A stretch of DNA of 53,265 bases. Origin: Atractiella rhizophila (taxonomy: Eukaryota). The notes beneath the pieces are model-generated. The model was not told the origin of the DNA, made no database searches, and saw only the letters and a list, made by a program, of their open reading frames with translations. The position numbers were made by a program, and so were the translations under genes. The stretch is from positions 1 through 53,265 of the forward strand of contig MU271493.1 in NCBI GenBank assembly GCA_021432655.1, written 5' to 3'. Numbering within the stretch: the first letter of the stretch is position 1; every line of letters begins with the position of its first letter. Shown here one piece after another: positions 1 through 53,265 of this stretch.

Positions 1-435
1 CTTGAGCTTCCTTTGCCTCTTCCAGCTTCCCATACTTCGTCCTGTACTTGTCTAGTTCGATCCTATTGCGTCCAATGGGGGTTTCTGGACAATGGGAGAC
101 GTAGTGGCCCCTCCTGTGGCAGTAGTTGCACTCAGGTTGCGAAAAAATGCGAGTTCCACCTCTTCCTCCGCCCCTACCACCTCTGGGACGCCATCCTCCT
201 CATCCTTTGTTGCTGCTGGATGCCTGATTTGCCATTTGAGTGTTGGAGATGGCTTCCTCTGAGTTCTTAGTGGCTTGGATTGAGTAGAACGCTTGTTTGA
301 TCGATTGCAGGTCAGTGGAGGTCATAAGGGTGATGTTCTAGACGAAACTAGCGTATTCTGGGCCTAAGGAGCGAATGAGAGCGAAGGATTGGAGATCTTC
401 CTTCAAATCGTCAAGGGAATAGTCCTTTGAAAGCG
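1..435 (-). pseudogene. Ty1/copia gag fragment with CCHC zinc knuckle (disrupted; continues off the window)
   Basis: Manual minus-strand translation: LSKDYSLDDLKEDLQSFALIRSLGPEYASFV*...NKG*GGWRPRGGRGGGRGG...PECNYCHRRGHYVSHCP. CX2CX4HX4C lies at 130-89. Two in-frame stops (TAG, TGA). Confidence 0.8.
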
Positions 436-663
436 TGTTGGTGAAGTCTAGAAGCAACTGGTCGCTTCTCGCACACAGGGTGATGAGAGATTCGTTTTCC
501 TGCTTCTGGAGGGCAAGGAGGGTGTTGAGGGCAGTGAAACGAGTGGAGAGCGCTTCTGTTGGTGGATTTCTTGAAGGGTAGACCAGATCTTGACTGGATC
601 TTGAAGGACAGAGACCACATGGGCTTTCTGGGTCGCTTCTAGGCTAAGGAACAGGATCCCAGC

Positions 664-876
664 TGTTAGTTGTAGTGTGTTGTTTTGGTCATCTGCCTCT
701 TATGACTCTTATGACTCGTATGAGTCATCACTATGTAGTTTAGTTCTGCCTAGGAGTGTTGGTGCTTATTATTGACCACCAACCACTCCTAGGTATGTCT
801 CTCTATACTTCTCTAATGTGCTCATTATTGACCACCTACCACTCCTAGCCTTAGATCCTTACATGGTAGCGAGAGC
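664..876 (+). mobile_element. LTR (664-863, TG...CA) followed by a tRNA primer-binding site (864-876)
   Basis: Starts TGTTAG and ends CTTACA, immediately followed by TGGTAGCGAGAGC (initiator-Met-type PBS). Internal direct repeats (ttattgaccac..accactcctag x2; tatgactc x2). Confidence 0.7.
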
Positions 877-1357
877 TGGTGGCTAGGATTAATTTGGTCA
901 CACCTATCACCTTCCCCCTCCTCCAGACCACAATTTTCACCCTCCCACACTCAAATTTCGCTCAATTTCGATGATCAGAACAGATTTGTGACCCTCAAAC
1001 GTTCCTTTACCACCTTAGAAGGTTTCTGCCTACTCAGGAATCAAGAAAAATCGAATTCTATCACCTTACCACCCATCTCCTGCCTCAAAACGCACTTTGC
1101 CACCCTGGACTCAAACTTTGACGAATTTGGACGTTATAGGGCTTATTTTGATCGTGAAACACTGCGCTACAACTTTACTAGGAACCATCTTGGTCACAAT
1201 AAGCGAAAATTTCGAGATAGCCACTCCATCACCTCCTTCATACCCCCAAAACGCATTTTTCGACTTTTTGAAGTCAGATCTGGTCTGATCTGGACAATTT
1301 TATTGCCATTGGATTCACAATAGGCTATTCTACTATCCTACAACAGATCACCTTGAT

Positions 1358-2028
1358 AGCCATGTCGTCGGCTCTCTCATGTACCTTGCAGTTGCTACAC
1401 GCCCTGACATCGCCCACACTGTCTCTGTCCTCGGAAAATTCCTGTCCAATCCTGGCAAGAGGCACTGGGAAGCTGCCAAACACCTCCTGCACTATCCCAA
1501 GGGCACTCAAGACATGTGCATCAAGTATTCTGCCTCAGACTTCGATATCTCTCAGCCATTCAAGGCATATTGTGATGCAGACTTTGCGGGTTGCAAGGAT
1601 ACTGGCCGGTCTACTAGAGGATACCTCTTAACTGTTGGAGGAGGAGCAGTTAGTTGGAAGTTGCAGTCTCTGGTAGCGCTCTCAACCACAGAGGCAGAGT
1701 ACATCTCAGGGTATCAGCAGGACAAGAGGTGGTTTAGCTCAGAAGTCTTCTGCAGGAGATTGGCTTCGCTCCAAAAGGTTCGACAACACTTTTCACGGAC
1801 AGCAACAGCGCTTTGCAAGTCAGCAAGAATCCTGAGCACCATGGACGCATGAAGCACTTGGATCTTCGCTTCTACTGGCTCAGGGACACAGTAGAATCTG
1901 GACTCATCACCCCAGCCTTCTGCCCTGGCGAGTCTATGCCTGCAGACCTCCTCACCAAGGCTTTACCAGTTGCTGGAGTTGCAAAATTTCGAGAAATGAT
2001 GGGTCTGCGCCCCTACCCAAGTGTATGA
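1358..2028 (+). pseudogene. Ty1/copia RT C-terminus + RNase H fragment, frameshifted
   Basis: VGSLMYLAVATRPDIAH, YCDADFAG, ALSTTEAEY, then a frame change to NPEHHGRMKHLDLRFYW...ADLLTKAL (ORFs 1379-1852 and 1813-2028). Confidence 0.9.
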
Positions 2029-2245
2029 GGCAGTTATGGGGCGCAATAAAACTCTGTCCTCCTTCTGGGGGTTATAAGACGCCGCTTTAAGCGGTACGAG
2101 GATCTCTCTACTGGTTTTAGACATTTAACTAATATGTTTCTTTGTTTGATGTCGCTTCATGATGCCTTCATTTGGTGGGAGCTTCATTGGATGGTTATTC
2201 TGGATGGTTCTTGGATTTGATGGGAGCTTCAAGAGGCGGCTGCCC

Positions 2246-2421
2246 AGGTGGGAGTGTTGGATTAGGTGTTATATTTCATGGTGTTATGTTTGTGTGGTCA
2301 GCCACCTCTGTTTTGTTTGCTTCACTTCGGAGTTTTAGCCCCCTAGGGGGCAGTTTAGGCGGTCATCATCTTTGACCACCAATCACTGTCCCCTAGCTCC
2401 ATCCAGCATCAGATTCTCTCA
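2246..2421 (+). mobile_element. Polypurine tract (2246-2254) and probable 3' LTR (2255-2421)
   Basis: AGGTGGGAG followed by TGTTGG...TCTCA, downstream of the RNase H stop. Shares the ttgaccacca..cctag motif with the 664-863 LTR. Confidence 0.55.
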
Positions 2422-5010
2422 AATAGGACGATTCAGGAGACTATGGTCGCCGTGTTTGAAGAATCTGGACTTCCGCTCTTTCTCTGGCCATCTATCGCTT
2501 CAGCAGTTGTCCACATTCGCAACAGATCTCCCTCAGCTTCGATCAACCATGCTATTCCCCACACAAAACTCACTGGACTTACTCCAACCATCTCAAGATT
2601 CAGAATCATTGGATGCACTGCCTACGTTCAAGTTCAGAAGGATGAAAGGCCACACAGCTTAGGATCTCATACTCGAAAATGCGCATTTATAGGCTATTCC
2701 CTTGCAGCGAAAGGGTGGGAGTTCTGGGATCCTATTGCAAAGAAGGTCTACGTTCGAGACGTTGCCAGATTTGATGAGAGAGAGATGCTCTGCAAGGTGA
2801 GGAAGGAGAAGATTACGTTGGAAGAGCCACAGGGACCACTTGATGAATGGAAGGAGCATCAGGATCAGGTGGGAGATGGACAGAATAATGCTCCAGCCGC
2901 TCCTCCAGCCAGGATTTCGCTAGACGACGATGAAGAAGAAGAAGAAGGATGGATTCGACAGCCAGGAGCACCACCTACACCTCAGGACCAACCCAGACCA
3001 CTTGGAATACATTCTCCAAATCGGTTTCAGCCCCTACAGGTTGAAGAAGAACAAGAACAAGAACAAGAAAGAGAGCCATCTCCAGATCCGCTACAGCTTG
3101 TGCCTGAACGCCCTAGGACACCCCCACCTCGTCAGTACACCATGCAGAGAGATCCCTGGACAGGAGTTCACATGCCTAGATTCTCAGAGTCTCCAGATCC
3201 ACTCCAGATCCGCCCAACAACGCCAGATCAACCTCCTCCAGCAGCTTCAACACCTCCCCCTGTCAACAGGCCCTCAAAAATTTATTCTACGAGTAGAGGA
3301 CGACCTGTAGACAGATTTAGGACCCCAGAAGCACCTAAAAGCAATGAAGAAGGATCAGCAGACGAGCTTGGGATGTTGGTAAAGGAATGTGACGTACTCA
3401 CTGAGCCAGAGGCGATGGAATATGGCTATGTGCTTGTCACAGAGCATGCCATGAGTGCAGCAACAGGAGTAGAGGTCCCTCAGTCATATTCAAGAGCGAT
3501 GGCAAGCCCAAATGCAAAGGAATGGCATGAAGCGACAGTGAAGGAGATTCAATCTCACTTCGACAACAAGAGTTGGATTCTGGTCAAACCACCTAAAGGA
3601 GCAAAAATCGTTGGTTCTCGATGGGTGTTTGCGGTTAAGAAGAAGTGGGATGGTTCTATTGAGCGCTTCAAGGCCAGATTCGTCATCAAGGGGTTCTCTC
3701 AACGCCCTGGATTTGACTACTTTGACACTTTTGCATCTACGGTCAAATGGGCGACACTTAGGACGATCCTTTCGCTCACTTGTGTGTTGAACATGGAGTT
3801 GGAGTCAGTAGATATCTCTACGGCATTCCTCAACGGCGATATGGATGCAGAAGTCTATGCACAACAACCAGAAGGTCATCCGCAGGGTCCTCCAGAGTAC
3901 GTTCTGAAGCTAATCAAGGTCATGTATGGCACAAGGCAAGGAGGACGTCAATGGCAGAAGAAACTCGATAAGGAACTCGTCGATATGGGATTTAAGAAGA
4001 TCAAGAGCGACTCTAGTCTGTGGATTTACTCAAAGGGGGACATCAAAGTACTTGTCCCAGTCTTTGTGGATGATATTACGATCACTAGCACATCAAAGGG
4101 TGCTGTAGAGGACTTCAAGAGGGAGTTGGGGAAGCGATTCAAACTCAGAGACCTTGGACCAACGGAATTCCTACTTGGGGTTCGTATTAGGAGGGATAGA
4201 AAGCGAAGAATGATGTGGTTGGATCAAGAACAGTATGTCAAGGACCCTCTGGAACACCAACAGATGGACGATTGCAACCCTGTCCTTACTCCTCTCAATG
4301 TTGGACACGGTCTCAGCAAGCAGGACTGCCCCCAGACAAAGGAAGAACACGTTGTCGGCTCCATGATGATCTCCACTCGTCCAGATATCGCTCATGCAGT
4401 CTCTGTCCTTGGAAAGTACCTCTCTAACCCAGGAAAGAAGCACTGGGAAGCGGCCAAGCATCTTCTACAATACCTCAAAGGCACTCAGAACTTAGGAATT
4501 GAGTATTCTGCAGCTGGTTTCGACCTCAAGCAACCTTTTCACGCCTTCTACGATGCAGATTTTGCTGGGTGCAAGGATACTGGACGTTCTACGGGAGGCT
4601 ATCTCCTCAAGATAGGCAACGGGGCAGTCAGTTGGAGCAGCAAACTACAATCCCTCGTTGCCCTTTCTACTACTGAAGCAGAATATGTCTCAGGAGTCTC
4701 AGCAGGTCAAGAAGTTGTCTGGCTAAGGAATCTTTTAGAAGAGATTGGCTTCACTCCTCAAGGTCCTACTCCCCTCTTCACAGATAGCAGCAGCGCTCTC
4801 CAGGTATCCAAGAACCCTGAACACCATGGTCGAATGAAACATCTGCACCTTCGCTTGTATTGGCTCAGATATGTTGTTGAGATGGGCAAGATCAGTCCAG
4901 TCTTCTGTCCGAGGGCCATTATGCCAGCGGACCTCCTTACCAAGGCACTTCCAGTCGCCAGCGTGGACAAGTTTCGAGTTATGATGGGTTATGCCGCACC
5001 CTACTCCTAG
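2422..5010 (+). mobile_element. 5'-truncated Ty1/copia pol (integrase C-half, SH3-like, RT, RNase H)
   Basis: 855-aa ORF. NRTIQET...SGLPLFLW (integrase), CAFIGY, RWVFAVK..FKARFV.KGFSQRPGFDY, VDISTAFLNG, VFVDD (RT), YDADFAG/STTEAEY/ADLLTKAL (RNase H). Copia domain order; no gag, protease or downstream LTR. Confidence 0.95.
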
Positions 5011-5618
5011 AGTTTGTGCATCAGAGCTGTCAGGCTTATGGGGCCTACAAGACTCCACAATACTTTCAAGTCCTACCATGTTGTCTCCATCAGGGGCAAT
5101 AAAGTCATTTCATTTAGTCAACTAGAATTGGAGATGTGGTGATTGAGGCAAAGTTGGAGGATAAAAAGTTGAGGAATTCACCATTCACAGTGTGCTTCAT
5201 GTTCCCAAGCTCTGCAGTAGTCTTGCATGTACCAATGAACCTTCTCTTCTTGGGTTCGGTCGAACCTGTTTTCTCATGGACAGCATAGAAAAGCAGCACA
5301 ACACGGAATTCTCTGCAATGGTGTAGGGCCGCACCTTTTGAAGCTGCTGCACCTGGTAAGTACAGCCCACTAAAAACCGAGAGTGTAGAAGGAGTGATAT
5401 GAACACTTGGGTTTTAACAATTGCTTACACGCTAACGAGGCCTGCCCTGGTCAGCGGAGAAGAAGGTTCTCGCCTGGATTACTAGGAATCTGCCACAGCC
5501 AGTATGCGTATGAGTGCCATCATGACTGTAGTGGGAGACAACAATTGACCAATTTCCTGCATATTATTAACCTGGACAAGCAAAGAATGTGCACAACATG
5601 AGTATCGACAGGAAAAGT

Positions 5619-8600
5619 TCATCGCCCCTTGTTGGCGGCACCGGTTCGTGCATTGCTCTTTGCACCAGTCTTGCTTGTGCTCTTTGTAGCACTCTGAAGG
5701 TGGAGAATCCGAAGTTGTTGCTGAATGAAATCTTGGGTGCCTGTTGGCGATGAGCGGACGGCTGATACTCACAGCAAACCATACCTGGCCGCATCCGCAA
5801 AATCCTCAAGATTATTTCCACATTGCCACTACTCTGCTCATTCTTTTTCGCCCGTTTCTCTCGCTTTCGCTCTTTGATGGTGCCTATATTACGGGAATTT
5901 ATTACTGATTTCGTTCTGGTGGCTTGCTTGGATACTAATGTCGAAGTCAGGAGTCGAACACATTCTTCCATGAGGTCGTCCTAGATAGGACATCTAGTTT
6001 TGACAATGTAGCAAAGGCAATGACGTACAGCATGCTGGTCATAATAAAGCCGAATACTGAGTAATCGCTGGAAACGTGAGCTTTGGAGGTCCTCGATGGG
6101 AATCCCGTCGCCTGAGAAGCATAGTGAGAATGCTGCGGACGGAGACGTCGTAATGGCATACCACCAGCGTTGAAAAAGTTCGTAAGGAACTGTCACCTGT
6201 CAGAAACCAGTAAGATTAAGGTATAACTGATACCTTGAGCCAATTTGAACACGATACTGCACTTTGTTTCAGCACAATCAGATTGAGTAGAGAAAACTGA
6301 CTCGACCTCTTTCTCATCGAGAGCTTTCATCTCTGCTGGAGCATCAGAAAGCGGCGGGATAAGCAAACTTTCAATTGTAGATAGCACCTCCTTCCCTGTA
6401 AGAGTTCAATGATGAGGACAAGATCATGAAGATGATAAACTCGCGGCGCACAAATTTTTGAGGTGACCAGCACCCAAGCTAGAGATGCTTTTAGTTCAGG
6501 AGAAAATCCCGTCAAAAGATCGAACCTTCAGGGCTGAAGACGGCGATGAGTCTCACTCTTCATAGAAGGCGGTCAGCAAGCTTACCTAAGCGACGATTTA
6601 AGTACCTCCAATCCAGCATCCAATACCTCAAACACAGGTCCGATAGCCGCTTCAATTTCAGCATCACTCATGGGTTTCGGCGCAGGGCCTCTCTTTGCCA
6701 GTGCTGCTTCTCGCATTTCATCCTCTACCCCGCGTATCAGTATCAAAGGACATGTTGCAGCAAATCTAGAACCTGTTGGAGGAATCTCAGATCCGGAGCC
6801 AAACTGCTTTTGATATAAGTCAAAGACATTGGCCCGTGCCTTTTCTACATCGAATTTTGACAAAGGGTTATAGAAAGCGGTGACTGTTTTTAAGAGAGCC
6901 TTCAGATTAGACAGGGATATGTATTGATGTATGATCGGTGAGAACTGGCCGATGATTCAGTGGAAGTTCATGTACGTGGATTGAACAAGCAAACTTTGTC
7001 CACGATATTCCTAACCATGTCACTTTCCGCCCTCTTGAGGGATCTACGTGGTAAATGGTGCTAGACTCAGTAGGAAATTGCAATAACGAGGAGCTTCATC
7101 GCGTACCTGAAAGCCTTGCCAAAATAGAACTGGATGTCATCCTGCTCGCCTTCCATGCTGATGCGCATGAAAATCCTGCCTGTTGTATCCAAGTCGAACC
7201 TATCTCACATCTGTCAGTTTCCACTCCGACGCTACAACAAAAGGGACGGACCACAAATCCTGCGGCAAAAAGTTGCCGAATTGGCGAGAATCTAAGCAGA
7301 CGTAGGCTCGACCCAACATTTCGTGCTAAACTGACTGTTATCCTATGCCGACTCATAGCAATGCACCCACTTCATCCACAAGATTCCGATGCCAAATGGA
7401 CGCCGCAAGCCACAAGGATCCTTGAACAGGGATGTCGAAGGTCTCCTCCCATTTAGGACAGTTGGTCTCATACAACGTTCGTGTTTTTGCAACTCGTTTG
7501 CCACGCTCATCGCTGAGTGTCAAAAAAGGGTCGACCTTGGTACTGCCATCTTCTTTAGCAACCCCTTCGCCCATGATGACCTTGACCGTAAACAAGAAAC
7601 GAGAGGCTTCAGGCTTCTGTGCGATTGCAGGACGGTGGCTTCGAACGACGGCTGATACGTTATCAGCGTCCATGGAACTATACATCTTATCAAGAATATT
7701 TCGTGCCGCCTGAATGTTGTTCAGTTTTACACAGCTCTAGCGGCGGACCGTCAGTGACCGTCGTGCTCTGACAGAAGCCATAGAACACAATCACCTGTGG
7801 TGTAAACTGGAAGGTTTCGATCTTTCTGTCAGATTGATAAATGGCTCGAGCTTTCGTAAGCCATGCTCCGGGACGGTTAACATCAGAAGCTTCGGCTTCC
7901 GCATCCCGTGGGAACATTTCGCCCATGAAGAGTTCCTCAATCTTGAAACAGTAAAGCTCCATCGATTTACTGATCGTCTATTAGAGGAGTTAGCTTTGCA
8001 TTACCGCGGTCGAATGCAGACTTTAGAGAGAGCAGTGAAGTAAAGTGCGTTCTGATATTTGTCAGGCCATTCCAGCTTCTGCAAAAACTCGATGGCAGAT
8101 TTACAAGAGTCCAGCAAATCGACAATCGAGGAACTGTTTTGGTCTTGACCTTCGCCAACGAACTAGAGGAACTGCTTAGGGCTTACAATAGCAGACAAAA
8201 AAAGTTCACCTGATCTGCTTTGATTGCCGATATCACCCAACCTTCAGTCTTTGCGTCTGTTTGGTCTAGCCACCGCCGAATGAAAGGCTCAAACCACGCA
8301 GTTAGGTCTAATGGTAGCGGGGAGCTGCAATAGAGTCAAGTGAAGCAAGTTGCGGGAGAATAAGGATGCATACTTTGGGCAGAAAGCATCGTGCAAAGAC
8401 GCTAGCTCCAATACTCCTTTATAAAGATCAACAATATCGGCGTCGTTCACACCGCCTTGAGATGGATCGGCGGTACTAAGGAACGTAGACTTGGCGGCAT
8501 CCAGATCCTTTAGGAACAAAGGAGACACTTTTTCTAAGAAGATGGACGGCATGTCAACGGCCCTGCACACACCGTCAGCTATTGGAATAAAAAGCTGGAC

Positions 8601-10472
8601 ACGGACTCGAGAATGGGTTTTGGGAAGCGTTTGTCGAGAGTTTTCGTGGTCTTCTTTATCCAATCTAGTAGAATGAAAAAGGGTACGACCTGATTCAAGG
8701 CCGTTGAGAAGAGTTCCCCACTTTGTTCGGAATAATGATGCATGGCGACCAGCCCAATCCCTTCTTTGAGCTCTTCTAATCTGGCCCGATAATCAAGAAT
8801 GTCTTCCTGGAAGACCAAGTTCCCTTGAATTTTGCTGAGGAGTTCAAGCAATCCATCAACTTCCTCAACGCTGACATTTTCCTGCGACTTAAAAATACCA
8901 AATATTCGTCGCAACAGGCTGTCAAAAGTTTCGGAGAGGCTACTGAATAAATACCGCCGCTGTTTCGAAATGAGTATATTCTCAATCAGGCTCAACTGAC
9001 TTACATCTTGGACTGGCCATCGGTTATACTCCCACTCATTTGTAATCTTCTCAACGTTTGTTAGAGCCTCGCCAACACATTCTATAAGAGGGCATTCGCC
9101 TCTCATATAACGTAAAGAAATGGCATCGAAAAAGGAGGTTACGCGAAATGGTGGAGTGATACGCCAACGAATTGCGCACTCCGTGAGAAGTTCGACGTGG
9201 GCTTTAGATAGAATTTGGAGGGATACTTCGTCATCCGGGCCAAGGGATTGAATAAGTTCGATATCCAAATCGAGGCTGATATCAAGAAGCCTCCTGTAAT
9301 AGGACTTCGGATCTTGAGGGATGAAAACATAGCTGTGATCAGAGTCAGAGGGTGCCATCGAATTTGGACGACCGGATAATGATCCATTCTTGTTCAGGGG
9401 AGATGGGAGAGAGGAGGAAATGGGTGACAGGGGAGACAGTACAGAGGACCGGTGAGCTGACTCCTCGGACTGCACTAGATCCGGATGGAATTTGACCATC
9501 GTTAACATGAGTTGCCCTAAAGTTGCAATCTCGGCTTGTTTCCACTGAACATACGCATTCTCTGAAGGGAAGTCCGTCCGTGTACCAGGAAAGGAGGCTC
9601 CTTGGCTGATAGCATTAATGAGTGCCTTCATATCCCCTACGGCCGCTCGTTCTGTGCAAATGCGCTTGACTTCCGTGATATCTCGTTGCAGCTGCGAGGA
9701 GTCAATCCTGAATATTCTACCCACAGTTTGAACCATTGGCATTTCACGAACGTTGCCAGAAGTCGCGTCGAGTGTTTGGTGTGATGTTGATGGGGAGGAA
9801 GCTGTTTCGTGATGATCATTTGTGGGCATGATTAGCTTCGAGCTGTATGCATCGAGGCGAGATATGAGTTCTGGAGGCGCATGCTTGCATTCTCGGGAGC
9901 GCAAACATTCACGGATGATGTTGACAAACTGTCCTACTTGTTGATTTAGCTGGCCTTTCCACTCATCGCCTTTTGACCGTTTCTTGAGTACATTCTGGGC
10001 CGTCGTTACAAAACGAAGGATCAGCGTCTCAATTTTTCGCTCGTCTTTTATTTGCCTTTGAAAGCTGTCGGCAGTATAGTCCCCATAGAAAGCGCCAATC
10101 GTGGAACGAAGTAGGATATCCGAATAACTGGGGTCAGCGCCTCGTGCGATTCTCTCAATTTTGGCCCCAAGGACTTTAATGAGCTCCTTTGGAAAGCGTA
10201 AAGACTTGGGATCTTTAACGTTGAAGGTATCGCTGATAGATGATAGCGCGGAAGTCCAAGCATCGTGTCTCGAGATCGGACGGCTCGATCGACCAGGTGA
10301 ATCTGGACGAGGAGGAGCATAAGATTGCGCTAGAAGCTTTGGAGAGGTGAGGTAGGCTAGATAGGCCACGCTGGAATGAAACATTGGAAAGGCTCATTGA
10401 CGTGATGTGAACGAGAACGCACCGAAGGCAGGACTGGTAGAGCTCTGAATCATCCACCCCGTTTGTGTCCAT
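5619..10472 (-). CDS. Munc13-homology (MHD1-C2-MHD2) protein, YOR296W/Ync13-like; multi-exon
   Basis: 601-aa exon 8579-10384; C2 domain exon FTVKVIMGEG...DPFLTLSDE...KTRTLYETNCPKWEETFDI (7353-7685); terminal exons ILRILRMRP|GTQDFIQQQLRILH...NKGR*. Start MDTNGVDDSELYQ at 10472. Confidence 0.8.
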
Positions 10473-10677
10473 GGCTTGGAGCTGGTCGCAAGAGTACTAG
10501 TGTAGCGTAATAGCACCCCTATTGATCAGAATCTTTCGCGGCTTTACCAGTTATGTAGGCACTGCTGGCTTGCTTCGGCTTCCTGGTTCTCCTTTTCCGA
10601 CCGTTCAGATCGATTGATCGGCTTCCAAACAACCACCATCTCCATTCAATACTGTAACTTGATACCTTACTCAGAGT

Positions 10678-12216
10678 ATGTCAAGGCCTTGCAAAGTGGC
10701 AATCCTTGGAGCTGCGGGTGGAATCGGTACGCCTCGTCCTTCCTCTGGATGCAATGGCTCATCTCATTTCTGTCTCAGGACAACCACTCTGTACATCGCT
10801 CTCACAATCAAACTTTCTGGTCTCTAAGTATACTTGATAGCACTCTTACTCAAACAATCTACGGTAATCACAGAGTAAGCGCCTCTGCTCCTGGTGCAAT
10901 GAACCTCATCGAGGCCTTAGGCTTGCCCTCTTCGATGTCGGTTCGTTTATCCACTTTCAACGTTCTCGCATCATTTGATCCCTCTGCACACAAGTCCCTG
11001 TTGTGAAGTCTGTCTCCTAGTTCTCCTGTACTATGTGAAGCTGAGCAGGTCGTAGAGGTGTCGCCGTTGACATTTCGCATATTAATACACCTTCTATCGT
11101 AACTGGGTACGACAAAGATGATGAGGGCCTCAAGAAAACCCTTCAGAATGCTGATATTGTCGTGATTCCCGCTGGAGTTCCGCGCAAGGTTTGATCCGAC
11201 CCGAGTTCAGCCGTTAGGCTAACATTTTCAACAGCCCGGCATGACCCGAGACGATCTCTTCAAGGTGTGCTTTCCTCAGCTTTCTTTGCTCAAGTCGCCT
11301 GAAATCTGACACAGATAAACGCTGGCATTGTTCGGGATCTTGCGCAAGCAATAGCTAGTCATTGCCCGAAAGCTTTTATCGCGGTCATCTCCAACCCTGT
11401 CAACTCCACTGTTCCCATCGTGGCAGAGGTGCTAAAGAAGGCTGGTGTCTTTGATCCCAAAAAATTGAATGGCGTGACGACTTTAGACGGTAACAAAGTC
11501 TCTTTTTACCTGCATCTCCCCGTTGAAACTGTTACGATGTAGTTGTCAGAGCTTCGACCTTCTCCGCGGCAGCTGCGCAGAAACCTCTGGAATCTGCAAA
11601 GTACAATATCCCTGTCGTTGGGGGTCACTCCGGATCCACGATAATTCCGATCCTTTCTCAAAGTCAGCCTCCTCTCGAATCCGGGATCGACATTGAAGCT
11701 TTGGTAAAGCGAATTCAATTTGGAGGGGATGAAGTTGTCGCTGCCAAAGATGGAGCGGGAAGTGCCACGCTCTCGATGGTATACTCATCTATGGGTTTTG
11801 CCTAAGGCGATAAGCTGACGTGTTTTAGGCATATGCCGGAGCTCGATTTGTCAACAGCCTGATTGCAGCTGCTTGGGAAGGCAGAGGCGGTGTGGTCGAG
11901 ATGACGTACATCAATGTCAAAGATGAAGCTTCTGTTGCTTCTGTTATAGGTTCAGACATCGATTATTTTAGCGTCCCCGTCGAGCTTGGAGTGCGTTATT
12001 TTGCCTTGCTTAGAAAGGGACTAAAACAACTTTAGACGTCGGGAGTCAACAAGATTCTCCCTATTGGTGAACTGAATACCTATGAAGGAAACCTCCTGAA
12101 GAATGCCTTGGTCGAACTTAAAGGTAACATTTCAAAGGTGTGTGCCAATACTCATCGTGCTTCCTTTCTTACTATTTGCAAAAAAGGGCGTTTCATTCAT
12201 TGATCCCAAGTTGTAG
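10678..12216 (+). CDS. MDH: NAD-dependent malate dehydrogenase without mitochondrial presequence; multi-exon
   Basis: Spliced translation [25 protein letters not shown]...GVAVDISHI...[26 protein letters not shown]...[10 protein letters not shown]...VTTLD...GGHSG...[12 protein letters not shown]...GVSFIDPKL*. Confidence 0.95.
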
Positions 12217-12967
12217 AGGAATTTGTGAGCCTGAAGAAAGCTTGGAGTAAATGTTACACGGAAAGAAAGCTGTTGTCCTGCAAATAAAGTGTCCGCATTC
12301 CATCTCGAAAGTCTGGCCTCACTAGATCTCTCTTCTCGAGGCTGATGTCCTAACGGACGCAGAGAAGCGACCTGCCTTCTTATGTCTCGCATCATTGTAA
12401 ACTTGAAGTACGTCAGGTACGGTTACTGACTGAAGTAATCTCCCCAAGTTATTCGCAGTTTGGGGACGGGCATTTGGGACTTGAGGCCGTGGGTTGTTCT
12501 TCGTATCCTCCAATATATCGCAGGGTGCTAGCCACAAACCGACTCTCTTGAGTGCTCATGTTTTCTTGCAACCGCCTCATGAGTCAATGGATGTGCAGAA
12601 GGTTCCGCATCTCTCTATCTATTCTATGCATCAGTTCTTGGCATGAGTCATAAAAACGCACTTTTGAGCGTTCATACCTCCCTCAGCAAGCACGTTAAAA
12701 TGAAATGAATTGCACCATCTTATTGAATATGCTTGCACCTTTCCGAACCTGCAAGGAAAATTTATTTTGCAGAGGTAAAAAAATGTGTTTCACACTGGAT
12801 TTGAACCCTTATAATGGTCACAGTAGGGTTCAAGGGGCCATACCCCTTGCGAGTGGGTTGGGGGGCCTGAGGGACGAAGGCGGATGACACACTTGTATGC
12901 AACAATACAGTAACTGCTAGCTTTAAACTTTCTGCAACTGCAACACAAACATTGTACCAGCGACATC

Positions 12968-14520
12968 ATGAGTTCCTTTCCTCGCCCAGATGGTGAACAA
13001 CCAAAATCCAGACCAACATCTCAGTATTCTCACCACTCTAACACCTCTTCTGCTGGGTACCAACACTGGGATTCTGTCCCAGCATCTCGCATTCGGGCTA
13101 ATCCACCTCCAGAGCATTTTGGTAAGTCTGAATTGAGCTTGTGAGTTGTGTTGATGTTGAGCCAGTGATTGTCAGACCTCCTCCGTCGAATACAACCCAT
13201 CCCCTCAATTTGCAAGTCCAGTTGCTCCTTACTCCCAACGTCAAATCTGCTTCGAGGAGTTCTACCGTTAACTCGATCAATGCGCTCCAGAGTCCTAGTG
13301 AACTCGAGAGTGGTTTGAGAGATAGTTTTACAGCTGTCGCTGTTACTTCACCCGTTGGCACTTTGTTTCCGGGCAAAGAACCGGAAGGTGGTGAGAATTC
13401 ACGAGATGCCGGCGATTCGCGCCTTTCTAGGAGTCCCAGCACGAGTAGTCGAGGCAGCATCGCGAGCACAGCAGAGAGCACCAATAGCGTTACTCGCAAA
13501 AGTCGTGTGATGGCGCTTTACAACCTATCATGGCACAAGTAAGTACTCATGCTTGAACTCCCGTGCCAGGTTAAGACTGGACTCAGTGTTCTTACAACCA
13601 CCGTCACGGATTCCGGCACAGATGAAAAGATTGCGAAATTTCTCCGCAGAGGAGAGAGCATCGAGATAATCGGTCTGAATGAAATAATCCCCATCCCGGT
13701 CTTCTCTTCTCCAGCCGTAGTCTCCGCCACTCCTTCCTCCACGTCATTATACGACTCGAAAAGAGAAGAGGGACCATCGATCCCCCCCCAGACAAGTTCA
13801 TTTTTTGGTAGATTTAAGAAAACGTTTCTGCCCAAAGCCGATCCTCTCACAGGTACCAACTCCGTTCGGAGCTCCATCGATGGGTCAAAGCTGAACATCC
13901 TGAATCGGAACAAATCTAGCTCATCGATGGCCAACTCAGAAGTTAACTTGGCGTTTGCTGAAGAAGGCACGGAAGATGTGAAGCGAGCGAAGGCATATCG
14001 CTGGGTTGTGAAGCGTTGGATCAAGCAAGGCATGGAAGGGGCAGAGTGGTCTCTTGAATGGAAAAAGAAGCGAAGGCAATCTGAGCGCAGGAGAACTGAA
14101 GGTGAAGAGCACAAAAGCAAATCCTCCCAACGCGACCACTCACGAGCCCTTGCTTCCGCAGGCCAGGAGACTAACATCTCTGAGGATTTGGAAAAGCCAG
14201 CATCAGGTGTGGAAAGTGTGGATGAGTCTGATCCAGAAGATTCTGAATCTCCGTGGATCTGTCAACTCCAGCTTCCTAACTCACGAGGTGTTATGTTGTC
14301 AAATCTTTCTCCCGCTCCACATCACCCCCGCATCATTGCCCAGTTAACCATGCCGTACAATCTCAGAAGCGAAGGCGGATTGACAGTTGAGGAGCTGAAG
14401 GATATGGTCTTCGTTACCTCACTTTGGCTTCTGATCAGGGAAAGGCTAGGAGGCTTGGGGATGAAGAGGAAGGGGGACTCAGACAGGAGGAGCGGTCTTA
14501 AACTGGGAGTGACACGATAG
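12968..14520 (+). CDS. Conserved basidiomycete hypothetical protein (3 exons)
   Basis: ATG at 12968, GT-AG introns near 13122 and 13539. Blocks VIVRPPPS..HPLNLQVQL, VTDSGTDEKIAKF, YRWVVKRW and PAPHHPRIIAQL..EELKDMVFVTSLWLLIRE. Confidence 0.75.
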
Positions 14521-16126
14521 TTTTACAATGCTCCGGCATCATGAAGCTTGTCACACGATCTGTCCAAATCTGTTGCCCTTGAACAACATGAAACAAGAAT
14601 TGAGTTGAGACTTTCAGGGCGGAAAACGCAGGCAATCAACCTCACCACAGTTACTCTGCTTGCATTTCCTGTATTGAGGGACAGGAATGACACTGAATGT
14701 TGACTGCTACAGAGGGAGTTGAATTGATGATGCTTGTCACGTGGAATTCACGTAGGGAGCTTAAAGCTGTCCTTGGATTCAGAGATTCAAGTTATCCTAT
14801 ATATAAATACAAGCATACCATTGGAATAATGCGTGTTGCTGCCCTTCTGAACCATACGAAGTAAACTTATTTACAGAGGGTAAAACCTTTTGTCACGACT
14901 CAGTTACGTTTCTTCGTGAGTGACACATTACCTTGCATTACCGTTACTAAACGTTTGTAAACTGTTCAATTTGTGTTGTCGTGTAGTTGGTGCATGTTGA
15001 AAACTCGATGTGGGGGTTGGTGTTGATATCAACACTTCATGACATGACCTAAGTTTGTGTCAGGTGCCATACGTTCAGTGCTGTTAAGTGCTTGCAGGCA
15101 GATGCTCAATTGTAATGCAGAAGATCAACCTGAAGATATGAAGAGGCATCCATGCTGAAAGTTTGAAAGGCATCTTCAATCAAGAACTAAGACTTCAGCG
15201 TCATTAGGAAGCAAATTAAGAGGTGGGCAGTGTGTTAAAGCCATCTCAAAACACAAGCAAAGCTGGTTTGTCAATGAAAGGGTCAATAGAAGTGAAAGGA
15301 GGTAGACATAGCTTCTTGACTTTGTGGAAGAAGTCTACTACAAGCTAATATTTACCGGGCAAGCCCGTATGTTATCAACAAGCAGATATCATCAAAGTGC
15401 TAATCCATTTGGGTTTCAGGGAAAGGCCATAGTAAACAAGATTTAGAAATTTTTTTGGGCACCGATTATGAACAAATGCTAATTGTTATTGTACACATAT
15501 TTTGTTCGATTTGGGAGGAGCAGGCTTTGAATTCAAGTGTTAGCAGAGGGAAAGGAGTTGACAATAAGGGTTAGGGACAGAGCCATGAATACCTGCATTA
15601 TATCCAAAACAAATGAGATTTGGAACATCAAGCAAATGTGATAAGTACTTCTCCTATATGTTACAAGTTTTGAGTGAGCACACTAAGCTTTCTACCTTGG
15701 GCCATTTCCAGTTGCTTGCCTTTAAGAAAAATGTAACAGTACACTTCAAATCCAAAGTCCCAATCTGCTTTTAATGGAGAAGGGTATCAGCTTCATACGT
15801 AAAAGATGGAGAATACTATCAGTGAGATATGGTGTCATGGAGTGTTTGATTTTCAGGATCAAGGCTCTCTTTGGACTTGGTGAATTCTAAGTAAATATTG
15901 AGAGAAAGGTAAGTGTGAGGATGATGTCAATCCATTTTTCAATACAATGAGTAAGAGACTGGAAGAGTAAATATGGGTAAACACTCTGGAGAAATGAATT
16001 TTGAATGTAGACATATAAGTGAATTAGAGGAGAAGTGAATTGGGAGAGGGAAAAAATTCTTATATCTGAGATGTATACTTGGAAGTTGGAGTAAGGAATT
16101 TCAATCAGGGAAGTGCTTGAATAGAG

Positions 16127-16498
16127 TTGACCTGGACAGGTTGGGGCATTATAAAATCAACAGCCCTAACGAAGCCACAGGCACCACTAAGCATAGCTGG
16201 CACTTAACTTGTTTGGTATGCTACAAAGTCTAGAAAAACCTGGTGAAAGATGCCTGCTCATCAAATAGGACCAGACATTAGACATTGATCCTACTGTGAA
16301 TCCACTCCTCTTCCTTAAGATTAATGCTTCCCTCATCTAGTTCTTCAATTCTTCCTTTTTGATGACCGGGCATGTTTCGCCAGGTCTTTCTAGACTTCAT
16401 AGTATACCAAACAAGTGGAGTGCTAGCAGTGCTTAGAGTGGTGCCTGTGGCTTCGTTAGGGCTGTTGATTCTATGACACTTCAACTTGTCTAGGTCAA
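16127..16498. repeat. Foldback / MITE-like inverted repeat (~144 bp arms, ~80 bp spacer)
   Basis: 16127-16270 is the imperfect reverse complement of 16353-16498, with a perfect core AATCAACAGCCCTAACGAAGCCACAGGCACCACT. Confidence 0.85.
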
Positions 16499-17291
16499 AA
16501 AGGACACACTTTATGGAAATAAAAATGGAATTGGAGCTAGATATGGTAGGAGGAGCTGGGTGGACAGAAATGGAGAGGAGGTAAAGAGATGCAGAAGATA
16601 TGACCGGAGGGGGCTAGAAGACGTGGAAGTATGGTAGATATAAAGGTCAGACTCTGGGGATGTGACCTTTCATAAGTGTAGCTTTAAGAGAAGTGTCGTT
16701 CTCCTTAGCTACAGAAATGGCGTTTGCAAGCTTAATCTCATACTTTCCAATATGGAAAACATAATCCCATGTAACCAGGAGACATTAGAAGTAGTAATCT
16801 CACAGGAGTAAGTCTTTTGCCTTTATCTCTGGAAGGTATCAAAATATCATTATCTGTATCTGAGGATGGGTCTTCCTGGTGAGATGCAAGGATGGAAAGA
16901 ATCCATCTGATTTAGCATCTGCAGGAGGGCTGAACACTTTCTGAAAAAGTGGCACATTTTCCAAAGACTGTAGCATTCCTGGCCTCTGGGATTATAAGTC
17001 AGAAATCACCTCTTTTAACAGGCCAAAGCTGAAGTAATTATCTATCATTATTGAGCTGATGTAGTAAATGTAGTAAGCAGATTGAAGCCATGATGCTAGT
17101 GAGGAGTTGAATGGGAACAAGGTGGTTGTCATCTCATTAACTCAGCATTATATCTTCACACTTAATGGTTAATCCAACAGCACTCTTTCAAAGACCAAGC
17201 TGTCCCCTCTATTCATTTCTTGCTCCAGAGAAGCCACATGTTTTGAAGAAGATGCCCTGCAACTCAAAACTGGTTGATGAGTTTTGGACGC

Positions 17292-17638
17292 TGTCGAAAA
17301 TGATCGAAAAATCCGAAAAAGTTTAGTGGCCTTTTATTTAAGTAAGGCTATCAAGTAGGGAGGCTGCCGAGTAGAGTGGATATCCTAAGTATTATTATAA
17401 TGATATAAGAGAGATACTGACCTGCCCAGTAGAGTGGATACCCTAAGAGAACCTATCTGGATATCTCACTCCATTGGTAGAGGTATTTAAACACAGACAG
17501 CCACAAATTCCAGAATGTTCCAGCATATTCCACTGTTAACTTTATTTTCCACACCTGATAGAACCTTCTAGGCCATTTACCACATATTCCAGAATATGAG
17601 TCATGCTCAATAAGTGAACCATGACACAACCACTGACA
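17292..17638. mobile_element. Probable solo LTR
   Basis: TGTC...GACA termini; flanks ACGC / ACAC (a 4-bp TSD with one CpG-type change); internal 26-bp direct repeat CTGCC.AGTAGAGTGGATA.CCTAAG. Confidence 0.45.
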
Positions 17639-18529
17639 ACACATCTGGTATACATGTGACTTTTAGGTGTTACCTTGAAAGCTATGTGTAATCTTTACTG
17701 CTGCCCTTTTAGGGACATGCTGCTTTACTTGATTGTAATTACCAGGTGAAAGTAACCAAATAGAAGTGTAAAGAATGGGCACTTTGTTCTTCAATTCATT
17801 GGTTTCAAACGCTTTTGTTGCCTTCATCTGTCTTGACTACCATACAAAGGGTATCCTAATCCCTTCATTTATGCCTTTGTTTTGTAAGTTTTGAAAAACA
17901 TCCAAAAAAGTCTGATTTTCTGATCCCTCTCTAGGTTTTAACATCAATATTGCTGTTCACTGGAGCGACATTATTTCAGTCTGGGCCTCTGATACGATGG
18001 ATATGATACAGGCTCTGGAGTGGCTAAGAATAACCAAAGGCCTTTCTAATTTGATAGCCCTCATCACCTGGAATAGTACACTTTCTTTTTGGGATGGCCT
18101 CAGACCAACAGCCAATGAACTTAACTAAAAGAGCGGATGATGGGAGTTTATATCCATCGTCTGTACTTGAGGAATGTCAGACAACTAACCCTGACATTTC
18201 TTTGGTTAGTGGTCTTGTAGTGTTGACTTAGGGGTTGGTATTAATGTGGTGTAAATCTTGGTTAAAATAATACCACCGAACTCTATGGAACACAATTGAC
18301 ACAGTGTAGTTTGAGCATATTAATGATATATGATAGTGCTATATTATTGCGATTGTTTCTGGTGTCTTGAATAGTGCTCGAATCAAGTGTTTCTATAGTA
18401 CAGGAAGTGTAGTCCCAACCTCAGTGCTACAGCGTGAGTCACGATGACTCATAGCCCAAATTGTATTGCATTTTTTGAAAGTCATTTTTCTTTGACTGAA
18501 CGGCCTTGCTGTTGAAAACATGACTTCTT

Positions 18530-21500
18530 TCATTCCCATGGCTCTTCAACTTTTTTGATCCTGATCACCACCTTTAAGAATGAAATGAAATACCTTGCCA
18601 GGCTCCCACTTTTCAATTGTGTATTTAGGAAAACCTCTTCAATATCTTCTTACTTCTACATATGAACTTATGGATTGGCTTTTCCAAAGGGTCAACATGG
18701 AGATGGACTTAACGAGGACCTCAATGCACTCTTTGGTCTGGAACTACTTCCTCTTTCTGGGCCTGCCTCCATCCATTAAGCTCCACAAGCCTTATACCAG
18801 ACCTATCGTGGTTTTTATGATCTGTCAAGATCAGAATTGTTCATCAGTACCCCAAAGAAGATGTCTCCATTCTTGCAGTCCAGGCATGATCATGAGCATT
18901 TCTTTGTCGTAGGTATCATAGTTCTTCTGGGCAGCATCAAGCGATTTTAACACAAAATAGAGAGGGTGAAACTTGCTATCAGGCTTCCTTTGGGACAAAA
19001 TGGCACTGTCGCGAAATTTGGCACTTCAACTTTGAGCAAAGATTGCCCTGTCAGTACAGGATGTGCCAAAACAGGCGCCAAATCATGAGCTGTTTTAAAG
19101 CAGTGAACGAATGTTACTGATCTATCCCCACCAACCCAGGAAACTTCAATTTTTGTCAGTTCATATAAAGGCTGTGTGATGTGACTGAATCTGTGACAAA
19201 GCGGCAATAGAAGTTAGGAAAACCGAGGAACCATTTGGACTTCCTTCCCGTTTTTCAGTTCTGGCCAATCCATCACTCCTGCGACGTTTACAGGATCTGG
19301 TTTGATCCCTCTACTGGAAATGATCAAATCTAGATACTCTACCTCATCTTAACACTGACCACATTTCTGTAAATTTATGTAAAGCCCATTTTTACGCAAA
19401 ATTTGACAAACTTGACAAACACTTTCCCAGTGTTCCTTTTCAGTCTGTCACAATCAGGGTATTGTCGATGTATATGAAGATGAATGCAGTGGCGATCATT
19501 GTGCGAAACATAGAAGAATTCAGGAAAGCCTAAAAGGTCACTGGTGAGTTGTAAAGTCCGAAAAATGGTTTGAAAAGTCTGCGATTTGCGTGAAATAGCA
19601 CTTTGTGCCTATCTCCTTCTTTGATGTGAACATTGTTGAAACAAAATTTTCTTACCAGAGACCAGGGAGAAGAGGTCAGCTTGGATAGGGAGTGGAGTTT
19701 TGTCCTTGACTGTGGCATCACTCAACTTGTGATAGTCAAAAAGGGAACAAAGTTCAGGTGAGTCCTTTTTGTGCATAAAAATGCGGAAGTGCCATGATCT
19801 CCTGTGCCAGGGCAAATACGATCAGCACTCAGTTCAGGATTGATGAATTGGTCCAGCGCAGCTTATTCGTCTCTTTTAAGGGGTAGACAGGACCAGCATA
19901 TGGTTGAGCTTCTGGTTTGAGGTTGGTATTTCAAGGTTGTCAGGAAGGAAGTGAGGTTTTGAATTCTTTGTCGATAATAATATCGGCAAAGTCAGCAATT
20001 TGTGCCGGTATTTCAACAACGTTCTTTGGTCTCATTGCCGCTATATCTTTCAGCGCTTTCTGCAATTTCATCCTGGCGGCTCATATCAAGGCAGATAATG
20101 ATGGAAGTTGGTTGGTGGGGCAGCGAGAGAACTCAACGTTCCCTGATGCCCAGTTAATATCTAGGTTGTGGTGTCTTAGCCAGTCATGACCAGAATCATG
20201 TCAGCCATCCTCAACTACACCACTACGAATTGCCAAACTTTGTGATGAGCGGCAATCGAAATGGGTAAATAAGTGAAAGAATGGATGGAACCCTCTTGAT
20301 TGACATATCGGTTAATATTGCAAATGGGCACTGGGGAAGGAAGTTCAGTGACTGGTAGATTATATGTGGAAATGAGTTTGGGGAAATAAAGGAAGTGGTG
20401 GGCCGCTGTTGACAAGCGCCGATTGGCATGTCGGCAATAGGAATGTGGATAATGATATGCAGACCTGAGTTCCTTTTCGAACTAAGAAATGTGGTTGTCT
20501 TGTTGTACATTTTTGTGACATCTGCACATCTTTGTCTTCAAGAGGGAAACACAACTTGGAGAAGGGAAATCTGTGCAAAGCAGCACTTTATTGGAAGTAA
20601 TTTTAGGTGATGAAATGAATTGCAAGTCAGTGATGAGGACACTCCTTTCACCCATCACCGTATCAAAAATCCTCATCCAGATCCGCCAATGGAGTAACAC
20701 ACTCACTGGCAACTGGTCAGCAATATGTGCAGATTGTCGTTCTTGTTCTACAAGACGAGTGTCAAAATATTCTTCTTGTGCATGAAGATATTTCTCTTTG
20801 CTCATGGACATCTTGCATTCCTTCTCTCTGTGTCCCATTTTTTGGCATCTTTAACCACGATCGGGTCTGAATGAACTTTGTTACATCTACCTCCATATCA
20901 TCATGGTCTTCAGCTTCATTTGTGAAGTGACGATTGGTGACAAAGCGGCACTTGGACAGTATGTTGTCCTTCTATTTCATTGATTTTGAGTGATCTTTCT
21001 TTGCTGAAGGTGTATTTTGGCTTCCACTCGTCTGCAATGAGATGCCTCGAAAGAAGCTAGAATGTGTGAATTCTTCTGCGTTGATTCGCAGCATTTTTTC
21101 CTTCCACTCTTCAAGGGACTTGGAGTTGTGTTATCTTAAGGTATAGGACGGGATTGAGCCCACATTTGAAGAAGAAGGTGAGCACCTCATCATCAAAGTC
21201 TGCCTGATTGGTCAACTCCTCAAACTTGATGATGTAGGATTCCAGGTTGCCTTCTGTTGAAGAGAAGATAGCTTCGTTTGCACAATAAGTTTGTGGTCAA
21301 TTTTGCAAAAAAGGTGTTTTGAACTCCAACAAAAATTGCTCCAACGAAATGTATTCCTTATTTTTGACAAGTCGACACAGTAACCTAGCAGCAAATTTTT
21401 CAGTGTCTCCTTCCTTTATATATGACAGAGTAAGTAAAATCTTTGACTGTTCTGAGGGGAACTGTTCTGGGATGGCAGATGTGTAGGCGTAAATTTTGTA

Positions 21501-22222
21501 AAGAAAAGTTGATGCCAAGCTGGGCACTCCTTTGAAGATAGAAGGTGGGGCAAGTCTGATACCTGCATAAGGTGAAACTTGTGTAGTTTGAGGTATAGAG
21601 GGGGAGGAATGTGTCAGAGATGTCGGGTCTATCTTGGATGTAAGAGGGAAGTGGCCCCACTGTCTCTGGCAGATGGCAGTCTGGAGTGCAGCAGTTGTAG
21701 GATTTCTTTGTTTGTGTTTTGGATGGCGGACCTCAGTTGCACTATTTTCGTCAACTTTATAAGCTTTGGTTCTGAATTGATTTTTCAAAAATTGAGAGAG
21801 TATCTAACACTATGTATGGTCACCAACAGGCGATGCGTCTATAGTGGAGATAGATAACCTAAGTGGATGATATGATATGACAAGACTAACCTGTAGCAGA
21901 GAGAGAATACTCTAAGGTCACCTCCACTACTCTCCAATCGATATATAAGCGGAACAACACTGCTACAAAGTGTAGAAGAGAGCAGACGAAACATGTAAGT
22001 AAATCAAAAAGGGAAAGCGACAGAGGGATTGCGGGGTTAATACGAGGAGAATAGACACAACTGGGCTAAGTGGTGAGTGTAAATGGGCCAACAGGCGACA
22101 AGGAGACAGGGTGGCGAGGGGCGCCGATTGTAGAATGCAAACGGGCAAAGAGGACCTGATTCATGGGGAACACCAATCGGCGATAGGAGACATAATCCAG
22201 CAAACTGGTGCCGATTTGCACA
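18530..22222 (-). mobile_element. Degenerate Ty3/gypsy LTR retrotransposon (gag, protease, RT, RNase H relics; possible LTR ~21971-22222)
   Basis: Gag FPSEQSKILLTLSYIKEG (21297-21788); knuckle remnant CQKMGHREKEC (~20840); protease ALVNSG (~20410); RT DYHKLSDATVKDKTPLP, FGLYNSPVTF, FIYIDN (~19465); RNase H NYDTYDKEML..WRHLL (~18870-18925). Many stops and frameshifts. Confidence 0.85.
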
Positions 22223-23712
22223 AGATGCAAACCTGATAGTGCTGTGTGGTGAGTATTATTTGGAGAGAAGGAGATAGAGGATATAGAAGAGGAGATCAAG
22301 AGAGATCTGGTGAAGGCAGTAAGGAATTATCACTGGAAAGCATTTGGAGAGGATGAGAAAGATTTGAGTGTTCTTGAGTGGATTAAGAAGAAGCTAGAGC
22401 TGACTGAGGAAGACAATGCTTTGAAGAACATTCCGGTGAGTCAACTGGAGTGTGAGGTAGAGAAGTTTTGGAGAATGTGAAATTATAAAAGAATATGTGA
22501 AGGACAAGGGGAAGGTGATGAAAGGATTGTTGAAGGCAGAGAAGAAGATGGATAATGTTGGATAGGACAAACAGAAGGAGGCAGAGAACATGTTTACATG
22601 AAACAATCCTCAATTTCTGCTTTGCTAATGTTGAATAACCTAACATTTTGAGACTTAAGGTTGCTTGTAACGTCATAAGAGCTTTTTACAAGCAAATTGG
22701 GTTTTACAAGTAAATTACGGGTTAATAACGTGTTAATTAAGAGGGCTCTGAGGGACTATGCCCCCAACCCCCTTTTAAGGTCTATTACAACGATATTATG
22801 TCAATAATATGGGTTTCCATCCCACAAGGGGGTTGTCGGTAAATAACTGAGCATTTCAGTTTCTTACTGGACCCTGGTAAGGACAACTCAAACTCTCCTC
22901 AAAGTTCCACTCCTTCTACTCCTCTCCCTCACTCCACAGAAACTTGGTGACAGTTGAATTGAAGCATCTGAAGGTTCCTGTCAATGACTTGAAGCAGGTC
23001 TCACAGGATAAAAGCTGGATTTTGATACAGTCAACCTGTAGAAGGTGTAGGACAGGCTGAACAGTATTGAGAATGAGCAGTTGTGGTGAGATGTGGTTGA
23101 TGGGCAAGGCAGGAGAGGGACAAAGGAAGACGCTGTAATCGTTCCTCCTTTCCCTTATCTCCTTGCTTAGGAACAAACTTTTGCGGATTCAAGCCTAATG
23201 CCGCATAATTCCATAGACTGGCAACCTTACGCAATCCAATTCACGTTGTTGCTGTTGTCATAAGTCCTGGTTTAAGCAGGTTTGAAAAAGTCGCAAATCC
23301 TGCACCTTCTGACATTGCCACTGTTTATTTTTTTGAATCAGAGCTTGCGTGTGGCAACTCGCGATATACTCGGCGCTAGTCAAGCTGAAAATATGAAGGG
23401 TCGTCGAAGGAGCTCGTTTCGCAAACCCTCTATTCAATATTTTGATTTCGACTCGTCATTTCCCTCAACACTATCCACCAGGCAAACACCAAACCTAAGT
23501 CCACCCTATCCGAGCAGAGCAGCACGACCACCAGCGAAACAATATCCCGTACCACCGCTTTTTCCGGGGCCTCAGGCCTCATCCTTCAAGTCCTTCAAGC
23601 TTCCTCTAGCAGTAATTTTGGAGAGCCCATATAAGTGAGACTAAACTAAGGACTCGTGAGAAGGCAGCGGCCGCCGTTTCTTAATACCCATAAGTAGCTT
23701 CTGTTCTGGATT

Positions 23713-25937
23713 ATGAGCAACCGCTCTCAGGCTATTCCTATTGTTCATCCGAGTGCTGCAGCAGCTTCTGCGCCAGCAACGAGGGTTTCTACCCCGCGAA
23801 TAAAGGCAGCCAGTAAGCTTCCCAAGCCTTGCTACCTAATCTGAACGTCCTCCAGAACAGCCAACGAGTCACATCTGCCGCAACTTTGCAATCTGTGGCT
23901 TCTGTGAATTCGAGGGCAATGGTTGTCCGCACAGCCACGGAGATACTGTATGTGTCTGCTTTAACAATATGTGCAGCTTGCATAGTTAGTCAGCAGGGAC
24001 ATGGTTCTGCTGCTGTCGCTAGCACAGAGCTTCCGGGTCGTGCCTCAAACTCCATTTCAGCTGAGCATTTAAACGCCCCGATCTTTGTACCCAGAGGTCT
24101 GGGTGAAACATCCTTGTGAGTTCTAATTGATTCGTCAGTACTTTCAATAGGGCTGACTTGAATTTGAAGACCTCCGCCTCCCTCTGTAAGAAATCCTTCT
24201 CCCTTACAAGAGTCTAAGTCGTGTGCTCCAAGTATCGGAACTATGGACGTAGGGCGGACTCATTAGTTGAAAGACAAACTTCAGGATCTGCTGCGACACA
24301 CCCTGATTTGAGCACTGGTATGTGTGCAGCCCTACAGTTTCAAAATCTCAAACTTCACAGAGCATCTTTTCGAATATCCGGGCAGCTCAGCGCTTCGGCA
24401 GGATTTCGCGAACCGACTGGCATTGCTGCAACCTGGTAGCCAGTTGAACTCTTTACCTTCCCGTGTCCACAACTACCACAGCCTTCAGCGTCTTGAGGAG
24501 TCTTCCTCTGCTTTTGCTTCGTATAAAAGTTCGACGTATCGCGCTGTATCATGCGAGGATGGTGAATACTACGTCCTCAAACGGATTGAAGGCTTGGTTT
24601 CTCCAGGATGGCGAGTATAATCTGACTTTACAATAGGCTTTAGGCTCCACTTCGAGAAGGCCATTACCGCAGTAGAGAAGTGGACACTTTTCCGCCATCC
24701 AAGCATCGGGCAGCTCAAAGAGGCGTTCACCACAAAGTCTTTCGGAGATCAATGTATGCAGTTTAACTCAGATGTTCTCACGTTGATGAAAATTAGCTAT
24801 TGTTTTCGTCTACGAGTACTATCCTGGGGCGAAGAGCCTCAAACAAGCGAATTTCTGGCAGAATCCGTCATTGAATCCTACTGTGCATGAGAAAAGCCTT
24901 TGGTCTTACATCTTACAGATTGTTATTGCTGTGAAAGCCGTTCACAGCCGCGGGTTAGCAGTGCGCTTCCCGGAAAGCTCATGTCTACTGTTCCTTCCTT
25001 CGAATCGGTCCGTGACTCTTATTTTCGTCCGCAGATATCAACTCAACCAGCTCTCAGTATACGTGTGGCCACATGTGGTATCCTTGATGTCCTGTTTTAT
25101 GACGGCGACTCGCTTAGTGATCATCAAGCAAGTCGTGCTACGATCACTCTGTGGCTACTGACACAACAGACAGACCGCAGACTTTACACAACTTGGCAAC
25201 ATTATTGTGTCTATGGCGTGCAACTTCTCCTTCGACTTACATAAAGCTATGGAATGGATCTCGACGCATTATTCCCCCAATCTCACCCGCTTACTACGGT
25301 ATCTTCTTGCTCCACCACCTAGCCCAAAAAATCTGGACGATGTTTTGATAATCTGCTCGTCAAACCTACCGGATGTGTTGCAGACAAATCTAGAGTGAGT
25401 ACGTTCGCTCGTGAGCCTTGTCTGCTTTAACAGGCAAGCAATCCAGAACGAGTGAAGCATTGGAAAAGAACCTTCTTCTTGAAATAGGCGACTCGCAAAA
25501 GTTCAAACTCCTATGTAAACTTTCATTCATCAATGAACGTCCAGAGTATGTTGCCACTTCTAATTTCTGACTATAATCGAGTTCTGATAGTAACACCAGA
25601 TTTCAGCGTGATCCGCGATGGTCAGAGACTGGTGATCGCTATTTGCTAAAACTATTTAGGGACTACGTATTCCACCAGGTCGATGAGCACGGAAATCCAG
25701 TCCTAGACCTGTCTCACGTTATAACATGCATGAATAAGGTAAGTCGATGACTGCCAGGGCCTTGTTATTCTTATTCTAACTGGTTCCTTGTAGCTTGACG
25801 CTGGTGTCGACGAAATGCTGTCGCTTGTGAATTCTGACGAGCAGACCTGCATAATCGTCTCTTACAATGAGTTGAAGTCCTGCGTGAATTCAGCATTTCT
25901 GGAGTTAGAGGCAGAGGCGCTAAAGTGCAACATTTAA
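23713..25937 (+). CDS. PAN3: PAN2-PAN3 deadenylase subunit Pan3 (CCCH finger, PAM2-like motif, pseudokinase)
   Basis: [21 protein letters not shown] finger, [67 protein letters not shown]...IIVSYNELK. Confidence 0.93.
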
Positions 25938-26130
25938 ACTGGCAATTGCACGCGAGGTACCAAGTCAACGAAAATTTAATAACTGGATAAAACATCATGT
26001 TTCATGTAAAGAAATAATGCAAGTTTGAAGCTAATCTGCAACTGCTGATTTCAAAGAAACGAAGGAACGAGGGACCATGAAAAAGCGAAGTGGCTCATGC
26101 TGTAACACTATCTACGAAATGCAAAACTGA

Positions 26131-27433
26131 TCAAACCTCTTGATGAATTCTCGCTTCTGTAGCGAAGTAACCCCGACCCGAAGCAACGGAACTAGTGTCT
26201 CCAGGCTGCTTTTCACCCAAGGTTTCCAACCTAAACACGTCTCAAGTCAGTTTATTAGGTCGAAGTACATCAGATCGCATACCTGTTGAGTTGAGCAGAT
26301 ATTGACTGGGTGACAGGCTGACGAGTGATTTTTGGACTAATCTCTTTCAACAAGCCAAGGCGAACAAGGATGGCTCGATAGATCGTCCACGACTCCGCCC
26401 CAAAACCAAACAACACCAACGCAGAGACACCAGCGACGATGCCCGACCACGCCGGCCAAGATAGTCCCTGATCTGGGAGGACCAAGACGTCGGATAGCTA
26501 TAAAAGAGCGTTAGATTGAAGAAACTGGCATGAAACAAAACCTTACACTCTCGTGCCAGTAGCCCCATGAGATGTACGGCGTAAGAGGTACCGAGTTCAG
26601 GAAATCCAACGTGCCCTTCACGCTCATAGGGGTAAAGATGAATACGTAACTGGCGGACAAGGCGCAGAGTCGGATGAAGCGAGAGAGAGTAATAGCCTGA
26701 CTGGACCCTTCCACGATTCTTTTGAAGTCGCGCCGATGCTTGAGAGCGCGAAAGATGATATAAACTACCAACAAACTCTCAGAACAGCTACAGAGTGAAA
26801 AGCAGAGACGAACCTGCACATATGGCTCCAAGGAATTGCAACAGAGTACTCCACACCAGCCATAACACAAGAGTCGCCCATGTTGGTGAAAATGTGAAGG
26901 CGCAACCGAGTCCTTTGACCAGCCCGAATCGACGGGATTGGTGAACAATGTGAAGAGCCATCAAAAGGACAGGGAAACCAAGGCAAAAGGCATATTCTTT
27001 AAGATGTCGACGCTGTTGACTTCGATGGCTGATCAAGAACGCTGTAGGGCTTAAGATTTGTGCCAGGTAGAGCGAAATGCAGAGAATGGACGCTCCCAAG
27101 CCAACTGGGGCGAACTGTTCGACCTGAGCGCATGGATCAGAAATATCAATAGCAGAGCCCAATGAACTAACCTTGGCAGAAATGTCACACCAAATTGGAG
27201 CGCGGTTGACGGCATCATTACGCCAGACAACGCAGTTGACCTGCTCGAGTTTAGAACGGATGGGATTAGGACATCTGAGAACGTACGAAAGCAATGAAAT
27301 TCAGTAACACAGTCCAAAACCCAAGGCAGAAACCCGAAGCATTGCCCTGTTGAAGATGCCAGGCCGTGGGGGCGAGATTAAGCAAGAATGAGAGGAAACT
27401 CAGAATGGTATAGATGATTGTAGTGGTCTCCAT
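26131..27433 (-). CDS. STE3: STE3-family mating pheromone receptor (7-TM GPCR); multi-exon
   Basis: METTTIIYTILSFLSFLLNLAPTAWHLQQGN...VNCVVWRNDAVNRAPIWCDISAK...ALHIVHQSRRFGLVKGLGC...ITLSRFIRL...PYISWGYWH...FGFGAE. Last exon ends ARIHQEV* at 26131. Confidence 0.95.
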
Positions 27434-28193
27434 TGTCAATCAGTGCTGTGGGTAGCAGATCCATTGTTGAGTCCTTTTATATGACCGGACTTGATGGCTT
27501 TGCGAACAACGAAGAAGAGGTCAAGATCTCGGTATCAAAACATCGTTCATCCGGAGTAAGTTTACCGGATTCGTGCTCCGGATCGCGCAGTCGTTTAGTT
27601 TTACCGTTGGGCGGAATAATTAATCAAACCTTATCTTGTGTCAACGTTTCTTTGGTCCGAACTCATGGCAAACAGCTGACAATAAACTATTGGTCCCATG
27701 ATATGATATGGTAACAATGCAGTACTAGTGACGCCAGTATCGAAAAATCTTTTTTAATGTGCATGCATCATATCTCCTGATTGATGCTAAGCGAGAAATA
27801 CAGCAAGGCGATTCCAGGTCTCAGTTTCCCACAAACACAGTGGCCACAGCGCTGAGCTGTAATAACCTGAATGTTCAAAAAGGGTTCATGACACAAAAAG
27901 ATGCTATTTACTTCTGACAATGTGGGGTTCAAGGCAAAATGTGACCGGAAATCCTACATCTCTAACTCGGTGCTTCGAGATGAATGCAAATACTTCGACA
28001 CTGTGCACAAGCAAAGCAGACACGTCACATGAGTCACATGAGTCACACGTCGAAGACTATTATTGTTTCTTGTCAAATAGGGCAAACACAAACAATAAGC
28101 AAATCTTAAACTCTCACTGACTTGCGCCTTCACTTTCAATCGTTGAAGCTTGGTGGGGTGTTTTCGGAAAGGTATTATATCCAAAGCTTTGTC

Positions 28194-31100
28194 ATGGATT
28201 CAGAAGTCTCTACGAGCCTCGCAAATTCAGTGTCACCTGATTCTTCAGTTCGCGCCAGAGCGACGCAGGAGTTGGAGGATTTCTTCTCTCAGCGCCATGA
28301 TGAATATGTTCTGGCACTCTCTCGTATATTATCTTCAGTGGATCAACCTACGACCCTTCGAACGTCCGCTGGTCTCACCCTGAAAAACACACTCACCTCT
28401 CGGGATTTTGCGCGCCAAAGCGACTTATTCACCAAATGGCGCTCAGTCTCACAAAATATACGTTCGACAATCAAAGCACAGAATCTACAAAGTCTAACGG
28501 ATCGCGAGAAGCTGGTGAGAAATGCTAGTGCACAAGTTATCGCTGCAATTGCTGCCATTGAGATACCAACGGGGCAATGGAATGATTTAGTGCGCATCCT
28601 GTTGGAGGGAATCCAAGACAGTCGAACGCGTGGGGAAGATGGTGCAATGGTGCGGCAGAGCATGCTTCAATGCCTTGGTTATGTTTGCGAACAGATTGTG
28701 AGCTCCCTGAGATGGCATGTTTTCTTCAGGTCTAATTGATGATATAGAAATCTGACGTCTTGGCGACACAATCCAACGAGATTTTAACTTGTGTGGTGCA
28801 GTCTGTGAAGGAAGAAACGAAGTTGTGTTTTAGATTTCAATTGAAGGTGGCTGACGTATTATCTTGCAGTCACGAAGTGCAACTTGCTGCTATCCATGCT
28901 CTGTACAATTCTCTGGAGTTTATCAAGGAGAACTTTGATCGTGAGGTATCTGTCTTTGTATGATTGGGAATCGGTCGAAGCTAACAAATAACATTTTAGG
29001 GAGAGCGGAATTACATCATGCAGGTTGTTTGTGAAGCGACCCAGATCACTAATGCTGAGGTGCAACTCGCTGCCTTTGAATGTCTGGTCCGAATCATGCA
29101 ACTCTATTACGAAAAAATGAAGTTCTATATGGAACGGGCTCTCTTTGGAGTAAGCTCAGCAAAGCTTTCGCCCAACGGCTGATCGTCATTTTAGCTCACT
29201 GTGCTCGGGATGAGACATACGGATGAGCGAATTGCAATCCAAGCGGTCGAATTCTGGTCCACTGTGTGTGACGAAGAACTGGAACTTTCCCTGGAGGCAG
29301 AGGAAGCCGCTGAGTACGGAGATCAACCAGAGAGACAATCGTACGGCTTTGCGAGGGTTGCTCTCCCAGAAATACTACCAGTGTTGCTACAGCTGCTCGG
29401 TCGTCAAGAAGAGGATGCCTCGGAGGATGAATGGAATCTCGCTATGGCTGCTGGCACTTGCTTAGCCTTGCTCGCTCAGGTCACTGGAGATGTGATCGTC
29501 GCTCCAATTATCCCTTTCGTTGAGACGCACATCAAATCAACGGACTGGCGGCAGCGTGAAGCAGCAGTTACAGCATTCGGGTCGATTCTCGACGGCCCCA
29601 ATACTCAAATCCTCGCTCCCCTCGTTCAGCAAGCTCTTCCCGTCCTGGTTGGAATGATGCAGGACCCTAATCCGCATGTCAAAGATTCAACGGCGTGGAC
29701 GCTAGGTCGGATTTGTGACTACATGGTAGACACTATTCAAACAATACAAGGTGCCGTGGGCCATCTTGTTCAGGCCTTTCTTGGCGCCCTGGAAGCTGGA
29801 GTGCAAGACGGAGAGGGTCGCATTGTCAGCAACAGTTGCTGGGCTCTCATGAATTTGGTCGAACAGCTCGCTGGGCCGAACAAGGAGACAAGCGATTTGT
29901 CTTCATTCTACGACCCCTTGGCAACTTCACTGTTCAACTTCGCAGAACGGTAACATCTTGTCTTATTCTCGACAACAAGGCTAATCTGATATGCTACACT
30001 AGGGTACAGAATGAAAGCAACTGCCGTGATTCCGCGTACGAAGCGCTCGCCACCCTCGCTGCCAACGCCCCTACAGATTGTTTACATCTTGTCCACAAGA
30101 TGCTCCAAGGCATAATAGACCGAATTGAGAACGTAATGACTTTCCACGATCAACTCGTTGGTATGGATGACAAGGCGAATTGGAATCAGCTACAAATAAA
30201 CTGTTGCTGTGTTTTAACTGTGTGTTCCTCGCTCCGTTCTTAGCACTATCTGACTGTTCTGTGGCAAGTCTTGCATTCGACGCTTGGGCAAGGAGATACG
30301 GAGCTTGCAGCCTGAACGTATAATCACGGCACTTTTAAGCCTCCTACAGATTAGCGGCAGATCATCCCCTATCCAAGAGGATGCCTTCTTGGCAGTTGGA
30401 GCTTTGACCGCCGCCCTTGAACAAGACTTTCATACATATCTTCAAGCATTTTTGCCATTCCTCTTCGCGGCTCTTCGAAACCACGAGGATTATCAGCTTT
30501 GTTCAATTGCTGTGGGATTGGTTGGAGATATATGCCGAGCCCTAGGAGAGGGCAGCGTTCAATATTGTCAAGGGTTTCTTGAAATGCTCATGCAAGATTT
30601 GCAGAGCGCTGTTCTGCATCGGAGCGTGAAACCACCTATTTTAAGCTGCTTTGGAGATATCGCTATGTCTATAGGGGGATCTTATGTGCCTTTCCTCGAG
30701 TCTACTATGACAGTGCTGCAACAAGCTGGTGCCATGAGAGCTGATCCGGTTCGTCTGACCACCATCTGCTATCAGGTCTGCTCACTGTCTCTAGAACAAC
30801 TTCGACCTTGTCGATTATATTAACACTCTTCGGGAAGGAATTCTTGAAGCCTATACAGGGATCGTCGGTGGCCTGAAAGCGGCCGGGAAACTGGACTCAC
30901 TTCTTCCGTACACGCCATCGATTTTCACTTTTCTTCATCTTGCCCTAACAGATCAAGATCGACCAGAATCGATTCTTGTTTCTGCGATCGGGCTCATTGG
31001 GGATCTAGCAGAAGGGTTTTCGGGTGGTCAGCTGAAGGATATTTTAACGTCAGCATGGATAGATCAGGTTTTGAAGACGGCAAAGACAAGGACGACTGAG

Positions 31101-31212
31101 AGTCATAAAAAGAAGGTGGTCAAATGGGCTAGAGAGGTAATCTGTCGTCACTTAGATTATGTCCGTGCACTAACAGAAGGCTGTTCAGATGGTCCGTAGA
31201 GCAACGCAGTAG
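28194..31212 (+). CDS. KAP95: Importin beta-1 (karyopherin beta); multi-exon
   Basis: IBN_N motif LRTSAGLTLKNTLT; QAVEFWSTVCDEE; EDEWNLAMAAGTCL; DWRQREAAVTAFGSILDGP; VKDSTAWTLGRI; LHRSVKPPILSCFGDIA. Confidence 0.96.
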
Positions 31213-31312
31213 TAGAAACTTTGTTGAGATGAAATGATATTTTTTTGCAATGAAATCGTGTACATTGGGCAAAACATTGGAACAACATTGCTTCCTAACC
31301 ATACGGCATAAA

Positions 31313-33317
31313 TTAGGTAGGGGGGGCTTGGCCTTCGAACAGCTTGACAAGACGGCCAACGCCGAGTTTAGCAGGGGGGACATTGCTCTGGGAGCGTGAA
31401 TGCTGTTTCCTAGTATCGGGATTCGGAGATGCAGGCAAGGAAGTCGTAAAACTTGAAGAACGCGTTCGAGACCTTCTGATATCAGTTGCGCCGGTGACTT
31501 GGCTCGTTGATCGAGTGGGAGCTATCAGCATTTCATGACTCCCTGTTTCGTATGACAATTGTATAGAGGCGCTATTGTCGACATTTAGTGTCGATGTTGA
31601 GGGTTGGATTGCCGTCGCCTCCAATGTCGCAATTTGCGGTGTAGACGTTGCCGTCACCATTCCTTCCTCCTCCAAATCAGATGGGGCAGACGTGCGCGCA
31701 AAGTCGGAACCAACAACAACATCTGAGGCTGAGTGTTCCGCACGAGCTTGGTGGCCAAGATATTTGATGGTTAATTCATCCATTTTGTCTTCCAGACGCT
31801 CAAGTTCCAAAGACCATTGCTGATTGAATGCTTTGATTATCGTCTCAGCACCTTGATCATAATTTTTCGAGCCGAGTTTCAGATCCTGTTCTAAACCTTT
31901 CAGCCTTGGAACCACCCATCTCTCTAGTTTCTCGAATCTCAACACGAGATCTACGAGAGTCCTTTCTATATCGATTTCACCATCCGATCTCAGAGCGATG
32001 TAAGGATGCTGTGGCGCAGACTGAGTCGACTGGGCGACGGTAGATAGAATCTTCTGTGATGCTGGAAGTACAGGGTGAGGAGAAGCATATTTCGAGCCGA
32101 CAGTGACATCTTTGCTGCTAGCAGTGTCCTCCCGATCGAAGACTGAACCCGTGCCAAATTCATTCAAAGAGCTTCGAGACAGATTTGGAGCGTGTGATGT
32201 GGCCATACGGGATGCTGAACCTCCCACAGAGGGCAACAGGCTCGGATTGACCACGTGTAGGGTGGCAGAACTAGCTGACGGAACAGTGGAGGCACTCGCA
32301 GGAGGTAACGAGCGGCGAGCTTGTTCAGCAATTTGTTGAGCTTCCGTGAGCCGCGTAGGCGAAGAAGTGGGGATGGCTTGGAGAGGCGACCATGGAGTTG
32401 CAAAAAAAGACTGAGATTCGGTGGAGGCACGAGCGAGGGGTTCATCGAGAAAGCGTGACAGTTTTCTAAATTTAAGTTAAGAAGAGGTGCTTTAGTTTCC
32501 GCGCAGAGTGAACGAACATCTCAGCCTCCTCCTTCTGATCGGAGTCCAAACCCAAATGGCCACTCTCACTCCCACTTCCTTCTGACATACTGATGGGAAA
32601 GCTAGGTAGACTTTTATTCCTATTGTTACTCATATCCCTCGGCCCCGCCAGGTACGTTCTTGGCCGTGCGACCTGAAAGCCAATGTTGTCATCTTCGCCC
32701 CCACTGATAGATGCATCGCTGCCCGTCCTTCCTCTACCAATGTTCATTCCAAACTTGAATCCACTTAGGAATCGACTTGCAAGCCCTGCTTCGGTTCTCG
32801 GGGTGGATAATGGTTTCGGACTCCCCAGTGGCGTGCTTGTAGGTGATTGTGTCGGAAACGACTGAGCTGTGAAAACACTGCTTGGCAGTTCAACGGGAGG
32901 AGAGACTTCTCTGGAGCTTGAAGGAGTGGGGGATTGCTGGGACAGGGTGGATAGTTCCGCATCACTGAGTTTTGGAGCTGGCTTTCTCCTGCCTCCTCTT
33001 TCCGGGTTGGGATTGATGTGGACAGGTGGCGGCGCAGACAGATGCGGGCCCCTATTCTCTCCATCTCGATATCGGGGCAGGTTTCTCACATAGGAGACAT
33101 CCTTTTCCTCGCTAGGGCTGCATTCGCCTCCACTGAGTTCGTCGTCTGTAAGGCCCTGCACTGTGGACTTCTTGACGACCTGGTGAACTTCGAAAGATGA
33201 GCGAGAAGGTGATCCTGGGAGTGAGAAGAAGGACGATCGTTTCCCAGTGGGGGAAGGTTGTGGTGAACGCTGAGGGGATATGGTTGGAGAATGTGAGTAG
33301 CGGCGCTGGGAGTCCAT
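31313..33317 (-). CDS. Ser/Pro-rich hypothetical protein with C-terminal coiled coil
   Basis: ORFs 32472-33446 and 31313-32254 on the same strand, joined by an intron; motif LRFEKLERWV. Likely start MDSQRRY at 33317. Confidence 0.65.
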
Positions 33318-33961
33318 GCAAAAGTGTCTGTCAGTCTCAATGGCGTTCAATGTAGCAAACACAGAAAGAAAGCATGATCGAGAGAGCAAACGTAGCTGAG
33401 ATCGGATATTTCCATAGTCCCGAACTAAAGCGTGTTCATGCTTCAAGTCTTTGTTGTTATGCCACGAATCATTTGATAGCGTTCAACCTCAAGTGCGCAC
33501 AAGCTCAAGCTCACAAGCATCCTGTTAGGCTTGGTCGATTGGACTGAGGAAAGTGGTTGGGATCGGATTCTACCATCACAACGCTGAAAGTAAGACAAAA
33601 ATTCAGAAATAACCGAAAGCTTGGGATGAAAGATAAATGTGTGGTAGTATACTACCAATAACACTTAAGCAATTTGAAGGGAAAGCAAAGGAACTACGGA
33701 GAACGAAGGTTATATCTAGATGCATGATGCTGGACTGCGAAAACGTAGGAACTGCAAACGAAAGTAAGTCGGACTCTTGAAGTCAAACAAAAATGTTTAA
33801 ATGCACAAAGGCAGCAGGAAAATTGAACCTCGACCGGAAGTGAGGAAGAGTCGAGGATGCGAATAGAGTTGTAAATTTTTGGGTGGCTTTTTCGTTTGAA
33901 TGAGTGCATGTCTGATAGCGGAGTTTAGTTTCAGTCGGAGTCCAGGAAAGAAGACAAACCA

Positions 33962-34246
33962 TTAAGCGACGATGCAGCCTCCACCGCCAGCGCTTCCACC
34001 ACCGTTCTTGGCGATAACACATCCTCCTCCACCAGCGCTTCCACCACCGTTCTTAGCGATGGTGCAGCCTCCACCGCCAGCGCTACCTCCACCGTTCTTG
34101 GTGATGGTGCAACCTCCGCCGCCAGCGCTACCGCCACCGTTCTTTGCGATTTCACAACCTCCTCCTCCAGCAGATCCACCGCCGTTAGCAGGGTTGGAGT
34201 CGACTGGGACTTCGACAGGATGGAGAGCGTATTGAAGGGGGTTCAT
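33962..34246 (-). CDS. Lipopeptide mating pheromone precursor, copy 1 (5 tandem CaaX repeats)
   Basis: 94 aa: a 20-aa leader, then NGGGSAGGGG-CEIA-K / -CTIT-K / -CTIA-K / -CVIA-K / -CIVA*. Lies 6.5 kb from STE3. Confidence 0.92.
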   Translation of the reverse strand: MNPLQYALHPVEVPVDSNPANGGGSAGGGGCEIAKNGGGSAGGGGCTITKNGGGSAGGGGCTIAKNGGGSAGGGGCVIAKNGGGSAGGGGCIVA

Positions 34247-34768
34247 GATGTTGTAGGAGCAGGTTAAGTTATTTCAAGATCTTGACAGCTGACAGCTACA
34301 GTAAACCTGATTTGTTTGGATAGCATCATTTAATCCGCCTTTATATATGCAATCGGTTCTAATACAAGGCATTAAGTTTGGCTGGACCGGTATCATCAGA
34401 CAACCCAGGTTTACGGTGGGCTATCTGTCCAGAATACCGGAACAGATAACAATGACGCCGAAGTATCCTCCATTTCGGTCTATTCTTTTTTGTAAGCGGA
34501 ACTGGATTGAATTATGTTGATATCAATGAAACCGTAACAATAGGAAGAAAGTTCCCTAAATTCGGTTTAGCAACAATGTACCGCAGATTTGGCAACAGAT
34601 GTTCGGTATTGCGGTCTGTTTCAGATCATTACGTACTACAAATGTTGCCTCCGCGGTACTGATTGTATATAAGCTTGTGAATGAATTGGATGGCCACTCT
34701 TCACCAAACAAATCAGGATTAGTTGACAGCTGTCAAGATCTCGGAAAGATTTAACTCACTCAGACATT
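34247..34768. promoter_or_regulatory. Bidirectional promoter of the pheromone pair (duplicated at 36239-36760)
   Basis: Outward-facing TATA boxes at 34340-34347 (minus) and 34666-34672 (plus), each ~95 bp from its ATG. TGTTTCA at 34617-34623; AACAAT x3. Confidence 0.7.
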
Positions 34769-35053
34769 ATGAACCCCCTTCAATACGCTCTCCATCCTGT
34801 CGAAGTCCCAGTCGACTCCAACCCTGCTAACGGCGGTGGATCTGCTGGAGGAGGAGGTTGTGAAATCGCAAAGAACGGTGGCGGTAGCGCTGGCGGCGGA
34901 GGTTGCACCATCACCAAGAACGGTGGAGGTAGCGCTGGCGGTGGAGGCTGCACCATCGCTAAGAACGGTGGTGGAAGCGCTGGTGGAGGAGGATGTGTTA
35001 TCGCCAAGAACGGTGGTGGAAGCGCTGGCGGTGGAGGCTGCATCGTCGCTTAA
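34769..35053 (+). CDS. Lipopeptide mating pheromone precursor, copy 2
   Basis: Same 94-aa protein as copy 1, in inverted orientation. Confidence 0.92.
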   Translation: MNPLQYALHPVEVPVDSNPANGGGSAGGGGCEIAKNGGGSAGGGGCTITKNGGGSAGGGGCTIAKNGGGSAGGGGCVIAKNGGGSAGGGGCIVA

Positions 35054-35586
35054 TGGTTTGTCTTCTTTCCTGGACTCCGACTGAAACTAAACTCCGCTAT
35101 CAGACATGCACTCATTCAAACGAAAAAGCCACCCAAAATTTACAACTCTATTCGCATGCTCGACTCTTCCTCACATCCGGTCGTGCTTCAATTTCCTCGT
35201 TCCCACGTCTTAATTCTTATTACTTCGCCTGTCGCTTTCTGCTTTCAAGTCATCGAAGTTCAAGAGTCCGACCTACCCTCCTTTCGCATCCCTTCTGCTG
35301 TTCTCAACAGAATTCATTTTGCGCTCTCGCATTGTGCATCTAGATCTCCCACCTTCGTTCAGACTCCATTTCCTTGTGATCCAATTAAGCGCATTGTTCG
35401 GTTTCTATGTTCCTCTGTCATGGCACTGTTATAGTCTCTGGTTTTCCCAACTTCGGCTCTTTCGTAGTGTTTGTCTTGCTTCTCGACGTCTGATACTAAA
35501 TGAATCATAACGTCTTTTTTTGTTGCATAAATATCGGCGTGTCCTTGTGGCCTTGCATGTTAGCGAGAGCACAGCATGAATTGCAT

Positions 35587-35868
35587 TCACAAAAGGGTAC
35601 AATTCGCCAAAACTTGAGTGACACGCTCTCCCATGACAGAACTCAGAGTCTCTACTTGCAGGAGGGAAGGGCCAGACGTGATCCAGTTCAGGGTAATTGG
35701 AAACGGGTCACCCTTTGCCACTGTTGCGAATCTCGCTAGGATCTTCGACCTTTCCGTTCTTGCATGCGGTTCTAGGTTCCAAACGAGCCTATTGGTCGAA
35801 GTGTCCATTTCTCCTTCCGGTCTAGCTTGATGCGATGTCACTGAATTTGGTATGAGTGCAGAGATAGA
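35587..35868 (-). pseudogene. Duplicated 3' fragment of the SYP1-like gene
   Basis: Encodes SISALIPNSVTSHQARPEG...LANCTLL*, matching the C-terminus of 37579-38652 except ETL vs EAL; cut at the duplication junction. Confidence 0.9.
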
Positions 35869-35953
35869 TTTTGGGTGGCTTTTTCGTTTGAATGAGTGCA
35901 TGTCTGATAGCGGAGTTTAGTTTCAGTCGGAGTCCAGGAAAGAAGACAAACCA

Positions 35954-36238
35954 TTAAGCGACGATGCAGCCTCCACCGCCAGCGCTTCCACCACCGTTCT
36001 TGGCGATAACACATCCTCCTCCACCAGCGCTTCCACCACCGTTCTTAGCGATGGTGCAGCCTCCACCGCCAGCGCTACCTCCACCGTTCTTGGTGATGGT
36101 GCAACCTCCGCCGCCAGCGCTACCGCCACCGTTCTTTGCGATTTCACAACCTCCTCCTCCAGCAGATCCACCGCCGTTAGCAGGGTTGGAGTCGACTGGG
36201 ACTTCGACAGGATGGAGAGCGTATTGAAGGGGGTTCAT
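35954..36238 (-). CDS. Lipopeptide mating pheromone precursor, copy 3
   Basis: Identical 94-aa ORF; equals copy 1 shifted by 1992 bp. Confidence 0.9.
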   Translation of the reverse strand: MNPLQYALHPVEVPVDSNPANGGGSAGGGGCEIAKNGGGSAGGGGCTITKNGGGSAGGGGCTIAKNGGGSAGGGGCVIAKNGGGSAGGGGCIVA

Positions 36239-36760
36239 GATGTTGTAGGAGCAGGTTAAGTTATTTCAAGATCTTGACAGCTGACAGCTACAGTAAACCT
36301 GATTTGTTTGGATAGCATCATTTAATCCGCCTTTATATATGCAATCGGTTCTAATACAAGGCATTAAGTTTGGCTGGACCGGTATCATCAGACAACCCAG
36401 GTTTACGGTGGGCTATCTGTCCAGAATACCGGAACAGATAACAATGACGCCGAAGTATCCTCCATTTCGGTCTATTCTTTTTTGTAAGCGGAACTGGATT
36501 GAATTATGTTGATATCAATGAAACCGTAACAATAGGAAGAAAGTTCCCTAAATTCGGTTTAGCAACAATGTACCGCAGATTTGGCAACAGATGTTCGGTA
36601 TTGCGGTCTGTTTCAGATCATTACGTACTACAAATGTTGCCTCCGCGGTACTGATTGTATATAAGCTTGTGAATGAATTGGATGGCCACTCTTCACCAAA
36701 CAAATCAGGATTAGTTGACAGCTGTCAAGATCTCGGAAAGATTTAACTCACTCAGACATT

Positions 36761-37045
36761 ATGAACCCCCTTCAATACGCTCTCCATCCTGTCGAAGTCC
36801 CAGTCGACTCCAACCCTGCTAACGGCGGTGGATCTGCTGGAGGAGGAGGTTGTGAAATCGCAAAGAACGGTGGCGGTAGCGCTGGCGGCGGAGGTTGCAC
36901 CATCACCAAGAACGGTGGAGGTAGCGCTGGCGGTGGAGGCTGCACCATCGCTAAGAACGGTGGTGGAAGCGCTGGTGGAGGAGGATGTGTTATCGCCAAG
37001 AACGGTGGTGGAAGCGCTGGCGGTGGAGGCTGCATCGTCGCTTAA
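36761..37045 (+). CDS. Lipopeptide mating pheromone precursor, copy 4
   Basis: Identical 94-aa ORF; equals copy 2 shifted by 1992 bp. Confidence 0.9.
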   Translation: MNPLQYALHPVEVPVDSNPANGGGSAGGGGCEIAKNGGGSAGGGGCTITKNGGGSAGGGGCTIAKNGGGSAGGGGCVIAKNGGGSAGGGGCIVA

Positions 37046-37578
37046 TGGTTTGTCTTCTTTCCTGGACTCCGACTGAAACTAAACTCCGCTATCAGACATG
37101 CACTCATTCAAACGAAAAAGCCACCCAAAATTTACAACTCTATTCGCATGCTCGACTCTTCCTCACATCCGGTCGTGCTTCAATTTCCTCGTTCCCACGT
37201 CTTAATTCTTATTACTTCGCCTGTCGCTTTCTGCTTTCAAGTCATCGAAGTTCAAGAGTCCGACCTACCCTCCTTTCGCATCCCTTCTGCTGTTCTCAAC
37301 AGAATTCATTTTGCGCTCTCGCATTGTGCATCTAGATCTCCCACCTTCGTTCAGACTCCATTTCCTTGTGATCCAATTAAGCGCATTGTTCGGTTTCTAT
37401 GTTCCTCTGTCATGGCACTGTTATAGTCTCTGGTTTTCCCAACTTCGGCTCTTTCGTAGTGTTTGTCTTGCTTCTCGACGTCTGATACTAAATGAATCAT
37501 AACGTCTTTTTTTGTTGCATAAATATCGGCGTGTCCTTGTGGCCTTGCATGTTAGCGAGAGCACAGCATGAATTGCAT

Positions 37579-40374
37579 TCACAAAAGGGTACAATTCGCC
37601 AAAACTTGAGTGACACGCTCTCCCATGACAGAACTCAGAGCCTCTACTTGCAGAAGGGAAGGGCCAGACGTGATCCAGTTCAGGGTAATTGGAAACGGGT
37701 CACCCTTTGCCACTGTTGCGAATCTCGCTAGGATCTTCGACCTTTCCGTTCTTGCATGCGGTTCTAGGTTCCAAACGAGCCTATTGGTCGAAGTGTCCAT
37801 TTCTCCTTCCGGTCTAGCTTGATGCGATGTCACTGAATTTGGTATGAGTGCAGAGATAGAAAGATTATCAAGCGACAGTAGGTTAAGTGGGTATCCAGAA
37901 TTTGGTTCATAAGAAACGATGAGAGAGGTGAGGTGTTCTTCCGTTTTCCAAGCTGTTCTCGCATGTAAGGGGATCGAGATATCCCCTTTGACAGTATAGT
38001 GAAGTAAGGGGAGGCCCCCGAATATAAAACCCGAGTTTTGGAAGCAGCGCTTGTCGATTATGTATCGATTGAGGACTGAAGGATGGGCAGAAACGAGATC
38101 GTTGAGCACACTGATGGTCTCGATGTTGGCTGACGGCACGACGTCGAACTCGACATCAGGAATGGGAGCGCTTTCCGTCTTTTTCGAGTTCGAAGGAGAG
38201 ACGACGATTGTGCCCGAAACCGTAGCAGGTCCAACAACTCCGTTGTGGCTCGTGACACTAATTTCCTCCTGGACTTTCACCACGATTGTCGCAGGCTGCG
38301 AATGTCCATTCACGAGATTGTCGGGGATCGAAGCTGGCGAAGAGCTGAACGGATTCGCCGCAACCTCGTTTTCTGGAACAGGAGGTGGCAGGTGGGACGC
38401 GAATCCGTTAGGATTGAGGGGAAGCGGGGGGACGTCAGGCGAAGGCGCCGGTTTCTCTCCCCTCCTGCCTCTCGTCGTACCTCGCCTCGTGGGGCCAGTC
38501 GCAGAAGTCTTTGAGGAGAGAAGGGTGGATTGAATCCTCTGCAGTGCGGCTTGTCGTTCTGGGTCCTGTTCAGCGGGAGCTGGAGTGGAGACTGGGGCCG
38601 GCGCAATTGATAGAGTCATTTTTGTTGGCGTCCGACCACTACAATCATACATCGTTAGCTCAAACTCAAACAGAGAAGATTGTCAGGTTCGCTGTCAGAA
38701 TTTTAAAACTCTCGGCGCTTATCTTTGACGGGCAAGATTTGGTGCGGAGAAATTAACGAACCTGTCAGAATCCACTTCGACAGGTTGGCCTAAAGGATCA
38801 TCGTGACCTTTTGGAGGAATCGTGAAACCGTCAGCATCGACATTCTATGACGTTACTATCAGCAGAGCTCTACAGTAGATGAAATAACGAACAGCTTGAG
38901 GAGCAATTGTGGATCGCGGTTGCTCTTCCACCAGCACTTCCTCGCTTAAAATAGACCTATCATCTCTGGCTTGATGAAGCGAAGCAGACGGTGGATTGTT
39001 CTCGAAGCTAGCAATGGTGTAGCTCTTACTCTTCCTCCTCATCAAATTGGGGAGGAAGCTGCTCCTCGGTCCTCTCTCCCTACTGGAAGAGGGCATGGAC
39101 AGAGCGCTCGCGCCATCGTCGTCGCTTCGTCGCACAGCATTAGCAGGCTCTGCGTGCCCATGAAGGGAGGACGGAGGAGGCGTCAACGTGTTCTCGAGAT
39201 TGTCATTACTCGGTACGCGGTGCTGGTGGATCGTGTTCCGCCTCGTAGCCGAAGTGTTGGAAGAGGAGCGATCGCGTTTCATCAAGGACGACAAAGCAGA
39301 AAATTTAGGATTGGCGTGCGACTGAGCTTGGGCGTTCGTGCTATGAACAGAAGGCGTCGACGTCCTTGGCCGTTCCGGAAGCATAGGAGATGGAGAAGGT
39401 GGAGCAGCGTTGTTATTTGTGGTATTTGCCCTTGTAGACGGGGCGCGCAATCGCGTACCAAATTCTTGGGCTGCTTTCAATGCCCAGTCGTCCACCTCAG
39501 TCGTGCTTTCGATAGCGAGCGCATCCACCATCCCTCTCTCCGAAACCTCCATCCGTTCGCGTCCCATGTCATTCTGAATGGTTTGGTAGAGTGTAATGGA
39601 TTCCTTGACCTGGTCGATGGAACGGCGCCAAATTTGCTCTACGGCGGAGTAGTACGATGGGGAGAGCGAGGAATAGTTTGACAGCACGTTGCTGAGTTCA
39701 GCGCGGATACCGTCTACTTTGGACTGAGCAGCGGCGTAACCTTTAGAAGAGGAGGATGTCCCTTCGAGCTTTTTCTGAGCCTTTTGGAGCCGGTTGGTAC
39801 AGTCCTCGAAGTCTCGAATAATCTTCTCAACGTTGCCTTCCAGCTGCCAATACCATACATGACCGGCCCTCCAATAAAGTCAAAGAGCTCACCAATCGCA
39901 ACCTGTCCCATTCCGGCCCATTACCAAACGCTCTCAAGGGACCAAACACCTCGGCCTCGATCCGCCCTCTGAACTTGTCGTGGACGGACTGAATCGACTG
40001 GACTTCTTGAACACATAAAGAAGCTTTCAAGCTCTGTAAGAAAGGAGGGAGAGGAGGAACTGCGGAGCGCGTGGATGAGTTCTGTCATGCTTGGAACAAT
40101 GGGGAGCGTACGATTCGCAAACTCTTTTGGCAACTTGGATTTTGGAGGAGTCCGGGTGACAAGAGCGTCACAGTAGATTCGTTCGGCGTTCAGACGGTCT
40201 GCTAGCGACTGCAGGACATCGAATGTTAGACGCTATCTTGGAATGGAATAAAGTGGGACAAACCTGTGCGAGATCGTTTGAAATGAAGAACAGCGTTGAA
40301 CGGACGAGTCCTTGAGCCTTTGAGAAAGCCTGAGCGGGGGGAGCTTCAGCGAGAGTTGCCGCGAAGGAAGCCAT
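37579..40374 (-). CDS. SYP1: Muniscin / Syp1-like endocytic adaptor (F-BAR, low-complexity linker, mu-homology domain); multi-exon
   Basis: Helical N-terminus (MASFAATLAEAPPAQAF...VEAEVFGPLRAF, VKESITLYQTIQNDM), S/P-rich middle, ALQRIQSTL..TRGRR, and a beta-rich C-terminus (VKVQEEISV..SGTIVV, WKTEEHLTSLIVSYEPN, QARPEG..LVWNL). Confidence 0.78.
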
Positions 40375-40614
40375 TGAGTATTAGTAGATGTACAGATGTT
40401 ACAGAGAAAGCCAGTTGAGCGAGTGTTGGTCGAAGAACAGGAATGGGAATGGAATGTGGCTCCGCTAGATGATGACGGCAGTTGATGACTTAGCCTCACT
40501 CCAAATCCAGAAAGTTGACCACCGACGCTCCCTTGCAGTCCCACCCCTTTACCCTCTTTTATTCTCTTTATTCCCTGCTTTTGATAGTCTTCCCACAGGG
40601 AATGACATTTCATC

Positions 40615-41614
40615 ATGCTGCTACCGAGAATACCGCAAAACGATGATGCGGCCACAAAGAACCATGTGAGTATCTTGTTTCACAAGGTGGATCGATTTAG
40701 GGGAGTGTCTTCGCTTTCTGGGATATAATTTGTGTCATTTCGCCCAATTGAGATTTCAATGCTCAAATCTCGTCATTCACACAAGCAGGACAGCTTTGAG
40801 CATTACAGTAGTCGCTTTGGCCATTATAGTAGTTGTTGAATTGTTGTGGTGCCTCTTGAATGGAAGTGGTGAATTGCTGAATACGTGCTAACCAGAACGT
40901 CTAGAATACCACAAAGACCACCAGTAGAACCACCACTGGGACGGCGACAAACACCCTCACAATCCCGACTGACAGCGGTAACACACTCACCACCGAGCAA
41001 GCGGGATTGACTATCGTCATTGTGATAAGTCAAGGTCTGCCGACTCTCTCACAACTTGCCCTCATATTGATGATGAACGTGATGGAAAGCCACTCCAAAT
41101 GCTTCAGCTACCTTGAACTCGACTCTCACGACCAATGCGACCACTTCTACTACACTTTCATCCTCAACCAACACTGTGTCGATCACGCCGACTCCGACTC
41201 CTACGCCGCTTCCCGCGGAGGGCCAATTGGGCTCCAAGACCTCCGAAATCTCGGGAGGCGCCATTGCTGGGATCGCCATTGGATCCTTCGTCGCTCTCTT
41301 ACTCCTGTTCGGCTTGTTATTCGCCTTGTTCAAAAGACAGAAGTCCAAGACTAACCGCAGGTCGCAACTTGACAGTGCGTCTTTCTCATTCTAGTTCCTC
41401 AACAGATGAGACAGAATCTGACAAATCGATCGTGATAGTGATGGCTCCATCGAGCTATCCCGATACCTACGGTCCTCAAGGAGGATTCAGCCAGTTCCAC
41501 GACGACGATGATTATGATGACCCTCGTAGTGGCGGCAGCATGATGGGAGGGCGGGAAATGGCAGAGAGGAGATCTCAGAGGAGCGGAAGGAGCTATTTCG
41601 AAGGCGTCTACTGA
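40615..41614 (+). CDS. Thr/Ser-rich single-pass membrane protein (Mid2/Wsc/SKG6-like); 5' exons uncertain
   Basis: Thr-rich ectodomain, TM segment ISGGAIAGIAIGSFVALLLLFGLLFALF followed by KRQKSK, and a short tail ending RSYFEGVY*. Confidence 0.65.
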
Positions 41615-41918
41615 CTGAGCTTTCATTCACACTTGCGAGTTTCTGCACCTCAAAGTGCTTGCACATCACCCCGTGTCGGCACATTTAGATATGTATTTTG
41701 TTGTCATCAGTTGCTCTTACATATTTATCGCGGTTTCGTGATTCTGTCTTGTAATGAGATCTGCTTGTCTTCTTTCAGTATTTTCATTTCCGCCGATTCG
41801 ACCGGACCTAACGGCGTGAATCTCCATGATGCTTCCAATATTGCATGAGCATGAACATAAGGCATATCTTGCACACCAGAGGAAAGATAGAGAAATGACA
41901 TATCTCGTTCCCTCGTAT

Positions 41919-42547
41919 TTAAACCAGATCGGGAAGGTCCTCATCATCATCAGCATCCTTCTCCCTCTCCGCCGCTTTCCCTTTCTTTCCTTTCCCTTTC
42001 CCTGCCTTTGTAGACGCCCTCTTCTCCTTCCTAGACAGTCTCTCGGGGGATAGTTTGGGGGAATTGGCAGCTACCAGCTTGGACGTGCGTGCGAGAGCCG
42101 CCTATTCACAAAGTCAACGAGGACGCGGGGAAGAAATTGAGGGAAATAACGCGCCTTGTAAAGGTCAGGTCGCTCGTAAGAGTCTACAAGCTTAGCGACT
42201 TGTCGGGAAGCGTTGCTAGCTCCTTGCGTGCGCACTTTCTTGGATTGCAATCCGCTGGAGACGGCGGTGGGGGTAGCATCGGTCTTTCTGGTCTTGATCA
42301 CAACTGCGCTTCCATCGTGGGAGAGATGAATTGGCTAAGCAGCTCGAACGTTTCAAACCTACTTCTTGAAGAGGAAGGAGGAACTTACCCTCTTCTCGGA
42401 GATGCCAGAGAACTTCTTCGAGTGCACATTGGCGACGTTTCCGGGCTCCGAGGAAAAGTGTACTCCGTACTTGGTCTTGTGGAGCTTGGAGTTGTGTCCT
42501 CGGACGAGGAGCCAGATGAGATCGGAAGAGACTGCTGAGGAGGTCAT
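41919..42547 (-). CDS. RPL28: 60S ribosomal protein eL28 (L28e); 3 exons
   Basis: MTSSAVSSDLIWLLVRGHNS...FSSEPGNVANVHSKKFSG...YERPDLYK|AALARTSKL...DDDEDLPDLV*. Confidence 0.92.
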
Positions 42548-42926
42548 TTTGGCGTTGGCAAAAGGAAAACAGGGAGCCTCGATTGTCACTGTTTGGACGT
42601 CGTGGCGATAAGAGAAATGCCGAGGTTCGTACCCGCGCACAGGAAAGCTTCCCCAGCCCCAGAGAACCACAAACGACCAACAAATCTCGCAAGGAGATCC
42701 TGAAGAGGATCCTAAGGCTACTTGTTGAGGAAGACAGTAGAAGCTGTTTGGAGGCGTAGAAATTGGACTACGAAGGAGAGAAGCTGTTGGATTGGAAATA
42801 TTAGTTTGGCGATCAAGGGTCAAGGGACCATGAGCAGATTATCGGTAAGACATCCCTCTCTGACATTACAGGATAGCGGTTCAAAAAGCGCCGATAAAGG
42901 GATTTGATTACGACTCCGTGACGGAG

Positions 42927-45586
42927 ATGTACCTCTCTTCCATACCTTCTCCTAGCTCTCCGCACTTCGCCCAATCTCCTTTCAAAGACGACGCGGATGC
43001 CACCCCAACAACCACCACTTTCAGTTTCTCCCCCCTTGCGTCTCCCAATCCCGCGTTTCAGCGCTCCCCATCCGCCGCTGACATCTACGCTTCCTCCTCC
43101 ATGCAGTCTCCAACCTTCGGAAACAATTTCATCCATCCCTTCACCATTGCGCGCTCTACGTCGATTTCTGGCTCTAAGATTCATAAACGCAATGCTTCGA
43201 ACGCATCCAGAGTCTGGATTTCCTCTCGACCTTCGTTGGACCATACCAACATGTCAGGCCTCATGCGATTGAGTATGGATACGGCGGAATTGAAGAGTTT
43301 GGAACAAATTGCCAACCTGCGGATCGAAGATTCACCTCTCACGCCTGCTCTCACGCCTTCCTCTTCCGTATCAGACGCAAAGAAGCGTGGATCTTTCCGC
43401 AACGTCCTCGGATCCCCTTCTAGTCCCTCTCCCAAGCGTGCAAGCTCTGGTTTTGCCAATCTAGCTGCAGCAGCGGATCGACGGAGCAGTATCACCGCTA
43501 GCGCAATGGCGAGACAGAATTCTTTGGTAGGAATGTCGAACGTGAACAGGCGACATAGCCGACAGATGAGCAGAGCGCTCGCTGCTCCTCCTCCTCCAAG
43601 GAGAGCCGTTGGACTCGATCCGAAGGGTGTGCTGGAGAGGATTGCAAATGGCGGACTTAGGGGTCTGATGATTGTTGACGTGCGGCCAGTTGCGACTTAC
43701 ATGGACGATGGCAGGCTTAAAGGCAGCTTGTAAGATCTCATCTTGTTTTGCGCCGTGCTAAGTTGCTGCAGGAACGCGAATTTTCCCACTCTGCTCCTAA
43801 AGCGGTACAGGAGAGGACACCATTCCAGCTTCTCCCTCGAATCTTTTATCACCACGGATGCAGGCCGAGCGACCTTTCACCGCTGTTTGACAGGTTCAAA
43901 ATCAGGCACATTGGGCGACCTGGACGTCCTTGTTGTCGACGACGAGATCTCCGAACTTGAAGTGCGGGGTACCACATCGCTTAATCCCGGCTGTGTTCTT
44001 CTCTCTGTACTTGAGAAATTGTCGAATGATGAGTCGAATCGAAGCACCGGGGAGCTTTACTTCCTCGCTGGCAAATTCTCCGATCTTCAAGCGCTCGACA
44101 GCCAGAAGGCGTTTGTGGTAGCTTCAGAATCCGATGACCCATCGTCTTCTCCTGTAGAAATGCCAACACCGCAACCTTCCTCAGGTTCGAAGCCCACTCC
44201 CCCATCCCTCACGCTCTCACGCCCGTCGATTTCGGAGAATGACCCGCCATCAAACACCCCACGAACCACAGTCCTCCATCCTCCTAACACTCCTCGCGCT
44301 CTTCCAATCCTGAACACCTCCCGTCGTCCCAAGCAGCTCGAGCTCAAACTCGATACCTCTGTGGGAGGTCACAAGCAACGAGCACCTCCTTCAGCACTCC
44401 CTCTGAATACTCCACTGAAGACAAACTTCGGCGCACCACCAAAGACGCCTAGAGCTGCTCCTCCCCCCCTCAAACTGTTGACGACATCTCATGCCCACGA
44501 GCCAAACTCTCATTCTAACCTTGCAACTGGCGCGCCATTGCGCGATCCGTCAGACTATGCCTCGTCTCCTCATCCCGGTGCCGGTCGAGATGCTGATACT
44601 CCAATTTCTCCAGCGCCGTCCACTAATCCAGATGTGACTTTCAGCGTCAGCACCATTATTCCAGGATTTCTCTATCTTGGTCCAGAACCCACGTGCATGC
44701 CCGATGTCAATGTGCTTAAAGATCTGGGTGTAAAGAGAATCCTCAACATGGCACTCGAATGTCCGATATTGCCGCAGGAATGGCGGGATGCGGGAGGGAT
44801 CAAAGAGTATAAGAGGATTGGGATGAAAGATTTTGTGGAGGAAGTCGGCGTACAAGGTCGCATGGATGAAGCTTGTAAGCTCATGGGTGCGTTTTCTCTG
44901 CTCGACATCTCTGTTGAGGCTGATTGACGGTATTGTCGTGATAGACGATGCACAGCTAAGGGATGAGCCGGTTTACGTGCATTGCAAAGCGGGAAGGAGT
45001 AGAAGTGTAACGATGGTGCTTGCATTCCTGATACATCGGTAAGTTGCCATCGAATCTTCCGTTACAGCTGACGATCCTCATTTTGTTTGCGACAGGAATA
45101 ACTGGCCTCTTAAGAAAGCATACGCGCACGTCAGTGAGCGAAGACCTGGCATTTCTCCGAGTCCGTTTCTGTCATTTTGTCTCGCTGAATTCTCTGACCT
45201 CCGCCTTATCAGACATCGGTTTCGTCTCCGAGCTCATGAAATTTGAAGAGCGTACAATTTCGTCGACGCGTCAGACGATCGAGAATGTGGCCTCCACCTA
45301 CCACGCAACTAATCCAGATCTGAAGGCACCAGAGCGTCCACCGTTCAATGCATTCTACTCTGCTCCTCTTCCACGCACCCAGAGGGACAGTATGCCTCCT
45401 CCAGCTAGTTCATCACTTAAACCAGGGCCTGGCTGGAGGGGAGAGATGAGGAAGGGCGATGGAAGCTGGGCTGTAGAGGGACGGGATATGGACCTGCCTC
45501 GACGGTATGTACTCTCTCGTCCACCATTCCCATCTGACACTTGTTGATCTAGTGCAAGTAAAGCTGGTCTGGAGAGTAGTTTTTGA
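42927..45586 (+). CDS. Rhodanese-domain dual-specificity (MAP kinase) phosphatase; multi-exon
   Basis: IVDVRP...RLKGS|NANFPTLLLKRYRR (rhodanese/KIM-like); STIIPGFLYLG, LGVKRILNMALEC; catalytic VHCKAGRSRS (HCX5R); NIGF-like ISP|DIGFVSELMKFE; ends RASKAGLESSF*. Confidence 0.88.
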
Positions 45587-45958
45587 AGGAGCAAGAAAAG
45601 TTAGTTTTAAGCCGTCTGTAATTCTTGCCAAATCCTGGACTCTTTCAGTTTGAATCTGTGCTTTGTCAACGTTCAAGATCCAACATCCAACATGTGCTAT
45701 GTCTACTTCCATTACCAGTCATCTGAATTCTACGATGTTTACCATACAGAGATTCGTGTTGGTCGTGATAACCTGAATGCTGAATGCTCTGCAGAAAGCT
45801 GAAATCGAAAACCATGACTCATTCACAGAGTTCCAACCCATCCTGAACTCTCCTGACCATCTCGTTCTCCCCTCGCCAATGTTAGGAGTTCGAAAATAAG
45901 GAGATTTAATCGAAGCTGTCGCGCAGCTGTTGGAGAAAGAAAACTTGGGTACAGCAGG

Positions 45959-48900
45959 ATGGATGAACTCATTCAATATTGCTTGGATGAGTTGGCGATG
46001 AGCGGTGTTCAGGGTGGGTACTCCCATTGTCTCGTCAAGATAGATTCTTGAATGTCCAGCCCTTGAAACGTTTTTATTTGTTGTTGAGCTGAGAGAGAGA
46101 GAAGTCGAGGAGATGTGGGAGGTGGGAGGAAGGAAGGGTTCGAGTCCCCCTTCTGACCAGTTTCTTATCTGGTCTTAGTGGAGCACATTATATAGAAAAA
46201 TTTTCTTACATATTGACTCTTACACATTGACAACAACTTGAAGCTAGATTTTCAGTCCAAGAAGCTCTTGATAAAAGTCAAAACTATCTTCGTTTGAAAA
46301 CAAGTGATTCACTTTGGTTAACCTTCCTCTGTCAGGCTGCTCTCCATCTGAACTCTCTAATTTCATTTCCCAATACTACAATACGGTAAATACATCCTAC
46401 CCACAAATCGTCGACGGTCGATTCTCCAACCTGATATGGAAGCACCTAATCGACTGCACGGAGACAAGAGTGTGGGCTTTAATACCCTCAGAACGAGAAG
46501 GGCAGGTTGGATTGGAAGGTATTGAAGGACGTGCCAACAGCGAAGACGTTGTCGATTCGAACTGTTCCAACTTACAGAAGGTTCAAACAAAATTTCTCGG
46601 CGAGGAGGAGAAGCTGCTTAGACGAGAAGAGTTAGGGAAGCGGTATGGAGATGAGAATCTGAGGCTTGGGGTCAATGAGGAGTTGATATGGATTGCGTTG
46701 ACAGGAACACATTCAAGGGTTTGCTGTTTCGTTCTTCCTCCTCTTCAGCCGGGGAAATGACAATGGCAGCCCTCGAGTATCACACCTCCCGTTTATCAAG
46801 TCCTTCAAATGGTTGCAATGAATCGAGAGAACGGATTAACTATTGTTGAACTCGGACGGTTGATGCAGAAGGATCAGAAGTCCATGTTCCACATCGTTCG
46901 AGTTCTTGTCCAATTGGGTCTCTGGTATGTGTTTCCCATACTTCCTTTCTGTTCTTTGAGCATCTGATAGACATATTGCTTGGCTTGACAGCGTCAAATT
47001 CAAGGTCATTGCTAATAAAGTAGCGACAAACCGAGTGATCCACGTTCGCTTCATATCAAAATCTGCAGAATACAAACTTTCCGCCCAGGACGATGATACA
47101 GTGAGCAAGAAGGGTCAAAGGACCAAAGGAAACGGCTTTGCCCCTACACCTGTCGATATTAAAGGCAAAGGGATGGAGAAACAGACCGTTAACGCTGCTG
47201 CAGACCGAGAAGGGGAGGAAGAACCACAACTGCTCCTTCCTATTGGTCCTGAACACCTCAACACTAATCGAAGCCTTGTAGCGAAGAGGATTGTCCGGGC
47301 ACTGAAGGAAAGGGATAATATGAATAAGGTGCTTCGTCGAGAGGACCTTGGTCCTGCAATCGTACGCCATCTTTCGCCATGTGTTAGTCCACACGGCTCA
47401 TTTTTACTCTGGAAAGGGTCTTCGTTTGTATACCAAAGAAGACAAACGGAAACTTGCGTCACTCCTTAGGACTTTGTATGACAAGGGGGTGTTAGAATTG
47501 ATCAAAGTACCGATCATGAAAGTGAATGGGGAAGCAGCTTTCGTCAAATGCTTGAGATTGGTGGACAGAGGAAAAAGTTGGTTCTCCGTATTTCCTGTTT
47601 GGCACGTCTAAAAAGAGTTACTAGAGGAGGACAACGAGCTCGAGAACCTGGAAAGTGCGCTCGACGGTACGACTGAAAAGCGCAGAGTTGGTAGCGTCGA
47701 TATCTGCTTTCCTGCCTTAAACATCTCGATTGACAGGCAGATCGTGGATTTGCTGCTCCAAGTTGGTCCATTGGGGATGTTGAATATCGTCTGTGTAGTC
47801 AACCTCAATCTGAAAGTGTCCTTATTCGCTAACTGACAGAACATCTCCATGCTTTTGGGCGAGCTTTACATCCGTCTGGTGGACCAAGCACTTATGCGAC
47901 TCGAACGAGATCTTCCCCCTTCAAACCTCCGCGACCTAACGGTCGTTTCAGTCTTGGAATTTCATGGGCGAGAGAAGCGTGCCCGGTTCTTCACCCTCGA
48001 CGCATACAAAATGAACTGCTTCGACAACGGACTGGACCCGATACAAGCTCTGAAAGCGACAGAAGCGGGAAAGTTGCTGTCAAGAAGCGGCCAGGAAGAT
48101 GGTCTTGACGCATCTGGTACTGGGGGGTGGTCTCCTTTGGAGACTGTGGGTTATTACCAGACGGTCGAGGAGCTTCAATCCTACTGTGCCAAATTAGATG
48201 TTCGCACAGTCGTGTCCGTGGGCTCAAAGAAGAATACAAAGCGAGCGCCAATCGACCCTGTGACAGGAGAAGTGAAAAAAGGCCGACCTAGAAAGTATCC
48301 CGTTGGTTCGACAGCCGCTGATAGGAGGAAACTGAAGCAAGAGGGGGAAGAAAGCATCCCAACAGGTAGCTTAACGAAGGCAAGATCAAGAAAAGGCAAA
48401 ACGCCAAGAAAGAAGGGATTGGAGAAAGATGTCGATGGTGAGGCGGAAGGCGATATGGCCGCCGAGGACACCTCAGACAAGGCGTCAAACCTAACAGTAA
48501 ATCCAACAAAGGAGAAACAGAAGGCGGTGGTTATCGATGTGGATGCGGAAGCTGGAGAGGCTGACCCGTCGAAGAAGGCGAAAGCGATAAAAGAAGTATC
48601 TACGCGGACTGCCAGACGCAACAAGCGACAGCGGCTAGATGAAGAGGCACCTGAGGTGGATGAACCATCAACGAAGAGACCTAAGCGGAAATCCACCAGA
48701 ATTGTGCCAGAGCCCGCAGGTACTTCACAGGGGGACCTATCCCCTTCGCCTGACAAGATGACGCTGAAAAAGACAAAAGACCCTCCGTCAGCAGCCCCGA
48801 TTTCTAACCATACAAGACCGCTGCGGGTTACTCGCTCAACAGTAGACGCTTTAGGAGGCACCGACAGCCAAAGCAATACTGTAACGATCGAAGCCTTAGA

Positions 48901-51900
48901 TGACGGTCCTCGTAACAGTCCGAGTACCAAGGACCCCGTAAACGACACTTCGAATGCGGGTCCTCCTAAACGTAAAGCGGCGGAACTTACCCCTGAGAGA
49001 CCTTCCAAGTCATCACGTGTAGAGGGGGAGGTTATTCACATTGTGGAAGCTAACGAGATCCCGGGAGTAACGACAGCTAGAAGATCCAACGCATCGCGGC
49101 AAAAGAGAATCCTCACAACCGTGGTGCGACAGACAGAGCTGTTATCGTTGGTGAAGGAGTGTGGTGGAATGATTGACCTGAATCACGAGTTCTACAGAAC
49201 CTTGACAGAACGAAACTTGCAAGCTATATCTAGGAGCACCGGAAAGCAAACATATTCCGTGGACAAGCGCAGTTTGAACTCTGATATCGTCGCTTTAGTA
49301 GATGAAGGCTTACTCAAGAAGTTCGAAACTCAGGTTCCTGGATTCGCAGCTCAGCAAAAGAAAACGATTCTTCATTTGCCGGACATCATGCTCACTAGCC
49401 CAGAGATGCAAGCTTTCATGCTGACGATCCAGAATCGAGCTCTCGCTCCGCCTAAGAAGAAGACGGATAATGTTCCGAGCGCTACGGCTACTATAGACCG
49501 TGGACCACTATCCGAATTCTCCCCAGACGAGGGGAAGGGACAAAAAAGAACCGTAGCCGTAATTCGTGGCTCCAAAGAATATTTCGCAGCTCATTGGCGA
49601 GTTTCTTCGCAACGTTTCGGATATTCCCTCGCTCGCTTTGTTCGCGCCAAAGATTTCCATAGATGCCTCATACAGCTTTCACAGACTTCTCATGGAAACC
49701 ATGTCCTTGTTGGCAAAGGTGCTCGAATTGTTTCCATGGCGGCATTATTTCAAGAGATACCGCTCAGGGTTTACACGTCAGTCATACCGATTGCAACCGT
49801 CGACCCTGGATTCCAGGCATTCTACGCCGAAAACAAGGATGTCTTGCTGAAGAACCTGCCACAAACATTTCAAGAGAAGATCAAACTTCTGAAAAGTATA
49901 TCGCGGGATCGGATGCTGCGATATCTAGAATTGCTCCAGGAGCTGGGGTTGTTACACGGTCTCTGCACGGTACCTGTCGGCACTGCAGATTCACTCCAGG
50001 TCGATATAGACGGCCTTCCGTTGTCCTTCGGATTTGTAGAAACAAGCAAAGATGCTTCCCATTGGTGTTTGCACGATTGGGCAGGAGTCTACTCTCTCCA
50101 ATCTCCAGAAATGCCTCTGCAAAGCTTGCATGCCGTGTCTGATTCTCTCGAACTGGAAGTGTTCTGGACAGAGTTGGAAAGAGCTTCTGTTTTCCAGCCT
50201 TCAAATGCCGTCGAAACTTCAACTCTCCCACCCTCTCAAGAACTTTCTGCCCGCGCGGCTTCATTACGAATCCCCCTCACTTTTCAAGGCGATAGCGTTC
50301 TAGTGGAATCTTTAAAGAAGTCTCGAAACTGGACCAAGGGTTACATTTTGACTGATCATCAAAAGAGCTATTTGCGAAGCTGTAAAAGTTCTGGCGAGGT
50401 TAATTTTGAGAATATAGAGGAGGTAGAAACGCTCGCTGATACGCTTTTGGCCCCTGCCGATGTGGTGATGGCTTTTCTTCAGACGGGACGCAAGTCGAAG
50501 AAGAAGGCTACAAAGAGATCCTGGAAAGCTACACCGGCAACGAAGGCGAACTTAGATTCCAATGCAGCACAAGAGGCAAGAAAGAGGATTGCTTATAAAG
50601 CCAAGAAAGCGGGAGAACAGCGGACAAAAGATTGGGACGCAATGATCAACAGATTTCTGAAGATGCACAATCTTGACTGCATCGACAAGACATTACAAGA
50701 TCAGCTGTACCATCGTTATATCAATCAACCGTCTCCAACCACTGTGAAGATGATCCAAGATGAGCTCAATAACTGGCTCCGTTCACGATCCGCAGATCAG
50801 CCCTTTACGCAGGGTATGGGTAACACTTCATTGATTACCATTCAACGAGTTCCTCTTCTGCGGCCCTCGAAAAAGACTCCGAGAGCTCCTTTTCTTCCTG
50901 TGGTTGAAAACATCAGTAAGCTGACTGTGCCCATCCGATGAAATTTCACCTTGTGTGTTTGAAGGGGAATCGGAAGTGCGACGAAGAAAACATTTTACAA
51001 CCGAAGAGGATGTCGCCATCATCGAGGCAGCCGTCATTCTTAAAGCGCGAGCTACTCGTCTTGGGTTTCCTACAATAAAGTGGTCTGAAGCGAAGGGGAA
51101 TATCATTCCTGATCGCACTCAAGATTCCGCAATCAAGAGGGCTGCCATCCTGCTCAAGCGAAAGGAAGAGTTCGCGTATTACTCGAAACTTTTGCAAGCT
51201 TGGACCCACTTTTACAACCGCAAGGTGCAAGAGAATAACCTGCCAGAGGAACTTCAGGATGACAACCCTTTGCTTATGGACAAACATTTTATGTACCTGC
51301 GTGATAACCTCGATCGGGATCGGATGTCAGCTCCACCCTACTACTACGCCAGGACTAACTTTTTTATAGACGTCACGACTGTACCCAGGATATCGCCCCA
51401 ACAGACGAACTAGATCTTCCCTCTGATTCAGAAGATTTTCTACGAACGCACGATGTGAAACGAGCGTCTGATGAACTGGTCATGACGGACAATGATTACT
51501 GGGCACACCCTCATAAAGGGAGAGTGAATCATAATCTCAGAGCAAAAGAGTTGGTTAGCGAAGTGTTTGCTCGCCGTCTGAACCTGTCTGCATCCGAAGA
51601 CAACAAAGCTGAAGCGCTGGATCGAAAGCTCTGGGTAACAACACAAGCAATTAAGGTATTCCCTTTCATCTACTGGAACAAGCTACCTGAACCGAAGAAT
51701 AGATGATGACGGCGCTCAGGACCGAGGACTTTGATGGACAAAAAATGGCGAGTATGCTTCAAGAGACTGCTGGAGAGGAGATAACCGAAGAAGGAATCGA
51801 GTATTTGCATGAGACCGGATGCTTGGTTCCGGCCAAAGGAGACCTTGCGAAACGTGTTCCTGGCAGGAATTATGCCTTTTCAGACAGGTTGCTTTCGCCA

Positions 51901-53265
51901 TGGGAATGAATTGTGTGTTAATGATCGCTTTAGATTTTCCTCCTCCTTCATTCAACCCGTCATGATGAAACCAAGCGATCAAGCCACTCGATCGCTTTTT
52001 GAACTTGTACGGCCTGGCATATCTGATGACTTGCCAACGATTCGGCCATTTAACATTCTCACCGAGGATTGGGAAGTTATGATGCTCACGTCTTTAGTTT
52101 CTCATGATCAAGTGCGTTGCACATCGATGGCCTGCGCAACTAACAGTCGTTCTAGGTAGACGTGGATGTTGACACCAGCGTTCCGCAACAACATCTCCAA
52201 GATCACCCTAACGCTGAGGCCAAGGGATTTGGTACGTCTTCACATCATGTTATTTTCGCCACTCTTGACAAATTGCAGAGGACGAATGGATCGAATGCGA
52301 GCTCTTCCTTTCTGCAATCGATGAAACCAGAATGAACCATTATTTTTGCGACCTGCCTCCCATCGTTCCACCAACATTCGATCTGCAACTTGTGGATCTT
52401 GACGTGCTGCATTCTCGTGTATCTATTACGGAAGACAAAGCCACATGTTGCTATCGTCCTGGAGAAAGCGCCTTAACCGACTGCCTCTCTTGTCTTCAGC
52501 TGCTCCATCACGCTTTATTACAGGATCTAGCTGCAAAAGGGTTTGACGCGGAGAATGTTGATCGCTGGGTAAATATGGTGAAGGATGCAGGGGAGAATGG
52601 GATAGAGCTCAAGTCACTCGACGTAAGCAGCACCGCTACACCTGAGTTCTGCTTTGATGGGTGGGCTGATGTTCCGATTAGGTGGAGGATGAACTGCTCG
52701 ATAGTCTAGTGACTTCGCCGCACACCGTTTTTTTCTGGTCAGGCACTGGCGATGACGCCCCGAGATTGACACATTTCGAATTCCTCAGCCAGTGGTGTGC
52801 CAAATTCCCGGTCCTTAAGGCTCCTCAAAGCACTTCCTCTTCTCACCCAGATTGGAAATATGTTGAACCTCGAATCTACGGTAGCCCGTGCGAATCGTTC
52901 AATGCAGAGTGTTACATCACCGTGGGTCACTTCATCGTTGGCTGCGTTGTGGAACGGCCGGGGATGCTCGAGGTTCGTCCATCTTGCTAGTTATAATTTC
53001 TGACTCACTTTCTTTCTTGTATGGCGCAGACTGCACTCCGAAAACGCGTTTCTTTCTCTCTTGAACTCCTCGAGTTTTTCGAAGTCCTAGTCGAGCTCCT
53101 GATCCATGGACGCCTTCGAAGGATGTCGGTGCAGGAAGGAGCATACCAGATGTTCGAAGATGTGTCTGAGCTCGAAGATGATGAGAAGGTCACCGTCAGA
53201 GAGAAGGCGAAACTTAAGCTTGCCAAAGAGTGGGGGAATGGAAGGATTATGGTGCCTGGAATAAA
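45959..53265 (+). CDS. TFC3: TFIIIC B-box-binding large subunit (Tfc3/Sfc3/GTF3C1 family); multi-exon, incomplete at the window end
   Basis: Exon 1 MDELIQYCLDELAMSGVQG (45959-46013) joins CSPSEL (46336). Winged-helix YQVLQMVAMNRENGLTIVELGRLMQKDQKSMFHIVRVLVQLGL; AT-hook KKGRPRKYP; RRRKHFTTEED motif; 1030-aa central exon. Confidence 0.85.
46137..46147 (+). promoter_or_regulatory. Isolated RNA Pol III B-box (TFIIIC site) inside intron 1 of the TFIIIC subunit gene
   Basis: GGTTCGAGTCC is an exact match to GGTTCGANTCC; no upstream A-box or cloverleaf seen. Confidence 0.65.

What the first reader, a model, noticed from the sequence alone, without database searches (positions are those of the whole stretch)
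33962..37045. Near information-free poly-glycine lipopeptide pheromone made from a five-repeat CaaX polyprotein
Seen: each 94-aa precursor has five invariant NGGGSAGGGGC cores on a 45-bp period, each followed by aaX (EIA, TIT, TIA, VIA, IVA) and a single Lys spacer; only the last CaaX is C-terminal. The cores differ only at synonymous sites (e.g. ggcggtggatct vs ggtggcggtagc vs ggtggtggaagc), which points to selection on the peptide. Known: tandem CaaX-K precursors occur in Pucciniomycotina (rhodotorucine A type), but the mature pheromones I know carry bulky or charged specificity residues. Inference: the mature signal is (N)GGGSAGGGGC-farnesyl-OMe, 7 of 11 residues Gly, so specificity would rest on Asn/Ser/Ala spacing or length. 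Internal copies also need an endoprotease plus Lys trimming to expose each CaaX.
Basis: partly seen in the sequence, partly recalled or inferred. Interest (0 to 1): 0.85.

Follow-up and report, generated by a model that had tools for sequence, protein, structure and literature searches.

The report
Glycine-rich tandem mating pheromone genes
Four identical small genes next to a fungal pheromone-receptor gene each encode five copies of a glycine-rich peptide ending in a lipid-attachment signal, which makes them an ordinary type of basidiomycete mating-pheromone gene with an unusually plain peptide.

Summary
The window holds four DNA-identical 94-codon ORFs in two divergent pairs. Each has five NGGGSAGGGGC cores followed by aaX and Lys. 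All 58 pairwise nucleotide differences between cores are synonymous, whereas aaX varies but stays CaaX-compatible.

The genes lie 6.5 kb from a six-exon STE3 receptor gene, with an importin-beta (KAP95-like) gene in between. NCBI names the STE3 product as Atractiella rhizophila, on a contig as long as the window.

Spliced RNA contigs from three runs cover the coding sequence. They bridge a 48-nt GT..AG intron that starts 2 nt after the stop codon, on the strand of the CaaX ORF.

The layout matches the tandem CaaX pheromone precursors of Pucciniomycotina: Rhodotorula/Sporidiobolus RHA, Microbotryum a1 and rust MFA1. So this is a new member of a known kind, apparently the first for Atractiellomycetes in the literature I could search.

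The peptide is a real outlier in composition: 7 of 11 residues are Gly, and none is bulky or charged. It is not "information-free", because every position is held constant under synonymous turnover.

The mature lipopeptide, its receptor and its activity remain untested. A second, 37%-identical STE3 of the same species lies on another contig.

The parts
33962..34246 (-). Pheromone precursor gene, copy 1 (94 codons, five NGGGSAGGGGC-aaX units)
   Evidence: ORF; repeat anatomy; RNA contigs cover 33960-34298 in X3, X4 and X8
34769..35053 (+). Pheromone precursor gene, copy 2, divergent partner of copy 1
   Evidence: CDS identical to copy 1. RNA contigs of X3 and X4 carry the 5'UTR variant of this copy type. 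DNA contig 5 of X1 links the arm to this side of the promoter.
35954..36238 (-). Pheromone precursor gene, copy 3
36761..37045 (+). Pheromone precursor gene, copy 4
33912..33959 (-). 48-nt 3'UTR intron (GTTTGT...TATCAG) starting 2 nt after the TAA stop of copy 1. Identical introns are predicted at 35056-35103 (+), 35904-35951 (-) and 37048-37095 (+).
   Evidence: Joint 33911->33960 in RNA contigs of X3, X4 and X8; its ends read CT..AC on the + strand, which is GT..AG on the - strand. Splice-site letters are the same in all four copies.
34247..34768 (.). Divergent promoter of pair 1 (an identical one lies at 36239-36760). TATA-like elements at 34340-34347 and 34666-34671 sit about 95-100 nt upstream of each ATG. 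There are three AACAAT sites.
   Evidence: The motif enrichment is post hoc and only a hint.
33877..37823 (.). Direct duplication with a 1992-bp start-to-start spacing: a 1955-bp copy at 33877-35831 and a second at 35869-37823, with 2 mismatches (35649, 35662 in copy-1 coordinates). It carries the two gene pairs. Inverted arms lie at 33874-34251/34764-35141 and 35865-36243/36756-37134.
26134..27433 (-). STE3-type pheromone receptor gene with six coding exons
   Evidence: Pfam PF02076, E 2.8e-34. NCBI-named protein P0001, 352 aa. Exon map by tblastn. Spliced RNA contigs with five CT..AC joints.
28110..31240 (+). Importin-beta (KAP95-like) gene between STE3 and the pheromone genes
   Evidence: Pfam IBN_N, HEAT_EZ and TPR_IMB1 (E 1.9e-65). 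Spliced RNA contigs with GT..AG joints. KAP95 belongs to the P/R-locus core in Rhodotorula.

Best explanation
These are the lipopeptide pheromone precursor genes of the pheromone/receptor (P/R) mating-type locus of a Pucciniomycotina fungus. The tool labels it Atractiella rhizophila, class Atractiellomycetes.

Shown here: the region holds four identical genes in two divergent pairs. Both copy types are transcribed and spliced. Each encodes five tandem 11-residue peptides, each followed by a CaaX-compatible triplet and, at the four internal sites, a Lys.

Inferred from the a-factor and rhodotorucine A pathways: the C-terminal CIVA is farnesylated by farnesyltransferase. The aaX triplet is then cut off and the Cys is carboxymethylated. 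An endoprotease releases the C-terminal unit at the Lys/Asn boundary, and a carboxypeptidase removes the exposed Lys. The next CaaX then becomes C-terminal and the cycle repeats, giving up to five molecules per precursor. An alternative order is endoproteolysis first.

The expected product is (N)GGGSAGGGGC(S-farnesyl)-OMe. It would be exported by a Ste6-type ABC transporter and sensed by the STE3 allele of a compatible partner.

The glycine-rich peptide is under position-by-position constraint. I propose that recognition rests on the lipidated Cys plus a chain of fixed length that must lack side chains. In a system with two alleles such a signal only has to be told apart from one other pheromone.
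For: Anatomy:
- Four DNA-identical 94-codon ORFs, each with five 15-residue units and only the last CaaX at the C-terminus.
- 20 core matches against 0 in 100 shuffles.

Selection:
- 58 of 58 pairwise core differences are synonymous, including TCT versus AGC for Ser.
- 27 of 99 possible single-base changes are synonymous, so 11 independent changes would all be silent with P about 6e-7.
- The aaX triplets change residues (a1 E/T/T/V/I, X A/T) but keep aliphatic I/V at a2. Lys is AAG at all four internal sites. This fits functional internal CaaX sites.

Strand and expression:
- Spliced contigs in X3, X4 and X8 cover the CDS and bridge an intron that is GT..AG on the ORF strand.
- X8 shows the 5'UTR of the minus-copy type; X3 and X4 show that of the plus-copy type.
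- The antisense Pro-rich frame has 8 pairwise residue differences in the cores.

Context:
- STE3 lies 6.5 kb away and is also spliced and expressed.
- A KAP95-like gene lies between them. KAP95 is part of the P/R core in Rhodotorula (passages).
- No other CaaX pheromone-like ORF is in the window.

The leader is hydrophilic (GRAVY -0.175) with no hydrophobic signal-like stretch. This fits cytosolic processing.

- Red-yeast RHA genes encode tandem pheromone peptides and sit in inverted repeats.
- The Microbotryum a1 precursor has three tandem copies of an 11-mer that is active as a synthetic farnesyl methyl ester. Sporidiobolales have four or five copies.
- Rust MFA1 has three tandem repeats.
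Against: - There is no chemical or genetic evidence for the mature product, its prenylation or any mating response.
- The 94-aa protein has no exact match and no homologue in the large protein collection. It has no Pfam hit at E up to 10.
- There is no relative among metagenome contigs: 26 of 26 pattern hits were chance matches in unrelated frames. Conservation across species is therefore unshown.
- The peptide has 7 Gly of 11 and 0 bulky or charged residues. The five pheromones quoted in the papers I read have 3-6 such residues.
- CEIA has an acidic a1 residue.
- The canonical pheromone-response element ACAAAG occurs 0 times in the promoter. The AACAAT enrichment was noticed first and tested afterwards.
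- Copy number is unverified. In DNA run X1 the arm contig has word depth 243 against 171.5 for flanking single-copy sequence, neither 4x nor 2x. Contigs 4 and 5 do prove at least one divergent pair.
- The runs were found because they hold this stretch, so they say nothing about other mating types.
- A sexual cycle and a compatible partner are not documented in anything I could read.
Confidence: 0.8

Rival explanations
1. Only the terminal CaaX is used. The gene would yield one farnesylated product, either a single C-terminal peptide or a 91-residue glycine-rich prenylated protein. The internal C-aaX-K units would be repeat copies that are never exposed.
For: Only the last CaaX is C-terminal. 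The enzymes that would process internal units are unknown even for rhodotorucine A (passage).
Against: The internal aaX triplets change residues but keep an aliphatic a2 and A/T at X, and Lys is invariant at all four junctions. That pattern is expected only if each internal site must become a working CaaX. The tandem precursors of Microbotryum and red yeasts are read as multi-copy sources.
Confidence: 0.08
2. The lipopeptide is made but is not, or is no longer, a mating-type discriminator. It could be an autocrine or self-signalling factor, for instance in a homothallic or asexual root endophyte, or a signal used during growth in roots.
For: STE3 and the pheromone genes both appear in spliced contigs of a root metatranscriptome (X8) and of X4. 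The same named species has a second STE3, only 36.6% identical, on another contig. That would allow a self-compatible set-up. No paper I could search describes mating in this species.
Against: Basal co-expression of receptor and pheromone genes is usual in haploid basidiomycetes (established knowledge, not tested here). The second STE3 may equally be the other allele of a dikaryotic isolate or an old paralogue. The window holds one receptor and one pheromone type, as in heterothallic P/R alleles.
Confidence: 0.1
3. This is not a pheromone gene at all. It would be a glycine-rich (or, on the other strand, proline-rich) structural or secreted repeat protein, or non-coding repeat DNA.
For: The sequence is of low complexity and no homologue or family matches. 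The antisense strand has an 87-codon Pro-rich ORF.
Against: The intron orientation puts the mRNA on the CaaX-ORF strand. The antisense frame changes residues (Q/H, L/D) where the sense frame is silent. There is no hydrophobic signal-like N-terminus. The ORF ends in CaaX and has Lys-spaced 15-residue units, and STE3 is linked. Strictly synonymous variation argues against non-coding DNA.
Confidence: 0.02

Closest known systems
Rhodotorucine A precursors (RHA1-3 / RHA.A1) of Rhodotorula (Rhodosporidium) toruloides and other Sporidiobolales
   Same: Small ORFs hold tandem copies of one peptide separated by CaaX-like spacers. There are four or five repeats. Several gene copies sit in inverted orientation inside the P/R locus next to STE3, and KAP95 is in the same locus.
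   Different: There is no detectable sequence similarity. The peptide here is 7/11 Gly with no aromatic or charged residue. It comes from a different class (Atractiellomycetes). A 3'UTR intron lies directly after the stop codon.
Microbotryum a1 pheromone precursor
   Same: The pheromone is repeated in tandem, identically within and between loci, with very strong purifying selection. The mature synthetic form is an 11-residue farnesylated methyl ester.
   Different: It has three repeats rather than five. Its peptide, YPKATYTLPQC, has 0 Gly and 4 bulky or charged residues. Its activity has been shown by assay, whereas nothing has been assayed here.
Rust fungus MFA1 (linked to STE3.2-3)
   Same: The precursor has three tandem pheromone repeats and a terminal CaaX, and lies at the P/R locus of a Pucciniomycotina fungus.
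   Different: The rust repeats are similar but not identical. The predicted peptide QWGNGSHMC carries Trp, His and Met. The distance to the receptor ranges from 10 kb to 0.5 Mb.
Saccharomyces cerevisiae a-factor (MFA1/MFA2) biogenesis pathway
   Same: It is a CaaX-terminated precursor without a signal peptide. It is farnesylated (Ram1/Ram2), loses aaX, is methylated by Ste14, has its N-terminus trimmed by Ste24 and Axl1, and is exported by Ste6 (passages). This is the pathway assumed here.
   Different: There is one pheromone per precursor and no internal CaaX-Lys units. None of the pathway genes could be looked for, because no genome is held for the window.
h-type pheromone precursors (HPP1) of Hypocreales
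   Same: They hold several CaaX-type motifs within one precursor. Their authors compare them with rhodotorucine A.
   Different: They are ascomycete genes with different repeat structure and processing sites. There is no relation by sequence or locus.

Membership tests
Tandem-repeat CaaX lipopeptide pheromone precursor of Pucciniomycotina (RHA / Microbotryum a1 / rust MFA1 type) | Short ORF ending in Cys-aliphatic-aliphatic-X | tested here: met
   94 codons ending in CIVA-stop
Tandem-repeat CaaX lipopeptide pheromone precursor of Pucciniomycotina (RHA / Microbotryum a1 / rust MFA1 type) | Tandem copies of one peptide, each followed by a CaaX-like spacer | tested here: met
   Five identical 11-residue cores. 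The spacers are EIA-K, TIT-K, TIA-K and VIA-K, and the terminal triplet is IVA. Period 45 bp.
Tandem-repeat CaaX lipopeptide pheromone precursor of Pucciniomycotina (RHA / Microbotryum a1 / rust MFA1 type) | Linked to a STE3-type receptor gene in the P/R locus | tested here: met
   The STE3 CDS is at 26134-27433 and the first pheromone gene starts at 33962
Tandem-repeat CaaX lipopeptide pheromone precursor of Pucciniomycotina (RHA / Microbotryum a1 / rust MFA1 type) | Several gene copies, often in inverted repeats | tested here: met
   The assembly has four copies in two divergent pairs. At least one pair is confirmed by DNA contigs of X1. Depth does not confirm four copies.
Tandem-repeat CaaX lipopeptide pheromone precursor of Pucciniomycotina (RHA / Microbotryum a1 / rust MFA1 type) | Transcribed from the ORF strand | tested here: met
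   Spliced RNA contigs in 3 of the 3 laid runs whose contigs are spliced. The intron is GT..AG on the ORF strand.
Tandem-repeat CaaX lipopeptide pheromone precursor of Pucciniomycotina (RHA / Microbotryum a1 / rust MFA1 type) | Purifying selection on the peptide moiety | tested here: met
   58 of 58 pairwise differences between cores are synonymous. This compares repeats within one gene only, because no orthologue was found.
Tandem-repeat CaaX lipopeptide pheromone precursor of Pucciniomycotina (RHA / Microbotryum a1 / rust MFA1 type) | Sequence homology to known RHA/MFA precursors | tested here: inconclusive
   No hit in the protein collection or in Pfam. Such short genes are rarely annotated, and pheromones diverge beyond recognition.
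Tandem-repeat CaaX lipopeptide pheromone precursor of Pucciniomycotina (RHA / Microbotryum a1 / rust MFA1 type) | Mature S-farnesylated, carboxymethylated peptide that triggers a mating response in the compatible type | not testable with these tools
   Needs mass spectrometry and bioassay.
STE3.A1 / STE3.A2 receptor allele classes of Microbotryomycetes (for the linked receptor) | Receptor groups with one of the two ancient allele classes | tested here: inconclusive
   Quick tree of 55 of the 150 listed hits. The window's STE3 falls in the Pucciniomycotina clade (SH-aLRT 99) but in an unresolved polytomy. Source names seldom give the allele class.

The most novel reading that the evidence does not exclude
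The mating signal is a lipopeptide whose peptide part is almost free of side chains. Its receptor would recognise it by exclusion, through a pocket that admits only a glycine backbone of fixed length with small polar marks (Asn, Ser, Ala) plus farnesyl-Cys-OMe. If so, a GPCR ligand of minimal chemical complexity still carries full positional constraint. The tandem 11+3+1 precursor design would then date back to the common ancestor of at least three Pucciniomycotina classes.
Probability: 0.3. Interest if true: 0.65.

Novelty: new member of a known kind. Interest (0 to 1): 0.45.

Why it matters
This gives a first look at the pheromone/receptor locus of an Atractiellomycete, a root endophyte lineage. 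I found no paper on its mating genes: 5 papers hold 'Atractiella' with 'pheromone', none of them about its mating genes, and 15 hold the species name, none of which has it in title or abstract.

The tandem CaaX-Lys polyprotein design, inverted multi-copy genes and STE3-KAP95 linkage, known from Microbotryomycetes and partly from rusts, extend to a third class. That argues that the design is ancestral in Pucciniomycotina.

The peptide itself is cheap to synthesise. It is a natural test case for how much side-chain information a STE3 receptor needs. The expected masses make the chemistry directly checkable.

Tried and rejected
- **Whole-genome search.** No genome is held for the window. I could not look for farnesyltransferase, Ste14, Ste24, Rce1, Ste6 or HD genes, nor fetch the contig of the second STE3.
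- **Searches with the 94-aa protein.** Exact look-up and homology search found nothing. Pfam found nothing for either frame at E up to 10.
- **Metagenome scan.** I scanned with a degenerate pattern for the repeat junction (GGC-x-[IV]-[AT]-K-NGG). It gave 26 loci, each with a single match. All 26 lie in unrelated frames or ORFs and none has a tandem CaaX structure.
- **Earlier findings of this scan.** Nothing by place, by sequence or by words.
- **Peptide string in papers.** One hit, an unrelated DNA motif in a G-quadruplex paper.
- **Papers not held.** Akada et al. 1989 (PMC362396) and an id I recalled for the Coelho et al. 2017 review (PMC5467461) are not held. The rhodotorucine sequence and its Lys spacer are therefore recalled, not seen. 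Figures and PDF supplements with precursor alignments could not be seen either.
- **Response element.** The Ustilago-type ACAAAG(GGA) element occurs 0 times in the promoter.
- **AACAAT motif.** The 522-bp promoter has 3 sites, against a mean of 0.34 in 482 background windows, of which 0.6% reach 3. I chose the motif after reading the sequence, so it is only a hint.
- **Copy number from DNA depth.** Inconclusive. Depths are 243 (arm) and 208 (promoter) against 171.5 for single-copy sequence in X1, although contigs prove at least two arms.
- **Receptor allele class.** The A1/A2 class could not be assigned. The tree is unresolved and the careful tree search did not finish in the time allowed.
- **Other mating genes.** A Pfam scan of 145 stop-to-stop ORFs of 70 aa or more (22, 123) found no HD gene, no STE20 and no second STE3. 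The scan did not cover all ORFs: of 194 ORFs of 70-109 aa, 90 were scanned. The gene at 31316-33482 (-) has no family.
- **Parts without RNA cover.** Bins 34439-34700 and 27455-28036 have no cover in X3, X4 or X8. They lie between genes, and I draw no conclusion from them.
- **Antisense ORF.** The 87-codon Pro-rich ORF is rejected on intron orientation and on non-synonymous changes in its frame.
Full report
**1. Observation**

Window positions 33962-37045 hold four ORFs of 94 codons: 33962-34246 (-), 34769-35053 (+), 35954-36238 (-) and 36761-37045 (+). Their coding DNA is identical.

Each ORF encodes a 20-residue leader followed by five 15-residue units. A unit is NGGGSAGGGGC, then EIA, TIT, TIA or VIA, then Lys. 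The last unit ends in IVA-stop. Tandem Repeats Finder gives a 45-bp period. A degenerate pattern for the core matches 20 times, against none in 100 shuffles.

The genes form two divergent pairs with 378-379-nt inverted arms that are 99% complementary. The pairs lie inside a direct duplication with a 1992-bp start-to-start spacing (33877-35831 / 35869-37823), and the two copies differ at only two positions.

**2. Which frame is real**

The five cores differ at 10 of 33 columns, and all 58 pairwise differences are synonymous. Ser is TCT in unit 1 and AGC in units 2-5. Only 27 of 99 possible single-base changes in a core are silent. Eleven independent silent changes therefore have a chance of about 6e-7.

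The opposite strand has an 87-codon Pro-rich ORF whose third codon positions coincide with those of the Gly frame. Most changes are silent there too. However, that frame shows Q/H and L/D replacements, 8 pairwise differences in all.

The aaX triplets change residues but keep I or V at the second aliphatic position and A or T at X. Lys is AAG at all four junctions. This is what one expects if every internal site must become a working CaaX box.

**3. Transcription**

I laid contigs of four public runs on 26000-34700. X1 crosses all introns unspliced, so it is DNA. X3, X4 and X8 carry spliced contigs. X8 is on record as a root metatranscriptome.

In all three of these runs a contig covers the coding sequence (33960-34298). 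It is joined across 33912-33959, a 48-nt intron whose ends read CT..AC on the + strand, which is GT..AG on the strand of the CaaX ORF. The intron begins 2 nt after the TAA, so the protein is unchanged. The same splice-site letters are present in all four copies.

The X8 contig matches the minus-copy 5'UTR without a difference. The X3 and X4 contigs show the substitutions and indels of the plus-copy 5'UTR. Both copy types are therefore transcribed. As the tool advises, I do not rank expression by contig depth.

**4. Context**

Pfam finds a STE3 pheromone receptor at 26788-27300 (-) with E 2.8e-34. It finds an importin-beta gene at 28110-30823 (+) and a muniscin-type gene at 37579-38682 (-).

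The STE3 exon retrieves an NCBI protein named 'STE3-domain-containing protein [Atractiella rhizophila]' on a contig of 53,265 bases, which is the length of the window. Its 352 residues map to six exons at 26134-27433. The five introns are confirmed by RNA joints.

No HD gene, STE20 or second STE3 turned up among the 145 ORFs scanned. No other CaaX pheromone-like ORF exists in the window.

Each ATG has a TATA-like element about 95-100 nt upstream. The shared 522-bp promoter holds three AACAAT sites, against a background mean of 0.34, with 0.6% of 482 windows reaching three. It holds no ACAAAG. I picked that motif after seeing the sequence, so it is only a hint of an HMG-box response element.

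**5. Comparison with what is known**

The following comes from passages read with 'find'; figures and PDF supplements were not visible.

- Red-yeast RHA genes encode tandem pheromone peptides. They sit in conserved inverted repeats thought to be kept alike by gene conversion (PMC3236058).
- Inverted multi-copy RHA genes, and KAP95 within the P/R core, are recurrent in Rhodotorula (bioRxiv 10.1101/2025.09.11.675505).
- Microbotryum a1 precursors hold three identical tandem copies. The synthetic 11-mer YPKATYTLPQC(farnesyl)-OMe is active. Sporidiobolales have four or five repeats (PMC4675872).
- Rust MFA1 has three tandem repeats, with predicted peptides such as QWGNGSHMC (PMC10977897).
- The a-factor pathway (Ram1/Ram2, aaX protease, Ste14, Ste24, Axl1, Ste6) is the model for the chemistry (PMC2134810).

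I recall that rhodotorucine A is itself an 11-mer with an aaX-Lys spacer. I could not read that paper.

**6. Mechanism**

Shown here: the gene structure, selection on the peptide, CaaX-competent internal spacers, transcription and splicing, and linkage to STE3.

Inferred: farnesylation of the terminal CIVA, removal of aaX, and methylation. An endoprotease then releases the last unit at the Lys/Asn boundary, and a carboxypeptidase removes the Lys so that the next CaaX becomes terminal, and so on. The product is exported by an ABC transporter and sensed by a compatible STE3.

It is open whether Asn stays on the mature peptide. In ascomycete a-factors the cut lies after an Asn.

**7. The glycine question**

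Seven of the 11 residues in the core are Gly, it uses five residue types, and none of them is bulky or charged. The five pheromones quoted in the papers I read have 0-2 Gly and 3-6 bulky or charged residues. The composition is thus a real outlier in that small comparison.

Low complexity is not low information. All eleven positions are invariant across five units under synonymous turnover. My reading is that the receptor requires the absence of side chains over a fixed length. This is a hypothesis and was not tested.

**8. Limits**

- No homologue of the precursor was found anywhere. Selection is therefore shown only between repeats of one gene.
- Copy number is uncertain. X1 contigs prove one divergent pair, but depth (243 and 208 against 171.5) shows neither 2x nor 4x.
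- X1 differs from the window at 8 of 7,907 positions, so it may be another isolate.
- The runs were chosen because they hold this locus, so they cannot reveal another mating type.

**9. A second receptor**

A full HMMER search with the STE3 found 1,373 hits at E up to 0.001. The third-ranked protein, counting the query itself, is a second 'STE3-domain-containing protein, partial [Atractiella rhizophila]'. It lies on a 31,706-base contig and is 36.6% identical over 298 residues.

In a quick tree of 55 of the 150 listed hits, both proteins fall in a Pucciniomycotina clade (SH-aLRT 99). That clade also holds Mixia, red-yeast relatives and two rust groups. Both sit in an unresolved polytomy.

This second gene may be the other P/R allele of a dikaryotic isolate, an old paralogue, or part of a self-compatible set-up. 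It is the obvious candidate receptor for the glycine-rich pheromone. I could not fetch its contig.

**10. Verdict**

These are real, expressed genes, and very probably the pheromone precursors of the P/R locus. They are a new member of a known kind with an unusual peptide. Interest is moderate (0.45).

Noticed in passing
not in the window: protein P0008 (NCBI name, Atractiella rhizophila; contig of 31,706 bases): This is a second STE3 receptor of the same named species, only 36.6% identical to the window's STE3. It could be the alternate P/R allele, an old paralogue, or a sign of self-compatibility. It is the candidate receptor for the glycine-rich pheromone.
   Followed up: partly
window 33912-33959 (-), with identical sequence at 35056-35103 (+), 35904-35951 (-) and 37048-37095 (+): A 48-nt spliceosomal intron lies in the 3'UTR and starts just 2 nt after the stop codon of each pheromone gene. 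It is spliced in three RNA runs. Its purpose is unknown.
   Followed up: partly
window 26134-31240: STE3 lies directly beside an importin-beta (KAP95-like) gene. KAP95 is part of the conserved P/R-locus core in Rhodotorula and Leucosporidium according to a preprint. The linkage may therefore be older than the class Microbotryomycetes.
   Followed up: partly
window 14000-24000: An A+T-richer block (GC 0.40-0.46, against 0.47-0.53 elsewhere) lies 2-12 kb from the 3' end of the STE3 gene (26134). It has few long ORFs and no Pfam hit. It may be degraded repeats of a region with little recombination.
   Followed up: no
window 2359-5010 (+): An 883-codon open frame carries reverse transcriptase (RVT_2, E 1.6e-57) and a retroviral SH3-like domain. 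It is a Ty1/copia-type retroelement on the same scaffold as the P/R genes.
   Followed up: no
window 34448, 34536, 34572 (+), also 34317 (-) and 34707 (+): The divergent pheromone promoter has three AACAAT and two further AACAAW sites. None of 482 background windows reaches five AACAAW sites. They could be HMG-box factor sites, but the motif was chosen after reading the sequence.
   Followed up: partly
window 27229 (STE3 exon) and 26204: The window reads A at 27229, where contigs of X1, X3 and X4 read G. At 26204, X1, X4 and X8 read T against the window's G. These are isolate polymorphisms or assembly errors.
   Followed up: no
window 31316-33482 (-): A two-exon gene of about 700 codons lies between KAP95 and the pheromone genes. 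An RNA joint at 32465/32518 confirms the splice. It matches no Pfam family even at E up to 1.
   Followed up: partly
window 11303-11802 (+), 7356-7736 (-), 42362-42838 (-), 44827-45039 (+), 47837-50941 (+): Ordinary neighbouring genes by Pfam are a malate/lactate dehydrogenase, a C2-domain protein, ribosomal protein L28e, a dual-specificity phosphatase and a weak, below-threshold match (25.1 bits against a cut-off of 30) to a GTF3C1-type winged-helix domain.
   Followed up: no

Follow-up and report, generated by a model that had tools for sequence, protein, structure and literature searches.

The window, i.e., the whole 53,265-nt stretch of Atractiella rhizophila DNA that was analysed, carries from position 45959 onwards a gene that we identify as TFC3/Sfc3 (GTF3C1), a TFIIIC subunit gene, by its domain matches and named homologues. 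The B-block_TFIIIC domain (PF04182) is found in exon 3 with an E-value of 1.3e-8 (over the cut-off) and the GTF3C1/TFC3 extended winged helix (PF24101) in the long exon with an E-value of 1.5e-5 (under the cut-off). The best TFC3 homologues share only 25-29% identity, and the top full-length ones are named proteins from Pucciniomycotina, followed by Agaricomycetes. A homologue search using exon 2 alone found nothing. The gene and its upstream border are composed as follows:

45746 to 45752, plus strand: poly(A) sites belonging to the dual-specificity phosphatase gene next upstream (DSPc, PF00782), recognised in runs X3 and X5 by loose poly(A) ends
45959 to 46013, plus strand: TFC3 exon 1 (MDELIQYCLDELAMSGVQ plus G), ATG at 45959, 18 codons plus G, drawn after orthologue N-termini
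46014 to 46335, plus strand: TFC3 intron 1, 322 nt, phase 1, GTGGGT...TGTCAG, at the same position as in orthologues, single copy plus allele
46336 to 46718, plus strand: TFC3 exon 2, without in-frame ATG
46770 to 46924, plus strand: TFC3 exon 3 with the B-block_TFIIIC domain (PF04182), where the deposited model begins (MVAMNRENG)
47840 to 50938, plus strand: TFC3 long exon with the GTF3C1/TFC3 extended winged helix

Intron 1 is set at 46014-46335 by alignment of orthologue N-termini with the joined exons 1 and 2 of the gene. Once joined, the two exons read MDELIQYCLDELAMSGVQG before and CSPSEL after the joint, in register with orthologue starts (e.g., MDELLHHCLRELSFDGDLG before the joint and C after it). 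This joint is not in the RNA contigs, and the intron is delimited by homology. Eight neighbouring introns, all seen as GT..AG joints in RNA contigs, measure 48-67 nt against the 322 nt of intron 1, namely five further ones of TFC3 (51, 67, 55, 48 and 51 nt) and three in the upstream gene (57, 52 and 48 nt). The initial annotation had read a TFIIIC subunit gene here, with a first exon absent from the ORF track and an oversized first intron of 322 nt. The subunit is TFC3/Sfc3, the exon is real and matches orthologue N-termini, and homology with orthologue starts bears out the intron. That the other introns are much shorter is likewise correct, but their measured range is slightly wider than the ~45-55 nt it gave. 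The deposited protein (P0001) lacks exons 1 and 2, or ~160 N-terminal residues, and starts at an internal Met in exon 3, which affects 45959-46808; the gene model is corrected here by restoring its first two exons. Two proteins from other species (P0033 and P0115) begin at the same place, perhaps through the same annotation trap. Since exon 2 has no in-frame ATG, the first winged-helix region cannot be translated in full from an RNA without exon 1. Between the poly(A) sites of the phosphatase gene and the start codon, ~207 nt are left for the TFC3 promoter and 5' UTR. B-box look-alikes in this promoter at ~45828 and ~45887 were discarded, as they are without C61 or G/A57 and reach at most 10.5 bits.

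Intron 1 contains GGTTCGAGTCC at 46137-46147, the sole exact GGTTCGANTCC in the window, as part of a longer element:

46136 to 46157, plus strand: extended B-box GG-GTTCGAGTC-CCCCTTCTGAC, core at 46138-46146, with T66, G70 and C72 (tRNA numbering) of the orthologue consensus kept

The B-box consensus as given in PMC4228148 is GWTCRANNC, and GTTCGAGTC at 46138-46146 agrees with it in both haplotypes. The allele of intron 1 differs at five positions, among them the first G of the 11-mer, so that the second haplotype (L002) reads CGTTCGAGTCC, with a G-to-C change in the first base and an intact core GTTCGAGTC. As position 52 varies in orthologues (G14, A6, C4, T1; n = 25), this change is tolerated. 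The perfect B-box of the initial annotation is thus present and unique in the window, but as an 11-mer it is polymorphic at its first base. Its reading as a motif without a tRNA body holds: ARAGORN calls no tRNA in intron 1 and no Rfam match comes near the gathering score. At lowered thresholds, ARAGORN returned only noise with huge introns, and intron 1 folds no better than its shuffles (z -0.45). A matrix built from 24 orthologue groups, with the window left out, ranks 46136 first in the window with 17.7 bits (next 11.8); the L002 allele scores 16.1 bits and the training sequences 12.8-26.8 bits. No site of this quality was found close to the 5' end of TFC1 or TFC7 of this genome, whose best sites reach 12.2 and 15.5 bits and lie ~2.6 kb away from the start of the gene. 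A genome search did not find TFC8, which is no evidence of its absence.

In this genome alone, a motif spotted after the fact is weak evidence and could be due to chance. GGTTCGANTCC occurs 270 times in the 51.5 Mb genome (~0.002 expected per 322 nt) and GWTCRANNC 29,075 times (~0.18 expected per 322 nt). Chance, or the recent insertion of a SINE or tRNA fragment in this lineage, would agree with the polymorphic first G and with the genome-wide excess of B-box 11-mers, which are 2.7 times as frequent as the reversed control (270 vs 101) and of which many lie in a SINE-like repeat family. Yet intron 1 has two matches in the genome, itself and its allele, and is thus single-copy and no high-copy SINE or TE insertion, an origin that the initial annotation had named as fatal to its proposal. 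The flanks of the box are moreover unlike the repeat family, and the same intron is boxed in all 24 long-intron orthologue groups among the matches listed, by which this extremely unlikely explanation is largely refuted. The conclusion that the motif is non-random follows solely from this conservation test. The repeat family, a candidate SINE, is dispersed, ends in GGTTCGAGTCC plus a T-rich tail and makes up about one third of 30 sampled B-box matches (L004, L010-L012, L017, L020-L022, L029 and L030).

Orthologues were collected in a metagenome scan with a back-translated exon-1 protein consensus, a query that is blind to intron content. A slightly stricter exon-1 pattern gave 0 false matches in viral contigs and 5 in prokaryote genomes; the exon-1 pattern is also blind to genes whose intron falls earlier in exon 1. 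At least 120 loci were found, 28 of which were dropped for having no start codon; in 12 of the remaining 92, intron 1 could not be delimited, and 80 loci were kept. The 12 undelimited loci comprise five with a box, two that end within 60 nt, one that is intronless (probably a transcript), one that is probably not TFC3 and three truncated ones, L119, L123 and L143, which show no box over the 245-301 nt of sequence present. Loci were grouped at 80% exon-2 identity (alternatively 70%), and as the groups share ancestry, the counts below are not independent events. A quick tree with SH-aLRT support only was made with four outside groups included and the window's own protein left out.

Among the matches listed, intron 1 lies at the same phase-1 position in all 80 kept loci, and GTTCRANNC is present on the sense strand in 55 of the 56 basidiomycete loci with an intron 1 of at least 70 nt, or in 56 of 56 if either strand is counted. 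The conservation in basidiomycete orthologues by which the initial annotation had proposed to judge the box is complete at the level of groups: all 24 long-intron groups among the matches listed carry a sense GTTCRANNC (0.58 expected from shuffles), as do 15 out of 15 at 70% grouping (0.42 expected). The controls are far lower, with 1/64 downstream introns, 0/21 exon-2 windows, 3/22 upstream windows and, for the reversed motif, 1/24. By strand, 18 groups have the motif in sense only, six on both strands and none in antisense only (24 groups among the matches listed). In L096, the sense-strand box has lost its C61, and it is the opposite strand that reads as a complete box, C72 included. Among the matches listed, intron 1 contains the box in none of the 14 short-intron loci and in none of the 10 non-basidiomycete loci.

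On the tree, the box is found in Rhodotorula-like, Sporobolomyces-like and many Agaricomycete-like branches. The seven boxless short-intron groups (14 loci, intron 1 of 46-54 nt) form one Agaricales clade (support 89) nested near Panaeolus, which argues for a single loss in the sample. Judged by these sequences, the box dates far back and disappeared a single time in the sample, intron 1 shrinking to normal size alongside. Since the short-intron groups are one clade, the link of intron length to the motif rests on one loss. As this clade has neither the box nor a strong replacement (best 4.0-10.6 bits within -860..+1300), the site is dispensable. The candidate replacements were rejected as weak sites; the best of them, in L065, lies on the opposite strand at -72 and scores 10.6 bits. 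One short-intron lineage (L063, L065, L111 and L118) has a GC donor in intron 1 and a weak antisense box ~20 nt before the start codon. Two further loci have Pol III elements upstream: in L143, intron 1 is preceded at ~229 nt by a strong B-box whose tail is tRNA-like (without ARAGORN or Rfam call), and L049 has a tRNA-His gene just upstream of TFC3. In both, the sequence present has no intronic box, and the upstream Pol III element may exert the same control in another form. Some other short strings, all found after the fact, are common to several loci: TGGAGCA in intron 1 of the window (46179-46186), L046, L129, L143 and L152, GATTCTTGAAT in the window (46043-46053) and L143, and GCACCTCRACGC in Rhodotorula-like and Sporobolomyces-like loci.

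The element itself was compared over the 24 groups plus the window. T-stem pairs are at shuffle level, and a full stem and an A-box-like motif are each present in 1/25. T-arm hairpins seen by eye in a few orthologues failed a covariation test, and a T5 run follows the box in 6/24 groups. In 12 orthologue loci no Rfam match was obtained, for which a snoRNA reading was also set aside. The make-up of a tRNA gene or tRNA-derived SINE (A-box, T-stem pairing, terminator, repeated body) is thus not found, nor is that of an intronic Pol III unit of the Polr3e MIR type, in which A and B boxes lie ~25 bp apart. Downstream of the box, T66 (14/24), G70 (15/24) and C72 (19/24) are enriched, counts that are uncorrected and come from related rows. 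According to PMC11724288, the B-box alone sets TFIIIC residence and the base contacts of tau91 downstream of it are conserved at ETC loci. In our own reading of the table of PMC3395662, position 72 is C and position 71 is G in every one of the eight yeast ETC sites. Compared by eye with this ETC1-8 table (10-base 3' extension ending in GC), the basidiomycete sites keep C72 and G70, but have G71 in 5/25 only. The basidiomycete intronic box has the B-box consensus, the lack of an A-box and tRNA body and the conservation of an ETC site, with a 3' extension that agrees in part, and is called ETC-like here.

That the box would be the promoter or T-loop of a small intronic Pol III RNA, affecting TFC3 through Pol III transcription as in the Polr3e MIR, is quite unlikely. 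The extension does resemble the 3' strand of tRNA genes (C72 in 5/5 tRNA-like loci checked, and many tRNA-like matches), an RNA contig begins 58 nt upstream of the box, at about tRNA-gene distance, and in 9/25 introns the box is preceded at 27-54 nt by a second motif, YAYGTGAT. Against such an RNA speak the missing A-box and T-stem covariation, the few terminators, the lack of any Rfam or ARAGORN match, and the box of L096 on the opposite strand. Placement points the same way: in some orthologues, the box lies as near as 24 nt to the 5' splice site or 8 nt to the 3' splice site. YAYGTGAT, near the 5' splice site (intron 1 positions 11-21) of L038, L043, L047, L061, L062, L067, L081, L095 and L112 and not in the window, is also present in 8/35 upstream regions, including three short-intron groups, and is possibly the site of a Pol II factor.

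Another protein with a similar near-palindromic site, or a splicing element in the pre-mRNA, is a very improbable source of the conservation. An RNA element would likewise give the strand distribution described above, with the sense strand always represented. Nonetheless, the consensus of PMC4228148 is matched at every invariant position, the motif varies where B-boxes vary and keeps C72, and it is located in the very gene of the B-box-binding subunit. The intron 1 box is therefore best described, as far as its letters tell, as a conserved ETC-like TFIIIC site of a DNA-type rather than tRNA- or SINE-type pattern. Binding of TFIIIC to it is what we infer from the sequence together with known TFIIIC biochemistry and structures.

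Yeast ETC sites are described in PMC3395662 as intergenic, often in divergent intergenes, and as conserved among sensu stricto yeasts. The basidiomycete element shares with ETC and COC sites an isolated B-box, with a 3' extension that matches in part, and no tRNA body, but it is intronic. Among mammals, intron 1 of Polr3e contains a MIR that PMC5358760 describes as a conserved Pol III-type element, with a proposed negative feedback through Pol II interference. In both cases, intron 1 of a gene for the Pol III machinery holds a conserved element. The MIR forms a complete antisense unit with A and B boxes that Pol III transcribes, whereas here the B-box is lone and in sense, with no sign of a Pol III unit. 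The closest likeness is to ETC6 of S. cerevisiae, through which, as Kleinschmidt, LeBlanc and Donze reportedly found in 2011, TFC6 is autoregulated from its own promoter. Here too, an A-box-less extended B-box with C72 occurs at the gene of a tauB subunit, and self-regulation of a Pol II gene by TFIIIC is proposed. The differences are that the gene is TFC3, the direct reader of the B-box, instead of TFC6, that the site lies within the transcription unit, in intron 1, instead of upstream, and that it is kept across two basidiomycete subphyla, without G71. The convergence suggested by the initial annotation stands with respect to yeast TFC6 only; within Basidiomycota, the site looks inherited and not like a local novelty. 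The openly accessible papers that were searched do not describe any B-box in intron 1 of basidiomycete TFC3.

Two further stretches of the intron are of interest, the first of them for its presence in an RNA contig:

46079 to 46335, plus strand: part of intron 1 within a 6,058-nt RNA contig (run X3), through internal start or retention, the two being inseparable here
46113 to 46178, plus strand: 21-codon ORF spanning the box inside intron 1, its stop overlapping a possible cryptic 3' splice site (CTGAC at 46154 ... TAG at 46178)

The 6,058-nt TFC3 contig starts at 46079, is unspliced to 46335 and has the five listed downstream introns spliced; exon 1 is uncovered. Run X3 consists of spliced, polyadenylated contigs, and runs X4, X5 and X8 are without cover of intron 1. 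An assembled contig is not a molecule, does not reveal where an RNA starts and loses its short tips. This contig therefore shows only that intron-1 sequence occurs in RNA, and the missing exon-1 cover, given the loss of short tips, is no evidence. We take the contig as no more than a weak hint. Retention of intron 1 leads to a translation stop after 12 codons, and a possible use of the cryptic 3' splice site at 46178 would lead to one after 5 codons. In an RNA like this contig, seven ATGs precede the end of exon 2, none of them in the TFC3 frame within exon 2. In a relative, the spliced full-length form is seen: in the Logan proteins of a Pleurotus cluster, exon 1 stands at the N-terminus and is joined to exon 2.

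Our best reading, which we consider probable and which in outline is that of the initial annotation, is negative feedback on TFC3 by TFIIIC at the intronic box. The large size of intron 1 in basidiomycete TFC3 would be due to its content, a conserved extended B-box without A-box that would serve as a DNA site of the ETC type for TFIIIC, 80-330 bp past the start codon. With TFIIIC in ample supply, its tauB module, in which Tfc3 is the very subunit that reads DNA, would occupy the box, with tauA oriented towards the promoter, and less productive TFC3 mRNA would be made. The most likely target is Pol II on the compact promoter or shortly beyond it, and we favour an effect on initiation or early elongation. 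When TFIIIC is scarce, tRNA genes would draw it off the box and TFC3 would be released. The negative sign of the effect is taken from the analogy with yeast ETC6/TFC6. Several observations weigh against the feedback. One Agaricales clade lives without the box, none of the non-basidiomycete loci among the matches listed has it in intron 1, the three undelimited loci L119, L123 and L143 are boxless over the sequence present, and the yeast G71 is not kept. Moreover, the discussion in PMC5358760 ascribes the roadblock at Polr3e to TFIIIB or Pol III and not to TFIIIC alone.

A more specific form, which is possible but doubtful, is that TFIIIC bound in intron 1 decides between two TFC3 RNAs, i.e., the spliced full-length message and an intron-1-retaining or internally started RNA. 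The latter would carry upstream ORFs that end in stops and could yield at most a Tfc3 without its first ~160 residues. If true, a Pol III factor would set its own level via a Pol II start-site or splicing choice made from an intronic DNA site, and that site would have been retained since early basidiomycetes.

Bound TFIIIC might also serve as a positive or architectural element (nucleosome positioning, boundary or a tether to the nuclear periphery like that of ETC/COC sites) without any dose-sensing feedback, which we regard as unlikely. PMC3395662 describes ETC sites that act as insulators and tethers, the TFC3 promoter is ~207 nt away from a gene with far higher contig depth (depth being a poor measure), and in five of the seven boxless groups the upstream neighbour is RINT1 instead of PRELI, a change that goes along with the loss. 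However, boxed TFC3 genes occur in at least four upstream arrangements, tandem or divergent (PRELI, divergent Vps36, tandem phosphatase and others), so the box travels with TFC3 and not with a given neighbour, and if the box were a generic boundary, nothing would explain its presence in the very gene that encodes the DNA-binding subunit of TFIIIC. Negative feedback, to return to the preferred reading, would suggest that control of TFIIIC dose via its own binding site is not an oddity of budding yeast and has been reached through different subunits and positions. It would also give a lone B-box, kept over a very long span, a clear candidate job, for which the clade with the natural loss is a control, and it makes testable whether TFIIIC alone, without TFIIIB and Pol III, impedes Pol II inside a gene.

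Elsewhere in the window, identical ORF sets are found at 34963-35434 and 36955-37426, 1,992 nt apart, as a recent tandem duplication or an assembly repeat. Retrotransposon-like reading frames occupy 832-5010, one of them of 883 aa with broken pieces before it, which we take from their motifs to be Copia-like. On the minus strand at 26347-27300 lie pieces that resemble a STE3-type pheromone receptor gene.
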